Below the pieces are notes generated by a model, which saw only the letters and a list, made by a program, of their open reading frames with translations, had not been told where the DNA came from and did no database searches. Positions 1 through 64,000 of a DNA stretch of 64,000 bases are shown here, one piece after another. Every line of letters begins with the position of its first letter. Positions within the stretch are counted from its first letter, which is position 1. The stretch covers positions 1-64,000 of the IMG/VR virus record IMGVR_UViG_3300048670_000735, one strand, 5' to 3'. The position numbers were made by a program, and so were the translations under genes. This stretch comes from a virus (lineage: Duplodnaviria; Caudoviricetes).

Positions 1-76
1 CCAAGTCCATAGCCATACTAATGACAGACCTAGGTCGGTGCTGTCAAGAATCTTTAAGCATTCATTTAGTTTATCT

Positions 77-310
77 TTATCTTGTGGCTTCATATGCTAA
101 CTCCCTTTCATTCCATTCCGCTAATGTCTTGACAGTAAAGTCTTTCCCTAAATTATAACAGTAGAGCACAGCATCCGTCAAAGATTCAGTCTCATATATT
201 GGTATAGACATAGGTATATCTGTTTTATCATAGACCTCAAATGTATCTACTCCTCCAGGTGAGCAAGAGTATTCCATTTCCAGGATTTCTAGACTTGGCT
301 CGTATGACAT
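77..310 (-). CDS. hypothetical phage protein (77 aa)
   Basis: ORF track; start overlaps the upstream stop (TAATG coupling). Confidence 0.8.
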   Translation of the reverse strand: MSYEPSLEILEMEYSCSPGGVDTFEVYDKTDIPMSIPIYETESLTDAVLYCYNLGKDFTVKTLAEWNERELAYEATR

Positions 311-603
311 TATTTTTGCCCTTTCTTTAGTTCTCGGTTATATGCTTCTGCAATTGCAAATGATAAATCATATGTTAGTTGATATACTGCAGTTAAGGCG
401 TCTAGTCTTCCTTCCGCCTCTGTGCGAACCATAGAATCCATTGCTTCTTCGGTCTCTTGTTCTCTTTCGCTGGCCTCTGATAGTTCTTGTTCTGCCATTA
501 GCATTAGATTTTTTAGTTCACCGTGCATTATATCTAATCCACTAACACCTGCATTAACCATTCGTTGCAAATGGGGCGGGAGCCCAATATCTTCTGCATT
601 CAT
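310..603 (-). CDS. hypothetical protein (start moved to MNAEDIG)
   Basis: ATG at 603 overlaps the TGA of the upstream peptide gene (ATGA). Confidence 0.75.
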   Translation of the reverse strand: MNAEDIGLPPHLQRMVNAGVSGLDIMHGELKNLMLMAEQELSEASEREQETEEAMDSMVRTEAEGRLDALTAVYQLTYDLSFAIAEAYNRELKKGQK

Positions 604-761
604 CGTGATGAACACCGAAATACATTACGATAAGTCCAGCCAAGTCGTTTGTCTGATACCTTAGTCATAACATTTTTACAAGTTGTTACTCCAGCATTTG
701 CTGGGGCGGAGGTAATAGGAAGTAGTCCTAATACAACCATTGCTATAATTGCTTTTTTCAT
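600..761 (-). CDS. small predicted secreted peptide, 53 aa (MKKAIIAMVVLGLLPITSAPANAGVTTCK...FRCSSR)
   Basis: Read by hand, below ORF-track cutoff; ACGAAAGG RBS, promoter at 789-810, Sec-type signal peptide ending A-N-A, two Cys. Confidence 0.75.
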   Translation of the reverse strand: MKKAIIAMVVLGLLPITSAPANAGVTTCKNVMTKVSDKRLGWTYRNVFRCSSR

Positions 762-970
762 TATTCATACCTTTCGTTAGTAGAGTTCATTATATCAGTC
801 GCCACTGACAATAAATGGTCCATACAAGCAATTGCTCCTTGAAGATATTCTTTTGGATATCCCTCATTTGTTACCTCATGGTCCTCAATTGCTTCCATAT
901 CTTGGATTAAAGATAACTTATGTAATTTCATATATTCTATAAAATAAGATGACTTAGTCTGTGTGGTCAA
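761..970 (-). CDS. hypothetical protein
   Basis: ORF track, part of coupled minus-strand array. Confidence 0.75.
   Translation of the reverse strand: MTTQTKSSYFIEYMKLHKLSLIQDMEAIEDHEVTNEGYPKEYLQGAIACMDHLLSVATDIMNSTNERYE
789..810 (-). promoter_or_regulatory. TGTCAG-N10-TATAAT promoter (PafBC/RecA-NDp type), copy 1
   Basis: exact motif and spacing shared with 11 other copies. Confidence 0.8.
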
Positions 971-1136
971 AGTAACCCTCCGCCCATAGGCCTTGTAAGA
1001 AACTAACAGCCATTTCTAAATCATTCCTTAGTTCTGTCTTATCCATTAAATCGGACGGGGTACGAAGATAAAAAAGCTTTGCGTCATGTACAGCATTAAT
1101 CATCTTGTTTAGATCGGATTCAGTATAACCTAACAT
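954..1136 (-). CDS. hypothetical protein
   Basis: ORF track. Confidence 0.75.
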   Translation of the reverse strand: MLGYTESDLNKMINAVHDAKLFYLRTPSDLMDKTELRNDLEMAVSFLQGLWAEGYFDHTD

Positions 1137-1348
1137 AAGTAATCCTCATCTCCCTCTTTTAGTTCATAGAACTTATTAAACTCATCTTGTATGAATTTAT
1201 CTCCTGACATTTCTGCAAATTGTTTATCTGCATAATACTGGCCCTCATCTAGATTATTATTAATCCAGTCCTCTAGTAATTGTTCCGCTATATCTTGGTA
1301 GACAGCGTCAATTACCATTTGATTTACATCTTCTAAGAAACTAGCCAT
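1130..1348 (-). CDS. hypothetical acidic protein
   Basis: ORF track. Confidence 0.75.
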   Translation of the reverse strand: MASFLEDVNQMVIDAVYQDIAEQLLEDWINNNLDEGQYYADKQFAEMSGDKFIQDEFNKFYELKEGDEDYLC

Positions 1349-2132
1349 TTAGTGCCTCTTCCTGTGTGTAGGTTTTCAAAGGTAATAGTACACTATGGGT
1401 CTGACATTTTGCCATAGCCTCTTCATCCTGCCAAGAGCCATAATTACATTCTGAACAGAATTCACCGCAGTCATCTTCACAATAAGATAATGTATCAAAA
1501 GATTGGCAAGCATAGCAACGGTTCTCCCATTCAGCCAATTCTTTTACTTCACCACGGACAATCTCATATTCCCCACCCCAACCTGTTTCTTCCTCAAACT
1601 CTAATGTAAGCAGGCAGTTAGGAACAAGATTACTTAGTTTAGTTAAGATAGTTACAGCAGGTGACCAAGCAGTCTCATACTTATATACAACCCAGTTGTC
1701 ATCACCTTCTGATTTCTCTTCAAGCAATTCTGTATTTGGATATTCATCACCGTCACGGACGGCTACATCCCATTTAGTTCCCCAGTTAGATGTATTCCAC
1801 GAATACCAATCTTTTTGGGTCTTAGCAAACTCAACAGATTTGCGGAACCAATCAGGGTCATTCTGAATATCATAGTTGCCACGAGAAGGCTGGCAAGCAT
1901 ACTCTTCATCAGTAATTCCGTCATCTTTATATGAGTGGATATTATGGAAAGAAAAAACGGGATTAGAATAAGACACCTGTTCAATCTTAGTAGGAAATCC
2001 CATAGTAGAAATATCACCCATACCAAATGTCTCTTGGGCTAATGTAAAAGGCTTATTCAATCTATCTTTAATCATATCTACCTCAGACTTAGGTCCTTGG
2101 ATAGTTAATGTGTTATAACACCAATTTGGCAT
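1341..2132 (-). CDS. DUF1281/YubB-like ferredoxin-fold family protein
   Basis: MPNWC.N.L.I.G N-terminus, WY.W...NWGTKWD and TAWSP motifs typical of this family. Confidence 0.7.
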   Translation of the reverse strand: MPNWCYNTLTIQGPKSEVDMIKDRLNKPFTLAQETFGMGDISTMGFPTKIEQVSYSNPVFSFHNIHSYKDDGITDEEYACQPSRGNYDIQNDPDWFRKSVEFAKTQKDWYSWNTSNWGTKWDVAVRDGDEYPNTELLEEKSEGDDNWVVYKYETAWSPAVTILTKLSNLVPNCLLTLEFEEETGWGGEYEIVRGEVKELAEWENRCYACQSFDTLSYCEDDCGEFCSECNYGSWQDEEAMAKCQTHSVLLPLKTYTQEEALNG

Positions 2133-2159
2133 TTTATATCCTTTCGTTGATATGGCTTA

Positions 2160-2181
2160 ATTATATAATGGACCACTGACA
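2160..2181 (-). promoter_or_regulatory. TGTCAG-N10-TATAAT promoter, copy 2 (also TAGACA -35 18 bp upstream of the -10)
   Basis: motif upstream of ACGAAAGG RBS and ATG 2132. Confidence 0.85.
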
Positions 2182-2199
2182 TTTGTCTAGGCTATATCG

Positions 2200-2242
2200 T
2201 GTGATTCACACCACATTGCCCAGCTTTGTGGTCAAGATCACA
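2200..2242. promoter_or_regulatory. two CRP/GlxR-type boxes (TGTGA-N6-CCACA 2200-2215; TGTGG-N6-TCACA 2227-2242)
   Basis: one mismatch each to TGTGA-N6-TCACA. Confidence 0.65.
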
Positions 2243-2306
2243 GAATTTTCAGGGATTTTATATTGACATCGTAAACAAAATAATATACCCTCAGTCTTTT
2301 GCGGGC
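2243..2306. repeat. tripartite intergenic element copy 1 (AATTTTCAGGG-N14-TCGTAA-N25-TGCGGGC)
   Basis: five copies with conserved blocks and spacing. Confidence 0.8.
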
Positions 2307-2334
2307 AAACAAAAAACCCCAGCTTGCGCTGAGG
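2307..2334 (-). terminator. rho-independent terminator
   Basis: CCTCAGC-GCAA-GCTGGGG followed by TTTTTTGTTT on the minus strand. Confidence 0.8.
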
Positions 2335-2483
2335 CTTATGTTTTAGGTGTACACCAAACTTAATATATGAATATGGCTGCTGATTTCCAACGAAAGAAAT
2401 AAACCGCTTTACTTAGCGCCTGGCCCGCAGACTAGTTAGACGCACCACTTCATTTCTGTATTAAAACCAGGACCAAGGTCCTT
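2307..2483 (-). ncRNA. candidate ~175-nt structured small RNA
   Basis: TGGTATAAT extended -10 at 2490-2498, no substantial ORF, several stems, ends in an intrinsic terminator. Confidence 0.45.
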
Positions 2484-2490
2484 AGACTAA

Positions 2491-2859
2491 TTATACCATA
2501 CTCAGTTGAGTAGAATATTTGTCGACAAACGACTCTAGGCTTAGACTAAATACCTCGGTCTGCAGGTCTTCTTGCATTAGAGTAAACGTTTTGTTTTTCC
2601 AATCGATAATAGGTACCTTGTGCTCGTTGTCTGCTAACTCATTAACTGTAATGCCCCAACCTGTTTCGCTGGACCACTCATCCGCAATTAAATTAGATAT
2701 ACATATACGTGTTGCATATGCTTCGTCATTCCATCGAGGCTTTGCTGTAAGAACACAGTCTGCTAAATTCTCTAGCATTCTGTGGCCTGCCCAATGACCG
2801 TATAGAAATACAACATTCTCATTGGATTGTCTAAATCCAAAGTTTGCTCTGTCTCCCAT
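2491..2859 (-). CDS. conserved hypothetical phage protein (MGDRAN...LYGHWAG)
   Basis: ORF track; RBS upstream. Confidence 0.8.
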   Translation of the reverse strand: MGDRANFGFRQSNENVVFLYGHWAGHRMLENLADCVLTAKPRWNDEAYATRICISNLIADEWSSETGWGITVNELADNEHKVPIIDWKNKTFTLMQEDLQTEVFSLSLESFVDKYSTQLSMV

Positions 2860-2860
2860 T

Positions 2861-3049
2861 TTATTCCGCCTTCGTTAGTTGTTGCTGCTCGTAGTTGAGC
2901 AATTGTACCATTTCTTGGGCCCAGTCCACAAGAGACTCGCCCTGTTCATTTTTATGATGTCCGCAGAAGTAAAGAGACATTTCGTATTTCTTTGCTTCCC
3001 ACATAGCTTGCGCTGCACATTGGTCACACTTAAGCCATTCAGCCATCAT
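2861..3049 (-). CDS. small zinc-binding protein (CxxC...CxHH)
   Basis: CDQC and FCGHH motifs. Confidence 0.7.
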   Translation of the reverse strand: MMAEWLKCDQCAAQAMWEAKKYEMSLYFCGHHKNEQGESLVDWAQEMVQLLNYEQQQLTKAE

Positions 3050-3189
3050 AGGTTTCCACCTTCAATCATTTCAGAAAGACGATCAAGGATCCAAGAATCA
3101 ATGTCAGCGATATCAATCTCTGCTAACTTATCCATAATTTCTTCACGAGCAAACTTATACCCGTCTTGAAACCCGTCTTTGTAATCCAT
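3046..3189 (-). CDS. hypothetical protein, 47 aa (MDYKDGFQDGYKFAREE...)
   Basis: read by hand; coupled on both sides, AGGAGA RBS. Confidence 0.7.
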   Translation of the reverse strand: MDYKDGFQDGYKFAREEIMDKLAEIDIADIDSWILDRLSEMIEGGNL

Positions 3190-3401
3190 TATTTCTCCTT
3201 GTATCCTGTCGCTTCTCTGTCTGACCAGTAAGATTCTTTTAAATTATACTTGTCACGAATACGACTAACTTTCTCAATACTACCAGTTCCAATGTTGAAA
3301 GTCAACGGCCCGCATTGTTCAGGGTCTAGCCCTGTGATTTCTGCATCCCAATAGGCTCTCTCCATTGAGAGCCTATCAGGAGCGGTTAACTCAAAGTACA
3401 T
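3189..3401 (-). CDS. hypothetical protein
   Basis: ORF track, TAATG coupling. Confidence 0.75.
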   Translation of the reverse strand: MYFELTAPDRLSMERAYWDAEITGLDPEQCGPLTFNIGTGSIEKVSRIRDKYNLKESYWSDREATGYKEK

Positions 3402-4030
3402 TAGTTCTCACGCACATTACATACTTCTTGGTCATTGATTTCAATGTTACCGTTCTGTGAATCAGCAAAGAGAGCATCTGTAATTTCTGACTCAAGGTCC
3501 ATATCATAATCATTTTCAAGAATGTTGAAAGAATATGTTCCGCTAACTTCAATAGATGCAGACCATTCAACTTCTTTGATAAGTTCAATACCAAGCGCCT
3601 CAGCAATTTCACGTAAGGTATCTTGGTCTTGTGAGTCTGCATATGCCTCGCAGATAATTTCTTTAGCCGCATCAATCTTAGATGAATACATATTTGCTTG
3701 CTTCTGTGATTGACGTCCATTGTGTAGAGACCATTCAATGCTAGCAACTTTATCTGTTTCATAAGTTGCATCTGAATAGCCGTGGATAACCTTATATGTT
3801 ACTAATAGGTTAGCGTTGTAAGACTCAGGGACTGTTACTGTAGGTGTTGTTGTCTCTTCCATTTGTTCCTCTTTCGTTTGGTTAGGGGTTGATTCTACCA
3901 CACTGGTCTGACACCATACAACTGCTGGGTCTGAACAATTACAGGACGGGTCCTGAAAATGTATCCCCTTAGATACGATCTCAATAGATGCATCACAAGA
4001 TGTACATACATACCAATATGATTTGAACAT
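3401..4030 (-). CDS. hypothetical protein; leaderless long form from 4030 (N-terminal CxxC/CxC) and shorter form from 3862
   Basis: the ORF-track start at 4192 lies inside tRNA-Asp; ATG 4030 is 6 nt after a -10; ATG 3862 has its own promoter and RBS. Confidence 0.7.
   Translation of the reverse strand: MFKSYWYVCTSCDASIEIVSKGIHFQDPSCNCSDPAVVWCQTSVVESTPNQTKEEQMEETTTPTVTVPESYNANLLVTYKVIHGYSDATYETDKVASIEWSLHNGRQSQKQANMYSSKIDAAKEIICEAYADSQDQDTLREIAEALGIELIKEVEWSASIEVSGTYSFNILENDYDMDLESEITDALFADSQNGNIEINDQEVCNVREN
3892..3913 (-). promoter_or_regulatory. TGTCAG-N10-TAGAAT promoter, copy 3 (intragenic)
   Basis: exact motif. Confidence 0.75.
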
Positions 4031-4036
4031 GTCGCT

Positions 4037-4058
4037 ATTATAGCGGGTCCCACTGACA
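4037..4058 (-). promoter_or_regulatory. TGTCAG-N10-TATAAT promoter, copy 4 (leaderless)
   Basis: exact motif, ATG 6 nt downstream. Confidence 0.85.
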
Positions 4059-4066
4059 TTTACAAG

Positions 4067-4127
4067 AATTTTCAGGGATTTTTTTTGTGATTCGTAACAC
4101 AAAAATTTTGCCTTTACCTTTGCGGGC
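4067..4127. repeat. tripartite element copy 2, overlapping a CRP-like box (4086-4101)
   Basis: AATTTTCAGGG-N14-TCGTAA-N23-TGCGGGC. Confidence 0.8.
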
Positions 4128-4133
4128 GCTTTG

Positions 4134-4207
4134 CGATCTGTAACGGACTTGAACCGTCGACCTCTACCGTGACAGGGTAGCGCTCTAACCAACTGAGCTA
4201 ACAGACC
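4134..4207 (-). tRNA. trnD: tRNA-Asp (GTC)
   Basis: GGTCTGT/ACAGATC acceptor stem, AGCTCAGTTGGTTAGAGC D-arm, CTACC-CTGTCAC-GGTAG anticodon arm, GGTTCAAGTCC T-arm; no encoded CCA. Confidence 0.95.
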
Positions 4208-4213
4208 AAATGG

Positions 4214-4242
4214 TGAGCAGTTTTAAATCTTGCTCAGGATTT
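4214..4242 (-). ncRNA. small H-type pseudoknot motif, copy 1
   Basis: AAATC-CTGAGCAA-GATTT-AAAAC-TGCTCA; covaries with the copy at 5739-5765. Confidence 0.5.
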
Positions 4243-4249
4243 TTTTTAA

Positions 4250-5254
4250 TTAAAACGCAGAAACTAATTTCTTAATTTTATTTTTTTCTGCTGTAAGAAC
4301 TGGGTCAAACCCTGATGCGCCAGCCATAAGAGTTTCGCCATTGCCACGCCCTGAACGATAATAATCTAAACGCTCAGTTAGTGCATTGAACGCACCCCAC
4401 TTTGTGCCTTTGATATTAGCGTTAGTTGGTGAATTATGATAAAGGTCATCAAGAAGAACGACTTTGTTTTCCCACTTCTTGATTGCGCCCTTAGCATCTT
4501 TTTCAGGCTTAGGATAGATTGTCTGAATCAACTTAGAGAATTCAGCATCGGTGATTGATTGAGAATAAAGCGCTTTCGCTTCTGCTTCAAATTCATCAAA
4601 GTAACCAAGCGCAAGACCAAGAGTCTCACGAGCAACAGCGATGCGACCTTCAACAGATTGCGTGTGGCGAATTTTGAATGATTGCTTTGCATTACGCATT
4701 GCAAGGTTCAAAGTGTTTTGGCATACAACACGAACAGGAGTAACAGCAGCCTGAACAGCAACTGAACCATCGTGTGATGTCCATACGATTAGATATAACT
4801 TTGTCGCATCATTAGCGCCTTGTGGGTCAAGAACCATTGTGCGAGGAATATCAACAGTGCCGAATACAACTTTGCCCTTCTTAAGAGAACCAGCAGATTC
4901 CCAACGGCACTCAGGATTTGCATCGTGAATTGCATCAGCAAATGCGAATAATTCTTCATTCTGCACTGGCTTGTAACGCTTTCCAACAGTTGCAAGAACA
5001 TCTGTGCCCTTGTTGAATGGGTTATCACGAATGACAAGAGATGCGGTAGAAACATCATTCCAAGATTCTGGAATGTGCTCAGTGATTGGAGATAAACGAA
5101 CATTCCAATTTGCCAACTTTGCTTCTTCAAGCATTGATTGTGTAGTTACTTCTTCATCTTGTGTGAAGATGCGATTTGCTAGGTTGTGCCAAGCAGGTGC
5201 GCCACGAAGAGCGAAAGCAACTTCGCCATTTTCCATTTCTAGATTGTGAGCCAT
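4250..5254 (-). CDS. DUF932 / TIGR03299-type phage/plasmid protein
   Basis: MAH..E, AWH.L, Y.PVQN.E.F, SAGSL..G, SHDGS, TPVRVVCQNTL, IRHT, GT.WGAFNA motifs. Confidence 0.85.
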   Translation of the reverse strand: MAHNLEMENGEVAFALRGAPAWHNLANRIFTQDEEVTTQSMLEEAKLANWNVRLSPITEHIPESWNDVSTASLVIRDNPFNKGTDVLATVGKRYKPVQNEELFAFADAIHDANPECRWESAGSLKKGKVVFGTVDIPRTMVLDPQGANDATKLYLIVWTSHDGSVAVQAAVTPVRVVCQNTLNLAMRNAKQSFKIRHTQSVEGRIAVARETLGLALGYFDEFEAEAKALYSQSITDAEFSKLIQTIYPKPEKDAKGAIKKWENKVVLLDDLYHNSPTNANIKGTKWGAFNALTERLDYYRSGRGNGETLMAGASGFDPVLTAEKNKIKKLVSAF

Positions 5255-5287
5255 ATATTTATTACCTTTCGTTTGATTGTTGATGCA

Positions 5288-5309
5288 AGTATAACAGGGG
5301 GCACTGACA
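5288..5309 (-). promoter_or_regulatory. TGTCAG-N10-TATACT promoter, copy 5
   Basis: exact motif. Confidence 0.85.
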
Positions 5310-5347
5310 TTGTCTAGATTAGTTAGTCATTTGTCCGAATTGATCCG

Positions 5348-5363
5348 TGTGATTAATCTCACA
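5348..5363. promoter_or_regulatory. CRP/GlxR box, perfect (TGTGA-ttaatc-TCACA)
   Basis: consensus match. Confidence 0.75.
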
Positions 5364-5424
5364 AAATTTCAGGGTTATCCACAACTAGTCGTAAACCTGT
5401 GGAAAACCCCTTACATGTGCGGGC
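5364..5424. repeat. tripartite element copy 3 containing two DnaA boxes (TTATCCACA 5375-5383; TGTGGAAAA 5398-5406)
   Basis: conserved blocks and spacing; matches to TTWTNCACA. Confidence 0.8.
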
Positions 5425-5481
5425 TTCCCGCACCACCAACTGGAGCTAGCAGCGCTAACCCCAGTTGATCGATGCGATTAC

Positions 5482-5703
5482 TTATGAATTTATTTTTGCA
5501 ACAGTGTCTTCATTTAAAAACATTGCTGTTGTTTTCTTTTTCTTTTGCATATCAAAAACGTAAGCATTTACTTTTCCACTAAAGCGGCGGATGTTAGAAA
5601 ATACTAACTCAGTTAGGTGCTCTTTATCTACACCTTGCTCTGAATAAATAGTTACATCATTTAATTTGTTTGCGTCATAGATTTCAACTCTAAAGCGAGC
5701 CAT
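5482..5703 (-). CDS. hypothetical protein
   Basis: ORF track; AAAGG RBS. Confidence 0.8.
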   Translation of the reverse strand: MARFRVEIYDANKLNDVTIYSEQGVDKEHLTELVFSNIRRFSGKVNAYVFDMQKKKKTTAMFLNEDTVAKINS

Positions 5704-5738
5704 TGTATTACCTTTGTTAGTAGTTGTCCCCGAAGGGA

Positions 5739-5765
5739 GAGCAGTTTGGCGACATACTCAGGTCG
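5739..5765 (-). ncRNA. small H-type pseudoknot motif, copy 2
   Basis: CGAC-CTGAGTAT-GTCG-CCAAAC-TGCTC, followed by a UUCG hairpin. Confidence 0.5.
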
Positions 5766-5774
5766 TTTATTTAT

Positions 5775-6191
5775 TTAGAGATACTTAGCAATTTGCTTCA
5801 TTGTAGAAGCATTTACTGTTTCCTCATCTGTCATCTTGAGAATTGTGAGAGCATTTGAGATGTCCTCTTTCATTTCACGATAACTGTGCTGATGGATAAC
5901 CTCAAAATCTTTTTGAGGTTCAGCAGGGAAAGTTCCCTCTTTTGTGATGATGTCAAAATCAACATTGAGAGTGTTGTTCCAAGAGCGATAGTTTGTGCGA
6001 AGGTTCTCAGCCTTTGAGAAATTAGCAATAGCCCACTTGCCAATTTCCTTTTTCCACGCTTCTACCGCTTTGGTGTGCTTTGCTTCTTTTGCTTCTTGTG
6101 TTGCGTAGTTAGTTTCTAACTCAGCAAGACGAGCCTCTAGTGCCTTGATTACCTTTGGTGTTGCCACCTTTACTGTAATTGCTCTGCTCAT
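5775..6191 (-). CDS. hypothetical protein
   Basis: ORF track; ACGAAAGG RBS. Confidence 0.85.
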   Translation of the reverse strand: MSRAITVKVATPKVIKALEARLAELETNYATQEAKEAKHTKAVEAWKKEIGKWAIANFSKAENLRTNYRSWNNTLNVDFDIITKEGTFPAEPQKDFEVIHQHSYREMKEDISNALTILKMTDEETVNASTMKQIAKYL

Positions 6192-6229
6192 TTTGTATTA
6201 CCTTTCGTTGGTTGGTTGTTGTTGTGAAT

Positions 6230-6251
6230 AGTATAGCAGGGGGGTCTGACA
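6230..6251 (-). promoter_or_regulatory. TGTCAG-N10-TATACT promoter, copy 6 (TGTCAG forms the loop of a 10-bp inverted repeat 6236-6261)
   Basis: exact motif. Confidence 0.85.
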
Positions 6252-6268
6252 ACCCCCCTGCCACCGCC

Positions 6269-6445
6269 TTATACTAGGCTTGCGTTGCTAACTGTTGTCC
6301 AACGAGTTTCTTTCGTTGGCATTTCTAGTAGCACTCTCACCGAGCCAGATGAGTTAGGAATAATCTCTTTGATTACGCCTGTCTTTTTTGACTTTAGGGT
6401 GGTGAATAAATCACCGACCTTGTAAGTGTATCCATTTACTGTCAT
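6269..6445 (-). CDS. small SH3/KOW-like beta protein (start moved to MTVNG)
   Basis: GAAAGGA RBS before ATG 6445; the ORF-track start lies within the promoter; fold guessed from YKVGD...TGVI pattern. Confidence 0.7.
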   Translation of the reverse strand: MTVNGYTYKVGDLFTTLKSKKTGVIKEIIPNSSGSVRVLLEMPTKETRWTTVSNASLV

Positions 6446-6471
6446 TTTGCTTCCTTTCTGTTTAGGGTTGT

Positions 6472-6493
6472 ATTTTAGCATTGGGGTCTGACA
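6472..6493 (-). promoter_or_regulatory. TGTCAG-N10-TAAAAT promoter, copy 7
   Basis: exact motif. Confidence 0.85.
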
Positions 6494-6531
6494 TTTGTCT
6501 AGCCCTATCTCAGTATTTGAGAATGTTATTG

Positions 6532-6547
6532 TGTGACCTTAGTCACA
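6532..6547. promoter_or_regulatory. CRP/GlxR box, perfect (TGTGA-ccttag-TCACA)
   Basis: consensus match. Confidence 0.75.
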
Positions 6548-6805
6548 CTCAGGTAGCCACGCTTCCAAGTGGTGAGCATCAACTATTGCAGACGCAGGGC
6601 AGGAAGTCTGTCCTCGCCAAGTGATACCTTCAGGTAAATTGATCTCACGGCTGTATTCCTCATCATAGAATGCATCAATAGCATCTATGCAAGGTTGCAC
6701 CATTGATACGGGAACGGGTGGGTAATGATTACCCTGTAAGTGATAAGCAAGTCCTGCCTCTAGTGATAGTTCATCTGCAAGTCCTAGTGCTGTTGTGTAT
6801 CCCAT
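6539..6805 (-). CDS. conserved hypothetical phage protein (HL.GNHYPPVP...HHL.AW)
   Basis: ORF track. Confidence 0.8.
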   Translation of the reverse strand: MGYTTALGLADELSLEAGLAYHLQGNHYPPVPVSMVQPCIDAIDAFYDEEYSREINLPEGITWRGQTSCPASAIVDAHHLEAWLPECD

Positions 6806-7011
6806 TATGCCACCACCTTTAGAATTGCGTATGAACCGCCTGCATTAATTTCATCTATTGCAGGCTGAATTGCAGGCATTACTAATTCTTTTAGCATTCC
6901 TTCTAGCATAGTAATTTGCGCTTCTGTATCTAGTGCAAGAAAACGCTGTGCGATTGGATGTGTTTCGTCAAACTCTGTTACGAATTTGAGAAAGTGTTCT
7001 ACTTGTGTCAT
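6805..7011 (-). CDS. hypothetical protein
   Basis: ORF track; ACGAAAGG RBS. Confidence 0.8.
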   Translation of the reverse strand: MTQVEHFLKFVTEFDETHPIAQRFLALDTEAQITMLEGMLKELVMPAIQPAIDEINAGGSYAILKVVA

Positions 7012-7040
7012 TTGTAGCCTTTCGTTGTTGGTATGAGAGT

Positions 7041-7062
7041 ATTATAGCGTGCTCCACTGACA
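7041..7062 (-). promoter_or_regulatory. TGTCAG-N10-TATAAT promoter, copy 8
   Basis: exact motif. Confidence 0.85.
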
Positions 7063-7095
7063 TTACCTAATCCATACTCGGCGTGTCGCAGCTTT

Positions 7096-7111
7096 TGTGA
7101 GATTAATCACA
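7096..7111. promoter_or_regulatory. CRP/GlxR box, perfect (TGTGA-gattaa-TCACA)
   Basis: consensus match. Confidence 0.75.
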
Positions 7112-7172
7112 AAATTTCAGGGGTTGTGGATAAACCTCGTAAGCCTGTGGATAAACCCTCACCTATGCGGGC
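7112..7172. repeat. tripartite element copy 4 containing two perfect DnaA boxes (TGTGGATAA 7125-7133 and 7146-7154)
   Basis: conserved blocks and spacing. Confidence 0.8.
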
Positions 7173-7190
7173 GAGCTGCATATTTATGCG

Positions 7191-7322
7191 TTACTCTGCA
7201 TTTTTATTTTTGTGTTTGATCTTTCGTGTGTATTTTTTTTTATTGCGAACAGGTTGCGCCGCATTACTGCGACGCAATTCCTGAATGCGTTTTACTTTAT
7301 CTTGAAGTGAAGTTAGGAACAT
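7191..7322 (-). CDS. 43-aa very basic peptide (MFLTSLQDKVKRIQELRRSNAAQPVRNKKKYTRKIKHKNKNAE)
   Basis: read by hand; overlaps the end of the upstream gene. Confidence 0.6.
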   Translation of the reverse strand: MFLTSLQDKVKRIQELRRSNAAQPVRNKKKYTRKIKHKNKNAE

Positions 7323-7488
7323 TATACCCACTTGCTTCGTGAAATCGTGTTACATCAAATCGCTCATTATCTTTCGCAAACATTTCAGCGAAATCATTTA
7401 CGACTTTAGAAAAAACAGCGGGGTGAATTTTATTGCTCGCATACTTTAGAATTTCTGCCGTTGCGATGTAATCTTTTCTAGTCATCAT
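7297..7488 (-). CDS. hypothetical phage protein (MTRKDY...DN.RFD..RF family)
   Basis: ORF track. Confidence 0.8.
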   Translation of the reverse strand: MMTRKDYIATAEILKYASNKIHPAVFSKVVNDFAEMFAKDNERFDVTRFHEASGYNVPNFTSR

Positions 7489-7691
7489 TTTACTACGACC
7501 CTTCTGCCTTCACGATAAAATAATTTCGTGTAGCATTTTCCGCTAGGTGTGTAAAGATTTACGGTTGAGTATTCATCAGCAAATCCCCAGTCAATGAATT
7601 TAGCAAACTCGGTGTGTGCTTCTAATTCATCTGAGTATTCTTTTATAAAGTGTAGCGGTTCGCTATCATTAGCAACAGTTATTTTATACAT
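7485..7691 (-). CDS. hypothetical protein
   Basis: ORF track, coupled. Confidence 0.75.
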   Translation of the reverse strand: MYKITVANDSEPLHFIKEYSDELEAHTEFAKFIDWGFADEYSTVNLYTPSGKCYTKLFYREGRRVVVK

Positions 7692-7849
7692 TAGTTATTT
7701 TCTCCATTCAAAAATAGTGAGCCGTCATCTACGCAAGAGCAAGGCTCTACATCATAATTTCTTTCGTCTCCAAAGAATATAAATCCTGCGCCACCGCATT
7801 CATCACATTCCGCAGAAATAATTTCTAGGTATCGTTTTACATTAGCCAT
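7691..7849 (-). CDS. 52-aa zinc-finger-like peptide (CDECGGAG...CSC)
   Basis: read by hand; ACGAAAGGG RBS, own promoter at 7882-7903. Confidence 0.7.
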   Translation of the reverse strand: MANVKRYLEIISAECDECGGAGFIFFGDERNYDVEPCSCVDDGSLFLNGENN

Positions 7850-7967
7850 TTAGGTTTTCCCTTTCGTTTGTTTGAGTTGTAATTGTAGCAGATAGGACTG
7901 ACAAGGCTTGCGCCTTGCTTGCTTCACGTTGTGCAATCACGTGCTTTTTGAATTCTTCTAGGTTCAT
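7842..7967 (-). CDS. 41-aa hypothetical peptide (MNLEEFKKHV...)
   Basis: read by hand; AAGGAG RBS, ATGA coupling. Confidence 0.6.
   Translation of the reverse strand: MNLEEFKKHVIAQREASKAQALSVLSATITTQTNERENLNG
7882..7903 (-). promoter_or_regulatory. TGTCAG-N10-TACAAT promoter, copy 9
   Basis: exact motif. Confidence 0.8.
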
Positions 7968-8089
7968 TCAAACGCTCCTTCTTCTAGTAGTCCTAATTCG
8001 ATGTTGAATAATTCATCGGGAGTGGCTTCGGATAAATCTACCCAGCCAGCACCCTCGTTGTCCATTCGGAAAATTTCGATGTATCCCAT
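7964..8089 (-). CDS. 41-aa acidic peptide (MGYIEIFRMDNEGAGWVD...)
   Basis: read by hand; fills the gap between coupled genes. Confidence 0.65.
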   Translation of the reverse strand: MGYIEIFRMDNEGAGWVDLSEATPDELFNIELGLLEEGAFE

Positions 8090-8091
8090 TA

Positions 8092-8298
8092 TTATTCACC
8101 AACCTTTACTGCGATTGTTGCGAATTTATTTCGCAAGCCACCCGCATTTATTTCGATTAGGTAGGCTTCAGTTTTTTCGCCATACCAAATTTCTGGGCGG
8201 TGTTCCGCTGAAATAATCTCACCTGAAAAGTGGCGAGAGTTTGAGCGATAAGTTTTTCCTACAAGTAGGTTTTCGATTGTGTATAGTTTGGTAGCCAT
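8092..8298 (-). CDS. hypothetical protein
   Basis: ORF track; RBS. Confidence 0.8.
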   Translation of the reverse strand: MATKLYTIENLLVGKTYRSNSRHFSGEIISAEHRPEIWYGEKTEAYLIEINAGGLRNKFATIAVKVGE

Positions 8299-8334
8299 TG
8301 GCAGACCTTCTTTCGTTTGTTGGTTATAGTGGAT

Positions 8335-8356
8335 ATTATAGCGGATAGGACTGACA
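8335..8356 (-). promoter_or_regulatory. TGTCAG-N10-TATAAT promoter, copy 10
   Basis: exact motif. Confidence 0.85.
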
Positions 8357-8404
8357 AAGTGTTAATTCTGCAAGGGTTTGTCTCAATATGTGGAGCGTGG
8401 GTTA

Positions 8405-8443
8405 TGTGATAAGCGTCACACGGGCTATGTGATAAATCTCACA
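8405..8443. promoter_or_regulatory. two perfect CRP/GlxR boxes (8405-8420, 8428-8443)
   Basis: TGTGA-taagcg-TCACA; TGTGA-taaatc-TCACA. Confidence 0.75.
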
Positions 8444-8504
8444 AAATTCACGGGATTTTATAACTCTTTCGTAACGACACGCCCGACCCCGTGCCTATGC
8501 GGGC
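8444..8504. repeat. tripartite element copy 5 (AAATTCACGGG-N14-TCGTAA-N23-TGCGGGC)
   Basis: conserved blocks and spacing. Confidence 0.75.
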
Positions 8505-8536
8505 CAGCTTGACATTGTCAAGCCGACACGCCGTGT

Positions 8537-8635
8537 TTATTTAATTTTTTCTAGAATCTTTTCTAATTCTTTTAGTTGTTCTAGATTTAGGTGATCTAGT
8601 TGAATTGCTTTTTCAAATCCGAATAAATCGCTCAT
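8537..8635 (-). CDS. 32-aa peptide (MSDLFGFEKAIQLDHL...)
   Basis: read by hand; TAATG coupling. Confidence 0.65.
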   Translation of the reverse strand: MSDLFGFEKAIQLDHLNLEQLKELEKILEKIK

Positions 8636-8745
8636 TAGTTTAACCCGTTTTCTTTTAGGTCTTTTATTACGGCGATTAGTAGCGGGATAGTTACGCCCGC
8701 TAGTAGTAATTGGACGGCGGTAGTAAGTAGGCGATTAGTAGTCAT
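8635..8745 (-). CDS. 36-aa membrane peptide (MTTNRLLTTAVQLLLAGVTIPLLIAVIK...)
   Basis: read by hand; TAATG coupling; hydrophobic helix. Confidence 0.65.
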   Translation of the reverse strand: MTTNRLLTTAVQLLLAGVTIPLLIAVIKDLKENGLN

Positions 8746-8900
8746 TACTTATTCTTCTTTCTTTTATAAATCTTATAAGCGATTAGTGCTAGGGCGGTGA
8801 TAATAATAGTGTGCCAAGGTAGATAGATAGACCCTAAGAAACTATCTAACTCAAATCCGTATTCGCTTGTTATGTATAAATCAAATCCGTTAGGTATCAT
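8745..8900 (-). CDS. 51-aa membrane peptide with basic C-tail
   Basis: read by hand; TAATG coupling; ...WHTIIITALALIAYKIYKRKKNK. Confidence 0.65.
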   Translation of the reverse strand: MIPNGFDLYITSEYGFELDSFLGSIYLPWHTIIITALALIAYKIYKRKKNK

Positions 8901-9085
8901 TACGCCACCCATTCCATATCTGCTAATAGTGCATCTACTTGCTCATCTGTTAGGTCTGTATCCTCTAACTCTTCTTCATCTTGCTCTACCTCTTCATCTA
9001 GGTAGGCGTATTGGTCTGCGACATCTTCTTGGATAGTTTCCCATTTAGATACGCTGTTAGTGCGTGTGTTGTATGCGTATGACAT
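8900..9085 (-). CDS. very acidic 61-aa protein
   Basis: ORF track. Confidence 0.75.
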   Translation of the reverse strand: MSYAYNTRTNSVSKWETIQEDVADQYAYLDEEVEQDEEELEDTDLTDEQVDALLADMEWVA

Positions 9086-9237
9086 TAGTTCTGTTCTACC
9101 TTTCTCATATGGGCTACTACGCCCTTAGAAACCTTTTGTAGGTCTGCCACTACCTTATTCATTTCATCTGCTGATGAAGCCTTGAAATCAACGCCTAGTA
9201 GTTGAGCGCCGTCCCATAGTGAGTATGTGATTGTCAT
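9085..9237 (-). CDS. hypothetical protein (start moved to MTITYSL)
   Basis: GAAAAGGA RBS before ATG 9237. Confidence 0.7.
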   Translation of the reverse strand: MTITYSLWDGAQLLGVDFKASSADEMNKVVADLQKVSKGVVAHMRKVEQN

Positions 9238-9276
9238 TTTATTTTCTATCCTTTTCGTTAGTTGGTTATTTGGTTG

Positions 9277-9330
9277 AGAGCGATTATTTGCTAGGCTCAC
9301 CTTTCGGATTATTTGCTAGGCTCACGCTCT
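9277..9330 (-). repeat. 19-bp direct repeat pair (9282-9300, 9307-9325) enclosed by an inverted repeat; candidate symmetric 5'-UTR RNA
   Basis: GATTATTTGCTAGGCTCAC x2, flanked by AGAGCG/CGCTCT. Confidence 0.7.
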
Positions 9331-9357
9331 AATTCTTTATTTAATTTGTATGTCGTA

Positions 9358-9379
9358 AGACTATCACGACCTACTGACA
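9358..9379 (-). promoter_or_regulatory. TGTCAG-N10-TAGTCT promoter, copy 11
   Basis: exact motif. Confidence 0.75.
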
Positions 9380-9407
9380 TTTAGCCTCATTTAGGGCTAG
9401 TGTCGTG

Positions 9408-9423
9408 TGTGAGTTACCTCACA
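9408..9423. promoter_or_regulatory. CRP/GlxR box, perfect (TGTGA-gttacc-TCACA)
   Basis: consensus match. Confidence 0.75.
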
Positions 9424-9581
9424 CCTACTAGGTTATGCTCGGCGTAGTTACCGCCACACATTACGCATAGGGAGTATGCGGTTACTCTACCGCAACCTGC
9501 TGAGCAGGATACATAGCCAAGACGCTTAGCGTCTGACTCTACTAGGTAGTCATTACGACTTTCCCAAATTCTGTTAGTCAT
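9414..9581 (-). CDS. 55-aa Cys4 zinc-finger-like peptide (CSAGC...CVMC)
   Basis: read by hand; GAAAGG RBS, promoter at 9632-9653. Confidence 0.7.
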   Translation of the reverse strand: MTNRIWESRNDYLVESDAKRLGYVSCSAGCGRVTAYSLCVMCGGNYAEHNLVGVR

Positions 9582-9631
9582 TTTAGACCTAACCTTTCTT
9601 AGTAAGACTTTCTTACTTTCTTTATACCTTA

Positions 9632-9653
9632 ATCATAGCAAGGGGGGCTGACA
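9632..9653 (-). promoter_or_regulatory. TGTCAG-N10-TATGAT promoter, copy 12
   Basis: exact motif. Confidence 0.8.
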
Positions 9654-9701
9654 TTTATACCCCTATTCTCGGGCGTGTCTAAATAAATCTTAGAATAATC
9701 G

Positions 9702-9717
9702 TGTGATCTCCACCACA
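9702..9717. promoter_or_regulatory. CRP/GlxR-type box (TGTGA-tctcca-CCACA)
   Basis: one mismatch. Confidence 0.6.
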
Positions 9718-9852
9718 ATCACGCTCATTATGGGCGGTCTATCCATTTTGTCCGATTTTGATTTATATGTGTATCGTGCAAATTAAAAATTTATTAACAT
9801 TTTTTAAAATCTGAACTGCTGGTCAACTAAAAATAAATGGTAAAATTATAAT

Positions 9853-10374
9853 ATGAAAAATTATTTAACTGAGGATAACCGTGTTTGGGAAATAGAAAAT
9901 TTTCTTTCTGAAGAAGAGCTATTGAAATTTGATGACCATATAAAGCAAACAGAATGGGTTACTCAGGAAAGATGGACAAACCCTACGTATTTTAATAACA
10001 CCTCTGTGTTTCCAGATATTAAGTTTATAGAAAATAGGGCTAACAAATTAACTGATCACAAATATATATGGAGTGGTTTTGGTATTATAATGCGAATCCA
10101 ACCTGGCATGAAACTAAACCCACATGTTGATAACTACAATAGGCCAAATTTTATAAAACATGATTGTCTTTCAGCTACCATTTATTTAAACGATGATTTT
10201 GAAGGTGGAGAGCTTTACTATTTAAATCTAAATATTAAATATAAACCCAAGCGTGGCTCCATAGTTTTTCATCCAGGATTTGAAGATCTTTACATGCATG
10301 GTGTGAAAGAAGTTATTGGTTCAAGCAGACACGCATTAGGATTAGTTGGAATAAGCTTGACACCGAAAATATAA
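9853..10374 (+). CDS. 2OG-Fe(II) oxygenase (prolyl 4-hydroxylase-like)
   Basis: HVD...IYLNDDFEGGEL...HGV...R facial triad; leaderless (TAAAAT 6 nt before ATG). Confidence 0.9.
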   Translation: MKNYLTEDNRVWEIENFLSEEELLKFDDHIKQTEWVTQERWTNPTYFNNTSVFPDIKFIENRANKLTDHKYIWSGFGIIMRIQPGMKLNPHVDNYNRPNFIKHDCLSATIYLNDDFEGGELYYLNLNIKYKPKRGSIVFHPGFEDLYMHGVKEVIGSSRHALGLVGISLTPKI

Positions 10375-10489
10375 ATAGTATAATTTTATAGGGGGGTCGG
10401 GGGGTCAGTAAATCAATAATATTTAAATATATTATATATAAGACCTAAGACCTAAGATCAAGTGATACTTGGAATGGTACAATAAAAGT

Positions 10490-11770
10490 ATGAAAACTGT
10501 ACACCTTATTGGTGATTGTCATTCAACTAGAATCTGGGAACACTGGAATCCTGAAACATGTCCCGTAGACTTTAAAGTATGGGGTGTAGCTGGAATGACA
10601 GCTTACGCATTTGATCCAGTAAAATTTGAAGAAGAAAAATATGAATCAAGCGGCATAGAAAGCCAAAGCGACTACCTTGATATGCCAAGAGAATACTGGG
10701 TAAAACCATTCAATGAATTTAAATCCCCAGACCTGGTACTAGTTTGGCTAGGATATGTCGATATTAGACAATGGCTTCCAAAGCATAAGAATACTGAAGA
10801 GGTTGTTATAAAGTGTCTTGATCGTATACGTGAGTATTATAAGGATTCTGTTATACAGCTTATTGAACCCCTCCCACAATTCACTGAAATGCTTTTAAAG
10901 TACGAGGGCATATCTCCAAGCTACACATACGATGAAAGACAAAGCATCAACAAAATTTTTATAGACACTCTAAATAAATATGTTATTCAGCATAGAATGC
11001 CTTCTCCAATTACCCAAGATGACATTAAAAAAGCAGTTGGACTTAAAGAGTTTACACCTGAAGATTGTGCAACATGGGCACCTCATCCACAAGATTCACT
11101 AAAAAGAGAATATTGGGCAAAAATTTATAATTTGTTTATGGAAAAGTCTTTAAAATCATTCTTTAGGATAATTTCACCAGCTGGCTCTGGAAACACATTT
11201 GCTATAAATTTATTGAGAGAGTATGTTAAAGACTCCGAGCATGTTAATAGCTATCATGACTATGATTTTTTTGATAACAAAATGCACAATGTAGCTTTGT
11301 TAAGAAACCCGTATGATTCAATTGCATCTAGTGTAGAGCTTAGCCTTGAATTTATTGATAAAAATCAAATTAAATATAACTTAAAAAATGCCTTAGAAAC
11401 AAGAATTGAAAAATCAATAAAAGATTACGAATGGTTTTTAAACACATTAAATAAAGAAAAAAATTCATACATTATGATATATTCATTTGATTCTTTAACA
11501 AAAGATCCAGAAGAATTTTTAATTAAATTTTCTAATACGTTTAATTTAAATTTAAAAAAATTTAATAAAGAATTATTATCAAAAACCATTTTACAAAAAA
11601 TGAAAAATCTTGAAATTGAATCAGTTAGAACTCCAAGAGATATAAGTAAAATGAGGTCCATTATAAACAAGGCTGTTTTATATAGCGAGCCCATGAAAGA
11701 CTTATTTGCTAAATATCAAAAACAATTAGAAAGGGAGAACATAAATGGTAATGCAAGAGCCTCAATTTGA
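10490..11770 (+). CDS. fusion: SGNH/GDSL-like N-domain plus sulfotransferase-like P-loop domain
   Basis: LIGDCHS...LGYVD N-half; SPAGSGNTF and LLRNPYDSIAS C-half; leaderless start at 10490. Confidence 0.6.
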   Translation: MKTVHLIGDCHSTRIWEHWNPETCPVDFKVWGVAGMTAYAFDPVKFEEEKYESSGIESQSDYLDMPREYWVKPFNEFKSPDLVLVWLGYVDIRQWLPKHKNTEEVVIKCLDRIREYYKDSVIQLIEPLPQFTEMLLKYEGISPSYTYDERQSINKIFIDTLNKYVIQHRMPSPITQDDIKKAVGLKEFTPEDCATWAPHPQDSLKREYWAKIYNLFMEKSLKSFFRIISPAGSGNTFAINLLREYVKDSEHVNSYHDYDFFDNKMHNVALLRNPYDSIASSVELSLEFIDKNQIKYNLKNALETRIEKSIKDYEWFLNTLNKEKNSYIMIYSFDSLTKDPEEFLIKFSNTFNLNLKKFNKELLSKTILQKMKNLEIESVRTPRDISKMRSIINKAVLYSEPMKDLFAKYQKQLERENINGNARASI

Positions 11771-12398
11771 TGAGACAGTAGGAAAAACTATTAAGGTAAT
11801 AGCACCTATGGGTTCTGGATGCGTTTTATTTTCTAAACTTTTGCTTCATGTTTGTGACGACATTAGCATAACGTCTGGGCAGGGCATAAAAGACGAATGG
11901 TTTGGCAATAATTGGCCAGAAATGATGGATCAAGAAGATCCTTTTGTTTATATATTAAGAGATCCAGTAGATTCAGTAACTCAAAATGTAAAAATTTTTA
12001 TGAAGTTTAAAGAAGGATATGACAAGCTATTTCAAGAAGAAGATCATCTACAAACTTCAATTTCTATTGCATTAGGAAAATATGAAATGCTTTTTACTAA
12101 ATCAAAAGAAAAAGAAAATATTTTTAAAATTACCTATGAGTCAATGTTTACAAATCCAAACCAAACTATTAAGAATTTTGTAAACTTTTTTAATTTGGAG
12201 CTAAATGATAAATATTCTGACTCTATTACAATAAAAGATATTTATCCAAAAATAGCAGGAACACATCTTTCATTTTGGATACCAGACAATCACACCTCTG
12301 CATTTACTGAAATTGAAGATAAAGTTCGTAACAACGAAGCAGTAAAAGAAATGCAAAAAAAATATTTTGAGTACAAAAAGGAGATAGAGGCTTGCTAA
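11745..12398 (+). CDS. sulfotransferase-like P-loop protein
   Basis: APMGSGC, YILRDPVDSV, ITYE...NP motifs. Confidence 0.6.
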   Translation: MVMQEPQFDETVGKTIKVIAPMGSGCVLFSKLLLHVCDDISITSGQGIKDEWFGNNWPEMMDQEDPFVYILRDPVDSVTQNVKIFMKFKEGYDKLFQEEDHLQTSISIALGKYEMLFTKSKEKENIFKITYESMFTNPNQTIKNFVNFFNLELNDKYSDSITIKDIYPKIAGTHLSFWIPDNHTSAFTEIEDKVRNNEAVKEMQKKYFEYKKEIEAC

Positions 12399-12982
12399 TT
12401 ATAAACTCTAGTCCTGGATCAGGAAATACTTATTGCAGTGTACTATTGGAAGAAACTTTGGGCTATTGGGTTGAAGTATTTCATCGTCCAGATGCGTTAA
12501 ACGAAAAAAGAAATCAAATTACTTTGTTTAAAAACCCATACGATTCAATATTATCTGCTTTAGAAAAACATTTTCAAGACGTACACCCATCTCTTCAGCC
12601 ATTTGATATAAACAATGAAGATGAGGTCAGACATAATATAAAAAACTACGTTAGGCTTTACAACATATATCTTGATGACTATAAAAAAGATCATATTTAT
12701 CCTGTAACCTATGAATATTTAAGAAATGACCCAATTGATTTTGTTACATCTGTTGCAAACTTTTTTAATTTAGAAATAGCTAATAAAAACATTAGTGAAG
12801 CTAAGGTTTTACAAATAATTGACGAAAAGCGTCTTCGTTTAGAACATATAAGAAAAAGATTAATTCCTGTAAAAGAAAAAGAATCTTTAAAAAAATTTTT
12901 AACATCAAATGATTCTTTAAAACAAGTTTACGAAAGATATAATGAGCATAAGGAATTTTTTATAAATGTCAATACTAATTAA
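12392..12982 (+). CDS. sulfotransferase-like P-loop protein
   Basis: SPGSGNTY, FKNPYDSILS, VTYE.L..DP motifs. Confidence 0.6.
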   Translation: MLIINSSPGSGNTYCSVLLEETLGYWVEVFHRPDALNEKRNQITLFKNPYDSILSALEKHFQDVHPSLQPFDINNEDEVRHNIKNYVRLYNIYLDDYKKDHIYPVTYEYLRNDPIDFVTSVANFFNLEIANKNISEAKVLQIIDEKRLRLEHIRKRLIPVKEKESLKKFLTSNDSLKQVYERYNEHKEFFINVNTN

Positions 12983-13565
12983 TTCTCCAGAGGGATCTGG
13001 AAATAGTTTTGCAAAAGCAGCTTTGTACAATATAGGATGCTCAGCAAGCCTTAAGCATAATTATAAACTTTTAAATTCTGGAGAAGATAATATTTTTATA
13101 TTAAGAAGTCCTTATGACTGCATTTTATCGGCTATGGAGTTACCATTTTTAAATGACAAAAGCAGGGAAGGAAAAGTTGATTTAAGTCATCCACAAACAA
13201 ACGAAGAGATAGATAGGCACATCAAGCAATACTTAAACTATTTAGATAATTATAATAATGAAAAAGTTTATGCTTTAACATTTGAATTTTTAACCAGTAA
13301 TCCTAAAAAATTTGTACAAAACGTTGTATCAAAATTTGAAACAAAAGTTTATAAAAGTAATTTTGATTTTATTACAGAAGAATCTGTTATAAAAACATTA
13401 ATAAAGAAGAATCCAAATAGAGCGCCAATTAGAGATGATAATCCAAGAAAAAAAATAAATCTTAGAAGTGAAATAAAAGAATATTTAAATGAAGATAAAA
13501 GAATGAAAGATTTGTTTCCTATTTATATAGAACATAAGAATATATTGCAGTCAACTGAAATATAG
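12966..13565 (+). CDS. sulfotransferase-like P-loop protein
   Basis: SPEGSGNSF, ILRSPYDCILS, LTFE.L..NP motifs. Confidence 0.6.
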   Translation: MSILINSPEGSGNSFAKAALYNIGCSASLKHNYKLLNSGEDNIFILRSPYDCILSAMELPFLNDKSREGKVDLSHPQTNEEIDRHIKQYLNYLDNYNNEKVYALTFEFLTSNPKKFVQNVVSKFETKVYKSNFDFITEESVIKTLIKKNPNRAPIRDDNPRKKINLRSEIKEYLNEDKRMKDLFPIYIEHKNILQSTEI

Positions 13566-13579
13566 GGTATACTATAAAC

Positions 13580-13702
13580 ATGAAATGTGATTTTTGCGAA
13601 AACCCAAAGTATGTAGAGCGTCTTAACGCTAAAGGCATACTTGAAAATTTTTGCACAAAGTGCATAGAAAAAGTTGTTCTGCAAACAAAGGGCGGGAAAT
13701 GA
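13580..13702 (+). CDS. 40-aa CxxC...CxxC zinc-finger peptide
   Basis: read by hand (MKCDFCENP...FCTKC); leaderless after TATACT. Confidence 0.7.
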   Translation: MKCDFCENPKYVERLNAKGILENFCTKCIEKVVLQTKGGK

Positions 13703-13779
13703 AATTAATGCTTAAGATCGGGATTGTAGTAGTCCTAGTTAATATATGTGGGTTAATCCTACAACTATATATAAACTAG
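13699..13779 (+). CDS. 26-aa hydrophobic peptide
   Basis: read by hand; ATGA coupling. Confidence 0.45.
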   Translation: MKLMLKIGIVVVLVNICGLILQLYIN

Positions 13780-13853
13780 GGGATATAGCTTAATCTGGTT
13801 AAAGCACTTGTCTTATATACAATAGATTCTGGGTTCAAATCCCAGTGTCCCTA
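13779..13853 (+). tRNA. trnI: tRNA-Ile (TAT anticodon, reads AUA)
   Basis: GGGGATA/TGTCCCT acceptor stem, TAGCTTAATCTGGTTAAAGC D-arm, TTGT-CTTATAT-ACAA anticodon arm, CTGGG-TTCAAAT-CCCAG T-arm. Confidence 0.85.
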
Positions 13854-13867
13854 CAAAGGAGTAGAAT

Positions 13868-13978
13868 ATGAATAACAACGTAATAGTACCTGATGAATGG
13901 CCAAAACATAAAAAAATTAAATTTCTTGGCATAACAGTATTATTTGTAGTAATATTATTATTAATCTCAGTCAACTAG
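13868..13978 (+). CDS. 36-aa membrane peptide
   Basis: read by hand; AAGGAG RBS; C-terminal hydrophobic helix. Confidence 0.6.
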   Translation: MNNNVIVPDEWPKHKKIKFLGITVLFVVILLLISVN

Positions 13979-13985
13979 GATATAT

Positions 13986-14129
13986 ATGAAGAAGTTATGG
14001 GCAGGAATAAGTGGCATTGCGATAGCAATCCTTTCAGGAGTTGCATTGTCTAAATTTTTAAAATGGGCGGGACAAGAAGAAATCTTTGATTTCGACCTAG
14101 ATGAAGATATAGATAATGAAAACTTCTAA
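13986..14129 (+). CDS. 47-aa membrane peptide with acidic tail
   Basis: read by hand; AGGA RBS. Confidence 0.6.
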   Translation: MKKLWAGISGIAIAILSGVALSKFLKWAGQEEIFDFDLDEDIDNENF

Positions 14130-14202
14130 ACTATATCGGTCAATACTCTGGCTATCTTGGATTCTTATTGGAATATACTACGCAATACTCCTAATATGGT
14201 AA
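14116..14202 (+). CDS. 28-aa hydrophobic peptide (MKTSKLYRSILWLSWILIGIYYAILLIW)
   Basis: read by hand; overlaps both neighbours. Confidence 0.45.
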   Translation: MKTSKLYRSILWLSWILIGIYYAILLIW

Positions 14203-14462
14203 ATAAGGACGAATCGGACAATCTAGCGAAATATCTAGCCGATGTGAGATATAGAGAAAACAATTACTTTGAAGCTAACAATCTGATGGCTAGCTCTTCG
14301 CTAGAATGGGTCATAGAAGTCCTACAAGGGCGTTTAGCCAAATGTTTGAATGCAAGTTCAGGGGTATGTGACATATGGTACATAGAAAGCCATTCTGACT
14401 GTTTACTGTTAATGGATCTATTGTACCAATTTAGTCGAGATGAGAAATATAATGTTAAATAG
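14196..14462 (+). CDS. hypothetical protein
   Basis: ORF track, start moved to MVNKD. Confidence 0.65.
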   Translation: MVNKDESDNLAKYLADVRYRENNYFEANNLMASSSLEWVIEVLQGRLAKCLNASSGVCDIWYIESHSDCLLLMDLLYQFSRDEKYNVK

Positions 14463-14543
14463 GTTCTTCTACCGCCGCCGCACTTCAATTTTTTCACTTT
14501 TGCACTATTTGTCCAATATATACACGAATGGTAGAATTTAATA

Positions 14544-16040
14544 ATGAGTAAACCAAATATTGTTATTGTAGGTGGCGGCACCGCAGGCTGGCTATCTGCT
14601 CTATTTGCTAAAAAGAGATATCCAGAAGCCAACGTAACTGTAATAGAAAGCACCGAAATTGGAATCATAGGTGCGGGCGAAGGAACAGTGCCTATGGTTG
14701 TTACCCTTTTTGAACAGCTAGGCATCAGTTTAAAAGATTTAATTGCAAATACAAAATCTACTATTAAAAATGGTATAAAGTTTACTAACTGGTCAGAAGA
14801 TGGCGGAAGCTATTTCCATGGGTTTACTTTTTATCCTGAAACTGCTGAAGATCTTAAATCTATTGATTTTGAAAATAAAGATTTTCCAAACTCAAGGCTA
14901 TTTGCCTATGGCAAAAAAATAAATGATGAAGATTTTTGTTTTTTTACAATGATATCTGATCAAAACAAAATCCCATACACAGAAGAAGAAGGTAGATACA
15001 AAAAGCATGGATCTCATGCCTTGCATTTTGATGCAAGAGTGCTAGCTAAATTTCTAAAAGAAAAAAGCTTAGAGAGAGGAATCATTCATATTGATTCTAA
15101 AGTTGTTGATTCAGAAATATCAGGAAATAGCGTAGTATCAGTTACACTAGAAGATACAACAACTATAAATACCGATTTTGTAGTAGATGCCACAGGATTT
15201 GCAAGGTACTTTATTGGAAATTCTTTGGGTGGAAAGTGGATAAGTTATTCAGACAATTTACCAGCAGATTCCGCACAAGCATTTTTTTTAAAGATTGAAA
15301 ACAAAGAAGAGATAGAGCCATACACAGAATCTACCGCAAGAGATTACGGTTGGGTTTGGAAAATTCCACTTCAACACAGGTACGGATGTGGCTACGTATA
15401 TGATTCAAGGCTGGTATCTAATGAAGATATAAGAAAAGAAATTGTTGAAAAGTATGGAGATGTTGAATTTATAAAGCAGTTTAAATTCGAACCTGGAGCT
15501 TTTGAAGATATCTGGATTGGCAACTGCATTGCCGTTGGTCTATCAGCAGGATTTGTAGAGCCACTAGAAGCTACATCATTGCAGCAAACTGCAACAACAC
15601 TAAACAGAGTGTTTCATGAAGACGTAGAAGCGCTAAGCCCTGGCGACTACAGAGGGCATATAAATAGAAAATGCTTTAAAGATTCTGAAGCAATAAAAGA
15701 TTTTATATATTTACACTACATGACAAACAAAACAAATAACGATTTTTGGAAAAACTTTACATTAAATAATAAAATGCCAGATTCTTTAAAAGAAACGTAT
15801 AAAAAAATTATTGATGTTGATGAAATAAAAATCTACGATCTTTTATGGCCAGAGTACAGCTATTATATTGTTGCTAAAGGCAATGGAATAATGGATGAAA
15901 ATAACTTATCTAATTTTTCAAAAAAATACGAAAAATTTAATCAAGAAATACAAGAAAATTTTGAAGTAGAAAAGGCTTTGTCTAAAAAATCTATAAAGCA
16001 CTATGACTTTTTAAAATTAAACGGAGGCTTCAATGAGTAA
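14544..16040 (+). CDS. flavin-dependent halogenase (tryptophan halogenase family)
   Basis: GGGTAG FAD motif, GAGEGT, K.GI.F.NW, GWVWKIPLQHR (WxWxIP), GFVEPLEAT. Confidence 0.92.
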   Translation: MSKPNIVIVGGGTAGWLSALFAKKRYPEANVTVIESTEIGIIGAGEGTVPMVVTLFEQLGISLKDLIANTKSTIKNGIKFTNWSEDGGSYFHGFTFYPETAEDLKSIDFENKDFPNSRLFAYGKKINDEDFCFFTMISDQNKIPYTEEEGRYKKHGSHALHFDARVLAKFLKEKSLERGIIHIDSKVVDSEISGNSVVSVTLEDTTTINTDFVVDATGFARYFIGNSLGGKWISYSDNLPADSAQAFFLKIENKEEIEPYTESTARDYGWVWKIPLQHRYGCGYVYDSRLVSNEDIRKEIVEKYGDVEFIKQFKFEPGAFEDIWIGNCIAVGLSAGFVEPLEATSLQQTATTLNRVFHEDVEALSPGDYRGHINRKCFKDSEAIKDFIYLHYMTNKTNNDFWKNFTLNNKMPDSLKETYKKIIDVDEIKIYDLLWPEYSYYIVAKGNGIMDENNLSNFSKKYEKFNQEIQENFEVEKALSKKSIKHYDFLKLNGGFNE

Positions 16041-16311
16041 TATAAAATATGTTTTATCAAAGATGAAAAGCAAGTCATACTGGAATAAAGTTAATACTAT
16101 AGAGTTTATATCGTTTATGACAAAGGTCACTATTATTGTCCCAGGCCTTCTTTTTGGGATGCAATGGTGGTGGCTTTATATTTTTGCATTAGTATCTAGC
16201 ATGTCTTTAATATGGACATCAACAAGAAAGACTTTGCCAACAATTATTATATTTAATGTAATTTGGTGTTGCTTAGCTACTGCGGCGATTATTAAACACT
16301 TTATTTTTTAA
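16033..16311 (+). CDS. small multi-pass membrane protein
   Basis: three hydrophobic segments. Confidence 0.7.
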   Translation: MSNIKYVLSKMKSKSYWNKVNTIEFISFMTKVTIIVPGLLFGMQWWWLYIFALVSSMSLIWTSTRKTLPTIIIFNVIWCCLATAAIIKHFIF

Positions 16312-16449
16312 ATCTTTTAGCTTGTTATAAATATAATTTATTCTTTGTTCGATTTTTTGTTCAATTTTTCCAGCACGACTTTCATATTTATAATAATCTG
16401 TTTGAAAATATGGACTACGCATCATTTTGCTAAAATGGTCCCTAGGCAT
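16273..16449 (-). CDS. hypothetical protein (start MPRDH)
   Basis: follows the stop of 16451..17308. Confidence 0.55.
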   Translation of the reverse strand: MPRDHFSKMMRSPYFQTDYYKYESRAGKIEQKIEQRINYIYNKLKDLKNKVFNNRRSS

Positions 16450-16450
16450 A

Positions 16451-17308
16451 CTAGTGCTCTTTAAACTCCGACATAAATTTTTCAGCAAGGTCTACACCCT
16501 CTAAACCAGATTGCTGCATTTCTTGTATGCGCTCTGGAGTAAACATAGGGTTTACTTTTAAAGGCTTAATCCAAATATCAATTTCTTCTTCAGTGCGATT
16601 ACCAATTTGTTTGTAGTACTCTTCTGTTTTGTAATTATAGAAAGTTCCTGGGTTATCTTCAGCTTTTAAAGAAAAATTAGAAAAAGCAAATCTAATACCA
16701 GACTCGACTTCTCTAACACCGTGGCTGTATGGATCAAATGCACTGTGTATGATTAAATCGCCTCTTTCAGGCTGGTACTCAAAGCAACCTTCAAATCTAT
16801 TTCCTTCTTCTTTTAATGTTCCGTCGACATTAACGTCTGGATAATAAATTGCTCCTCCAGTAAAATGTCCAAAATATGCAACAAGACCGTAATCGATTAG
16901 ACAGCATGTTGCGTACTTGTCATCTTGAGAAAGTCTGTGGCATTGTCCTTTTCCAGGACTATCTGAGTGGCAAAACATTCCGCCATCTCCAGGTCTAACA
17001 TTTAATATTGATTGAGACGGATGTATAACATAGTGTGGGTGTAATATTTCACTTACAAGCTCCCAAAATTCTAAAAGACGTGTAGGTCTAGGAGAAACCT
17101 TATCTACATACCAGCTTATTAAACTCTTGTCGTATTTATTTTTATCTCTGTCGTCTTTTTCTAAAAGTTCTTTTTCAAGATCAAGCATAAGATCTTCAGG
17201 TATAAAGTTTTTAAACAGAAATATGCCGCTAGGTGTGCCATATGCATCCACGTAACTCGATAATTTTATACAATCTGGTCGGTCATAGAAATACATTTTT
17301 TCCCCCAT
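16451..17308 (-). CDS. 2OG-Fe(II) oxygenase
   Basis: HSD...F.GG.IYYP...RGDLIIH...HGVREVESG.R. Confidence 0.85.
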   Translation of the reverse strand: MGEKMYFYDRPDCIKLSSYVDAYGTPSGIFLFKNFIPEDLMLDLEKELLEKDDRDKNKYDKSLISWYVDKVSPRPTRLLEFWELVSEILHPHYVIHPSQSILNVRPGDGGMFCHSDSPGKGQCHRLSQDDKYATCCLIDYGLVAYFGHFTGGAIYYPDVNVDGTLKEEGNRFEGCFEYQPERGDLIIHSAFDPYSHGVREVESGIRFAFSNFSLKAEDNPGTFYNYKTEEYYKQIGNRTEEEIDIWIKPLKVNPMFTPERIQEMQQSGLEGVDLAEKFMSEFKEH

Positions 17309-17340
17309 TGCAATATGATTAATTGTATCACGAAATTAAT

Positions 17341-17378
17341 ATTAAAAACCCCTAGCTGGAGGCGGATCCAACTAGGGG
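17341..17378 (-). terminator. rho-independent terminator
   Basis: CCCCTAG.TGGA...TCCA.CTAGGGG then TTTTT on the minus strand. Confidence 0.6.
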
Positions 17379-17435
17379 TGTACAGGGAGCATAACTCAAC
17401 CTGAATTTAAAGTATATTATATCTTTTAGGTAAAG

Positions 17436-17681
17436 TCAATTATTTTCTTCAGAGGGTTTAAATGAAGGAACAGGCCCTAAGAGATAGCCTTCTTCGTGAT
17501 ACTTAATCATTTTTTCAGTATCTTCATTTCCAACAACCTTATTAGAAATTAAAGAAAGCAAATCATAGATTCTATGCAACATTATGTATGTAACCATAGG
17601 CAGGTTGTCCTCTAAGTCAGAGGACTCATTTTTATTCTGGTCTTCCTGCATCTTGCCAAAAAATTTCTCTACCCATTGCAT
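17436..17681 (-). CDS. hypothetical protein (true start may be downstream)
   Basis: ORF track. Confidence 0.7.
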   Translation of the reverse strand: MQWVEKFFGKMQEDQNKNESSDLEDNLPMVTYIMLHRIYDLLSLISNKVVGNEDTEKMIKYHEEGYLLGPVPSFKPSEENN

Positions 17682-17742
17682 CAGTTTCTTTAATTTGAAC
17701 TGATTCGTTTTCTATTTTGCAAATACAATTTCCATTACACAT
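17632..17742 (-). CDS. 36-aa peptide (MCNGNCICKIE...DAMGREIFWQDAGRPE)
   Basis: read by hand; GAGGAG RBS. Confidence 0.55.
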   Translation of the reverse strand: MCNGNCICKIENESVQIKETDAMGREIFWQDAGRPE

Positions 17743-17950
17743 TTATATTCTCCTCAACACCTTTTACTATTTTATCATATGTTGACTTTCCAATATTATT
17801 TTTATATTTACACTCTAAGCAATATAAATAAATATTTTCTTCTAAATCTTGATTACAAAAAAGAATGGATTGGTCTACTGGGCATAAAAGCTTTTCAACC
17901 AATCCTTCTTCTGACATGGAGATGTAAGTTGATACGTATTGTATCCTCAT
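17735..17950 (-). CDS. small zinc-ribbon-like protein
   Basis: CPVD...CLEC. Confidence 0.7.
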   Translation of the reverse strand: MRIQYVSTYISMSEEGLVEKLLCPVDQSILFCNQDLEENIYLYCLECKYKNNIGKSTYDKIVKGVEENINV

Positions 17951-17960
17951 CCCATCTCCT

Positions 17961-18509
17961 TTACTTTGTCGGAAATTTTAAATAAAATTCCTTAGCTCTT
18001 GGGGTTATCCCCTTCCAAGCTGACCAATCTTGACCGCCATTGGTCATATAATACGTTATCTCTGCGTTTGTTACTGGGTCGAATAACTCCTTGTTACTCT
18101 GTAGATCAAATTTCTCAAGTCTTTCTAGACCAAGATTTCCAATCATGTTTATTTGAAATAGTCCGTAAGAACTATCTCCTGTATTCTTATTCCCGTTATA
18201 TGCAAGCGGTCTTCCATTAGATTCACGCTTTGCTATTGACCAAGCTTTTTTAAGGCTTAGTCCTTCGAATCCTACAGTCTCAAGTAGTAAAACTAGCTTT
18301 TCGTCTGTAAGCATCTCAGATGGCTTGTAAATCTCTTTACTAAAACTATCTAAGACTTCTTGCTTTAATTGGGCTTCAGTTTTCACTAAAGGCTTTACAG
18401 TCAAAGCGCTAGCTTGTGTGTTAGAAAACAAAAACAGTGTTGTCACTGCTATTATCGTCCAGTCACGAACTAAATCGCTAAACTGTTGTTTTATATTCTC
18501 CATTGGCAT
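17961..18509 (-). CDS. secreted lysozyme-like lytic transglycosylase (SLT/Rpf-related)
   Basis: signal/TM segment, RES.G, SYGLFQIN, LFDP..NA, W.AW; TTGACA-18-TATTCT promoter and AGGAGG RBS upstream. Confidence 0.85.
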   Translation of the reverse strand: MPMENIKQQFSDLVRDWTIIAVTTLFLFSNTQASALTVKPLVKTEAQLKQEVLDSFSKEIYKPSEMLTDEKLVLLLETVGFEGLSLKKAWSIAKRESNGRPLAYNGNKNTGDSSYGLFQINMIGNLGLERLEKFDLQSNKELFDPVTNAEITYYMTNGGQDWSAWKGITPRAKEFYLKFPTK

Positions 18510-18705
18510 TTCCTCCTATAGAGATAACGAACTCTAAGAATAGCATTAAATGCAAACAAGTGTCAAGTTAGTTGACTAAAACAGCATCTCACATAATGAT
18601 ATATAAAAAAATATTTTTTAAGCATAGACCATTAAATAAAAGTTTGATACACTTAGAACTTCACAAATAAATTACACCGCAAGGCGGAGAAAAGGTCGTA
18701 TATAA

Positions 18706-20640
18706 ATGTCACAAACTATTGCAAACCCTTATGAAAACTTTATTGCTTTATCTAGATATGCAAAATGGGTAGAATCAGAAGGTCGTAGAGAAACTTGGGG
18801 AGAAACAGTAGATCGATATTTTGACTTTATGTTAAGCCATTTAAATAAAAACTATAATTATATTCCAGATGAAAAGCTTGTAGCGGAATTAAAAAATGGT
18901 GTATTTAAAAGAAACGTCATGCCGTCTATGCGCTCCGTTATGACTTCAGGAGCAGCTTTAGAAAGAGACAATGTTGCAGGATATAACTGCTCTTTTGTTC
19001 CAGTTGATTCACCTCGTTCATTTGATGAAACAATGTATATCCTTATGTGCGGCACAGGAGTAGGATTTTCTGTTGAGTATAAGTACATCAACAAACTCCC
19101 TTCCGTTCCAGAAACTTTTGAAAAGTCTTCAACTGTAATTACTGTAGAAGATTCTAAACAAGGATGGGCAAAGTCTTATCGTGAGCTACTTGCACTTCTT
19201 TGGACAGGACAAATTCCAGCAATTGATGTATCTAAAGTTCGTCCTGCAGGAGCAAGACTTAAGACTATGGGTGGAAGATCTTCTGGGCCACAACCACTTG
19301 TAAACCTTTTTGATTTTACTATTGCAAAGTTTAAGAATGCAGCAGGACGCCAGTTAAAGCCTATTGAGGCACACGATATTATGTGCAAGATTGGTGAAGT
19401 TGTAGTTGTTGGAGGAGTTCGTCGCTCAGCAATGATTTCTCTTTCTAATATTAATGACATTGAAATGGCAGCAGCAAAATCTGGTAATTGGTGGGAAAAT
19501 AATACACAACGTGCACTATCTAATAACTCTGTTGCGTACTCACGCAAGCCAGACATGGAGCAGTTTATTTCAGAATGGAAATCCTTGTATGATTCAAAAT
19601 CAGGAGAAAGAGGCATATACAATGTGGCCGCAGCTCAGGCCCAAGCAGCCAAGTATGGTAAAAGAGATCCAGATATTCACTATGGAACTAACCCATGCTC
19701 AGAAATTATTCTACGTCCTTATCAGTTTTGTAACCTTTCAGAAGTCGTATTACGTGAGCAAGATACAAAAGAGGATATTGCAAATAAAGTAAAGCTTGCA
19801 ACAATACTTGGAACCTGGCAATCTACACTGACAGACTTTAAATATCTTAGAAAAATTTGGAAAGACAATACAGAAGAAGAAAGACTGCTTGGTGTTTCTC
19901 TAACTGGACAGTTTGGACATAAGTTCATGTCTGGAAAACAAGACATAGTTGCTTTAGAAGCTTATCTTATGTCTTTAAGAGAGTATGCTCGTGAAATGAA
20001 TAAAGAAGAGGCTGGAAAAATTGGGATTTCTGAGTCTGCAGCTATCACATGCGTGAAGCCTTCTGGAACTGTGTCCCAGTTAGTCGGAGTGTCTTCAGGA
20101 ATGCATGCATGGCATTCTCCGTATTATATTAGAACAGTTCGTGGTTCAAAAGGAGATCCAATTTCGGTATTCCTTAAAGAAGTGGGAATCCCCGTAGAAG
20201 ATGATGTAATGAAGCCAAACGATACATACGTTTTTTCATTTCCAATAAAGGCGCCAGAAGGTGCAATTGTTAGAAATGATCTAACCGCTATCGAACACTT
20301 AAACATTTGGTTGGTTTATCAACGTGCATGGTGTGAGCATAAGCCATCAATTACAGTTTCTGTAAAAGAAGATGAATGGATGGAAGTTGGTGCATGGGTA
20401 TATAAGCATTTTGACGAAGTCTCTGGAATTTCATTTTTGCCGCATTCAGATCATACTTATAAGCAGGCTCCTTATCAAGAGGTAACAAAAGAAGAATATG
20501 AGTCGCTTGTTGCAAATATGCCAGAAAATATTAGATGGGAAGATTTATCTTTCTATGAAACAGAAGATGGAACGTCTATAAATGCCACTCTTGCATGCAG
20601 CTCAGATGGAAATTGTGAGCTTGTAGATATTTCAGCATAG
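18706..20640 (+). CDS. nrdJ: class II (adenosylcobalamin-dependent) ribonucleotide reductase
   Basis: YNCS, VGGVRRSAMI, GTNPCSEI, QFCNLSE, TCVKPSGT, EHKPS, C-terminal CxxxxxC; no small subunit adjacent. Confidence 0.93.
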   Translation: MSQTIANPYENFIALSRYAKWVESEGRRETWGETVDRYFDFMLSHLNKNYNYIPDEKLVAELKNGVFKRNVMPSMRSVMTSGAALERDNVAGYNCSFVPVDSPRSFDETMYILMCGTGVGFSVEYKYINKLPSVPETFEKSSTVITVEDSKQGWAKSYRELLALLWTGQIPAIDVSKVRPAGARLKTMGGRSSGPQPLVNLFDFTIAKFKNAAGRQLKPIEAHDIMCKIGEVVVVGGVRRSAMISLSNINDIEMAAAKSGNWWENNTQRALSNNSVAYSRKPDMEQFISEWKSLYDSKSGERGIYNVAAAQAQAAKYGKRDPDIHYGTNPCSEIILRPYQFCNLSEVVLREQDTKEDIANKVKLATILGTWQSTLTDFKYLRKIWKDNTEEERLLGVSLTGQFGHKFMSGKQDIVALEAYLMSLREYAREMNKEEAGKIGISESAAITCVKPSGTVSQLVGVSSGMHAWHSPYYIRTVRGSKGDPISVFLKEVGIPVEDDVMKPNDTYVFSFPIKAPEGAIVRNDLTAIEHLNIWLVYQRAWCEHKPSITVSVKEDEWMEVGAWVYKHFDEVSGISFLPHSDHTYKQAPYQEVTKEEYESLVANMPENIRWEDLSFYETEDGTSINATLACSSDGNCELVDISA

Positions 20641-20706
20641 TGGTAGAATTATGGTATTGGGTAAAACCAAAATTCATGGGCATCCCGCCCACGAGGAGAT
20701 GACAAA

Positions 20707-20946
20707 ATGGCTAAATTTGCAAAAGCAGATTTAAACAAAGATGGAAAGGTAACAATGCAAGAACAGATTCTAGCAGCGTTAGCAAGCTACGGAAGAGCAT
20801 TTCTTTCAGCAGCGCTAGCCTTATACATGACAGGAAATACAAATCCTAAAGATTTACTACTTGGTGGCATCGCAGCCGTTGCACCCGTAATCTTGAAGGC
20901 GCTCAACCCAAATGATAAGAGTTTTGGGTTTACTAATAAAGCATAA
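20707..20946 (+). CDS. holin-like membrane protein with an N-terminal EF-hand-type loop
   Basis: two hydrophobic helices, ALNPND.SFG tail; DLNKDGKVTMQE. Confidence 0.6.
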   Translation: MAKFAKADLNKDGKVTMQEQILAALASYGRAFLSAALALYMTGNTNPKDLLLGGIAAVAPVILKALNPNDKSFGFTNKA

Positions 20947-20961
20947 TAATTAGTCAATTAA

Positions 20962-20997
20962 GAATACTCCTGTGCTAAAATTGGTACAGGAGTATTC
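20962..20997 (+). promoter_or_regulatory. inverted repeat whose centre contains an extended -10 (TGCTAAAAT)
   Basis: GAATACTCCTGT / ACAGGAGTATTC perfect 12-bp arms. Confidence 0.55.
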
Positions 20998-21018
20998 CTA
21001 TTTAGGAGACTATGGCAA

Positions 21019-21366
21019 ATGGCAGGACAAAAGAACTTTGAAGTAGATCAAAATGCAACATTTAGCTTTATACTAGAATATAAAGATGATAATGACAACG
21101 CAATTGATTTAACTGGTGCATCTGCAAAGATGCAGATTCGTGATACAAAAGGTGGCTCTAAGTTAGCCGTCACCCTAACATCACCATCTGGTGGAATTAC
21201 TATTAATGGTCCAACTGGGACACTAAATATTAAAATGACTCCAACCCAAACAAATAAACTCTTTTATCCTAAATCATCTTATGATGTAATGGTTGTCGAT
21301 TCTAATGGGAATAAGATAAAACTCCTTGAGGGCTTTATGACGCTCAATAGATCGGTAACCATCTAA
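21019..21366 (+). CDS. virion structural protein (BppU-N/Ig-like)
   Basis: DLTGASAKMQIR...YD...LLEG motif common in phage appendage genes. Confidence 0.65.
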   Translation: MAGQKNFEVDQNATFSFILEYKDDNDNAIDLTGASAKMQIRDTKGGSKLAVTLTSPSGGITINGPTGTLNIKMTPTQTNKLFYPKSSYDVMVVDSNGNKIKLLEGFMTLNRSVTI

Positions 21367-21806
21367 TGACCGAATCAGTAATAGTTAAAGAAACTAAAAA
21401 TGAAGTAATTATAAAAACCCCTGGACCGCAAGGACCTAGGGGTAAAACCATTTTAAATGGGACAGGAAACCCTTCAAATAATTTTGGTCTCGAAGGAGAT
21501 TTTTATTATGATGTTTCTATGTCAAAGTTGTGGGGACCTAAAAGAACAGACGCATCCTGGGAAAACGCAACAATAATTGCTTTAACATCTAACACTCTTA
21601 CTTATTCTTGGGAAATGGCTCAAGTTACTGGACCAGTTCAAGGTATATACTTAGTGGTGATAAATCATAACTTAGGATACAATCCAAACGTAACAATAAA
21701 GTCAAGCGCAGGGGATATACTTGAAACAGGTATAGACTATAACAACATAAACAAAATTACACTGACTATGGCACAGCCATTTTCAGGGACAGCATATCTG
21801 TCATAA
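21366..21806 (+). CDS. virion appendage protein
   Basis: short collagen GPQGPRG, G.EGDFY.D, HNLGY.PNV, FSGTAYLS. Confidence 0.65.
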   Translation: MTESVIVKETKNEVIIKTPGPQGPRGKTILNGTGNPSNNFGLEGDFYYDVSMSKLWGPKRTDASWENATIIALTSNTLTYSWEMAQVTGPVQGIYLVVINHNLGYNPNVTIKSSAGDILETGIDYNNINKITLTMAQPFSGTAYLS

Positions 21807-21818
21807 GGGGGAAAGAAA

Positions 21819-22790
21819 ATGGCAAAAAAGTTTTTAGTTAGTATTGATCTCAATAAGAATGAGTTACTCAATGCTAGAATTCAAAATTTAGGATCAGCAC
21901 CATCAAATCCAGTATCAGGTCAGGTCTACTACAATACTGGCGATAACATCATGTACTTCTGGAATGGCACAGAATGGATTTCTACATCTGGCTCTCTAGA
22001 GGTTATTCAAGACGCTATTGGCGCATACGTAGAAGGCGGAGTAGGCCTTACAAGATCATACAATGACACTACAGGCGTAACAACAATAGATTTAGACAAT
22101 ACAGCTGTTACAGCAGGAACATACGGTTCAATTACCAAGGTTCCAACATTTACTGTTGACCAGCAAGGACGTCTAACAGCTGCTAGTGAGGCAAACCTAG
22201 TTATTCCACTAGACTCACAAACAACAGGCGATTACGTAGCAACAATTATTGGAACAGCTAACGAGGTAACAGTATCTCCAAATAGCGGTCACAATGCTGC
22301 AGTCACAATTGGCTTGCCAGACAATGTTGAAATTACTGGTAATTTACAAATTGGTGGAAACCTAAATGTTATTGGAACTGTCAACTCTGTAAACACTACA
22401 CAGATTAACATTCAAGATAATAAAGTTAATCTTAATTCAGGATTTACAGGAAACCCAGTAGCAGATGCTGGAATCAGAGTTGAGCGTGGAGACAAGCAGG
22501 ATGTCGAAATCTTGTGGAAAGAGTCTTCAGAAAAATGGCAATTAACAAATGATGGCCTAAACTATCACTCAATTGCTAGAAAATATGTAGAGGTTCTTGG
22601 AAGTCCATCTACAACTTATAATTTAATACACAATTTAAAAACATCTGAGGTTACAGTTCAGGTTTTTCAGTCTGCCAGTCCTTTTGCTCAAGTTGAAGCA
22701 GATGTTAACTTAACAAATGAAAATACAGTAACAATTAATTTTGCTGTTGCACCAACAGCAGGAGAATACAAGGTTGTGATTGTAGGCTAA
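21819..22790 (+). CDS. tail fibre/appendage protein
   Basis: GNL.V.G beta repeats, AGI.VERG, C-terminal HNL domain. Confidence 0.7.
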   Translation: MAKKFLVSIDLNKNELLNARIQNLGSAPSNPVSGQVYYNTGDNIMYFWNGTEWISTSGSLEVIQDAIGAYVEGGVGLTRSYNDTTGVTTIDLDNTAVTAGTYGSITKVPTFTVDQQGRLTAASEANLVIPLDSQTTGDYVATIIGTANEVTVSPNSGHNAAVTIGLPDNVEITGNLQIGGNLNVIGTVNSVNTTQINIQDNKVNLNSGFTGNPVADAGIRVERGDKQDVEILWKESSEKWQLTNDGLNYHSIARKYVEVLGSPSTTYNLIHNLKTSEVTVQVFQSASPFAQVEADVNLTNENTVTINFAVAPTAGEYKVVIVG

Positions 22791-22791
22791 A

Positions 22792-23253
22792 ATGTCACGA
22801 AAAATGAAGGTGTTATTAAATTTACTTACACTGGTAACAGACCCAGAGGTAGGGCAAGAAGGTGATGTTTACTTTAACGTAACCTCTAAAAATTTAAGAA
22901 TATTTAATGGTTTTGAATGGATTGAGCTTACACCCCCAAGTACAGATCCTACACCATTTTATAGACACACTCATGCTTATGATGGAGAAGTAGCAACAAT
23001 TGATATGCAGAATCCAATAACATTTTTAGAGTATAATGAGATAGAGTCTGCAGCAGTAATTCTTCCAGAAGTTGTTGGAATGGATGGAGGAGGCCCAGTG
23101 GAAACAAATGTTAATCCGTCATGGGAAACCTTAACGCTATTTGATGGCGGCACAGAGCAAGAAGTTTTAGAGAATGAGAATCTAATAGATGGAGGAGGAT
23201 CCGAAAACATCGTAGGAGGAGATATCCTAGATGGTGGAGGATCACACGAATAA
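22792..23253 (+). CDS. acidic structural protein with DGG repeats
   Basis: ORF track. Confidence 0.6.
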   Translation: MSRKMKVLLNLLTLVTDPEVGQEGDVYFNVTSKNLRIFNGFEWIELTPPSTDPTPFYRHTHAYDGEVATIDMQNPITFLEYNEIESAAVILPEVVGMDGGGPVETNVNPSWETLTLFDGGTEQEVLENENLIDGGGSENIVGGDILDGGGSHE

Positions 23254-25250
23254 TGGCAACTAGAATTCAATTAAGAAGAGATACAGCACAGAACTGGTCT
23301 TTAAACAATCCTATACTTTTATCAGGAGAAATGGGAATTGAAACAGACACACTAAAAATAAAAATAGGTAACGGTTCAAGATGGAACTCTATTTCAACTT
23401 ATGCATTTAAAGTTGGTCAAGCCAACGGAGTTGCAACACTAGACTCAACAGGCAAAATTCCAGCATCTCAAATTCCTACAAATATCAACATATCAGAATT
23501 AATTGATTCTCTTACAACTTCAGATATTGAAGAAGGATCAAATTTATATTTTACAAATTCTAGAGCAGTATCAGCAAACGCTTCTGCAATTACAAATGCA
23601 ATTGCAACAGAGGTTACAAATAGAAATGCTGCTATTGCTACTGCAAAGACTGAAGCCATTACCGCTGCATCAACAGATGCTACTACAAAATCTAATTCAG
23701 TACAAACAGCAGCAGCTTCAGATGCTACAGTAAAAGCAAATGCTGCAAAAAATGAAGCAATTGCAGCATCTTCAATTGATGCTACTACAAAGGTTAATTC
23801 TGCCCTATCAACAGTTGCATCTAATTTGAATTCAGCAATTTCAGCAGAAGCTTCAAATAGAAACTCAGCAATTTCAACAGCAGTTTCAGGAGCAATAAAT
23901 ACTCTTACAACAAGTAATATTACTGAAGGAACAAATAAATATTTTACAGATGCTCGTGCAAAAGCAGCAGTAGCTTCTGATATTGCTAATGCAATTGATG
24001 CAATTCAATATGATGCAGGCATAACCGATCTTGCTTCATTTACAACATCTAATTTGGCAGAAGGCGCAAACCTTTACTTTACAAATGCAAGAGCAATTTC
24101 TGCAACAAATAATAAGTTTAATGATATTTTAATAGCAATCAATACAGCAACAGATGATTTGTCTTTGACAATTTCAAATGACTATTTATCTAAGTCTGAA
24201 GCTGCCAGCACATATGTAACATCACAAACTTTATCTAATACAGTTTCAGATTATGTTTTAGAATCAGATAGAAACCAACAAGGTGGATTTGCAGGTCTTG
24301 ATAATACAACTCACATATTAGATTCAATAATTCCAATAACAATTGCTAGAGTATCTTCTCCTACATTTACAGGAACAGTAAATGCATCAAATCTAACTAT
24401 TACAGGAAACCTAACAGTATCTGGAACAACAACAACAGTTAATTCTGAAAATTTATCAGTAAATGATCCACTAATAAAACTTTCACAAAATCAATATACC
24501 GCAGATGTTGTGGACATTGGTATTTATGGTTCATATGGAGCTTCTGGCAATAATGCAGGAAATCACCCACACACTGGGCTTGTCCGTGATGCATCAGATA
24601 AAAAATGGAAGCTAATATCTGGAGCAGCAGAGGCAATATCAAATGAAATAAATTTTGCATCAGTAGTTTATGATACATTAAAAGTTGGAGGCCTTGAAGT
24701 TGGGTCAGTTACCAATACAGAAATTGGATATTTAAGTGGAGTAACAAGCTCAATACAGTCTCAGATATCTTCTAAGGCCCCTGTAGCATCACCAACATTT
24801 ACTGGAACAGTTTCTGGTATTACAAAGTCTATGGTTGGACTTGGAAATGTTGATAATACAACAGATGCAAACAAACCAATATCTTCTGCTACACAAGCTG
24901 CATTGAATGCTAAATTAACATCAGCTCAAGCAGATTTAAAGTATGCAACAATTGAAAATCCTTCATTTATTGGAATAATGGATTTTTCTCAACTAACAGT
25001 AACTGGACTTGAACTAGGGGATCCACTTCCTGCACAAGCTGGCAACTCTGGAAAATATTTAACAACAAACGGATCTGTAGCCGCATGGTCAACAATAAAT
25101 CTTTCTGATTATCTTTCTAAAACAGAGGCCTCTTCAGATTATTTAAAAAAATCAGATGCAGCCAATGCTTATCAGTCTAAGATTACATACGGAACAAGCC
25201 AAACACCAACAACTGCTGGCGTGGCTGGCGATATTTACATACAGTACTAG
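23253..25250 (+). CDS. tail fibre with Mtd_N-like N-terminal domain
   Basis: RIQLRRDTA.NW...NPIL..GE.G.ETDT; Ala-rich coiled coil; VGLGNVDNT.D..KP. Confidence 0.8.
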   Translation: MATRIQLRRDTAQNWSLNNPILLSGEMGIETDTLKIKIGNGSRWNSISTYAFKVGQANGVATLDSTGKIPASQIPTNINISELIDSLTTSDIEEGSNLYFTNSRAVSANASAITNAIATEVTNRNAAIATAKTEAITAASTDATTKSNSVQTAAASDATVKANAAKNEAIAASSIDATTKVNSALSTVASNLNSAISAEASNRNSAISTAVSGAINTLTTSNITEGTNKYFTDARAKAAVASDIANAIDAIQYDAGITDLASFTTSNLAEGANLYFTNARAISATNNKFNDILIAINTATDDLSLTISNDYLSKSEAASTYVTSQTLSNTVSDYVLESDRNQQGGFAGLDNTTHILDSIIPITIARVSSPTFTGTVNASNLTITGNLTVSGTTTTVNSENLSVNDPLIKLSQNQYTADVVDIGIYGSYGASGNNAGNHPHTGLVRDASDKKWKLISGAAEAISNEINFASVVYDTLKVGGLEVGSVTNTEIGYLSGVTSSIQSQISSKAPVASPTFTGTVSGITKSMVGLGNVDNTTDANKPISSATQAALNAKLTSAQADLKYATIENPSFIGIMDFSQLTVTGLELGDPLPAQAGNSGKYLTTNGSVAAWSTINLSDYLSKTEASSDYLKKSDAANAYQSKITYGTSQTPTTAGVAGDIYIQY

Positions 25251-25259
25251 GAGGAACAA

Positions 25260-28031
25260 ATGCCATTTAAAATTTTTGACGGCTCCTCTTGGAATCAATT
25301 CAAAAATATAAAAATTAACGACGGCACCTCTTGGCAACCGTATAAAAAAGCATTTGTTCATAATGGTACAGAGTGGAAAGAAATAGTTGCACCAATACCA
25401 GTAAATACAGCATTACCAGAGCTTTCATGGTCAACAGGCATACCTAACATTGTTAATCAAAATGTATCTGTATCAAACGGATCTTGGACAAACTCTCCTA
25501 TATCATATAAATATCAATGGCAAAGCGGTTACTATGCAGTATCTGGATCATTAATATGGGAAGACATAGCGGGAGCAACTTCTAGCTCATATTCAATTAC
25601 TTCAGATGAAATATGCATGTTTATGGTCGGAAGATTAATAAGATGCTCTGTTATAGCCATAAACAATGCAGGAGAAAGTTTGCCTTCTTACGGATCAATG
25701 TTTCAAACAATTATTGCTCCAGAAACAATGACATCTCTTTCTGCATCTGTTTCAGAAAATGGAGTAGTACAACTTTCATGGAGCAGATCAAAAGGTGCAA
25801 ATGGCTATTACCTTCAATATCAAGGCCCAGAAGTTGCATTTACACAAATGGATTTAGGTGATGTAACATCTTACACCATAAACACTGGACTAGCTTCTGG
25901 GACACTTGGAATATTAGTTGCTCCAATAAATACAACTAGCCCGTGGAAAGCATATTCTAACTCAAATGTTCAAGGTCAAGGAATGAATGCTGTTATATAT
26001 GACCTTAAACCACTTAAGCCAAGAGTTACAGCAACATCTGTTGTTCAACATGCAAATGCTGTAACAGTGAGCTGGACAAATGAGCGTTTAACACAAACTT
26101 CTTATGAAGTTAGAACAATTGCAGTAGATGGAGCACCAGTAAGCAACGGACCACTGAATTATTTTTATGAAATGTATAATGGCTCATCAACATCATGGAC
26201 ATCAGAAAATCTTCCAGGCGGACGTGCTTACACCTTTAAGGTTGTGGTAAATGGAACTGCTACAGGGTTTACAGAAACTTCTTGGGAATCAAATTCAACT
26301 ACAACCACACTTCCAGTACCATCTGCTCCTTCAATTATTGAGGCTCCAGTAATAACTAGCACTGGAAGATACTTTGGCTTGTCAAGAGGAGCTTCATGGG
26401 CAAATAATCCAGATTCAACCTCCTATAGTTGGTTTGCAAACGGACAACCACTTGGTCAATATGGCGGATCAATTACTTTAGACAGCTCTTATGATGGACA
26501 ATCAGTTTATGTTGTATCTTATGCAACAAATGCAGGCGGATCATCTCAATCTCAAAGTAATTCATTAATTTGTTCAGCCCCGTCTCGCCCAACTAATCTG
26601 ACTAGCCCAAGAATAATTGAATTAAATGGAAGCATGGTAGTTACAAGTGACGGTACTTGGAATGGCAATCCAACCTCTTATAGATATGAATGGAAAACAA
26701 TAAATGATAGAGATTTTACATTAGGAGTAGGAACAAATAGCTCTTCATATAATTTTGGATCAAATAGAACAAATACTTATTATGTTCTAGTTTGGGCAAG
26801 CAATCAGTTCGGAGAAAGCTTATCTGCTGCAATTTCAAATTCTTTAGTACCTTCAGCAGGCAATATAACATACGGATCATGCGAATCTTATTCAAATGGA
26901 ACTGACTACGGCTACGATTGCTCTGGAACTACAAAGATGACCTGGACAAGAACAATAATTGATTATAGAGAGCCTCAGCTTTTAAATGGTGTTGCAAATG
27001 GAACATATAGGTATGGCTGCTCGGCAAGAACATATGGAGAAAAACAATATGGACCAACCTATGCTTGGACATTTAATTCTGCAGACTGTGGATATCAACA
27101 AACAAATTGTACTACTTGTAATTCATATATTCCATCAACAGGAAACTATAGCAGAAATGACTCAAACTGTGCGTCTGGAAGAAGATACTATAGAACTTGT
27201 ATAACACCAAGTGGTTGCCCTAATATTGACCAAGACGGGGATTGCGTTCCTCAATCAACCGATTGCAATACAGTTGTAAGATATCTTCCAGAAAGTGGAT
27301 GGGACACTTCTCCATCTACTTCAGCAACAGGATTCCCAGCCTGTTCTTCAGGATATAGATATTACAAAGTTGCAGTTAAAAATGAAGGTTGTTCAAATGA
27401 GTTAATTTGGGGAGATTGTACAGCATCAACATGGTATTGCTCTTTAAATGCAACTGATGAACAAAATCAGTATACTTCTGCAACAGATGTTTCAACATCA
27501 TCATGTAATCAGTATGCTGTTGCTTGCTCTACTTCTGGATACCCTGCTTTCCCAGCAATTCCAGTATGTGCACCAACACCTACACCTACACCAACTCCGA
27601 CACCTACTCCGACACCTACTCCAACTCCGACACCCACTCCAACTCCGACACCTGCAAGCCCATGTTGCCAACCTGACGACGCTGGATATTGCACAAATAT
27701 TGATGGAAATGGATATGGAGATTATTATAATTACCAGTACGATCCTTGCACTGGATCCTCATGCCCACCACAATATGTAGGAAGAACTTTCTGTGGAGTT
27801 CCAACACCACCATCATTCTTTAGCCCTCCACAATTCTTTAGCCCTCCAAGCTTCTGGGACGACTGGGAACCTCCATACTTCTTTAGCCCTCCACAATTCT
27901 TTAGCCCTCCAGACTTCTTTAGCCCTCCAAGCTTCTGGGACGACTGGGAACCTCCATACTTCTATAGCCCTCCAGAATTCTTTAGCCCTCCAGACTTCTT
28001 TAGCCCTCCAGTATTCGAAAGGTATGACTGA
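25260..28031 (+). CDS. large FN3/Ig-like, Cys-rich appendage protein with (PT)n linker and PPxFFS tail
   Basis: P.NT..P/G.W...P.SY.YQW Ig-type repeats, Cys-rich C-half, repeats. Confidence 0.75.
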   Translation: MPFKIFDGSSWNQFKNIKINDGTSWQPYKKAFVHNGTEWKEIVAPIPVNTALPELSWSTGIPNIVNQNVSVSNGSWTNSPISYKYQWQSGYYAVSGSLIWEDIAGATSSSYSITSDEICMFMVGRLIRCSVIAINNAGESLPSYGSMFQTIIAPETMTSLSASVSENGVVQLSWSRSKGANGYYLQYQGPEVAFTQMDLGDVTSYTINTGLASGTLGILVAPINTTSPWKAYSNSNVQGQGMNAVIYDLKPLKPRVTATSVVQHANAVTVSWTNERLTQTSYEVRTIAVDGAPVSNGPLNYFYEMYNGSSTSWTSENLPGGRAYTFKVVVNGTATGFTETSWESNSTTTTLPVPSAPSIIEAPVITSTGRYFGLSRGASWANNPDSTSYSWFANGQPLGQYGGSITLDSSYDGQSVYVVSYATNAGGSSQSQSNSLICSAPSRPTNLTSPRIIELNGSMVVTSDGTWNGNPTSYRYEWKTINDRDFTLGVGTNSSSYNFGSNRTNTYYVLVWASNQFGESLSAAISNSLVPSAGNITYGSCESYSNGTDYGYDCSGTTKMTWTRTIIDYREPQLLNGVANGTYRYGCSARTYGEKQYGPTYAWTFNSADCGYQQTNCTTCNSYIPSTGNYSRNDSNCASGRRYYRTCITPSGCPNIDQDGDCVPQSTDCNTVVRYLPESGWDTSPSTSATGFPACSSGYRYYKVAVKNEGCSNELIWGDCTASTWYCSLNATDEQNQYTSATDVSTSSCNQYAVACSTSGYPAFPAIPVCAPTPTPTPTPTPTPTPTPTPTPTPTPTPASPCCQPDDAGYCTNIDGNGYGDYYNYQYDPCTGSSCPPQYVGRTFCGVPTPPSFFSPPQFFSPPSFWDDWEPPYFFSPPQFFSPPDFFSPPSFWDDWEPPYFYSPPEFFSPPDFFSPPVFERYD
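27573..27653 (+). repeat. (Pro-Thr)13 coding repeat
   Basis: 6-bp degenerate tandem repeat. Confidence 0.95.
27807..28028 (+). repeat. 11 PPxF(F/Y)S / PPSFWDDWE-type coding repeats
   Basis: 18/27-bp tandem units. Confidence 0.95.
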
Positions 28032-28137
28032 TGATGCTGATATCAGAATGCTTTACATCAAGCGGTGTCCCATGCTCCAAAGCAGGATCATGGTGTTAGT
28101 ATTGTAAAAATGGTGTCAATATGGTAGAATTAACATT

Positions 28138-28374
28138 ATGAAAATAAATATTTATAAAGATGAAAAAATATTCATATCTGTCTCTGGACAAAATGCTTTT
28201 AATTTTTTTAAAAATAAAGATAATTTAACTTATACAATAGAGCCTAATACAAAAACAGAGGAAAGACATTTCTTAAAATATGTTTTTGAAGAACATGCTT
28301 TTAATGTTGAAATAAATGACACAATGGCAGAGGCCATATTAAACGAATATAGATTTGAGTTGATTAATGAATGA
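28138..28374 (+). CDS. hypothetical protein
   Basis: leaderless after TGGTAGAAT. Confidence 0.75.
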   Translation: MKINIYKDEKIFISVSGQNAFNFFKNKDNLTYTIEPNTKTEERHFLKYVFEEHAFNVEINDTMAEAILNEYRFELINE

Positions 28375-28606
28375 AGAACTTACCCCTTGGGAAAAATATA
28401 AGCAAAATTTAGGTGAAACAAGACCTTGGGATATTGTAAATCCTGCAACAAAGTGGGTAGACGAAGATAAAGCAAAAGAAAGATTTGCTATTTGTAAAGA
28501 TTGTCCAGAACTTATAAAACTAACTACTCAATGCAAGAAGTGTGGCTGTATTATGAAAATAAAAACAAAACTTGAAAAAGCTTCCTGCCCAATTGGTAAA
28601 TGGTAA
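28367..28606 (+). CDS. small Cys-rich protein (DUF6171-like)
   Basis: R..IC..CP.L.....QC..CGC.M..K..L..A.CP.GKW. Confidence 0.7.
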   Translation: MNEELTPWEKYKQNLGETRPWDIVNPATKWVDEDKAKERFAICKDCPELIKLTTQCKKCGCIMKIKTKLEKASCPIGKW

Positions 28607-29154
28607 TGATTATTAAAGAATCTGAAATAATAAAAACAATATTTCCACCACAAGAACTAAAAGAACTACAAAAGTATGCCATGAAAATGTGGTCAACGCA
28701 ACCAAATTACGATAAATCATTTGGAAGACACCAATGGGCAGACACTGAAGAATTAAAGAAATTTCACGAGCTACTAACAGAGTTTGCAAGAGAGCATTTT
28801 GAGTCAGAAACACTCAAGCCTTCTTGGTGCCTAATGTCAGTTTACGAGGGCAAAGATGCAAAATTATGGAAACATAAAGATGATAACGCTTGCGTTTATC
28901 ATATAAATCTTTGTGTATTCCAGAAGACTCCCTGGGAATTTTGGGTAGAGGGAAAGCCGTACCTATTAGAAGAAAATGATGCACTAATGACATACGGAAA
29001 TGACCTAGAGCACTGGAGAGAAGAGTTTCCAGATCCTGATAATAATTTAGTTTGTAATGCTTTCTTTTTCTTTTGTGAGCCAGACCACTGGTACTTTACA
29101 GAAGGACCAGAATATCTTTACACTAATATTCGTGCACCACAAGGCGGATTATAA
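28606..29154 (+). CDS. 2OG-Fe(II) oxygenase-like protein
   Basis: L..HKD.NAC, Y.G...EHWR. Confidence 0.7.
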   Translation: MIIKESEIIKTIFPPQELKELQKYAMKMWSTQPNYDKSFGRHQWADTEELKKFHELLTEFAREHFESETLKPSWCLMSVYEGKDAKLWKHKDDNACVYHINLCVFQKTPWEFWVEGKPYLLEENDALMTYGNDLEHWREEFPDPDNNLVCNAFFFFCEPDHWYFTEGPEYLYTNIRAPQGGL

Positions 29155-29201
29155 AAAATATTAATGTATAATTAATTTATGCAGTACCGCCAGGAGGAAC
29201 A

Positions 29202-29762
29202 ATGGCTACGAATTTCCCAAACGAAAAAGATGTTTTAGCTAATCCAAATCCAACAGATTCTTTATCTGCCCCTTCACATTCACAGCAACATGCAAACACT
29301 AATGATGCTTTAGAGGCAATCCAGGATGCGATTGGTGTAACAAATTCATCAGACTCAAATTCTTTAACATACAAAGTTAATACACTATCAACAACAGTTC
29401 AAACACTTGCAAACCAGTCCACTGGAATTGAAACACTTCTAGGCATTGAGGGAAACAACGATATAACAATCAATGGTATACAGAATAAGACAACCATAGA
29501 CTCATACTCTGCATCAAACTACAGAACAGCAAGCTATGCTGTGCAAATAAGCAAGCCGTCAACTGGTGAGCACTATTTTTCAAATATTACAGCTATGCAA
29601 GGCACATCAGACATATATGTTTCTGAATCAAACATAGTAACAAACGCAGATTCTCCAATTGCAGTCACTGCATTTGAATCATCTGCTGGTATAATTAATC
29701 TAACAGTTACTCCAGTATCAGGCGAAGTAAAAGTTAGATATTTTAGAACCGCATTGAAGTAA
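29202..29762 (+). CDS. virion structural protein
   Basis: AGGAGG RBS; C-terminal YRTA.Y.VQI domain shared with the next gene. Confidence 0.65.
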   Translation: MATNFPNEKDVLANPNPTDSLSAPSHSQQHANTNDALEAIQDAIGVTNSSDSNSLTYKVNTLSTTVQTLANQSTGIETLLGIEGNNDITINGIQNKTTIDSYSASNYRTASYAVQISKPSTGEHYFSNITAMQGTSDIYVSESNIVTNADSPIAVTAFESSAGIINLTVTPVSGEVKVRYFRTALK

Positions 29763-29790
29763 AAAAAGCAGTACAAGGGAGTCATAAATT

Positions 29791-30948
29791 ATGGCAATAG
29801 TAAACAAAAACTTTAGAGTAAAAAATGGCCTTATCGTCGACGGCTCAGTCGCAACGGTAAATGGATATAACGTATTAACAGAAGCTTCAACTGCTTTTAT
29901 CATCAATACAGTTGGCGGATCAGCTGATAGCGCAAATAACCCTAATACTGTTGTAAAGCGTGACGGTTCAGGTAATTTTGCAGCTGGAACAATAACAGCT
30001 ACATTTTCTGGCAACTTAACAGGTAATGTAACAGGTACAGTATCAAGCCTTTCAAATCATAATACAGGAGCGCTTGCAGAAGGATCAAACCTATACTTTA
30101 CAAATGCTCGTGCATTATCTGCAACAGCAGCCGCATACGATGCAGCAGGTGCAGCATCTAGCGCACAAGCAAATGCAGCAACAGATGCCACTACAAAGGC
30201 TAACGCAGCACAGGCTGCAGCAGCAATAGATGCAACTACAAAGGCTAACGCAGCACAGGCTGCAGCAGAAGCCACAGCAGCAGCAGCTCTTACAGCAGCA
30301 ATTGCAACAGAAGTTGCAAACCGTAACACAGCAATTGGAGCAGCAGTCGATTCATTGGTTGACGGTGCACCAGCACTACTTAACACATTAAATGAGTTGG
30401 CAGCAGCTATTAACGATGACGCTAATTACACAACAACTATTACAACAGCACTTGGAACAAAGGCTAACTCAGCTGACGTTACAGCAGCAATTGCAACTGC
30501 AAAGTCAGAAGCAGCAACAGACGCTAGCACAAAGGCTAACGCAGCACAGGCTGCAGCAGAAGCCACAGCAGCAGCAGCTCTTGCAAATGCAAAAAATGGT
30601 ACAGCGTCATTTACTACAGTAAATGTAAATGATGTAGCGGCAGTAAAGGCATCTACATCAAATGTAGCATCTGCATCAACTGTAAACGCTTTAACATGGG
30701 CAGCAGCAGATTACAGAACAGCTAAGGCAATTGTTAAGTTGAAAAATGGAGTTAATACTCAGGTTTCTGAGGTATTACTAACATTAGATACAAACAACAA
30801 TGTTGCAATAACAGAATTTGGAACAATTTCAACAGATCTAGATCTTGGAACAGTAACAGCTGCCTACGCATCTGGTAATGTTTCTATAGCAGTAACCACA
30901 ACATATGCCTCAACAGATGTTATGGTATATGCAACACTAATTAAATAA
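29791..30948 (+). CDS. tail fibre with Ala-rich DATTKANAAQAAA repeats
   Basis: GAP..LNTL.ELAAAI.DD fibre motif; internal repeats. Confidence 0.75.
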   Translation: MAIVNKNFRVKNGLIVDGSVATVNGYNVLTEASTAFIINTVGGSADSANNPNTVVKRDGSGNFAAGTITATFSGNLTGNVTGTVSSLSNHNTGALAEGSNLYFTNARALSATAAAYDAAGAASSAQANAATDATTKANAAQAAAAIDATTKANAAQAAAEATAAAALTAAIATEVANRNTAIGAAVDSLVDGAPALLNTLNELAAAINDDANYTTTITTALGTKANSADVTAAIATAKSEAATDASTKANAAQAAAEATAAAALANAKNGTASFTTVNVNDVAAVKASTSNVASASTVNALTWAAADYRTAKAIVKLKNGVNTQVSEVLLTLDTNNNVAITEFGTISTDLDLGTVTAAYASGNVSIAVTTTYASTDVMVYATLIK

Positions 30949-31012
30949 TTAAATAAAGGGTATGGGGTCCCACCAAAACCCCAACAAAACAATTAGGGGA
31001 TAGTGAACTTAA

Positions 31013-31384
31013 ATGGCAACAGTAGATAAAAACTTTAAGGTTAAGAATGGTCTTAACGTAGCAGGAGCTGCAACTTTTAATGCGGCTGTAAATGTAGACA
31101 ACCTTGTATTAAATTCAACCCCCCTAGCTTTTGACTCAACAACTGGAAGATTAAAGATCCAGATTGGCGGAGTTTGGAAAGAAATTGCCCTCCTAACGGA
31201 TGCGGCAGAAGATGTAAGCGCAATAACATTTATGGATATTGGATTGGCTATAGACTACAACGGTCAGCCAATATATTCAGTTTATGCAAATGGAGTAAAT
31301 ACAACAGGAACAAAATTCGCTAATGGCGGAGATTATTCAACAGAAACATATAGCATGACATTCGATTCTGGAACAATTAACTAA
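31013..31384 (+). CDS. virion structural protein
   Basis: N-terminus (KNF.VKNGL) paralogous to 29791. Confidence 0.65.
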   Translation: MATVDKNFKVKNGLNVAGAATFNAAVNVDNLVLNSTPLAFDSTTGRLKIQIGGVWKEIALLTDAAEDVSAITFMDIGLAIDYNGQPIYSVYANGVNTTGTKFANGGDYSTETYSMTFDSGTIN

Positions 31385-31445
31385 TTGTTTTGGAATTATT
31401 GTGGTGTTATAATTAGCAAATAAGTCTAAATAAGGGGTGGCAAAT

Positions 31446-34193
31446 ATGTCAACAGTAAGAATTCAAGTAAGAAGAGGAACAGCAGCACAGTGGGCCTCAG
31501 TAAATCCAATTTTGGCAGCAGGAGAAATGGGTGTCGAGTCAGACACAAACCTATTTAAATTCGGTAACGGGTCATCTACCTGGACCGCCCTTGCATATGC
31601 AAACAATTCAGATGTAGCGATTGGTGAAATTTCCCAAGACGCAATTAACACCGCACTTACAATGGGTGCAGGACTTTCAAAAACTTACAATGATGGTGCT
31701 AACACAATAACAATTAACGTTGATTCAAACGTAGTAGCACTTAAGTCATATGTAGATGCTCAAGTTTCAGGACTTGCAAATACAGTTGACACAGATTACA
31801 TTCCACTTTCTGATCGTGGAGTTGCTGGCGGAGTTGCAGCACTAGATAACACAGGAAAAGTTCCAGCAAATCAATTAAATATTTCAGAAACAATTCAAGA
31901 CGTAATTGGTTCAACTTTAGTTAGTGGAAGAGGATCAAATGTTTCTTACAACGATGCAAATGACACACTAACTCTCACAGCTGGACTAAGAGGACAAGGC
32001 TCAGTTTCTGTAATCAACGCAACTGACAATAATGATTTAATTGTTAAATTAAATCCAGTTGTTGCTGCTGATACAAAATTTACAGGACCTCTTGTTGAAG
32101 TGGGAACAGTAACATCAACAGATATTAATGCAACAAATGTTACAATATCTGGAAATTTAACAGTAACTGGAACAAGCACAACTGTAAACTCAACAAATGT
32201 TTCAATTGCTGATCCTATTATTCAATTAGCAGAAAACAATTCATCAGATGCAGTAGATTTAGGTTTTGTTGCAGCATTTAACAATGGCACACATCAACAT
32301 TCAGGTCTTGTTCGTGACGCATCAGATGGAAGATGGAAGCTATTCTCAGGAGTTACAGCGGAACCAACAACAGTAATAGATTTTACAACATATACAAAAG
32401 ACGGACTAGAAGTTGGAACACTTGTTGCAGACTCAGCAAGAATTGGAAATGTTACTAATAATGAAATTCAACATCTAGACGGAGTCGGCTGGCCAATTCA
32501 AGGCCAAATTGATGAAAAGCTAGCTATAAGCACAGCTGCATCAACATATGCACCAATAGCATCACCTATGTTCACTGGTACAGTAAATTTGCCAGAAGGA
32601 ACAGTTACATCATACATGATTGCAAATGGAACAATTACTAATGAAGATATAGGAACTAATGCAGAAATTGCTCAATCAAAAGTTGCTAATCTTGTTGCTA
32701 ATCTTGCAGAAAAGGCTACTACACATTCACCTACACTCACAGGAACCGTAGTTCTTCCTGGCACTACATCAATTGGAAGTGTCTCAGCAACAGAAATTGG
32801 TTATCTTGATGGAGTAACATCTTCAATTCAAACTCAACTTGCTCCAGTTCAAGGTTTAGTAAATTCAGTGTATGCACTTGAATCTGATTTAAATACAGCT
32901 GAAAATACAATATCTTCACTTGAGTCATCTATTGGTTCAATTAATACAACAACAACTAGCCTTCAGACACAAATTAATACAAAGGCATCATCTGCATCAC
33001 TTACAGCACATGAGGCAGATACAACAAATATTCACGGAATTGCAGATACTTCAGTTCTTGCAACAGCAACAACAGTTGCCACAGCAAAGTCTGAAGCAAT
33101 TACAGCAGCAGGCACCGCAGCAGACACAAAGGTTTCAACTGCAGTAGCAGCACTTACAAAGTCTTCAGTAGGCCTTGCAAATGTTGATAACACTTCAGAT
33201 GCAAATAAGCCAGTTTCATCTGCTACACAGACAGCACTTGATGCTAAGTTAAATCTTTCTGGTGGAACACTAACAGGAACACTTACACTATCAGGTGCCC
33301 CAACATCAGAACTTCACGCAGTAACTAAGCAATATGTAGATGGATTAGCAGCAGGAATTAATTTCCATAAGCCCGTGCTTGCTGCAAGTACAGGAAATAT
33401 TTCAGTTGTATATAATAATGGAACAAATGGAGTTGGTGCAACACTAACTTCATCATCCAATTCAACATTTACCAATATTGATGGAGCATCCATACCTTTA
33501 GACGGTAGAGTTTTAATTAAAGAACAAACAGATGCAAGACAAAATGGTGTTTATACATTGACTAATGCTGGCTCAGCCAGTACTCCATGGATTCTTACTC
33601 GTGCAACAGATACAGATAACAATCCATCTGGAGAAGTTTCAGAAGGAGACTTCACATTTGTTCAGGGCGGAAATACAAATATTTCAAAGGGATTTATTAT
33701 GAGTACCGCAGGTACAATCGTAATAGGTACCTCAAATATTGTTTACTCACAGTTTAATGCTTCAGAAGCAATTATTGCTGGTACAAACATTACAAAGACT
33801 GGTGCAACAATTGCAGTAACAGCTTCACCAACATTCTCTGGTGCTGTTACAGCATCATCTGGTGTAGTATTCTCAGACGGTACACAAACAAAGGTTGGCG
33901 TACCATCTATCACAACAATTGCAACAGCGATTTCATCATCAGAAACACTTGCAGCAGGAGAAGCAGATAAGTTTGTTCCACTAACTGGAGCAGTACAAAT
34001 CACACTTCCTGCAACTGGATATTCAACTGGGCAGTCAATTGACTTCTACCAGTCTTCTGGTACAGGTGCATCATTTGCTTCAACAAACGGTGTTGTTGGA
34101 ACTCCAGGATTAAAGTTCAGAACAACTAACTCAGTTGTAACAGCAATGAAAATTTCAAGCGGATGGTTGGTCTTCGGAGACCTATCAGCGTAA
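31446..34193 (+). CDS. long tail fibre with Mtd_N-like N-terminal domain
   Basis: RIQVRRGTAAQW...NPILAAGE.G.E.DT; RVLIK.Q....NGVY...W.LTRATD; start may be GTG 31437. Confidence 0.8.
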   Translation: MSTVRIQVRRGTAAQWASVNPILAAGEMGVESDTNLFKFGNGSSTWTALAYANNSDVAIGEISQDAINTALTMGAGLSKTYNDGANTITINVDSNVVALKSYVDAQVSGLANTVDTDYIPLSDRGVAGGVAALDNTGKVPANQLNISETIQDVIGSTLVSGRGSNVSYNDANDTLTLTAGLRGQGSVSVINATDNNDLIVKLNPVVAADTKFTGPLVEVGTVTSTDINATNVTISGNLTVTGTSTTVNSTNVSIADPIIQLAENNSSDAVDLGFVAAFNNGTHQHSGLVRDASDGRWKLFSGVTAEPTTVIDFTTYTKDGLEVGTLVADSARIGNVTNNEIQHLDGVGWPIQGQIDEKLAISTAASTYAPIASPMFTGTVNLPEGTVTSYMIANGTITNEDIGTNAEIAQSKVANLVANLAEKATTHSPTLTGTVVLPGTTSIGSVSATEIGYLDGVTSSIQTQLAPVQGLVNSVYALESDLNTAENTISSLESSIGSINTTTTSLQTQINTKASSASLTAHEADTTNIHGIADTSVLATATTVATAKSEAITAAGTAADTKVSTAVAALTKSSVGLANVDNTSDANKPVSSATQTALDAKLNLSGGTLTGTLTLSGAPTSELHAVTKQYVDGLAAGINFHKPVLAASTGNISVVYNNGTNGVGATLTSSSNSTFTNIDGASIPLDGRVLIKEQTDARQNGVYTLTNAGSASTPWILTRATDTDNNPSGEVSEGDFTFVQGGNTNISKGFIMSTAGTIVIGTSNIVYSQFNASEAIIAGTNITKTGATIAVTASPTFSGAVTASSGVVFSDGTQTKVGVPSITTIATAISSSETLAAGEADKFVPLTGAVQITLPATGYSTGQSIDFYQSSGTGASFASTNGVVGTPGLKFRTTNSVVTAMKISSGWLVFGDLSA

Positions 34194-34215
34194 TAGGATA
34201 AGGGAGAATACATAA

Positions 34216-35016
34216 ATGTCAAAACAATCAGGTAGAATGAGTCAATCAGCAAATGACTTTTTGGCCCCATACGCACCCACAATAGGAACTGCAACAGATG
34301 TAGGAACTAATCGCCCATTTGGTAGCGGTGCAATTACAGTGACTTTTACACCAGACAGCCGAAACGCCGCAACATCCTTCACAGCGTCTGGTTTCTGCAG
34401 TGTTCATAACTCGATTCACTCAGCAACAGGCTCATCTTCTCCAATAACTATTTATGGTTTTGGTTCAGGAGCTGTAACAAATATTACGGTAACGGCTACA
34501 AATGAATATGGAACATCACCAGCTTCTGACCCATCTAATTCAGTTACAGCTACAACCGTTCCCGCTACACCAGGGGCACCGTCAGCAACAGGACAAGTAA
34601 ATCAAGATACAGTTTCTTGGGTAGCTCCCTCAGACGGTGGAAAAGGAATAACAGAATATATATTAAGATCAAGTGATGGACCAACATATTCAGTGGGTTC
34701 AACTTCACGTGCAGTTGCTGAAACTGCTAATACATCACAACAATATTTTGTACGAGCAATAAACGCAAATGGAACTTCCGTAGAGTCCTCTGGTTCTAAT
34801 ACGGTTACAACTCTTCCTCCTACATTCTTTTCACCACCTTCATTCTTCGCACCTCCAGGGTTCTTTGCACCTCCAGGGTTCTTCGCACCTCCAGGGTTCT
34901 TTGCACCACCTTCATTCTTTGCACCTCCAGGGTTCTTTGCACCTCCAGGGTTCTTCGCACCTCCAGGGTTCTTTGCACCTCCAGGGTTCTTTGCACCTCC
35001 AGGGTTCTGGGACTAA
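34216..35016 (+). CDS. two-FN3-domain protein with C-terminal (PPGFFA)n tail
   Basis: AP.IGTA, V.ATN.YG, W.AP.DGG..IT.Y, VRAIN.NG FN3 motifs. Confidence 0.8.
   Translation: MSKQSGRMSQSANDFLAPYAPTIGTATDVGTNRPFGSGAITVTFTPDSRNAATSFTASGFCSVHNSIHSATGSSSPITIYGFGSGAVTNITVTATNEYGTSPASDPSNSVTATTVPATPGAPSATGQVNQDTVSWVAPSDGGKGITEYILRSSDGPTYSVGSTSRAVAETANTSQQYFVRAINANGTSVESSGSNTVTTLPPTFFSPPSFFAPPGFFAPPGFFAPPGFFAPPSFFAPPGFFAPPGFFAPPGFFAPPGFFAPPGFWD
34816..35013 (+). repeat. 11 x 18-bp coding repeat encoding PP(G/S/T)FF(A/S), last unit PPGFWD
   Basis: tandem CCTCCAGGGTTCTTYGCA units. Confidence 0.97.
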
Positions 35017-35084
35017 TTAAATAAATTTTACCTCTTGACAAAATAGTTTATAATTGATAAACTATAAATAAAGAAAGAGATTTT

Positions 35085-35759
35085 ATGACACAAACATGGT
35101 CAAATAAAGAAATTTTATTTCCAGGATTATGGGTATATAGAGACGTAGTTAAACCAGAATTAAATTTGGTTCCTAGACTGCTTAACCTAATTGACAGCAG
35201 TGCTGGAAGAATTAATTGGAAAGAAGCAACTGTTGGCTATAATGAAAATAGGCCAAAGTATAGGGATTGCCAAGATATAAAAATTGGTGAAATTAAAAAT
35301 CCTAACAATCCATATGATTATGAATTTAATGAAATATGGAAATTAGCAAAAGATGCACAGTCTGGTCCAGTTGAAGATTACTGCACAGCTCACAGCGTAA
35401 GAATGGATTTTTGGGAAGTAATGAATTTTATTTCTTATGGTCCAGGGCAACATTTTCAAGAACATGCAGATCACGGATTTTCTTATAGTGCAACCGTTTC
35501 CCTTGTTGCATATCCAAACGATGACTACGAGGGTGGAGAACTAGCTTTTCCAAAACTAGGAATTACTGTTAAGCCACGAGCAGGAGACCTATACATATTC
35601 CCTTCAAGCTATATCTATTCTCACGTGGCTCTTCCAGTTAGAAGCGGAAAAAAGTATTCTATTGTAACTATGCTTGATTATAATGACAATACGCATAACG
35701 ATGAATACCGTGCATTAGTTGATAGAAGACTAGGCAATGATAAAAATAAGGGCATATAG
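35085..35759 (+). CDS. 2OG-Fe(II) oxygenase (prolyl hydroxylase-like)
   Basis: HAD...Y.NDDYEGGEL.F...FPS...H...PV..G.KY. Confidence 0.9.
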   Translation: MTQTWSNKEILFPGLWVYRDVVKPELNLVPRLLNLIDSSAGRINWKEATVGYNENRPKYRDCQDIKIGEIKNPNNPYDYEFNEIWKLAKDAQSGPVEDYCTAHSVRMDFWEVMNFISYGPGQHFQEHADHGFSYSATVSLVAYPNDDYEGGELAFPKLGITVKPRAGDLYIFPSSYIYSHVALPVRSGKKYSIVTMLDYNDNTHNDEYRALVDRRLGNDKNKGI

Positions 35760-36447
35760 AAAACAAAAAGATTCTGCAAACATATCACAGCTTTCAGTTA
35801 AGAGAGACTGGATGGATGAAACATGGGAATCTCATGCATACAAATGTTTTCCAATAAGCCTTACAAACCAGCTGGGTTGGGGAATATCATTTCCAGAAGA
35901 TATAACTTTTATATGGGATGGGATTTCAGACTCTTCTTCAGATCATGTAAAAATATTATCAGGATTAAAATATGCACATTCAGGAAGAGGAAATGCCACA
36001 GTAAGCTTTAATACAGGCATTAGCTTTAAAACTGATGAAAATATAAGCCTATTAACAATGCCAGTTCCCAATTATTTAAGGGACGGCATTCAGCCATTTA
36101 CAACATTAATGAGTACTTCATTTTTTAATGGCGAATTGCCATGTGCTTTAAGAGTAACAAGACCAAATGTTGAAATAACAATTAAAGCAAATACTCCAAT
36201 ATTTTCAATTCTTCCAATTAACCTTGAAGAAATTCAAGATTCTGAAATAATATTTGAAGATCCAAGCCTTCTTCCAGAATTAAGTTTTGATCCAAAAGCT
36301 TATGGAGAAGAGGTATATAAAATAAATATGTCTGGAAAGTGGACAAATTTTTATAGAGATGCCGTTGATCATTTAGGAAACATTTTAGGAAAACATCAAA
36401 TAAAAGCAGTTAGGCTAAAGGTCCATGAGGACAAAAGCAACATATGA
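35737..36447 (+). CDS. DUF6065-like protein
   Basis: R.WMD.T...HAY.C.P....NQ.GW N-terminus. Confidence 0.65.
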   Translation: MIKIRAYRKQKDSANISQLSVKRDWMDETWESHAYKCFPISLTNQLGWGISFPEDITFIWDGISDSSSDHVKILSGLKYAHSGRGNATVSFNTGISFKTDENISLLTMPVPNYLRDGIQPFTTLMSTSFFNGELPCALRVTRPNVEITIKANTPIFSILPINLEEIQDSEIIFEDPSLLPELSFDPKAYGEEVYKINMSGKWTNFYRDAVDHLGNILGKHQIKAVRLKVHEDKSNI

Positions 36448-36474
36448 TAAAATTATATAAAAGGGGTATTAAAA

Positions 36475-37170
36475 ATGATGAGACAAGATAATGAAATAAT
36501 AGCAAACAGAGACATTGGTTTGCATGCTCCAAAATCAATAACCCCGTCAGGATTCTTTGGCAATTCATCTGACAACATAGTAGAGATAGAAAACTTTTTA
36601 ACAGAAGATGAAAGAGCAAGACTAATTGATTTTGCAATGAATAATAAAGTTTGGGATCAAACAGAAAGCCATGTCGATGAAGATGGCCTTGTCCTTTATG
36701 ATGCTAACATATGGAAAGATAGAGTTTGTACATATCATTCTTTAATGAAATCAGATCCAAGTATACTAGAATTAATTAATTCTATGATTGCAAGATTAAA
36801 AATTGAAGTAGATAAATTTTTTAATGTTGATGCAAAAGAAACTGGACCAGCAATTGTAAGGTGGCCAATAGGTGCAAGACAAGAACCACATGCAGATAAA
36901 GAATTTCACACTGGAATAGAAAAAGGAAGACCGAATGATTTTCCCTGGTATGATCTAGCAGGCTTATTTTATTTCAATGATGATTATGAGGGTGGAGAAT
37001 TATATTTCCCACAACATGGAATTGAGTTTAAACCAAAAGCAGGAGCAGCTTATTTTTTTCCAGGAGACATGAACTATACTCATGGAGTTAGACCAGTAAT
37101 CTCTGGAAATAGATTTACCTCCCCATTTTTTTGGACCATAATGAAACATTTGGATCAAGTTGAAAAATAA
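36475..37170 (+). CDS. 2OG-Fe(II) oxygenase
   Basis: HAD...YFNDDYEGGELYF...HGV...G.R. Confidence 0.9.
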   Translation: MMRQDNEIIANRDIGLHAPKSITPSGFFGNSSDNIVEIENFLTEDERARLIDFAMNNKVWDQTESHVDEDGLVLYDANIWKDRVCTYHSLMKSDPSILELINSMIARLKIEVDKFFNVDAKETGPAIVRWPIGARQEPHADKEFHTGIEKGRPNDFPWYDLAGLFYFNDDYEGGELYFPQHGIEFKPKAGAAYFFPGDMNYTHGVRPVISGNRFTSPFFWTIMKHLDQVEK

Positions 37171-37795
37171 TAACTGTTTAATTGATGACAATTTTTTGCT
37201 TGATGAAGAAATAGATTATTTACAGCAAATAATGTATTCTTATGAAAATACTTTTAATTGGATATATACTCCTACAGGAAACATGGACGCTGGCGATTAT
37301 CGAGCAGTACACACTAAAAATACAAACAATTCAATGCAATTTATTCATACAGCAAAATTAGGAAAAATAGAATATTCAAATTTTTCAAAAGATGCCGAAA
37401 GAGTTCTATATAAGTTTTGTAAAAAAAACAATATAGAGGTTATAGATGTTTTTAGAATTAAAGCTAATTTAATTCCAAAACAAAATGATTATTTGCAAAC
37501 AAATATGCCACACGTAGATAATGTTATTGATATTATTCCTGAACATACAGAGGGAGAGCATTATGTTTTTTTGTATTATGTAAACGATTCAGACGGCCCA
37601 ACAGTAATCTTTAATGAAAAATATAATGGAGAAAAAAAAGATATCTTTTCTATAAAACAAAAAATTAACCCATTAGCTGGAAGAGGCATATTGTTTAATG
37701 CAGACCAGTACCACGCCTCATCTATACCTAAAAAAACAAATTTAAGATGTGTAATAAACATTAATTTAATAGGAAAAAAAATAAATGATAATTGA
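37160..37795 (+). CDS. 2OG-Fe(II) oxygenase
   Basis: PHVD...LYYVNDSDG.T...YHASS.P....R.VIN.N. Confidence 0.8.
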   Translation: MKNNNCLIDDNFLLDEEIDYLQQIMYSYENTFNWIYTPTGNMDAGDYRAVHTKNTNNSMQFIHTAKLGKIEYSNFSKDAERVLYKFCKKNNIEVIDVFRIKANLIPKQNDYLQTNMPHVDNVIDIIPEHTEGEHYVFLYYVNDSDGPTVIFNEKYNGEKKDIFSIKQKINPLAGRGILFNADQYHASSIPKKTNLRCVININLIGKKINDN

Positions 37796-38225
37796 AAATT
37801 TAACCAAAAAAGAAATAGAGGCTTCCAGAGTCCTATTAGATCTGACCCTGGGCATAGAGCATTCAGGTAAATCTTTTTTTAGTCATTTATACAACACATT
37901 TTATATATTAAAAAAAATGAATTTAGACGAAGATACATGCCTGGCAGGAATGTATCATTCGATATATGGAACAGAGTATTTTAAGATAGACAAACAGGTG
38001 CAAAAAGATGAAGTTATTAAAACAATTGGACAAAAAGCAAATAAATTGGTAGAATATTTTTGTACAGAAAATAGAAATGATTTTATTTTAAACGGTAAAA
38101 TAGAAGATCAAGATAGGCTTTCTTTATTGTATATTTTATATGCAAACGAAATAGAGCAAAGAGGCGAAAAAAACATTTTGTTTTTAAATAAAATAAAAGA
38201 AGAAATAGGAAAGAGATTGCTATGA
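37785..38225 (+). CDS. HD-like (DUF6817-type) protein
   Basis: HSG.SF..HL..T...C.AG.YHSIYGTE.F. Confidence 0.7.
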   Translation: MIIENLTKKEIEASRVLLDLTLGIEHSGKSFFSHLYNTFYILKKMNLDEDTCLAGMYHSIYGTEYFKIDKQVQKDEVIKTIGQKANKLVEYFCTENRNDFILNGKIEDQDRLSLLYILYANEIEQRGEKNILFLNKIKEEIGKRLL

Positions 38226-39049
38226 CAAACTTAGAGTATATTGAGCTATATCCAAGAATAGATGTTTATAGAAATGTTTTAAAAGATCCGCAGGCTTTAT
38301 ATCAAACTATGAAAAAATCTGAGGAAACTTCAAATGGAGAATACTTTTTAAAAACTTGGGATGCATGGGCAAAATTTGGAACCTACACTCAGAAGAAAGA
38401 CTTGGCTGAAGTTTCAGAAGATACAAAAACTAAAGATATGTTTATTGAAGAAAAAGATTTTGCAGATCAGGTTGAAGCAGCTTATGATTTAGTTTTGTTG
38501 GATTACATAAAAAGACACAATGTTGAGTTAAAACCTGGTTGGCATTTTAGCGGTTGTTCTTTTTCAAAATATAAAGATGGAGTAGACACTCTAAAAAATA
38601 AAATGACAATGCAGTACCACACTGATTTTATTATTGCAGAAAGAGAAATGCCTGGATCTAAGTTTCAATTAACATGCACAATGTACATAAACGATGACTA
38701 TCAAGGCGGAGACATAGAATTTTTTATTGATGGAAAGCTAATTAACCATAAGCCACAAGCAGGAGACATTCTTGTCTTCCCATCAGATGAACCATACTTT
38801 CATGGAGTTAAAACAATATACAATGGTCAAAAGTTTTTTGTAAGAAATTTTGTAATGTACCCTTACGATGGAAGCCCTGAATGGCTAGCAAATCAAAAAC
38901 AATTTGGTGCAGTAAATTGGATGAAAAAAGAATTTATTAGGCTAGAAGAGGCTACAAAAAGAAACATGAAATATGTTGAAGATGGCGTAGAAATTCCAGT
39001 AGAGATTGCACACGCAAACCATAATGTAGAGTCAAAGGAAAGTATGTAA
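38222..39049 (+). CDS. 2OG-Fe(II) oxygenase
   Basis: HTD...YINDDYQGG...FPS..PY.HGV. Confidence 0.9.
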   Translation: MTNLEYIELYPRIDVYRNVLKDPQALYQTMKKSEETSNGEYFLKTWDAWAKFGTYTQKKDLAEVSEDTKTKDMFIEEKDFADQVEAAYDLVLLDYIKRHNVELKPGWHFSGCSFSKYKDGVDTLKNKMTMQYHTDFIIAEREMPGSKFQLTCTMYINDDYQGGDIEFFIDGKLINHKPQAGDILVFPSDEPYFHGVKTIYNGQKFFVRNFVMYPYDGSPEWLANQKQFGAVNWMKKEFIRLEEATKRNMKYVEDGVEIPVEIAHANHNVESKESM

Positions 39050-39807
39050 TGGAACTAATAAAAATAGCAGAAGACATTCATCTATATAAAAATTTTATAG
39101 AAGATGAAGAACTTGCTAAAGTAACATCTTTATTAAAAAAATTACAAAATACCGACGAAGACTATTGGAAGTCTATATCTTTTTATGAGTCATATTCCGC
39201 CAGATACCCTTATGATGGAGAACCAATTTTAGAAGAATTTGGTTTGCCTGCAACTTATTTTTCTGATCTAAGAAATAGGTTTAAAGAAGCAGCCGCACAT
39301 GTTGCTAATCAGCCAGTTGAAAAAATGTCTCAAATAAGTTTTCATATTCAAAGATGGCTTCCAGGTTCTTTTGCACCAAAGCATTCTGACAACAGTGATA
39401 ATGAAGGAAACATGGGAGCCTTTACAAGAAGCAGATACGCTGGATTTTTATACTTAAATGATGACTTTGAAGGAGGCACCTTAAAGTTTGAAGCACAACA
39501 CGGAGAGCTGCCATTAGAAATAATTCCAGAAGCTGGATCTTTTTTAATATTCCACGGCGGTCACAAAAACATGCATGAGGTTACTGTAGTAAAAAAGAGC
39601 CCAAGATACACAATAGGTTCTTTTTGGGACGATAGAGAAGAATCAGATTATCCACAAGAGGTAAGAGATGCTTGGGCTGAAGAGCTTAAAAAAGTTAGAG
39701 CAATTCAAGCTGAAGAAGCGGTAGAGTGGAAAGAAGTTAGAGAAAAGGGATTACGTCTAACACCAGATGGCAAGTCTATACCAGCATCTGAAGTGGAAGA
39801 TTTATGA
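39049..39807 (+). CDS. 2OG-Fe(II) oxygenase
   Basis: HSD...YLNDDFEGG.L...HEV...RY. Confidence 0.9.
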   Translation: MELIKIAEDIHLYKNFIEDEELAKVTSLLKKLQNTDEDYWKSISFYESYSARYPYDGEPILEEFGLPATYFSDLRNRFKEAAAHVANQPVEKMSQISFHIQRWLPGSFAPKHSDNSDNEGNMGAFTRSRYAGFLYLNDDFEGGTLKFEAQHGELPLEIIPEAGSFLIFHGGHKNMHEVTVVKKSPRYTIGSFWDDREESDYPQEVRDAWAEELKKVRAIQAEEAVEWKEVREKGLRLTPDGKSIPASEVEDL

Positions 39808-40469
39808 TAGACGAAAAATCAAATAAATTTGATCCAAATGACATGTATCACATGTTTATACCAAATGTTTTAGAGAACAATATTTGGTATTATAAAAATG
39901 TTGTAAGCTATCCAAAAGAGCTATTAGATTTTATTAATGAAGTTGATAATGATGCTAGAAGCCACGGCAAAATAACAAAGTGGTTTCCTTGGACTGCTAG
40001 CAATAATGGCTCTTTAATATACGGAGACAACAAAAATGTTCTACCTTCAAATATGAAAGATGTCATAGATGCTGGAAGATTAGATCAAAAAATACTATAC
40101 ATATCAAATAGCATAAAGATGGCTTTTCAAATGTGTCTTGATAATTACTTTGCTTCAAGAAATATCGATTCGTCAAATTATGTTTTGCCAATGAGTGAGA
40201 TTCCATTAAGAAGATGGGGAGTGGGTCCTGGAATGGGTCCTCATTGTGATAACTATGACGGGCATACAAATCTTGCTTTTTCTATGATTTTATATTTAAA
40301 CAACAACTACGAAGGCGGGGAAATCGAGTTTCCAAATCAGGGAGTGTCTTTAAAGCCAGATGAGGGCAGCCTAATTATATTTCCAAGCAGCGAACCATAC
40401 CTTCACAAAGTAAATGAGATTAAATCAGGAGACAGGTACACATCACATCTTTCAGTATATACAAGATAG
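39804..40469 (+). CDS. 2OG-Fe(II) oxygenase
   Basis: HCD...YLN.NYEGGEI.F...FPS..PY.H.V...G.RY. Confidence 0.9.
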   Translation: MIDEKSNKFDPNDMYHMFIPNVLENNIWYYKNVVSYPKELLDFINEVDNDARSHGKITKWFPWTASNNGSLIYGDNKNVLPSNMKDVIDAGRLDQKILYISNSIKMAFQMCLDNYFASRNIDSSNYVLPMSEIPLRRWGVGPGMGPHCDNYDGHTNLAFSMILYLNNNYEGGEIEFPNQGVSLKPDEGSLIIFPSSEPYLHKVNEIKSGDRYTSHLSVYTR

Positions 40470-40485
40470 GTGGTATAATTAAAAA

Positions 40486-41682
40486 ATGAGCACAGTTCCT
40501 AATCAACACGGATTACATTTCCCAGACTACACGGATTCTCCAGACGTGCCTAAAGACCTGTCACTATTGGCTAAAGATATTGCAGATCTTATTGATGCTA
40601 ACCCTGGACCGCAAGGTGAAGTTGGCCCAGCAAATTCTCTTGATGTAATTGCAACAAACACAATTACAGCAGGCCTAAATGCATCTGTAATAATTTCAGG
40701 AACAGCGCCATCACAACATTTAACATTTAACATCCCAAAAGGACAAGACGGTGTGTTAGGTGGTCCAGGACCATCAAATGTTTTAACAATAGGAACAGTA
40801 ACTTCAGGACAAACGGCAAACGCATCGATTACTGGAACATCTCCAACTCAAACTTTAAATTTAGTTTTACCAGTAGGGCCTGCGGGAGCAACTGGAGCAA
40901 CTGGTGAGCAAGGGCTAAAGGGAGATGCAGCAGCAACTATAGCTGTAAACTCCACTACAACAGGAGCTGCAGGAACAAATGCATCCGTAACAAATTCTGG
41001 AACATCAAGCAATGTTTTATTAAACTTTACAATTCCAAGAGGAGCAACTGGATCAACTGGTCCACAGGGCCCACAGGGTCCGACAGGTATTGATGGAGCA
41101 ACTCCAAGCATAGATCCAATATCATTAAGAATTGGTCTTATGTCACCGAATACATCTTCAACTGGCGTTAACTCAAACTGGTATCCATTTTCTACAAACT
41201 TATATTCTTTAGGAAAAGATACAACTGATGGTGGACCAGCGAGATACTGGAAGGATATTTTTTGTAATGGAACGATAAGAGCAGCATCTGTTATTGCAAC
41301 AGGAAATATGTTTATAAATACATCTACAATAGTTACATCAGATGAAAATTTAAAAAATACAATAGCTCCATCTAATCTAGGTCTTAATTTTATTAACTTG
41401 TTAAATCCAGTAAGCTACAAATTTAATGTTGGCGGAATAGACTATTCAGTAGATGAAGATGGAAATCAGGTTGAAAGCACAATTCCAGGAAGCAGAACGC
41501 ACTACGGACTTATAGCTCAAGAAGTTAAAGAGTCTTTGGACAGCTTAAACATTGAAGATTTTGGCGGCTGGGTTCAAAAAGAAGATCAAACTCAGGCATT
41601 AAGGTATGAAGAATTTATAGCGCCATTAATTAAAGCAGTACAAGAACTTTCAGCGAGAGTACAAGTTTTAGAAGAAAAGTAG
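40486..41682 (+). CDS. collagen-like fibre with C-terminal intramolecular chaperone (peptidase S74)
   Basis: GXY repeats; TSD.NLK..I autocleavage site, GLIAQEV, LRYEEFIAPLIKAVQEL. Confidence 0.88.
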   Translation: MSTVPNQHGLHFPDYTDSPDVPKDLSLLAKDIADLIDANPGPQGEVGPANSLDVIATNTITAGLNASVIISGTAPSQHLTFNIPKGQDGVLGGPGPSNVLTIGTVTSGQTANASITGTSPTQTLNLVLPVGPAGATGATGEQGLKGDAAATIAVNSTTTGAAGTNASVTNSGTSSNVLLNFTIPRGATGSTGPQGPQGPTGIDGATPSIDPISLRIGLMSPNTSSTGVNSNWYPFSTNLYSLGKDTTDGGPARYWKDIFCNGTIRAASVIATGNMFINTSTIVTSDENLKNTIAPSNLGLNFINLLNPVSYKFNVGGIDYSVDEDGNQVESTIPGSRTHYGLIAQEVKESLDSLNIEDFGGWVQKEDQTQALRYEEFIAPLIKAVQELSARVQVLEEK

Positions 41683-41688
41683 GTAAAG

Positions 41689-43494
41689 ATGTCATATAAG
41701 AATGCGGTCTTAAATGATCATCCAAATTCATTTTACCTTTTAGACGAAGTAAGATCTGGAACAGTAGGATCATACTCTGGAATTATTTCTCAGTTTGCAA
41801 CATATCAAGATTTAAAAGATAGCGGTCTTACATATTCTGCATTAAGCGGATTACCAGTTATCGACTATTCAGGAAACATAAATGATGGATATGCAATAAG
41901 CACATCAAGTAAAGAGCTGATGCCATTAGTGCCAGGAAGCATAAGAGGTACACAAGTTCTTGAGCAAACAAGAGTTGCATTTAGTCCAAAAGGAATAGCA
42001 ACAAAATATTTTAACGATAATTCTTTTAGCATAGAGGCCTGGGCAGCTTTGCCAAGCTATGATGTAGACGCTACAATTGTCGCAGACCCAGAACTGGGGA
42101 TTGGAATATTTTATGAAAACGGAAACATAGTATTTAAAGTAGGAGATATACAGACTAGCTATACCGTATCAAATTCAAGATCAAAATATATTGTTGCATT
42201 ATTTGAAAACAGATCTATATCCCTTTATATTGATGGTGTAATTGTTGATAAGCAACCAACCAACAATTATAAATTTACAAACGAATATATTAATTTTATA
42301 AGCAGTACATCAGATGAACAGTTGGTTATAGACTCTGTAGCATTTTATAAATTTGCTCTGTCTCAATCTCAAATAAATAATCATTATAATGAAGGCATAA
42401 AAGAAATAAAGTACTCTCAAATAGTAGATCTTGATAACGGATATTTGTTTAGCATGAATGTAGAGCCAATTAAGCCAAAATTTAAATACTCTTATCCAGA
42501 ATCAAAATCATGGAGAGAGATTTATGGAGACAATGTGTCTATAGCAGATGACGGATCATACCTTTATTTTAAAAAAACTTTAGACTCTGCAACCTCACAA
42601 TTTTCTTTTATAGATTCTTTTATTGTTCCAAATTATTTAAACTTAACAACATCTCAAATTTATTGGGAAGATGATGTTGACGGAATATCAGTAGAAGTCA
42701 GCACAAACGGATCTAACTGGCAAGAATGCCAAAATGGAAACCCATTGCCATATTTTAATAAAAACGAAAATTTGTTTTCAGATTTGCTTTATTTGAAAGT
42801 TACAATTTTATCAGCCGATACAAGAAAATATTTGCCAATATTAAAAAGCTTAGAAATTTTGTTCTTTAGTTCAAAAAATTTTTACAGCGATAACTCAGGC
42901 TACTATTTATCTTCAGGCTATGACTATTCGCTTCCTAAAAAAAATAATAGAATTTTAGCCTACGATAAAAATAATGGTTTACGTATGTACAACGGCCATG
43001 GATTTTATTTAAACAATGTGCCCTCAATTAAAACAGTTGAAATGATATTTACTCCAAGATATTCAGAAAATGTGCTTGTTTCTGCTGCGTCAAAAATATA
43101 CGAGTGGAACCAGGCTGGAACTATAACAAAGTCAGGAATTGCCTCAATATATGTAAATGGTATAGATCGAACAAGCAGTACAAATATATGGGACTTTATA
43201 TCTCCAGATTTGCCACATCATGTGGTTATAACATTTTCTTCTCAGGCCACAAATCTTAAATTTAATCAAAATCAGTCAGACTCTAAGTCTGGTCTAGGAC
43301 ACATGTATAACAATCTTGCTATATACCCAGACGAGCTTGGGGAATATAATACATTAAATCATTATAGGCTTTATACAAATAGGATAGTAAATTCAATCAA
43401 CGACACCTCATTAACAATATCAGAAAGCACATCAGGTAACGATTCTACGTCTGTCAGACTGATTTTAATACAGCCAGAAGCCATAAGTATATAA
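41689..43494 (+). CDS. LamG/concanavalin-like domain virion protein
   Basis: MSY...VL.D.P...Y.LDE, FSIEAW, LYIDG, ID.VAFY..ALS..QI..HY. Confidence 0.75.
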   Translation: MSYKNAVLNDHPNSFYLLDEVRSGTVGSYSGIISQFATYQDLKDSGLTYSALSGLPVIDYSGNINDGYAISTSSKELMPLVPGSIRGTQVLEQTRVAFSPKGIATKYFNDNSFSIEAWAALPSYDVDATIVADPELGIGIFYENGNIVFKVGDIQTSYTVSNSRSKYIVALFENRSISLYIDGVIVDKQPTNNYKFTNEYINFISSTSDEQLVIDSVAFYKFALSQSQINNHYNEGIKEIKYSQIVDLDNGYLFSMNVEPIKPKFKYSYPESKSWREIYGDNVSIADDGSYLYFKKTLDSATSQFSFIDSFIVPNYLNLTTSQIYWEDDVDGISVEVSTNGSNWQECQNGNPLPYFNKNENLFSDLLYLKVTILSADTRKYLPILKSLEILFFSSKNFYSDNSGYYLSSGYDYSLPKKNNRILAYDKNNGLRMYNGHGFYLNNVPSIKTVEMIFTPRYSENVLVSAASKIYEWNQAGTITKSGIASIYVNGIDRTSSTNIWDFISPDLPHHVVITFSSQATNLKFNQNQSDSKSGLGHMYNNLAIYPDELGEYNTLNHYRLYTNRIVNSINDTSLTISESTSGNDSTSVRLILIQPEAISI

Positions 43495-43556
43495 ATTTGT
43501 CACAAGCTCAGACAAAATCTGGACTTTAGCTACAACTAATGGTATGATTATGGTCT

Positions 43557-43895
43557 ATGAATATCTTAAACAAAAATACTAAAATTATTGAAGAAACCAC
43601 CCTAGGGATATATGTGTGGGAAATGCCTGACGGCAGATGGATTGGAGACGACGATGGCAACTTTCTTTCGATCACGTCCAAAAAAGGTAATAGATCCAGA
43701 ATCGATGCTTTGGCTAGAGAAGTTCGCTCGTTTGGTATATACGAGGGCAATCCCAAGTTCCTTTCAGGGCGTAGAAAAATTGACGATGAAGAGTTCGAGC
43801 ATCAAAACGAAAGACTCAAGTGGGGACTTACACCAGATCCACTAGATATTGGTGTTTATAAAGACGGAATACTTAGGGACGGTAAAGTTCAATGA
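43557..43895 (+). CDS. conserved hypothetical protein upstream of portal
   Basis: ORF track; GIYVWEMPDG. Confidence 0.75.
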   Translation: MNILNKNTKIIEETTLGIYVWEMPDGRWIGDDDGNFLSITSKKGNRSRIDALAREVRSFGIYEGNPKFLSGRRKIDDEEFEHQNERLKWGLTPDPLDIGVYKDGILRDGKVQ

Positions 43896-45478
43896 GAGCT
43901 GAATATATTGAAGACGACAACACTTCATCAAGCACTATAGACATTTCAAATACTTCAGACTGGTTTCATTTTCAAAAATCTGAAGAGCATGATGACCCAT
44001 TTAAAATTGGGCTAGATGAAATTAAAAAGCTTCGTGGCCTAGGCACCAACTTTAAAAGAAAAATAAACCGTGACTTCTCAAAAGCCTTCGTTGGAAAAGA
44101 AGGGGTAGCAACACAACAAAATTTATTGCAGCAGGCAATCAGCGGATATGCATTATTTGATTTAGTTGAGCCAACCTACAATCTTGAATATCTTTCAAAA
44201 ATATATGAAATATCAACATATAACTATGCAGCAATTAATGCAAAGGTTTCAAATATTGTTGGATTAGGATATACGTTTGCAGAAACCCCTAAAGCAAAAG
44301 ATGCAATGGATCAGATTACTGATGACAAACAGCTTGAAAGAGCTCGTACAAAAATAAATAGAATTAAGAATGGCTTAGATCAATGGCTTGATGATTGTAA
44401 CGAAGAAGAGTCATTTACAGAAACCCTTATAAAGGCTTACACAGACCTTGAGGCCACAGGAAACGGATACATTGAGATAGGACGTACAACAGGTGGAGAT
44501 ATAGGCTACATCGGCCACATACCAGCTAAAACAATGCGTGTGCGTAGATTTCGTGACGGCTTTATTCAATTGCTTTATGGCAAGGCTGTATTCTTCCGTA
44601 ACTTTGGAGACCTAGAAACGCCTAGCCCGATTGCTGGCCAAGAAGACAGACCAAATGAGATTATTCATTTAAAGAAATATACACCAATGAATAACTATTA
44701 TGGTGTTCCAGATATTATTGCAGCACAGCAAGCTTTAGCAGGAAATGAATTTGCAGGAAGATATAACCTTGACTACTTTGAAAACAAGGCAGTTCCAAGA
44801 TATATTATTACAGTTAAAGGAGCAAAGCTTTCTCCAGAGTCAGAAAGAAAATTACTTGAGTTTTTTCAGGTCGGCTTAAAGGGAAAGAATCACAGATCTC
44901 TTTACATTCCACTTCCAGCAGATACACCAGACTCAAAGACTGAATTTAAGATGGAGCCAATTGAGGCGGGAGAGCAAGAGTCCTCATTCAACATTTATCG
45001 TAAAACAAATAGAGATGAAATCCTTTTAGCCCATCGTGTTCCTATTAATAAAATTGGAACTCCTGAAGGTGTTAATTTAGCTGTAGCAAGAGATGCAGAT
45101 AAGACATTTAAAGAGCAGGTTTGTCGTCCAGCACAAGATAAACTAGAAAAGAAATTAAACTATTTAATTGCAGAAAAAACAGATGTTGTCGAATTAAAGT
45201 TTAATGAGCTAAGCCTTACAGACGAAATAACTCAAAGCCAGATAGATGAGATTTATTTAAGAATGCAGGTTATTACTCCTAACGAAGTAAGAGTTAGAAA
45301 AAATATGATTCCTAGAGATGGCGGAGATGAAGTCGTTGAATTAAAGCCTCAGCAGGCGGCAGACCAACAGGCCAAGTCTACTGGAAATAAAACTAGAGAC
45401 CAACAAAGAGCTTCAAATGCCCCAGATAAAAATGGGGAAGGCAGAAATGCCAAGGGAGATGGTCCAAAAGTCAAATAA
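43892..45478 (+). CDS. portal protein (PBSX-like family)
   Basis: D....GNGYIE, NEIIH......YYGVP, F.N.A.P, AHRVP, T.NEVR. Confidence 0.92.
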   Translation: MRAEYIEDDNTSSSTIDISNTSDWFHFQKSEEHDDPFKIGLDEIKKLRGLGTNFKRKINRDFSKAFVGKEGVATQQNLLQQAISGYALFDLVEPTYNLEYLSKIYEISTYNYAAINAKVSNIVGLGYTFAETPKAKDAMDQITDDKQLERARTKINRIKNGLDQWLDDCNEEESFTETLIKAYTDLEATGNGYIEIGRTTGGDIGYIGHIPAKTMRVRRFRDGFIQLLYGKAVFFRNFGDLETPSPIAGQEDRPNEIIHLKKYTPMNNYYGVPDIIAAQQALAGNEFAGRYNLDYFENKAVPRYIITVKGAKLSPESERKLLEFFQVGLKGKNHRSLYIPLPADTPDSKTEFKMEPIEAGEQESSFNIYRKTNRDEILLAHRVPINKIGTPEGVNLAVARDADKTFKEQVCRPAQDKLEKKLNYLIAEKTDVVELKFNELSLTDEITQSQIDEIYLRMQVITPNEVRVRKNMIPRDGGDEVVELKPQQAADQQAKSTGNKTRDQQRASNAPDKNGEGRNAKGDGPKVK

Positions 45479-45531
45479 GTTTAATCGACTGTTATTTGCT
45501 TTATATGATATAAGCCTATAAAATTAAGCAT

Positions 45532-46887
45532 ATGAACATCGAAAAGTCGCATTGGTCCAGCGATGGAGAAAACCTCCATCTCTCAGTTCCATTTACAAAA
45601 GTTAATCGTGAGAGCAGAACCGTGTCTGGTTTTGCTACGCTAGATAATGTTGATCAGACAGGTGACGTTGTAACCGCAGAAGCAAGTCTAAAAGCATTTG
45701 AAAATTTTAGAGGAAATCTTCGTGAGATGCATCAGTCAATTGCAGTTGGTAAAGTAGTTTCATTTAAGCCTGAAACATACTACGATCAAAAGTCTCAAGC
45801 ATTTTATAATGGAGTTTACGTAACATCTTACATTTCAAAGGGTGCACAAGATACTTGGGAAAAAGTTCTTGACGGCACTCTTTCTGGTTTTTCAATCGGC
45901 GGAAAAATTAAAGAGTCAGACAATGAAGTTAACAAAGCTACAGGCGAAGCAGTAAGATTTATTAAAGATTACGATTTAGTAGAACTTTCAATTGTCGATT
46001 CACCAGCAAACGAACTATGTAATATTTTTTCAATTGAAAAAGTAAACGGACAAATGGTCTATAAGGGTATTGCTACTGAAGTAGTAACAGAAAATATTTT
46101 TTATTGTGAAGAAAGTGATTCTGTATTTATGTCTACAGAAAAAACTTTTGAATCACCAGTATCAGGAAAGCCAGCCACACTAATTGGTTGGGTAGAAAGT
46201 TCTGATATTAATAAGTCAAAAGAAATAAATAAGATTCTTGCTTCATTTAAGAAGTCAAGATTACCGTTGCCTGAAACACAATTAGCAAAACAGGCAAACG
46301 TAGAAGGAGGTAATAAAATGTCACATCATGATGAGAATGTTGCAGATGCTCCAGTAGCAGAAGCAGCAATCGTTGAAGAGACACCAGTTGCAGCAGCAGT
46401 AGAAGCTCCAGCAGCAGATGAATCAAACGTCAATCTTTTTGACAAGTCATTAGAAACTACTGATGTAGTTGCTGATGAAACCTCTGCCGACAACGTTGAA
46501 AAAGCAGCCGATACAGTAGAAGTTATGGTTGATGAACCTGATTTTGCAAAGATGTTAGGCGATCTAAAAGGCTTTTTCGCAGACACACTCACAAAAGCTA
46601 CAGAAGCTAATGCTGCACAAGTTACAGACATTAAAACATCTGTAGAAGCTTTCAGCAAGAGCGTCGACGATAGAATTTCTGAGTTGGCAGAAAAGCACAG
46701 CGCACTTAGTGATGCTGTTGCAGAAATAAAGGGCACCATTGATGGTGTTCAAAAGCGTGTAGATGCCGTAGAAGGCGAAACCGCAATTAAGAAGTCCTCT
46801 GACCTTGGCGGGTCTGAGGTTTTTACTAAATCAAAATCAAAATGGTCTGGAGCTTTCCTCGGTTCCGTAAATGAAATCTTTAACTAA
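45532..46887 (+). CDS. prohead protease with C-terminal scaffold
   Basis: VSGFA...VD..GD, REMH, G.L.GFSIGG, ELSIVD.PAN; acidic coiled-coil C-half. Confidence 0.88.
   Translation: MNIEKSHWSSDGENLHLSVPFTKVNRESRTVSGFATLDNVDQTGDVVTAEASLKAFENFRGNLREMHQSIAVGKVVSFKPETYYDQKSQAFYNGVYVTSYISKGAQDTWEKVLDGTLSGFSIGGKIKESDNEVNKATGEAVRFIKDYDLVELSIVDSPANELCNIFSIEKVNGQMVYKGIATEVVTENIFYCEESDSVFMSTEKTFESPVSGKPATLIGWVESSDINKSKEINKILASFKKSRLPLPETQLAKQANVEGGNKMSHHDENVADAPVAEAAIVEETPVAAAVEAPAADESNVNLFDKSLETTDVVADETSADNVEKAADTVEVMVDEPDFAKMLGDLKGFFADTLTKATEANAAQVTDIKTSVEAFSKSVDDRISELAEKHSALSDAVAEIKGTIDGVQKRVDAVEGETAIKKSSDLGGSEVFTKSKSKWSGAFLGSVNEIFN
46318..46887 (+). CDS. nested in-frame scaffolding protein
   Basis: AAGGAGG RBS 7 nt before in-frame ATG 46318. 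Confidence 0.6.
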   Translation: MSHHDENVADAPVAEAAIVEETPVAAAVEAPAADESNVNLFDKSLETTDVVADETSADNVEKAADTVEVMVDEPDFAKMLGDLKGFFADTLTKATEANAAQVTDIKTSVEAFSKSVDDRISELAEKHSALSDAVAEIKGTIDGVQKRVDAVEGETAIKKSSDLGGSEVFTKSKSKWSGAFLGSVNEIFN

Positions 46888-46908
46888 AATAAGGTAGGTG
46901 AAATAAAA

Positions 46909-47958
46909 ATGAGTAATGAATTATTAGAAAAGGCCGCAGCAGCTGGTACAACAGTATCAACTGGCTTTGGCTCAACAACTGGTGGTTCAGGCGTTCACGT
47001 TGCTTCAGAAAATGGCAACGGTGGACTTCTAAACCCAGAACAATCAGCACGATTCTTGGACTATATGTTCGATGCTACCGTAATTGGTAAAGTTGCACGT
47101 ACTGTCCGAATGAAAGCTGACACAACAGAGATTGATCGTATGTCCGTCGGAGAAAAGCTTGTAAAGCTTGCATCTGAAGGCGAGAACACAGCTGCTAACA
47201 GCGGTGTAACTTTCTCAAAGATCTCTCTTACAACAAAGAAACTTCGCATGGACTGGGAGCTTTCAACAGAGTCTCTAGAAGACAACATTGAAGGTGCAGA
47301 TCTAGAAGATCACATTGCACGTATGATGGCAACACAGGCAGGAAATGACATCGAAGATGTTATTCTTAACGGTGACGAGTCACTTACAACCGATGCACTT
47401 TACAAGTCATTTAATGGTGTTGTAAAGAAGGCAAAGACAAACGGACGTGTTGTCGATGCAGCTGGTGCGGGAATTTCTCGTGCAGTATTTAACTCAGCCC
47501 TAAAGGCTCTTCCACGTAAGTACAAGCAACGTCGTACAGACCTTCGCTTCCTTTCAGGATCAAACTTGATCCAGGACTACTTATACTCTAACTCACAGAA
47601 CATCCAGAACGTTACTCCACAGGATATTGCTTCAGGCATCATCCGTGGTGATGTTCCAGTTCTTGGAGGTCCAGCAGGATATGTAGCTCCATACGCATTT
47701 GGTATTCCAATCGTTGAAGTTCCATTGCTTCCTGAGACACAGACAGGTACATATGCAAGCCCATCAGGTTCACACGGAGACATCCACTTGACATTCCCAA
47801 ATAACGTTGTTATTGGTATCAAGCGTGACGTAACTGTTTACCGCTTCTTCTGGCCACGTAAGGACTCAATCGAGTACACAATGTACACTCGTGTTGGCGT
47901 TCAAATCGAGCAGGCAGACGCTTGGGTAGTTGTTAAGAACGTTAAGGTTGCTTCTTAA
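46909..47958 (+). CDS. major capsid protein (HK97 fold)
   Basis: GGLL.PEQ, ELS.E.LEDNIE, D.E...LNGD; position after protease; terminator follows. Confidence 0.92.
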   Translation: MSNELLEKAAAAGTTVSTGFGSTTGGSGVHVASENGNGGLLNPEQSARFLDYMFDATVIGKVARTVRMKADTTEIDRMSVGEKLVKLASEGENTAANSGVTFSKISLTTKKLRMDWELSTESLEDNIEGADLEDHIARMMATQAGNDIEDVILNGDESLTTDALYKSFNGVVKKAKTNGRVVDAAGAGISRAVFNSALKALPRKYKQRRTDLRFLSGSNLIQDYLYSNSQNIQNVTPQDIASGIIRGDVPVLGGPAGYVAPYAFGIPIVEVPLLPETQTGTYASPSGSHGDIHLTFPNNVVIGIKRDVTVYRFFWPRKDSIEYTMYTRVGVQIEQADAWVVVKNVKVAS

Positions 47959-47980
47959 TTAAATAAGAATTAACTACCGA

Positions 47981-48010
47981 AAGGCCCCCAATTAATTTTG
48001 GGGGCTTTTC
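47981..48010 (+). terminator. rho-independent terminator
   Basis: AAGGCCCCCAA...TTGGGGGCTTTT. Confidence 0.85.
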
Positions 48011-48063
48011 ATTTTAATTTAACAATGCTATAATTAAATCACCTAGAAAGAGGAGAACTAAAT

Positions 48064-48456
48064 ATGTCATTTGACACATTAACAGTAGCTGAATTAAAGG
48101 AAATTGCAACCGAGTTTGCTGTAGACACAGAAGGTCTAAAAAATAAAAAAGATGTAATTGCTGCGATGGCAGAAGAAGGTGTAACATATTCCGTATATGC
48201 AAAAACACTAGAAGCAATAAAAGAAGCAACAGAAGAAATTGAAGTTTTGCCAAAATTTGATCCAAAGGCACAAGCCGAGGACACAGTCTTGGTACGCATG
48301 ACAAGAGCAAATTACAGATATGATATTCATGGACATACGTTTACAGATACTCATCCATTTGTAGCAATGTCAGAAGAAGACGCTCAATTAATCTTTGATA
48401 CAGAGGAGGGTTTTCGTTTAGCGACACCAAAGGAAGTTCAAGACTTCTACAACTAA
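48064..48456 (+). CDS. hypothetical protein with HeH/Rho-N-like N-terminus
   Basis: LTVAELKEIA...K.D.I; AGGAG RBS. Confidence 0.7.
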   Translation: MSFDTLTVAELKEIATEFAVDTEGLKNKKDVIAAMAEEGVTYSVYAKTLEAIKEATEEIEVLPKFDPKAQAEDTVLVRMTRANYRYDIHGHTFTDTHPFVAMSEEDAQLIFDTEEGFRLATPKEVQDFYN

Positions 48457-48472
48457 ACGTTAACATAAGTTA

Positions 48473-49450
48473 ATGGAAATATTAGTAGGCACCAATTCAC
48501 CAATTACTCATAGAGTTTTTTGGAAAGGCGAAACTGTCGATGCCGACTCTTTGCCTACAGTAAAGATTTATGACATCACAGAAGATCCTGCTGTCACACC
48601 CCCAATAAACCCTGGAACTTTAATAACAACCATAACATCAGAAAAAAGAGAAACTGATGATGGTGTTTACGTTGCATATCTTCCTCTTGAATTAACAGAT
48701 AAAAATAAGCAATTAAAAGTAGTATGGGAATATGTAGTAGATGGAAGCCCAGTTAGAAAAGAGAACAAGCTTTTTGTTCAAACTCCATATACTGATTTAA
48801 CTCAGGCTGCAGAAGTTTTAGGGGTTGGAGCAGACTATTCTGACCCAAATTACAAAACATTTTTTGATTTATTAGAAGCAGAAAGATATGCAAGAAAGCT
48901 AATTGAAAACTATACAGGTCAGCTGTTTTATTTATATGACGACGTAACAATAGTTTATGGCGCAGGAACAGACATCCTTCCGCTTCCATATAAACTTTCT
49001 CAGCTACATGAATTGTATTCAAATGATCTTTTACTTATAGACAATATTAATAACATTAATAATCTAGGTTACGATATAGTTGTTTCAGAAAGCGGATTTG
49101 GAATAAGAATTAATCGTGCTAACCTGCTTGACAATACTGTATATGTTGCAAACGGAATGATTCCTCCAACAATCAATGATTACTCAGGAGTTTTTAATAA
49201 AGATTCAGTTTATAGAATTGCGGGTAAATTTGGTTGGGCTGAAGTTCCAGACGAGGTAGATCTTGCATGTATAGAATTAATGAAAGATTATTTCTCTAAA
49301 GATAAAGTTTGGAAAAATAAATACATCAAAAACATCTCCACGTTTGACTGGAAATTTGAATACGATTCAACAACATTTTCTGGAACTGGAAATAATTATG
49401 TAGATCAACTACTTCTTCCATACGTTCTAAATAAGATGGTTGTTATTTAG
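48473..49450 (+). CDS. head-tail connector/adaptor
   Basis: A...IE.YTGQ, G.FGW..VP.EV..A, VD.LL.PY; synteny. Confidence 0.75.
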   Translation: MEILVGTNSPITHRVFWKGETVDADSLPTVKIYDITEDPAVTPPINPGTLITTITSEKRETDDGVYVAYLPLELTDKNKQLKVVWEYVVDGSPVRKENKLFVQTPYTDLTQAAEVLGVGADYSDPNYKTFFDLLEAERYARKLIENYTGQLFYLYDDVTIVYGAGTDILPLPYKLSQLHELYSNDLLLIDNINNINNLGYDIVVSESGFGIRINRANLLDNTVYVANGMIPPTINDYSGVFNKDSVYRIAGKFGWAEVPDEVDLACIELMKDYFSKDKVWKNKYIKNISTFDWKFEYDSTTFSGTGNNYVDQLLLPYVLNKMVVI

Positions 49451-49451
49451 A

Positions 49452-49880
49452 ATGAACAGTGTTGTAGATTCACTTATGCCTATGCAGGCTGATATATATA
49501 TCCAGCAAGATGAGCAGGACCCAAATACTGGCGCAATTAAAAAAAATTGGAACTATTCAAGAACTGTAGCTTGCTCAGCAAAAGGAATAATATCAAATTC
49601 AGGCTCAGGAAGATCTGGAGACAAGCAAAATTTTTCAAACAGATATGCAAATGAACAAACAATTGAAATCAGAACAAATCTTCAAATAAATTATAGGGAA
49701 AAAATTAATAACATTAGAGATCTTCAAGGCAATGTTATTTGGAAAGAATTAGATTATCCTACAGAAACTCCAACTGTTTTTGAAGTAATAAGCTCAACTC
49801 CGCTAACCGACCCTTTTGGAAATGTTCTTGCATACAACTCTCTTGCAAAGAGATCGGAGAACCAGGAAATTGGACTCTAG
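49452..49880 (+). CDS. head closure/stopper protein
   Basis: synteny, size. Confidence 0.6.
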   Translation: MNSVVDSLMPMQADIYIQQDEQDPNTGAIKKNWNYSRTVACSAKGIISNSGSGRSGDKQNFSNRYANEQTIEIRTNLQINYREKINNIRDLQGNVIWKELDYPTETPTVFEVISSTPLTDPFGNVLAYNSLAKRSENQEIGL

Positions 49881-50658
49881 CGTAGCTTTAATTCAAACCG
49901 CAAGCGGACTTGAAAGATTGATGGCTGGATCTGTTCCAGGTATTATTAAAGATAGTACAGTTGCACAAGTATCTGCTTTTTTGTATTACGAAGCATCTGT
50001 TCTTTCAAAGCTTACAACAAATGATGCATTTAAGAAATTATTTAAGACAACAGTCTTTAATCAAATAGAAAAAGATTTTTCAGAGTATTTAGATTCACAA
50101 GCAAGAATAAAACAAAAATCTTTGCAGCATGTTTATGAGTGGAATAAGGCTGGAAATCCAGCAGCTAGATTATTTAAGTTAAACAGGTTAGACACAGAAG
50201 GCCTTTCGTTTAGAATTAATTATGATTTTAAATTATCAAAATCAACAGTTCCTTCAACAAATAAGCTACAAAAGAAAAAATATGTATTTGCAAACAAAGC
50301 CTCAATTATGGAGTCTGGTATGCCAGTAGTTATAAGGCCAAGATCTGCAGAAAGACTTGTTTTTGAATTAGATGGCGAAACTGTATTTATGCCAAAAGGA
50401 ACTTCAGTAACAGTAAAAAGGCCTGGAGGCACAGCAGCAACAAACCAGTTTGCATTAGCCTACGGTAGATTTTTTGGCGGGCCACTAGTTAATTCATCTA
50501 TTAAGTCTTCAGGCTTACAAAGAATATTTAACTCTAAAATGGCGGCAGCCCTAGATGTTCCAATTAATATAAAGAAAGTGCAATATAGTTTCAGCCCTGG
50601 TAAAATAAGATATCAGGCGGACGCAGCATTAGAAAGATCATTTGGAGGCTCACTATGA
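49870..50658 (+). CDS. neck/tail-completion protein (TTG start)
   Basis: synteny; basic; GGAGA RBS before TTG 49870. Confidence 0.55.
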   Translation: MDSSVALIQTASGLERLMAGSVPGIIKDSTVAQVSAFLYYEASVLSKLTTNDAFKKLFKTTVFNQIEKDFSEYLDSQARIKQKSLQHVYEWNKAGNPAARLFKLNRLDTEGLSFRINYDFKLSKSTVPSTNKLQKKKYVFANKASIMESGMPVVIRPRSAERLVFELDGETVFMPKGTSVTVKRPGGTAATNQFALAYGRFFGGPLVNSSIKSSGLQRIFNSKMAAALDVPINIKKVQYSFSPGKIRYQADAALERSFGGSL

Positions 50659-51164
50659 CAGTAGATTATAAGATAGACGCAATGTTTGAGCTCCGTAAAT
50701 TTCTATGGAAAGAGCTAAAGGCTACAGAAATTTTTGATAAAAACGATTACTATTCAGATAATCTAAATGCTGAAATTATTCCTATAATTCCAGTTCAGCA
50801 GTCCCCAGAATTAGATCAATTCTTAAATGGCAAAAAGCATATAGTCTACGACAAGATCGGATTGTCATTTGAGGACATATGGCTGCTGGCATGTGAAAAG
50901 GTTTTATTTACAATATATTCAACTGACATATCAGATATATATGAAATCAGAAACTTGATGATGGACCTATTTAGAAGAATGGACGAGTCCGCAAGAGATG
51001 TCAACAATAGCTCAGATTCCACTAAATTAATATTCCATAGCATACATGTTGTAGAGACATCGCCAATCGAGCCTTCATCTGAGCTAAAGGGCTTCTTGTC
51101 GGCAGATGTGATTTTAGAGGTAAAATACTCAAGAACAACAGATGGCAGAGGAAGATTCAATTAG
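50655..51164 (+). CDS. tail terminator-like protein
   Basis: synteny before the tail tube gene. Confidence 0.6.
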   Translation: MTVDYKIDAMFELRKFLWKELKATEIFDKNDYYSDNLNAEIIPIIPVQQSPELDQFLNGKKHIVYDKIGLSFEDIWLLACEKVLFTIYSTDISDIYEIRNLMMDLFRRMDESARDVNNSSDSTKLIFHSIHVVETSPIEPSSELKGFLSADVILEVKYSRTTDGRGRFN

Positions 51165-51286
51165 TTGCTTTTAGTCAACTTATCCAGTAAAATTGGACTT
51201 GAGGTAAAAAGCCTAGCCAGCTTTGATTAAGATTTAAAATGTAAGTCAATATATATATATGTTTATTTAACAGGAGGTTTTACAAC

Positions 51287-52036
51287 ATGGCACAAAATAC
51301 AGGTAATGCTAGAAATATTCTCGTTGGTGCGTCACCGCTGTTTCTTTCAGTAACAGATATCACTAGCGCAGACTATGTTCCAGCAGCAGAAGCAGGCGTA
51401 TTAAACGCTTGGGCTTCAGGAAAAAATAAGACTGTCCCAGCATTTGCTACAGGAGAATCTTACACAGATACTTTGAATGCTGTTGATACAGCTACATCAC
51501 TTTCAGCTGCAACACCAAAGGAAACTAAGGGTGCATTTTATCGTAACGTAGGTTACACAAACAACGGTCTTCAGGTTACATACAACCCATCATACGGTTC
51601 AGTAACAGTAGATCAGCTTCTTGACTCAGCAAAGCTTTTCAAGGAGACAATGGAAGTTATGATCGCAACAGAAATGGCAGAAGGTACTCTTGAGAACGTT
51701 CTTGCTGTATTCGGTCAGCGTTCAGATACTTTAACATCAGCGGGAACAGGTACTTCTTCAACAAAGACACTTGGTCTAGCAGGTGGAGCTCTTGGCGAAG
51801 CGCCAACAGAGCGTCAGCTTATTGCAGTTGGTCAAGCACCAACATCTACAGCAGCGGCAGCAACTGAGCGTGTATATTATGCACGTCGTGTTCTTTCTGT
51901 ACAACAGTCACAGTTCTCTTTGGCTCGTAACGCAGCATCAACATTCCCAGTAACATTCCGTTTGTTACCATCTGGTGACTCAGCTCACGCAGGTAAGGAA
52001 TATGGTTTCATCGTAGACCGTGTTCTTTCAGCATAA
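51287..52036 (+). CDS. major tail (tube) protein
   Basis: NILVG, VGYT..G, V.VDQ, T.MAE.TLEN, FPVTFR; strong RBS and terminator. Confidence 0.85.
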   Translation: MAQNTGNARNILVGASPLFLSVTDITSADYVPAAEAGVLNAWASGKNKTVPAFATGESYTDTLNAVDTATSLSAATPKETKGAFYRNVGYTNNGLQVTYNPSYGSVTVDQLLDSAKLFKETMEVMIATEMAEGTLENVLAVFGQRSDTLTSAGTGTSSTKTLGLAGGALGEAPTERQLIAVGQAPTSTAAAATERVYYARRVLSVQQSQFSLARNAASTFPVTFRLLPSGDSAHAGKEYGFIVDRVLSA

Positions 52037-52056
52037 TTAATTTAATTAATTAATAG

Positions 52057-52085
52057 AGACCCCCTAAGAAATTAGGGGGTTTTCT
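52057..52085 (+). terminator. rho-independent terminator
   Basis: ACCCCCTAA-GAAA-TTAGGGGGT-TTT. Confidence 0.85.
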
Positions 52086-52144
52086 ATTGCTATGATATTT
52101 TCAATATGATACAATAATTAAGACACAATCCTAGGAGGATTAAA

Positions 52145-52477
52145 TTGGCAACTACAGTATATGATGTTGAAGAAATTCAACTACAAAATGGCGCAACAGT
52201 TAAACTCAAGCCTTTAACAATTAAAGAGCTTCGTGAGTTTATGAAAGTCATTCAAAGAACACAAGAAGTAACATCAGAAGATGAGACATTAACAATTCTT
52301 ATTGAGGCATGTGGAGTGGCACTAAAGAAGCAGCTTCCAGACCTAGTAGCAGATAAAGACGCATTTGAAGATACACTTGACGTTCCAACTATCAACCGCA
52401 TTCTAGAAGTTTGCGGAGGAATTAAGATGGACGACCCAAACCAACTAGCGGCAGCAGTACTGGCTGGTCAGAACTAG
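52145..52477 (+). CDS. tail assembly chaperone (G)
   Basis: between tail tube and TMP; AGGAGG RBS, TTG start. Confidence 0.8.
   Translation: MATTVYDVEEIQLQNGATVKLKPLTIKELREFMKVIQRTQEVTSEDETLTILIEACGVALKKQLPDLVADKDAFEDTLDVPTINRILEVCGGIKMDDPNQLAAAVLAGQN
52435..52441 (+). other. -1 programmed frameshift slippery site C CCA AAC
   Basis: X XXY YYZ heptamer in the G frame; the -1 frame is open from 52426 to 52809. Confidence 0.8.
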
Positions 52478-52809
52478 ATCTAGCCGCTTTAGAAGGGGAA
52501 GTTTTTCTTCTTGGTAATTGGATAAATTACGAACAACTAGAAGATAATCTTTCAATGCCAGAGTTAATCCAGACTTTTAAATCAATGCAAAAATCTGAGT
52601 CGGAGAAAAGAAAATTCTTAGCTTCAATTCAGGGTGTAGATTTAAATGAAAGCAGTAATCAAAATGAGGAGGGATCTTCCTTTGAAGATGTTAGAAGAAG
52701 AGCACTTGGTATAAATGCATCAGCAGATGATGTTGTTTCACTACAAGGTTCATTTGCCAGCGAAGCTGGTTTCGGCATTGGAGCAGGATTAGGATACTCT
52801 ATAGAGTAA
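52441..52809 (+). CDS. tail assembly chaperone GT extension (frameshift product)
   Basis: open frame extends well upstream of ATG 52555, which has no clear RBS. Confidence 0.75.
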   Translation, partial: PTSGSSTGWSELDLAALEGEVFLLGNWINYEQLEDNLSMPELIQTFKSMQKSESEKRKFLASIQGVDLNESSNQNEEGSSFEDVRRRALGINASADDVVSLQGSFASEAGFGIGAGLGYSIE

Positions 52810-52818
52810 TATAAGTAT

Positions 52819-64000: not shown

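What the first reader, a model, noticed from the sequence alone, without database searches (positions are those of the whole stretch)
789..9653. Twelve early promoters have the actinobacterial PafBC (RecA-NDp) DNA-damage promoter architecture
Seen: TGTCAG-N10-TAnnnT occurs on the minus strand with invariant spacing at 789, 2160, 3892, 4037, 5288, 6230, 6472, 7041, 7882, 8335, 9358 and 9632 (lower coordinate of each 22-mer). All copies point the same way and lie upstream of an RBS or start codon. I did not notice the motif in front of the structural genes. Established: in mycobacteria the LexA-independent DNA-damage regulon uses TGTCRG-N10-TAnnnT promoters, and its -26 element is read by the ssDNA-activated WYL regulator PafBC. 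Inference: the phage wires most of its early region to the host PafBC damage sensor, perhaps triggered by its own incoming or replicating DNA. Alternatively a phage-encoded WYL/HTH mimic outside this window reads the motif.
Basis: partly seen in the sequence, partly recalled or inferred. Interest (0 to 1): 0.92.

Follow-up and report, generated by a model that had tools for sequence, protein, structure and literature searches.

The report
Lake phage promoters built like PafBC promoters
An uncultured lake phage of actinobacteria starts its block of small, probably early genes from 13 promoters that have the sequence and spacing of the host promoters switched on by PafBC, the single-stranded-DNA alarm activator, so it probably borrows that host switch, though nothing has been tested at the bench.

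Summary
Observation confirmed. All 12 listed sites are exact. There is a 13th at 1385 and a 14th on the + strand at 73477 of the 75-kb record (13 found, 0.7 expected).

The box is invariant, the gap is always 10 nt, and there is no conserved -35. Most sites have a TGn extended -10.

The phage is an actinophage:
- Portal and capsid are 55-59% identical to Streptomyces cluster-BE phages.
- 5 of 5 complete relatives encode WhiB.

None of the five complete relatives has a WYL, sigma region 2, MotA or AsiA match.

The same 22-nt layout lies upstream of recA in 25 of 30 sampled Actinomycetes genomes (reversed control 0 of 30). It also lies before radA in two small low-GC genomes. Such genomes carry PafB and PafC orthologues.

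80 close relatives hold 1105 sites on the gene strand and 3 on the other. More distant lake phages use TGTCGG, alone or mixed with TGTCAG. The homologous gene block of Streptomyces phage Riptide uses ordinary -35/-10 promoters.

Best reading (0.55): host sigma-A RNA polymerase plus host PafBC. PafBC dependence, start sites and the host are untested.

This scan noted the same thing before on other genomes of this phage group: 134 notes in at least 111 genomes.

The parts
789..810 (-). -26 box/-10 promoter, before ORF 600-761
2160..2181 (-). -26 box/-10 promoter before ORF 1341-2132 (DUF1281_C-like)
3892..3913 (-). -26 box/-10 promoter inside ORF 3401-4030, before the internal RBS and the ATG at 3862 (short form without the Zn-ribbon)
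4037..4058 (-). -26 box/-10 promoter with an ATG (4030) 6 nt after the -10: leaderless start of ORF 3401-4030
   Evidence: homologues of 207-209 aa begin at this Met
5288..5309 (-). -26 box/-10 promoter before the DUF932 gene 4250-5254
6230..6251 (-). -26 box/-10 promoter before ORF 5775-6191; the box sits in the loop of a G/C hairpin
6472..6493 (-). -26 box/-10 promoter before ORF 6269-6445
7041..7062 (-). -26 box/-10 promoter before ORFs 6805-7011 and 6539-6805
7882..7903 (-). -26 box/-10 promoter before ORFs 7691-7849, 7485-7691 and 7297-7488
8335..8356 (-). -26 box/-10 promoter before ORF 8092-8298
9358..9379 (-). -26 box/-10 promoter with a leader of about 115 nt that holds two direct repeats; before ORF 9085-9237
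9632..9653 (-). first -26 box/-10 promoter of the block, before ORF 9414-9581
77..9581 (-). block of about 28 small, mostly acidic ORFs plus tRNA-Asp (4133-4207), all on the minus strand, served by the 13 promoters
   Evidence: homologous block lies in the terminal 10 kb of Streptomyces phage Riptide
2200..9717 (.). ten CRP-like palindromes TGTGA-N6-TCACA (up to 1 mismatch), each upstream of one of the promoters
   Evidence: 10 found, 2.86 expected; phased at -54.5, -64.5, -74.5 and -84.5 in 80 related loci

Best explanation
The 13 sites, plus one more outside the window, are real promoters of a one-strand block of small genes. The phage is an abundant, uncultured, lytic-type freshwater actinophage of the Stanwilliamsviridae kind.

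Each promoter has:
- a near-consensus -10, usually preceded by TGn;
- no conserved -35;
- an invariant TGTCAG at -28 to -23.

The most likely mechanism is the one solved for mycobacteria. Host RNA polymerase with the housekeeping sigma A binds the -10. The host heterodimer PafBC, once it has bound single-stranded DNA, inserts between sigma region 4 and the DNA and reads the GTC of the box ('sigma adaptation').

The block would then be boosted whenever ssDNA appears in the cell. That could be from processing of the incoming DNA, from phage replication, or from prior damage. The TGn extended -10 probably gives a basal level without PafBC. Phased CRP-like sites upstream add a second input.

Shown: motif, spacing, orientation, conservation, actinobacterial affinity, the same layout before host recA and radA, PafB/PafC in candidate host-type genomes, and no WYL gene in the phage.

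Inferred: promoter activity, early timing, PafBC binding and the ssDNA trigger.
For: Motif in this phage and its close relatives:
- 13 sites against 0.7 expected, all on one strand.
- 80 related loci hold 1105 sites on the gene strand, 3 on the other and 14 for the reversed control, in 1.34 Mb.
- N10 gives 1105 sites; N9 gives 5 and N11 gives 3.
- In 790 unique contexts the information at -37 to -32 is below 0.15 bit, while the box and -10 are fixed. Position -22 is T or A in 741 of 790. Positions -21 and -20 are G or C.
- The commonest one-letter variant at extended -10 sites is TGTCGG (28), which is the mycobacterial form.

Published rule:
- tGTCgg(N10)tA(N3)T, box at -23 to -28, no -35, GTC read by two PafB arginines (PMC8635444, passages).

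Host side:
- recA upstream carries TGTC[AG]G-N10-TAnnnT in 25 of 30 Actinomycetes genomes, with the reversed control at 0 of 30. Without three unpublished genomes the count is 22 of 27.
- In those sites -22 is T or A in 22 of 25. TGG, TGC, AGG and ACC follow the box, as in the phage.
- radA-type genes start leaderless 6 nt after a TGTCAG-type promoter in two small genomes.
- Tandem WYL genes occur in 5 of 5 genomes tested.
- In the 1.49-Mb, 48% GC genome they match PafB (7p5x_AY, E 6e-38) and PafC (7p5x_AX, E 4e-23), and the RMFERDK arginines are kept.

Actinobacterial host:
- Portal is 57-58% and capsid 54-59% identical to Streptomyces phages.
- WhiB is present in 5 of 5 complete relatives.

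No obvious phage reader in the complete relatives:
- WYL 0 of 5, Sigma70_r2 0 of 5, MotA 0 of 5, AsiA 0 of 5.

The motif outlives the genes:
- Loci with almost no shared genes still carry one-strand arrays (L219: 0 of 35 ORFs shared, 11 sites; L237: 2 of 61 ORFs shared, 16 sites).
Against: - No binding, start-site or expression-timing data exist. The RNA data available were contigs and cannot show starts.
- The host is unknown, so its PafBC is not shown.
- PafBC must first be activated by ssDNA, which is an odd requirement for immediate-early genes.
- -14 is G in 627 and -15 is T in 530 of 790 contexts, before a strong -10. That alone may suffice for sigma A.
- The closest cultured relatives do not use the box: BillNye has 0 sites, Stigma has 0, and the first 16 kb of Riptide has 0.
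- Host recA sites lack the TGn and mostly have G at box position 5 (21 of 25), whereas this phage has A at 14 of 14.
- All relatives also encode WhiB, a protein family known to bind sigma region 4. A phage-made adaptor is therefore not excluded.
Confidence: 0.55

Rival explanations
1. A phage-made or virion-delivered factor reads the box and makes this a phage-timed (middle) class. It would work like T4 MotA/AsiA sigma appropriation. One candidate is the phage WhiB bound to sigma region 4.
For: - WhiB is present in 5 of 5 complete relatives. It is also present on the distant contig G008:C1, which carries 8 TGTCGG-type sites.
- Candidate TTGACA-N16-18-TAnnnT promoters exist before other genes (10357+, 18566-, 35035+, 68925+). 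They could serve a first wave that makes the factor.
- PMC8635444 itself compares sigma adaptation with phage factors (passage).
Against: - The box, its gap and the W-S-S letters behind it equal the host recA/radA promoters. A phage factor would have to copy the host specificity exactly.
- There is no MotA, AsiA, WYL or sigma region 2 in five complete genomes.
- No WhiB protein is known to me to read such a box (recalled).
- The block's own proteins are mostly small and acidic, with no clear DNA binder.
Confidence: 0.2
2. The extended -10 alone drives transcription, and the box is a negative or decoy site. It could be an operator half-site for a shut-off repressor. It could instead be a sponge, where 14-17 boxes per genome copy drain PafBC from the host damage and defence regulon.
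For: - TGn and a near-consensus -10 occur at most sites.
- There are 14-19 boxes per complete genome, packed into about 9-12 kb.
- The box lies between the -35 and -10 positions, where repressors commonly act (general knowledge).
Against: - The exact 10-nt register to the -10 (1105 sites against 5 and 3) is what an activator that touches sigma needs. A mere binding site or sponge would not need it.
- The same register is kept in host promoters that lack TGn.
Confidence: 0.15
3. The match is a chance or compositional pattern with no function.
For: TGTCAG alone is not enriched in the window.
Against: - 0 of 100 shuffles reach 13.
- The strand ratio is 1105 to 3 in relatives.
- The motif is conserved where the flanking genes are not.
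Confidence: 0.01

Closest known systems
PafBC-dependent (RecA-NDp) promoters of Mycobacterium and other Actinobacteria, read by sigma adaptation
   Same: The box has TGTC and a final G at -28 to -23. The gap to TAnnnT is exactly 10 nt. There is no conserved -35. T or A then G/C follow the box, and A or G is tolerated at box position 5.
   Different: - The promoters lie on a lytic-type phage, 14-19 per genome, before small genes of unknown function rather than repair genes.
- Most carry a TGn extended -10 and a near-consensus TATAAT.
- 488 of 796 contexts have a phased CRP-like palindrome upstream.
- PafBC dependence is untested.
T4 middle promoters (MotA box at -30 with AsiA; sigma appropriation)
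   Same: A phage promoter class in which a box between -35 and -10 replaces the -35, while the host -10 is kept.
   Different: The box sequence and register differ. No MotA or AsiA homologue is present in 5 complete relatives. Here the box equals a host regulon's box.
Terminal-repeat small-gene block of Streptomyces cluster-BE phages (e.g. Riptide, Stanwilliamsviridae)
   Same: It is a homologous block. The DUF932 protein is 52% identical and there are 20 small one-strand genes with about 100-nt gaps, found at both record ends. Portal, capsid and gene order are shared.
   Different: Riptide uses TAGACT as the -10 (14 on the gene strand, 0 on the other). -35-like hexamers within 2 mismatches of TTGACA occur in 8 of 14. 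It has no TGTCRG-N10 site. TGTC stands at -28 to -25 in only 3 of 14.

Membership tests
PafBC-dependent (RecA-NDp) promoter | -26 element tGTCgg / TGTCRG at -28 to -23 | tested here: met
   13 of 13 window sites and 790 of 790 unique related contexts have TGTCAG by construction of the search. In the unbiased look at extended -10 sites, TGTCAG is found 725 times and TGTCGG 28 times out of 1688; the next hexamer reaches 49.
PafBC-dependent (RecA-NDp) promoter | fixed 10-nt gap to a TAnnnT -10 | tested here: met
   N10 gives 1105, N9 gives 5 and N11 gives 3 in 80 loci. N9 and N11 give 0 in the record.
PafBC-dependent (RecA-NDp) promoter | no conserved -35 element | tested here: met
   Information is below 0.15 bit at -37 to -32 in 790 contexts. 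4 of 13 window sites happen to have TAGACA or TTGTAA at 17-18 nt.
PafBC-dependent (RecA-NDp) promoter | host encodes PafB and PafC | tested here: inconclusive
   The host is unknown. Tandem WYL genes occur in 5 of 5 actinobacterial genomes tested, and one pair matches solved PafB and PafC.
PafBC-dependent (RecA-NDp) promoter | PafBC bound at the site and needed for activity; induced by DNA damage or ssDNA | not testable with these tools
   This needs ChIP, a pafBC deletion, or in-vitro transcription.
PafBC-dependent (RecA-NDp) promoter | transcription starts about 7 nt after the -10 | tested here: inconclusive
   Only contigs of RNA runs were available, and table 6 lists no starts. Indirect support: A is preferred 7 nt after the -10 (429 of 790), and there is a leaderless ATG at site 4037.
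T4-type MotA/AsiA middle promoter | phage encodes MotA and AsiA | tested here: not met
   PF09114 and PF09010 match 0 of 5 complete relatives at E <= 1.
Canonical sigma-A (-35/-10) promoter | TTGACA-like hexamer 16-18 nt before the -10 | tested here: not met
   No information at the -35 position. Such promoters do occur elsewhere in the record.

The most novel reading that the evidence does not exclude
In this lake lineage the ancestral -35 elements of a whole host-takeover gene block were replaced by the host's PafBC box. The array would then act in two ways. First, it would be an ssDNA-timed switch, firing once incoming or replicating phage DNA activates PafBC. Second, it would be a sponge: 14-19 boxes per genome copy would draw PafBC and sigma-A polymerase away from the host damage and defence regulon. 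A cAMP-type CRP input would be phased on the same promoters.
Probability: 0.2. Interest if true: 0.85.

Novelty: new variant of a known kind. Interest (0 to 1): 0.7.

Why it matters
PafBC sigma adaptation is so far a host DNA-damage mechanism. A very abundant group of lake phages appears to have put nearly every promoter of one gene block under that box. If so, this would be a virus using a host ssDNA alarm as its own switch.

It would be a natural counterpart of T4 sigma appropriation, but without a phage-made adaptor. It would also link phage gene timing to DNA ends or replication.

The finding gives a cheap sequence marker for actinobacterial hosts in metagenomes. It also yields testable promoters for PafBC biochemistry.

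In the held library I found no paper that reports phage promoters of this type. This rests on search listings only. One paper on PafBC and mycobacteriophage resistance (ACS Infect Dis 2025) is not held, and supplements were closed.

Tried and rejected
Searches that found nothing:
- Near-identity search of the first 12 kb against cultured phages: no match.
- WYL and WhiB in the 75-kb record itself: none. The record is only 65% complete, so I turned to five complete relatives.
- The weak Sigma70_r4 hit (E 0.012) lies in ORF 3401-4030. This is a Zn-ribbon protein with an acidic C-terminal domain (pI 4.1). I did not treat it as a DNA reader and did not fold it.

Host naming:
- The WhiB query against genomes gave 10 loci. 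Six lie in bins titled as non-actinobacterial (Bacteroidia, Arenimonas, Chitinophagaceae, Saccharibacteria). This suggests that phage contigs were binned into them.
- Of the 10, I examined only G008:C1 as a phage relative. C2 of the Aquiluna bin also holds a weak second RecA-type match.

RNA data:
- Four lake metatranscriptome runs cover 28-29 of 30 bins of 1-10500.
- The bin at 9801-10150 has no cover in any run, and 10151-10500 has almost none.
- These are contigs and DNA may be present in the libraries. They show neither starts, strand nor level. The uncovered part is not evidence.

Readings considered and dropped:
- The reverse strand of the box (CTGACA) as a -35 for divergent + strand promoters. 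No conserved -10 lies 17 nt beyond it, and only one such pair was found, at 6246.
- The TGTCAG/TGTCAA-like strings at the start of phage whiB. They lie inside the coding start and are chance.
- TGTCGG at 17967: an AT-rich chance match inside a gene.

Papers and recalled knowledge:
- Passages read: PMC8635444, PMC6789036, PMC12848934 and PMC10914622.
- All other titles were seen as search listings only.
- That radA belongs to the mycobacterial PafBC regulon, and that TGn promoters work without a -35 in mycobacteria, are recalled and not checked here.

Unpublished genomes:
- Three of the 30 recA loci (G037, G050, G043) come from genomes flagged unpublished. The 25 of 30 count rests partly on them, and it is 22 of 27 without them.
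- G039, G022, G031 and G014 were only in the 61-genome RecA search.

Full report
**Observation**

The pattern TGTCAG-N10-TAnnnT occurs 13 times in the window. All copies are on the minus strand between 789 and 9653. Shuffles give a mean of 0.70 and a largest value of 3, and 0 of 100 reach 13.

It missed 1385-1406. No copy lies between 9654 and 64000.

The window is the first 64 kb of a 75,153-bp IMG/VR virus record. The record is 36.7% G+C and CheckV rates it 65% complete. It has one more copy on the + strand at 73477, at the end of the primase gene in the replication module.

Gaps of 9 or 11 nt give nothing. TGTCAG alone is not enriched (30 found, 30.5 expected). However, 14 of the 30 lie on the minus strand of the first 9.7 kb.

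Downstream of the sites:
- Eleven sites have an RBS-like GAAAGG, AAAGG or GAGG and an ATG within 26-50 nt.
- Site 4037 has an ATG 6 nt after the -10. This is a leaderless layout, and homologues of 207-209 aa begin at that Met.
- Site 9358 has a leader of about 115 nt.

**What the phage is**

The portal is 57-58% and the major capsid protein 54-59% identical to Streptomyces cluster-BE phages such as BillNye, Mildred21 and StarPlatinum. Of the matching records, 127 of 304 and 127 of 229 are Streptomyces phages. BillNye belongs to the Stanwilliamsviridae and shows the same order: transglycosylase (-), ribonucleotide reductase, portal, protease, capsid.

I used the DUF932 protein of the block (4250-5254) as a query. 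It found 329 relatives in IMG/VR, of which 80 loci at 91-98% identity were kept.

Five of those contigs are complete by CheckV (112-120 kb). All five encode a WhiB-family protein at E about 1e-12. Among 14 control genomes this family passes its cut-off only in Corynebacterium.

The host is therefore very probably an actinobacterium of lakes. I could not name it.

**Anatomy of the promoter class**

The 80 related loci (1.34 Mb) hold 1105 sites on the strand of the genes, 3 on the other strand and 14 for the reversed control.

In 790 unique contexts:
- Nothing is conserved at the -35 position (below 0.15 bit at -37 to -32).
- -31 to -29 is A/T-rich.
- -22 is T or A in 741 of 790, and G only once.
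- -21 and -20 are G or C.
- -15 is T in 530 and -14 is G in 627, before TAtAAT.
- A is preferred 7 nt after the -10.

The gap is 10 nt in 1105 cases, against 5 for 9 nt and 3 for 11 nt.

Among all extended -10 sites on the gene strand, TGTCAG is the hexamer at -28 to -23 in 725 of 1688. The commonest one-letter variant is TGTCGG (28). TGTCAC (5) and TGTCAT (4) follow.

In the five complete genomes the sites form one array of 14-19 on one strand within about 9-12 kb.

**Comparison with the known PafBC rule**

I read passages of PMC8635444. It gives:
- the in-vivo consensus tGTCgg(N10)tA(N3)T;
- contact of PafB to -23 to -28;
- no -35;
- read-out of the two guanines of the GTC triplet by two arginines;
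- insertion of PafBC between sigma region 4 and the DNA.

The phage sites meet the sequence part of this rule.

**Test on hosts**

I took a class-level sample around an actinobacterial handle (61 genomes searched for RecA) and analysed the 30 best loci. Of these, 25 carry TGTC[AG]G-N10-TAnnnT on the recA strand within 700 nt of the RecA domain, mostly about 80-135 nt upstream. The reversed control is found in 0 of 30.

Three of these loci are from genomes flagged unpublished. Without them the count is 22 of 27.

In the 25 distinct sites found in those 30 loci:
- Box position 5 is G in 21 and A in 4.
- -22 is T or A in 22 of 25, in genomes of about 48-75% G+C.
- The next letters are TGG (7), TGC (4), AGG (3) and ACC (3). 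The record's 14 phage sites give TGG (4), ACC (4) and TCC (2).

In three small genomes (1.4-1.7 Mb, 48-56% G+C at the recA locus) I looked at what follows such sites. In two of them a RadA-type protein starts leaderless 6 nt after a TGTCAG-type promoter. The protein has a Zn-ribbon, a KaiC/RecA-like ATPase and a Lon_C domain.

Five of five actinobacterial genomes tested have two adjacent WYL genes. In the 1.49-Mb genome the pair matches solved PafB (7p5x_AY, E 6e-38, and the first half of 6sj9) and PafC (7p5x_AX, E 4e-23, and the second half of 6sj9). The RMFERDK stretch with both arginines is kept.

**Is there a phage reader?**

The five complete relatives have no match to WYL, Sigma70_r2, MotA or AsiA.

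The block's own products are mostly small and acidic. Pfam names only DUF932 and a DUF1281_C-like domain.

WhiB remains a candidate adaptor, because proteins of that family bind sigma region 4 (recalled).

Canonical TTGACA-N16-18-TAnnnT candidates stand before other genes, at 10357+, 18566-, 35035+ and 68925+. The phage therefore seems to have two promoter classes.

**Breadth**

In these loci:
- The general motif occurs 772 times, 763 of them on each locus's dominant strand. The control occurs 6 times.
- 88 of 120 loci have three or more sites on one strand.
- 598 sites have A and 174 have G at box position 5.
- Some loci are G-dominated: L170 8 of 8, L187 13 of 15, L252 8 of 9. Others are mixed.

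Several arrays lie in loci that share almost nothing with this lineage. L219 shares 0 of 35 ORFs and has 11 sites. L237 shares 2 of 61 ORFs and has 16 sites.

An 85-kb contig binned in a 'Bifidobacterium' MAG is a distant relative at 42% G+C, with DUF932 at 52% identity. It has 8 sites, 7 of them TGTCGG.

The box thus outlives the genes it serves. That fits a conserved reader.

**Cultured relatives**

In Streptomyces phage Riptide the DUF932 homologue (52% identical) lies among 20 small one-strand genes in the first 9.6 kb and matches at two places in the record. This block has 14 TAGACT on the gene strand and none on the other. -35-like hexamers occur in 8 of 14, there is no TGTCRG-N10 site, and TGTC stands at -28 to -25 in 3 of 14.

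BillNye, Stigma, Grayson, Franzy and KayaCho have 0 sites. Microbacterium phage Dropshot has 2. Both are TGTCGGTG-type, both are on the gene strand, and they lie before recE and ssb.

The homologous block is therefore run by ordinary promoters in soil relatives and by the box in the lake lineage. That the block is 'early' is an inference from this homology and from its position in the terminal part of the Riptide record.

**Other inputs**

Ten TGTGA-N6-TCACA palindromes (up to 1 mismatch) lie in the window, against 2.86 expected. All are between 2200 and 9717.

In related loci, 488 of 796 promoter contexts have at least one such box. The centres peak at -54.5 (39), -64.5 (87), -74.5 (118) and -84.5 (62). 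This is the phasing expected of an upstream CRP-family activator site.

**RNA**

Twenty-four runs hold parts of the stretch, 21 of them on record as RNA. Four were laid and cover 28-29 of 30 bins. They are contigs and give no starts.

**Verdict**

- The architecture is that of PafBC promoters.
- The host phylum fits.
- The phage has no WYL gene.

I put 0.55 on host PafBC reading the box, 0.2 on a phage-made adaptor and 0.15 on a negative or decoy role.

The same conclusion was reached earlier in this scan on other genomes of this phage group.

Noticed in passing
window 2200-9717: Ten CRP-like palindromes TGTGA-N6-TCACA lie upstream of the promoters. In 80 related loci their centres peak at -54.5, -64.5, -74.5 and -84.5, which is helical phasing.
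   Followed up: partly
window 3401-4030 (-): One ORF has two promoters of the class. Site 4037 gives a leaderless full-length form with an N-terminal Zn-ribbon. Site 3892, inside the gene, precedes an RBS and Met57 and would give a short form without the ribbon. The protein has 2904 database relatives and is very acidic.
   Followed up: partly
window 9260-9335 (-); also L104 about 2930-2990: The leader behind promoter 9358 holds two direct repeats of about 15 nt (GAGCCTAGCAAATAA) within a short inverted repeat. The same repeated words follow the first promoter of the distant contig G008:C1.
   Followed up: no
G000 73477-73498 (+), outside the window; also G001 93318 and G003 14037: A lone site of the same class lies at the end of the primase gene, before a 223-aa ORF without a Pfam match. 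It is present in 3 of the 6 genomes looked at.
   Followed up: partly
L291 (Microbacterium phage Dropshot) 22785 and 28294 (+): This cultured phage has two TGTCGGTG-N8-TAnnnT sites on the gene strand, before the RecE-like exonuclease and the SSB gene. The reversed control gives 0.
   Followed up: partly
L285 (Streptomyces phage Riptide) 1-10000 (-): There are 14 TAGACT -10 boxes on the gene strand and none on the other. Three of the 14 have TGTC exactly at -28 to -25 (TGTCCT, TGTCCC, TGTCGC). This may be a remnant or weak form of the box.
   Followed up: no
window 6225-6262 (-): At site 6230 the TGTCAG sits in the loop of a perfect G/C-rich hairpin (CAGGGGGGT ... ACCCCCCTG). This may be the terminator of the gene before it, overlapping the promoter.
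   Followed up: no
window 10357-10384 (+): A perfect TTGACA-16-TATAAT lies before ORF 10469-11770. It is followed by a G-rich direct repeat (GGGGGGTCGGGGGGTC).
   Followed up: no
window 14544-16040 (+), 11745-12982 (+), 9853-10374 (+): A tryptophan-halogenase-family gene (E 1e-102), two sulfotransferase-like genes and a 2OG-Fe(II) oxygenase lie next to the promoter block.
   Followed up: no

Follow-up and report, generated by a model that had tools for sequence, protein, structure and literature searches.

In the early gene cluster of an uncultured phage, boxes of the form TGTGA-N6-TCACA make up a real, face-specific regulatory array, standing in helical register with PafBC-type promoters at steps of one turn, apart from minor off-phase classes. 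A dimeric regulator most likely acts on these boxes from one face of the DNA and, judging from sequence, it would probably be the CRP of the host. We give roughly even chances to the full reading, in which a host CRP-family regulator acts through the phased boxes on the PafBC-type early promoters.

The window, i.e., the whole stretch of 64,000 nucleotides that was analysed, was scanned for the box pattern. The scan returned six perfect boxes and four with one mismatch (Table 1), at exactly the coordinates given by an earlier interpretation made from the letters alone (hereafter, the sequence-only reading). Six perfect boxes compare with 0.12 expected, and ten boxes with at most one mismatch compare with 2.86 expected; neither count was reached in any of 100 shuffles. 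Across the 75,153-bp contig, 10 of 11 boxes with at most one mismatch lie inside positions 2200–9717, the sole other being at 69630. A similar density in shuffled or late-region sequence, which according to the sequence-only reading would have refuted its proposal, was not seen. As that reading also held, every box is in or at the edge of an intergenic gap of the ORF list, with those at 6532 and 9408 overlapping the last codons of the upstream ORF. The existence of the boxes and their non-random occurrence are confirmed, as is their restriction to the early gene cluster.

This cluster consists of ~10 kb of small leftward genes read from 13 PafBC-type promoters. The pattern TGTC[AG]G-N10-TANNNT has 13 minus-strand sites between 789 and 9653 and only two elsewhere in the contig. 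The architecture comprises TGTCAG at about −26, ten bases, and TANNNT, with no fixed −35; the N10 spacing is kept in all 13 promoters, while the bases upstream of TGTCAG vary. Eight of the 13 have a box upstream. The five boxless promoters did not figure in the sequence-only reading. One ATG, at 4030, lies 7 nt past the hexamer of the 4037 promoter, so the gene looks leaderless and the likely start site is fixed. All 13 promoters fit the PafBC consensus, tGTCgg(N10)tA(N3)T with a −26 element, as given in the available part of the mycobacterial study (PMC8635444), including the GTC triplet and the exact N10 spacing; their dependence on PafBC is a prediction.

Table 1. Boxes, early promoters and repeat modules in the window. 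Offsets run from the lower coordinate of the promoter hexamer to the lower coordinate of the box.
Feature	Position	Strand	Match	Offset (bp)	Remarks
Box	2200..2215		1 mismatch	40 (hexamer 2160)	proximal in tandem pair
Box	2227..2242		1 mismatch	67	distal in tandem pair; adjoins repeat module
Box	4086..4101		1 mismatch	49	within repeat module; TTACGA word in box spacer
Box	5348..5363		perfect	60	upstream of DUF932 gene; adjoins repeat module
Box	6532..6547		perfect	60	stand-alone
Box	7096..7111		perfect	55	off register; adjoins repeat module
Box	8405..8420		perfect	70	proximal in tandem pair
Box	8428..8443		perfect	93	distal in tandem pair; adjoins repeat module
Box	9408..9423		perfect	50	stand-alone
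Box	9702..9717		1 mismatch	70	stand-alone; at outermost promoter of cluster
Promoter, PafBC-type	2160..2181	-	TGTCAG-N10-TATAAT		boxes upstream
Promoter, PafBC-type	4037..4058	-			ATG 7 nt past hexamer
Promoter, PafBC-type	5288..5309	-			drives DUF932 gene
Promoter, PafBC-type	6472..6493	-			box upstream
Promoter, PafBC-type	7041..7062	-			box upstream
Promoter, PafBC-type	8335..8356	-			two boxes upstream
Promoter, PafBC-type	9358..9379	-			box upstream
Promoter, PafBC-type	9632..9653	-			box upstream
Promoters, boxless	789-810, 1385-1406, 3892-3913, 6230-6251, 7882-7903	-			span 789..7903
Repeat module	5368..5424	-	GCCCGCA ... TTACGA-N17-CCCTGAA		one of five copies
Repeat module, other copies	2248-2306, 4071-4127, 7116-7172, 8447-8504				strand-specific

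The offsets in the sequence-only reading (40, 49, 50, 55, 60, 60, 70 and 70 bp) were reproduced exactly; missing from its list were the distal boxes of the two tandem pairs (2227 at 67 and 8428 at 93). The ~10-bp ladder that it proposed holds, and the register is much stronger across relatives and IMG/VR than in the window. Across 80 IMG/VR relatives and two unbiased scans, offsets are 40, 50, 60, 70–71, 81 and 92 bp, and 553 unique fragments give peaks at 40, 49/50, 59/60, 70/71, 81 and 92. The two IMG/VR pattern scans, which allowed any gap, yielded 229 and 139 unique matches. The first has 9 matches at 39–40, 89 at 49–51, 34 at 55–56, 96 at 59–63 and 1 elsewhere; the second has 104 at 69–72, 14 at 80–82, 8 at 92–95 and 13 elsewhere. 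The minor off-phase classes, made up of a minority of boxes half a turn off, are at 55–56 (34/229) and 67–68. In a periodicity scan the best period was 10.3–10.5 bp (R 0.64–0.67), a strength attained by none of 5000 random sets; the input was pairs of gene group and offset, which are not fully independent because recombination can move promoter cassettes. When promoters are grouped by their downstream gene, the offset shifts by ~10 bp between phages. Hence, conservation of phasing in related phages, a check suggested by the sequence-only reading, is found, with the period kept at 10.3–10.5 bp.

That reading had also invoked the phasing needed for class I CRP activation, and here it stands in part. 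If transcription starts 7 nt beyond the hexamer, the boxes are centred at −54.5, −64.5, −74.5 and −84.5. Class I CRP sites in E. coli are centred near −61.5, −71.5, −82.5 and −92.5. The one-face, whole-turn spacing is shared, but the box centres are ~3 bp away from the E. coli positions and do not coincide with them, a shift that may be due to the different core promoter. The likeness to class I CRP promoters (E. coli CAP; actinobacterial Crp/GlxR) extends to the 16-bp TGTGA-N6-TCACA site, the variable upstream distances and the use of one helix face; besides the shifted register, the phage differs in its PafBC-type core without a −35. It also packs six perfect-consensus sites into 7.5 kb, whereas real CAP sites usually deviate from consensus, according to the accessible text of PMC10187061.

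The array is conserved. Each of 80 related loci carries 1–8 perfect boxes, with 7–18 promoters on the gene strand and 0–1 on the other strand. In five complete relatives (112–120 kb), all 30 perfect boxes lie in one 4.0- to 8.1-kb stretch per genome, and the reversed control pattern has no match. A logo of 493 unique instances has T at position 6 (47%) and A at position 11 (60%); only its spacer and flank columns are informative, because the core motif picked the instances. Assignment of the motif to the CRP/GlxR consensus is borne out, including the favoured T and A. The system is absent from cultured relatives: in Streptomyces phage Jay2Jay, no box and no promoter motif occurs within the left 16 kb.

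Could the boxes be functionless, either as parts of duplicated promoter cassettes or as the DNA counterpart of a small RNA hairpin, their spacing being a product of copying? We consider this highly improbable. Five of the ten window boxes do belong to a repeated module, three have almost identical spacers when either orientation is allowed, and promoter cassettes seem to have moved from one gene context to another. However, the half-sites do not vary, whereas both the 6-bp spacers and the stretches between box and promoter do, and loose clustering of 492 unique spacers gives 26 groups whose modal offsets are still on the ladder. For a hairpin, a 5-bp stem with a 6-nt loop would be weak; double changes among box variants are compensated in 6 cases and uncompensated in 59, no RNA family was found there by Rfam, and the module folds share no structure. 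Conservation concerns the sequence rather than the pairing of a hairpin.

Every copy of the module, which the sequence-only reading does not describe, either surrounds a box or stands immediately upstream of one; about half of the boxes in the window are attached to the module. These module-adjoining boxes have no helical register and may therefore serve the module instead. Other phage-private repeated words are also present in the early region.

From its sequence, the phage is assigned to uncultured siphoviruses of actinobacteria, because its relatives encode WhiB (five of the five complete ones) and its portal shares 57% identity with Streptomyces phage portals. We infer a low-GC freshwater actinobacterium as the host; the IscA-like protein of the phage has 56–67% identity to homologues across the whole class and singles out no host. 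The boxes are candidate binding sites for a dimeric CRP-family regulator that would be supplied by the host, as the phage group appears to encode none. Indeed, HTH_Crp_2, cNMP-binding and WYL domains are absent from all five complete relatives, and neither a Pfam scan of 61 proteins nor a PHROGs scan of 26 early ORFs turned up a regulator family. By comparison, 117 of 121 sampled actinobacterial genomes of the class have a CRP-family gene. Five streamlined candidate host genomes have one each, whose product aligns with solved mycobacterial CRP structures (E 3e-74 for the copy in one of them) and has an identical recognition helix, around RETVNK. A RETVGR helix reads TGTGA, according to the portion of PMC10187061 at hand. 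All five candidates also carry a pair of neighbouring WYL-domain genes, the arrangement to be expected of pafB and pafC.

A different binder is conceivable, namely a dimeric phage protein, small and early or injected and not recognisable as CRP, for which the boxes would be operators tuning the early promoters from a fixed helix face. We regard this as unlikely, albeit the most serious of the alternatives. None of the 26 scanned early ORFs has a named function, leaving room for a novel DNA binder. The arrangement also looks phage-private: the composite of box and promoter occurs in 0 of 401 sampled bacterial genomes, perfect boxes are nearly absent from the five candidates, and the early region holds the further private words mentioned above. 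On the other hand, early promoters have to fire before phage proteins exist, and the motif is the CRP/GlxR consensus letter for letter, down to T at 6 and A at 11. Moreover, no helix-turn-helix family was detected in the early ORFs scanned, and repressor operators usually overlap the promoter rather than lying 18–70 bp upstream at variable whole turns.

Alternatively, host CRP may bind, with the boxes serving mainly as a high-affinity sink that would draw the only CRP of the host away from the genes it controls, akin to the titration that the sequence-only reading had suggested, or else as a brake upon transcription of the early genes. The five candidates, each with a single CRP gene, have 0, 0, 0, 0 and 1 perfect boxes, and each phage genome brings 4–8. 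In mycobacterial ChIP-seq, enrichment drops as mismatches to the consensus rise, as stated in the available text of PMC4117774, so perfect boxes should be top-affinity sites. A pure sink, however, needs neither helical register nor confinement upstream of promoters, both of which are strong here, and a brake acting by occlusion would place sites over the promoter, where no box overlaps the −26 or −10 element. We therefore rate a principal role as sink or brake as rather improbable.

Returning to the reading that we prefer, in which host CRP works through the phased boxes, the regulator would exert its effect on the RNA polymerase/PafBC complex from a single helix face, because sites are found almost only at whole turns (40, 50, 60, 70–71, 81 and 92). 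Class-I-like co-activation or a phased DNA bend would be the likeliest mode of action. We infer CRP as the binder and activation as the effect. Counting against this reading are the five boxless promoters, the minority of boxes half a turn off, the lack of register in the module-adjoining boxes, the ~3-bp distance from the E. coli positions and the absence of the system from cultured relatives. So does the finding that, with up to one mismatch, the five candidate genomes have 9–21 boxes versus 9–18 for the reversed control, by which count a TGTGA-type regulon is not visible in them. A more elaborate scheme, which we offer tentatively and hold to be somewhat less probable than its negation, is that a PafBC-type core answers the single-stranded DNA and damage sensor and is boosted or gated by phased CRP sites, giving a type of promoter that the hosts are without and one that would also capture the host's only CRP. 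If true, early transcription in abundant freshwater actinophages would work as a logic gate with two global regulators of the host as its inputs, coupled to capture of the only CRP in cells with almost no perfect site of their own.

Phages are already known to borrow a host global regulator. In the large lytic phages SPO1 and T5, the host-takeover clusters are blocks of numerous small, functionally uncharacterised genes, all on the same strand, in which each short operon has a strong early promoter. The block described here appears alike in these respects. Host-takeover promoters in SPO1 and T5 are plain sigma-A or sigma-70 promoters, and we know of no pairing of them with two host regulators. 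For mycobacterial PafBC promoters, the accessible part of PMC8635444 mentions no CRP site upstream; the promoters in the window serve early phage genes instead of repair genes. Our literature search found no paper connecting PafBC motifs with phages. A parallel is seen in marine cyanophages, which have 1–16 NtcA sites per genome (mean of 8.9; PMC3037559, available text). There too, many sites for a CRP-family global regulator of the host (a predicted role in our case) are thought, in that text, to link phage transcription to host physiology. The NtcA sites differ in being GTA-N8-TAC, in being spread over the genome, in replacing the −35, and in host phylum and regulator, and the portion of that report at hand describes no helically spaced ladder of sites ahead of a promoter that belongs to a second activator. 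A phased array of perfect CRP-type sites feeding PafBC-type (sigma-adaptation) promoters was not found described in the literature searched. If the proposed mechanism is true, the array is a natural test bed for an upstream activator cooperating with PafBC-bound RNA polymerase, tells how the early genes of very abundant freshwater phages are timed when the hosts are streamlined, and offers compact, strong, two-input promoters for actinobacterial genetics.

Of the sequence-only interpretation as a whole, the boxes, the register and the CRP/GlxR consensus stand, whereas its suggestion that early transcription senses cAMP and carbon status is weak: a search for the class III cyclase domain (PF00211) detected it in a Corynebacterium control and in none of the five streamlined candidate genomes. 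The candidate hosts keep CRP although that search gave no such domain in any of the five, which sharpens the question of why CRP is retained.

Genes from position 1 to about 9600 are all on the minus strand. On that strand of the leftward gene block, the motif TGTC[AG]G-N10-TANNNT occurs at 13 sites; the other 65 kb contain two. The part of a published study that describes the in vivo consensus of PafBC-dependent promoters gives it as tGTCgg(N10)tA(N3)T, with the 5′ part at −23 to −28 and without a −35 motif (PMC8635444). The 13 sites have this form, in agreement with the sequence-only reading, which had assigned a PafBC-type input to early transcription. Five of the 13 promoters lack a CRP/GlxR-type box (TGTGA-N6-TCACA). 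At the promoter at 4037–4058, an ATG lies 7 nt past the −10 hexamer (4028–4042), as in leaderless actinobacterial genes, and the downstream gene, which encodes a small Cys-rich protein, is probably leaderless.

A motif search of the window returned all ten boxes of the sequence-only reading, with the same coordinates and mismatch counts. Boxes are far more frequent than expected, both perfect ones (6 observed versus 0.12 expected) and those with at most one mismatch (10 versus 2.86), with neither number being reached by any shuffle. Elsewhere in the contig, there is one such box, with one mismatch, at 69630. The same clustering is seen in five complete relatives, where all 30 perfect boxes fall within one stretch of 4.0–8.1 kb per genome, and a reversed control pattern has no matches.

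The boxes had also been proposed to be helically phased to the early promoters. Measured from the −10 hexamer to the box (lower coordinate to lower coordinate), the eight offsets on which this proposal was based (40, 49, 50, 55, 60, 60, 70, and 70) were reproduced exactly; the list did not include the distal boxes of two tandem pairs, with offsets of 67 and 93. With the transcription start taken 7 nt after the hexamer, box centers are at −54.5, −63.5/−64.5, −69.5, −74.5, and −84.5, a register ~3 bp away from the E. coli class I positions. Eight offsets from one window are a thin basis for a ladder, and relatives were therefore examined. The DUF932 gene (4250–5254) has 330 relatives in IMG/VR, of which the best 80 are 92–98% identical. 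Each of these 80 loci has 1–8 perfect boxes, and 7–18 promoters on the gene strand versus 0–1 on the opposite strand. Among 553 unique box-to-promoter fragments, offsets peak at 40, 49/50, 59/60, 70/71, 81, and 92, with smaller peaks at 55/56, 63/64, and 67/68. When 1051 promoters were sorted by downstream gene into 57 groups, the box of one and the same gene was found at an offset of 40, 50, 60, or 70, depending on the phage. For the 71 pairs of group and offset (53 and 42 under stricter support), which are not entirely independent, as promoter cassettes seem mobile, the best period is 10.3–10.5 bp, with a vector strength of 0.64–0.67 that was matched by none of 5000 random sets (periods of 7–14 bp). 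The ladder persists when 492 unique spacers are grouped loosely into 26 clusters.

Two IMG/VR-wide scans, for a perfect box followed by any gap and then the promoter motif, made no use of this phage family. For gaps of 16–46, there were at least 229 unique matches, and those listed have offsets of 39–40 (n = 9), 43 (n = 1), 49–51 (n = 89), 55–56 (n = 34), and 59–63 (n = 96); among the matches listed, 68 of 215 stretches bear little resemblance to the 81 family loci. With gaps of 47–77, there were at least 139 unique matches, with offsets of 69–72 (n = 104), 80–82 (n = 14), and 92–95 (n = 8), and 13 elsewhere. Same-face phasing is conserved in related phages, and the scans agree with the 10.3–10.5 bp period. 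The helical repeat of DNA is ~10.4 bp; since the ladder has the same step, the boxes face the promoter complex from one side. The box array is real, and stronger than the window alone could reveal.

In principle, a palindrome could act either as a protein site or as an RNA hairpin. The half-site letters of the boxes are conserved, in contrast to the variable flanks and six-base center. In box variants that precede promoters, pairing is retained by 6 double changes and disrupted by 59. Pairing is therefore not conserved, and neither Rfam nor folding supports a hairpin: the only Rfam matches over 1–11000 were tRNA-Asp and a sub-threshold hairpin at 5429–5476, and folding of five copies of the repeat module described below gave no structure in common. 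We consider the boxes to be predicted protein sites, not hairpins. A dimeric regulator would act through the box array, in a face-specific manner, on the PafBC-type early promoters.

Early promoters depend on factors already in the cell. Host CRP would be the most likely binder, with about an even chance of being the protein involved. Five complete genomes of 1.38–1.50 Mb from streamlined actinobacteria each have exactly one CRP-family gene, with a mycobacterial-type helix. Compared with solved structures, CRP from one of them matches mycobacterial CRP (E = 3e-74) and GlxR (4e-71), and the stretch around RETVNK is identical to solved CRP in the printed alignment. In the relevant section of a review, the corresponding RETVGR helix in E. 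coli CAP is described as reading TGTGA (PMC10187061), and part of a ChIP-seq study of mycobacterial CRP reports that each mismatch to the consensus lowers binding (PMC4117774). In all five genomes, there is also an adjacent pair of WYL genes, the arrangement expected for pafBC. Therefore, the parts for the proposed combination of CRP and PafBC-type inputs exist in plausible hosts.

A CRP-family gene is present in 117 of 121 genomes of an actinobacterial-class sample, obtained via a bacterial contig, and the box-plus-promoter composite in 0 of 401 sampled bacterial genomes; these tallies, and one of 113 of the 121 genomes for the phage IscA-like protein, include a few genomes marked as unpublished, and no claim is based on those alone. 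The IscA-like protein was rejected as a guide to the host, its identity being a flat 56–67% across the 113 genomes. Given the absence of the composite from the 401 genomes, the phage probably built its own composite promoter and did not copy one from a host. This absence also leaves room for a factor private to the phage, which would be the next likeliest binder but an unlikely one. HTH_Crp_2, cNMP-binding, and WYL domains are found in 0 of 5 complete relatives; Pfam (61 contig proteins) and PHROGs (26 early ORFs) named no regulator families, and the lone helix-turn-helix match is sub-threshold and outside the early block.

Sensing of host cAMP or carbon status, suggested by the sequence-only reading, is the weakest component of that model. 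No class III cyclase domain was found in any of the five streamlined genomes, making a cAMP signal doubtful there. Perfect boxes number 0, 0, 0, 0, and 1 in these genomes, and counting revealed no host regulon, with boxes of at most one mismatch being at control level.

The virus is represented by a single contig of 75,153 bp (36.7% G+C), the right end of which falls within a gene; the window comprises its first 64 kb. The contig has genes for a portal, protease, capsid protein, tape measure, and tail fibers; the portal shares ~57% identity with its counterparts in ~130-kb Streptomyces phages. A near-mode search of a phage collection found no near-identical phages, and the sole match in distant mode was a DUF932-family gene of Streptomyces phages. 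All five complete relatives (112–120 kb) encode a WhiB-like protein, indicating that the group consists of phages of actinobacteria. Relatives of this protein were found at six loci in bacterial contigs. The best (78%) is on a contig of 23 kb binned as Bacteroidia (L090), probably a mis-binned phage; the next, on a contig of an Aquiluna bin (L091), is 58% identical. Cultured relatives also have a leftward block of small genes with a DUF932 gene. However, neither the strict promoter motif nor a box with at most one mismatch occurs in the left 16 kb of Streptomyces phage Jay2Jay. Thus, the regulatory system has been exchanged while the gene block was retained.

Metatranscriptome contigs from four freshwater/lake datasets (four studies) cover 1–9800 and not 9801–10150. 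This coverage is consistent with a freshwater habitat and with the early block being expressed; the contigs prove neither, since DNA carry-over is possible, and they cannot reveal transcript starts, so none were drawn from them. A rightward block at 9853–16040 (28–34% G+C), which begins beyond the end of these contigs at ~9800, encodes a 2OG-Fe(II) oxygenase, three sulfotransferase-like proteins, and a tryptophan halogenase.

Of the ten boxes, five touch a ~57-bp module on the gene strand that had not been mentioned before. The module is positioned after terminators or the tRNA-Asp gene, and its core has 426 copies on the gene strand and one on the opposite strand across the 81 loci. A box follows just 150 of the 329 unique copies. 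Module-attached boxes have offsets of 55, 59–61, 67–68, or 92, with no clear register; the five stand-alone boxes in the window have offsets of exactly 40, 50, 60, 70, and 70. The module may represent an upstream element or a second class of promoter.

Repeat modules and tRNA genes in the window
Feature	Position	Strand	Remark
Module GCCCGCA-~23 bases-TTACGA-N17-CCCTGAA	2248–2306	minus	
Module, same pattern	4071–4127	minus	
Module, same pattern	5368–5424	minus	
Module, same pattern	7116–7172	minus	
Module, same pattern	8447–8504	minus	
tRNA-Asp(GTC)	4133–4207		within early block, immediately upstream of a module
tRNA-Ile(TAT)	13779–13854		low-GC stretch past early block

Two modules contain DnaA-box-like words (TTATCCACA, one TTTTCCACA) at 5375–5383, 5398–5406, 7125–7133, and 7146–7154, inverted in one module and direct in the other; the contig has a single further copy, at 39648. 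Upstream of the DUF932 gene, the word is near-invariant across 64 unique sequences of relatives. Another word, GGCGTGTC, occurs in either orientation in early gaps at 7080, 8476, 8525, and 9672, and again at 60705; in many relatives, it is found in the spacer between box or module and promoter.
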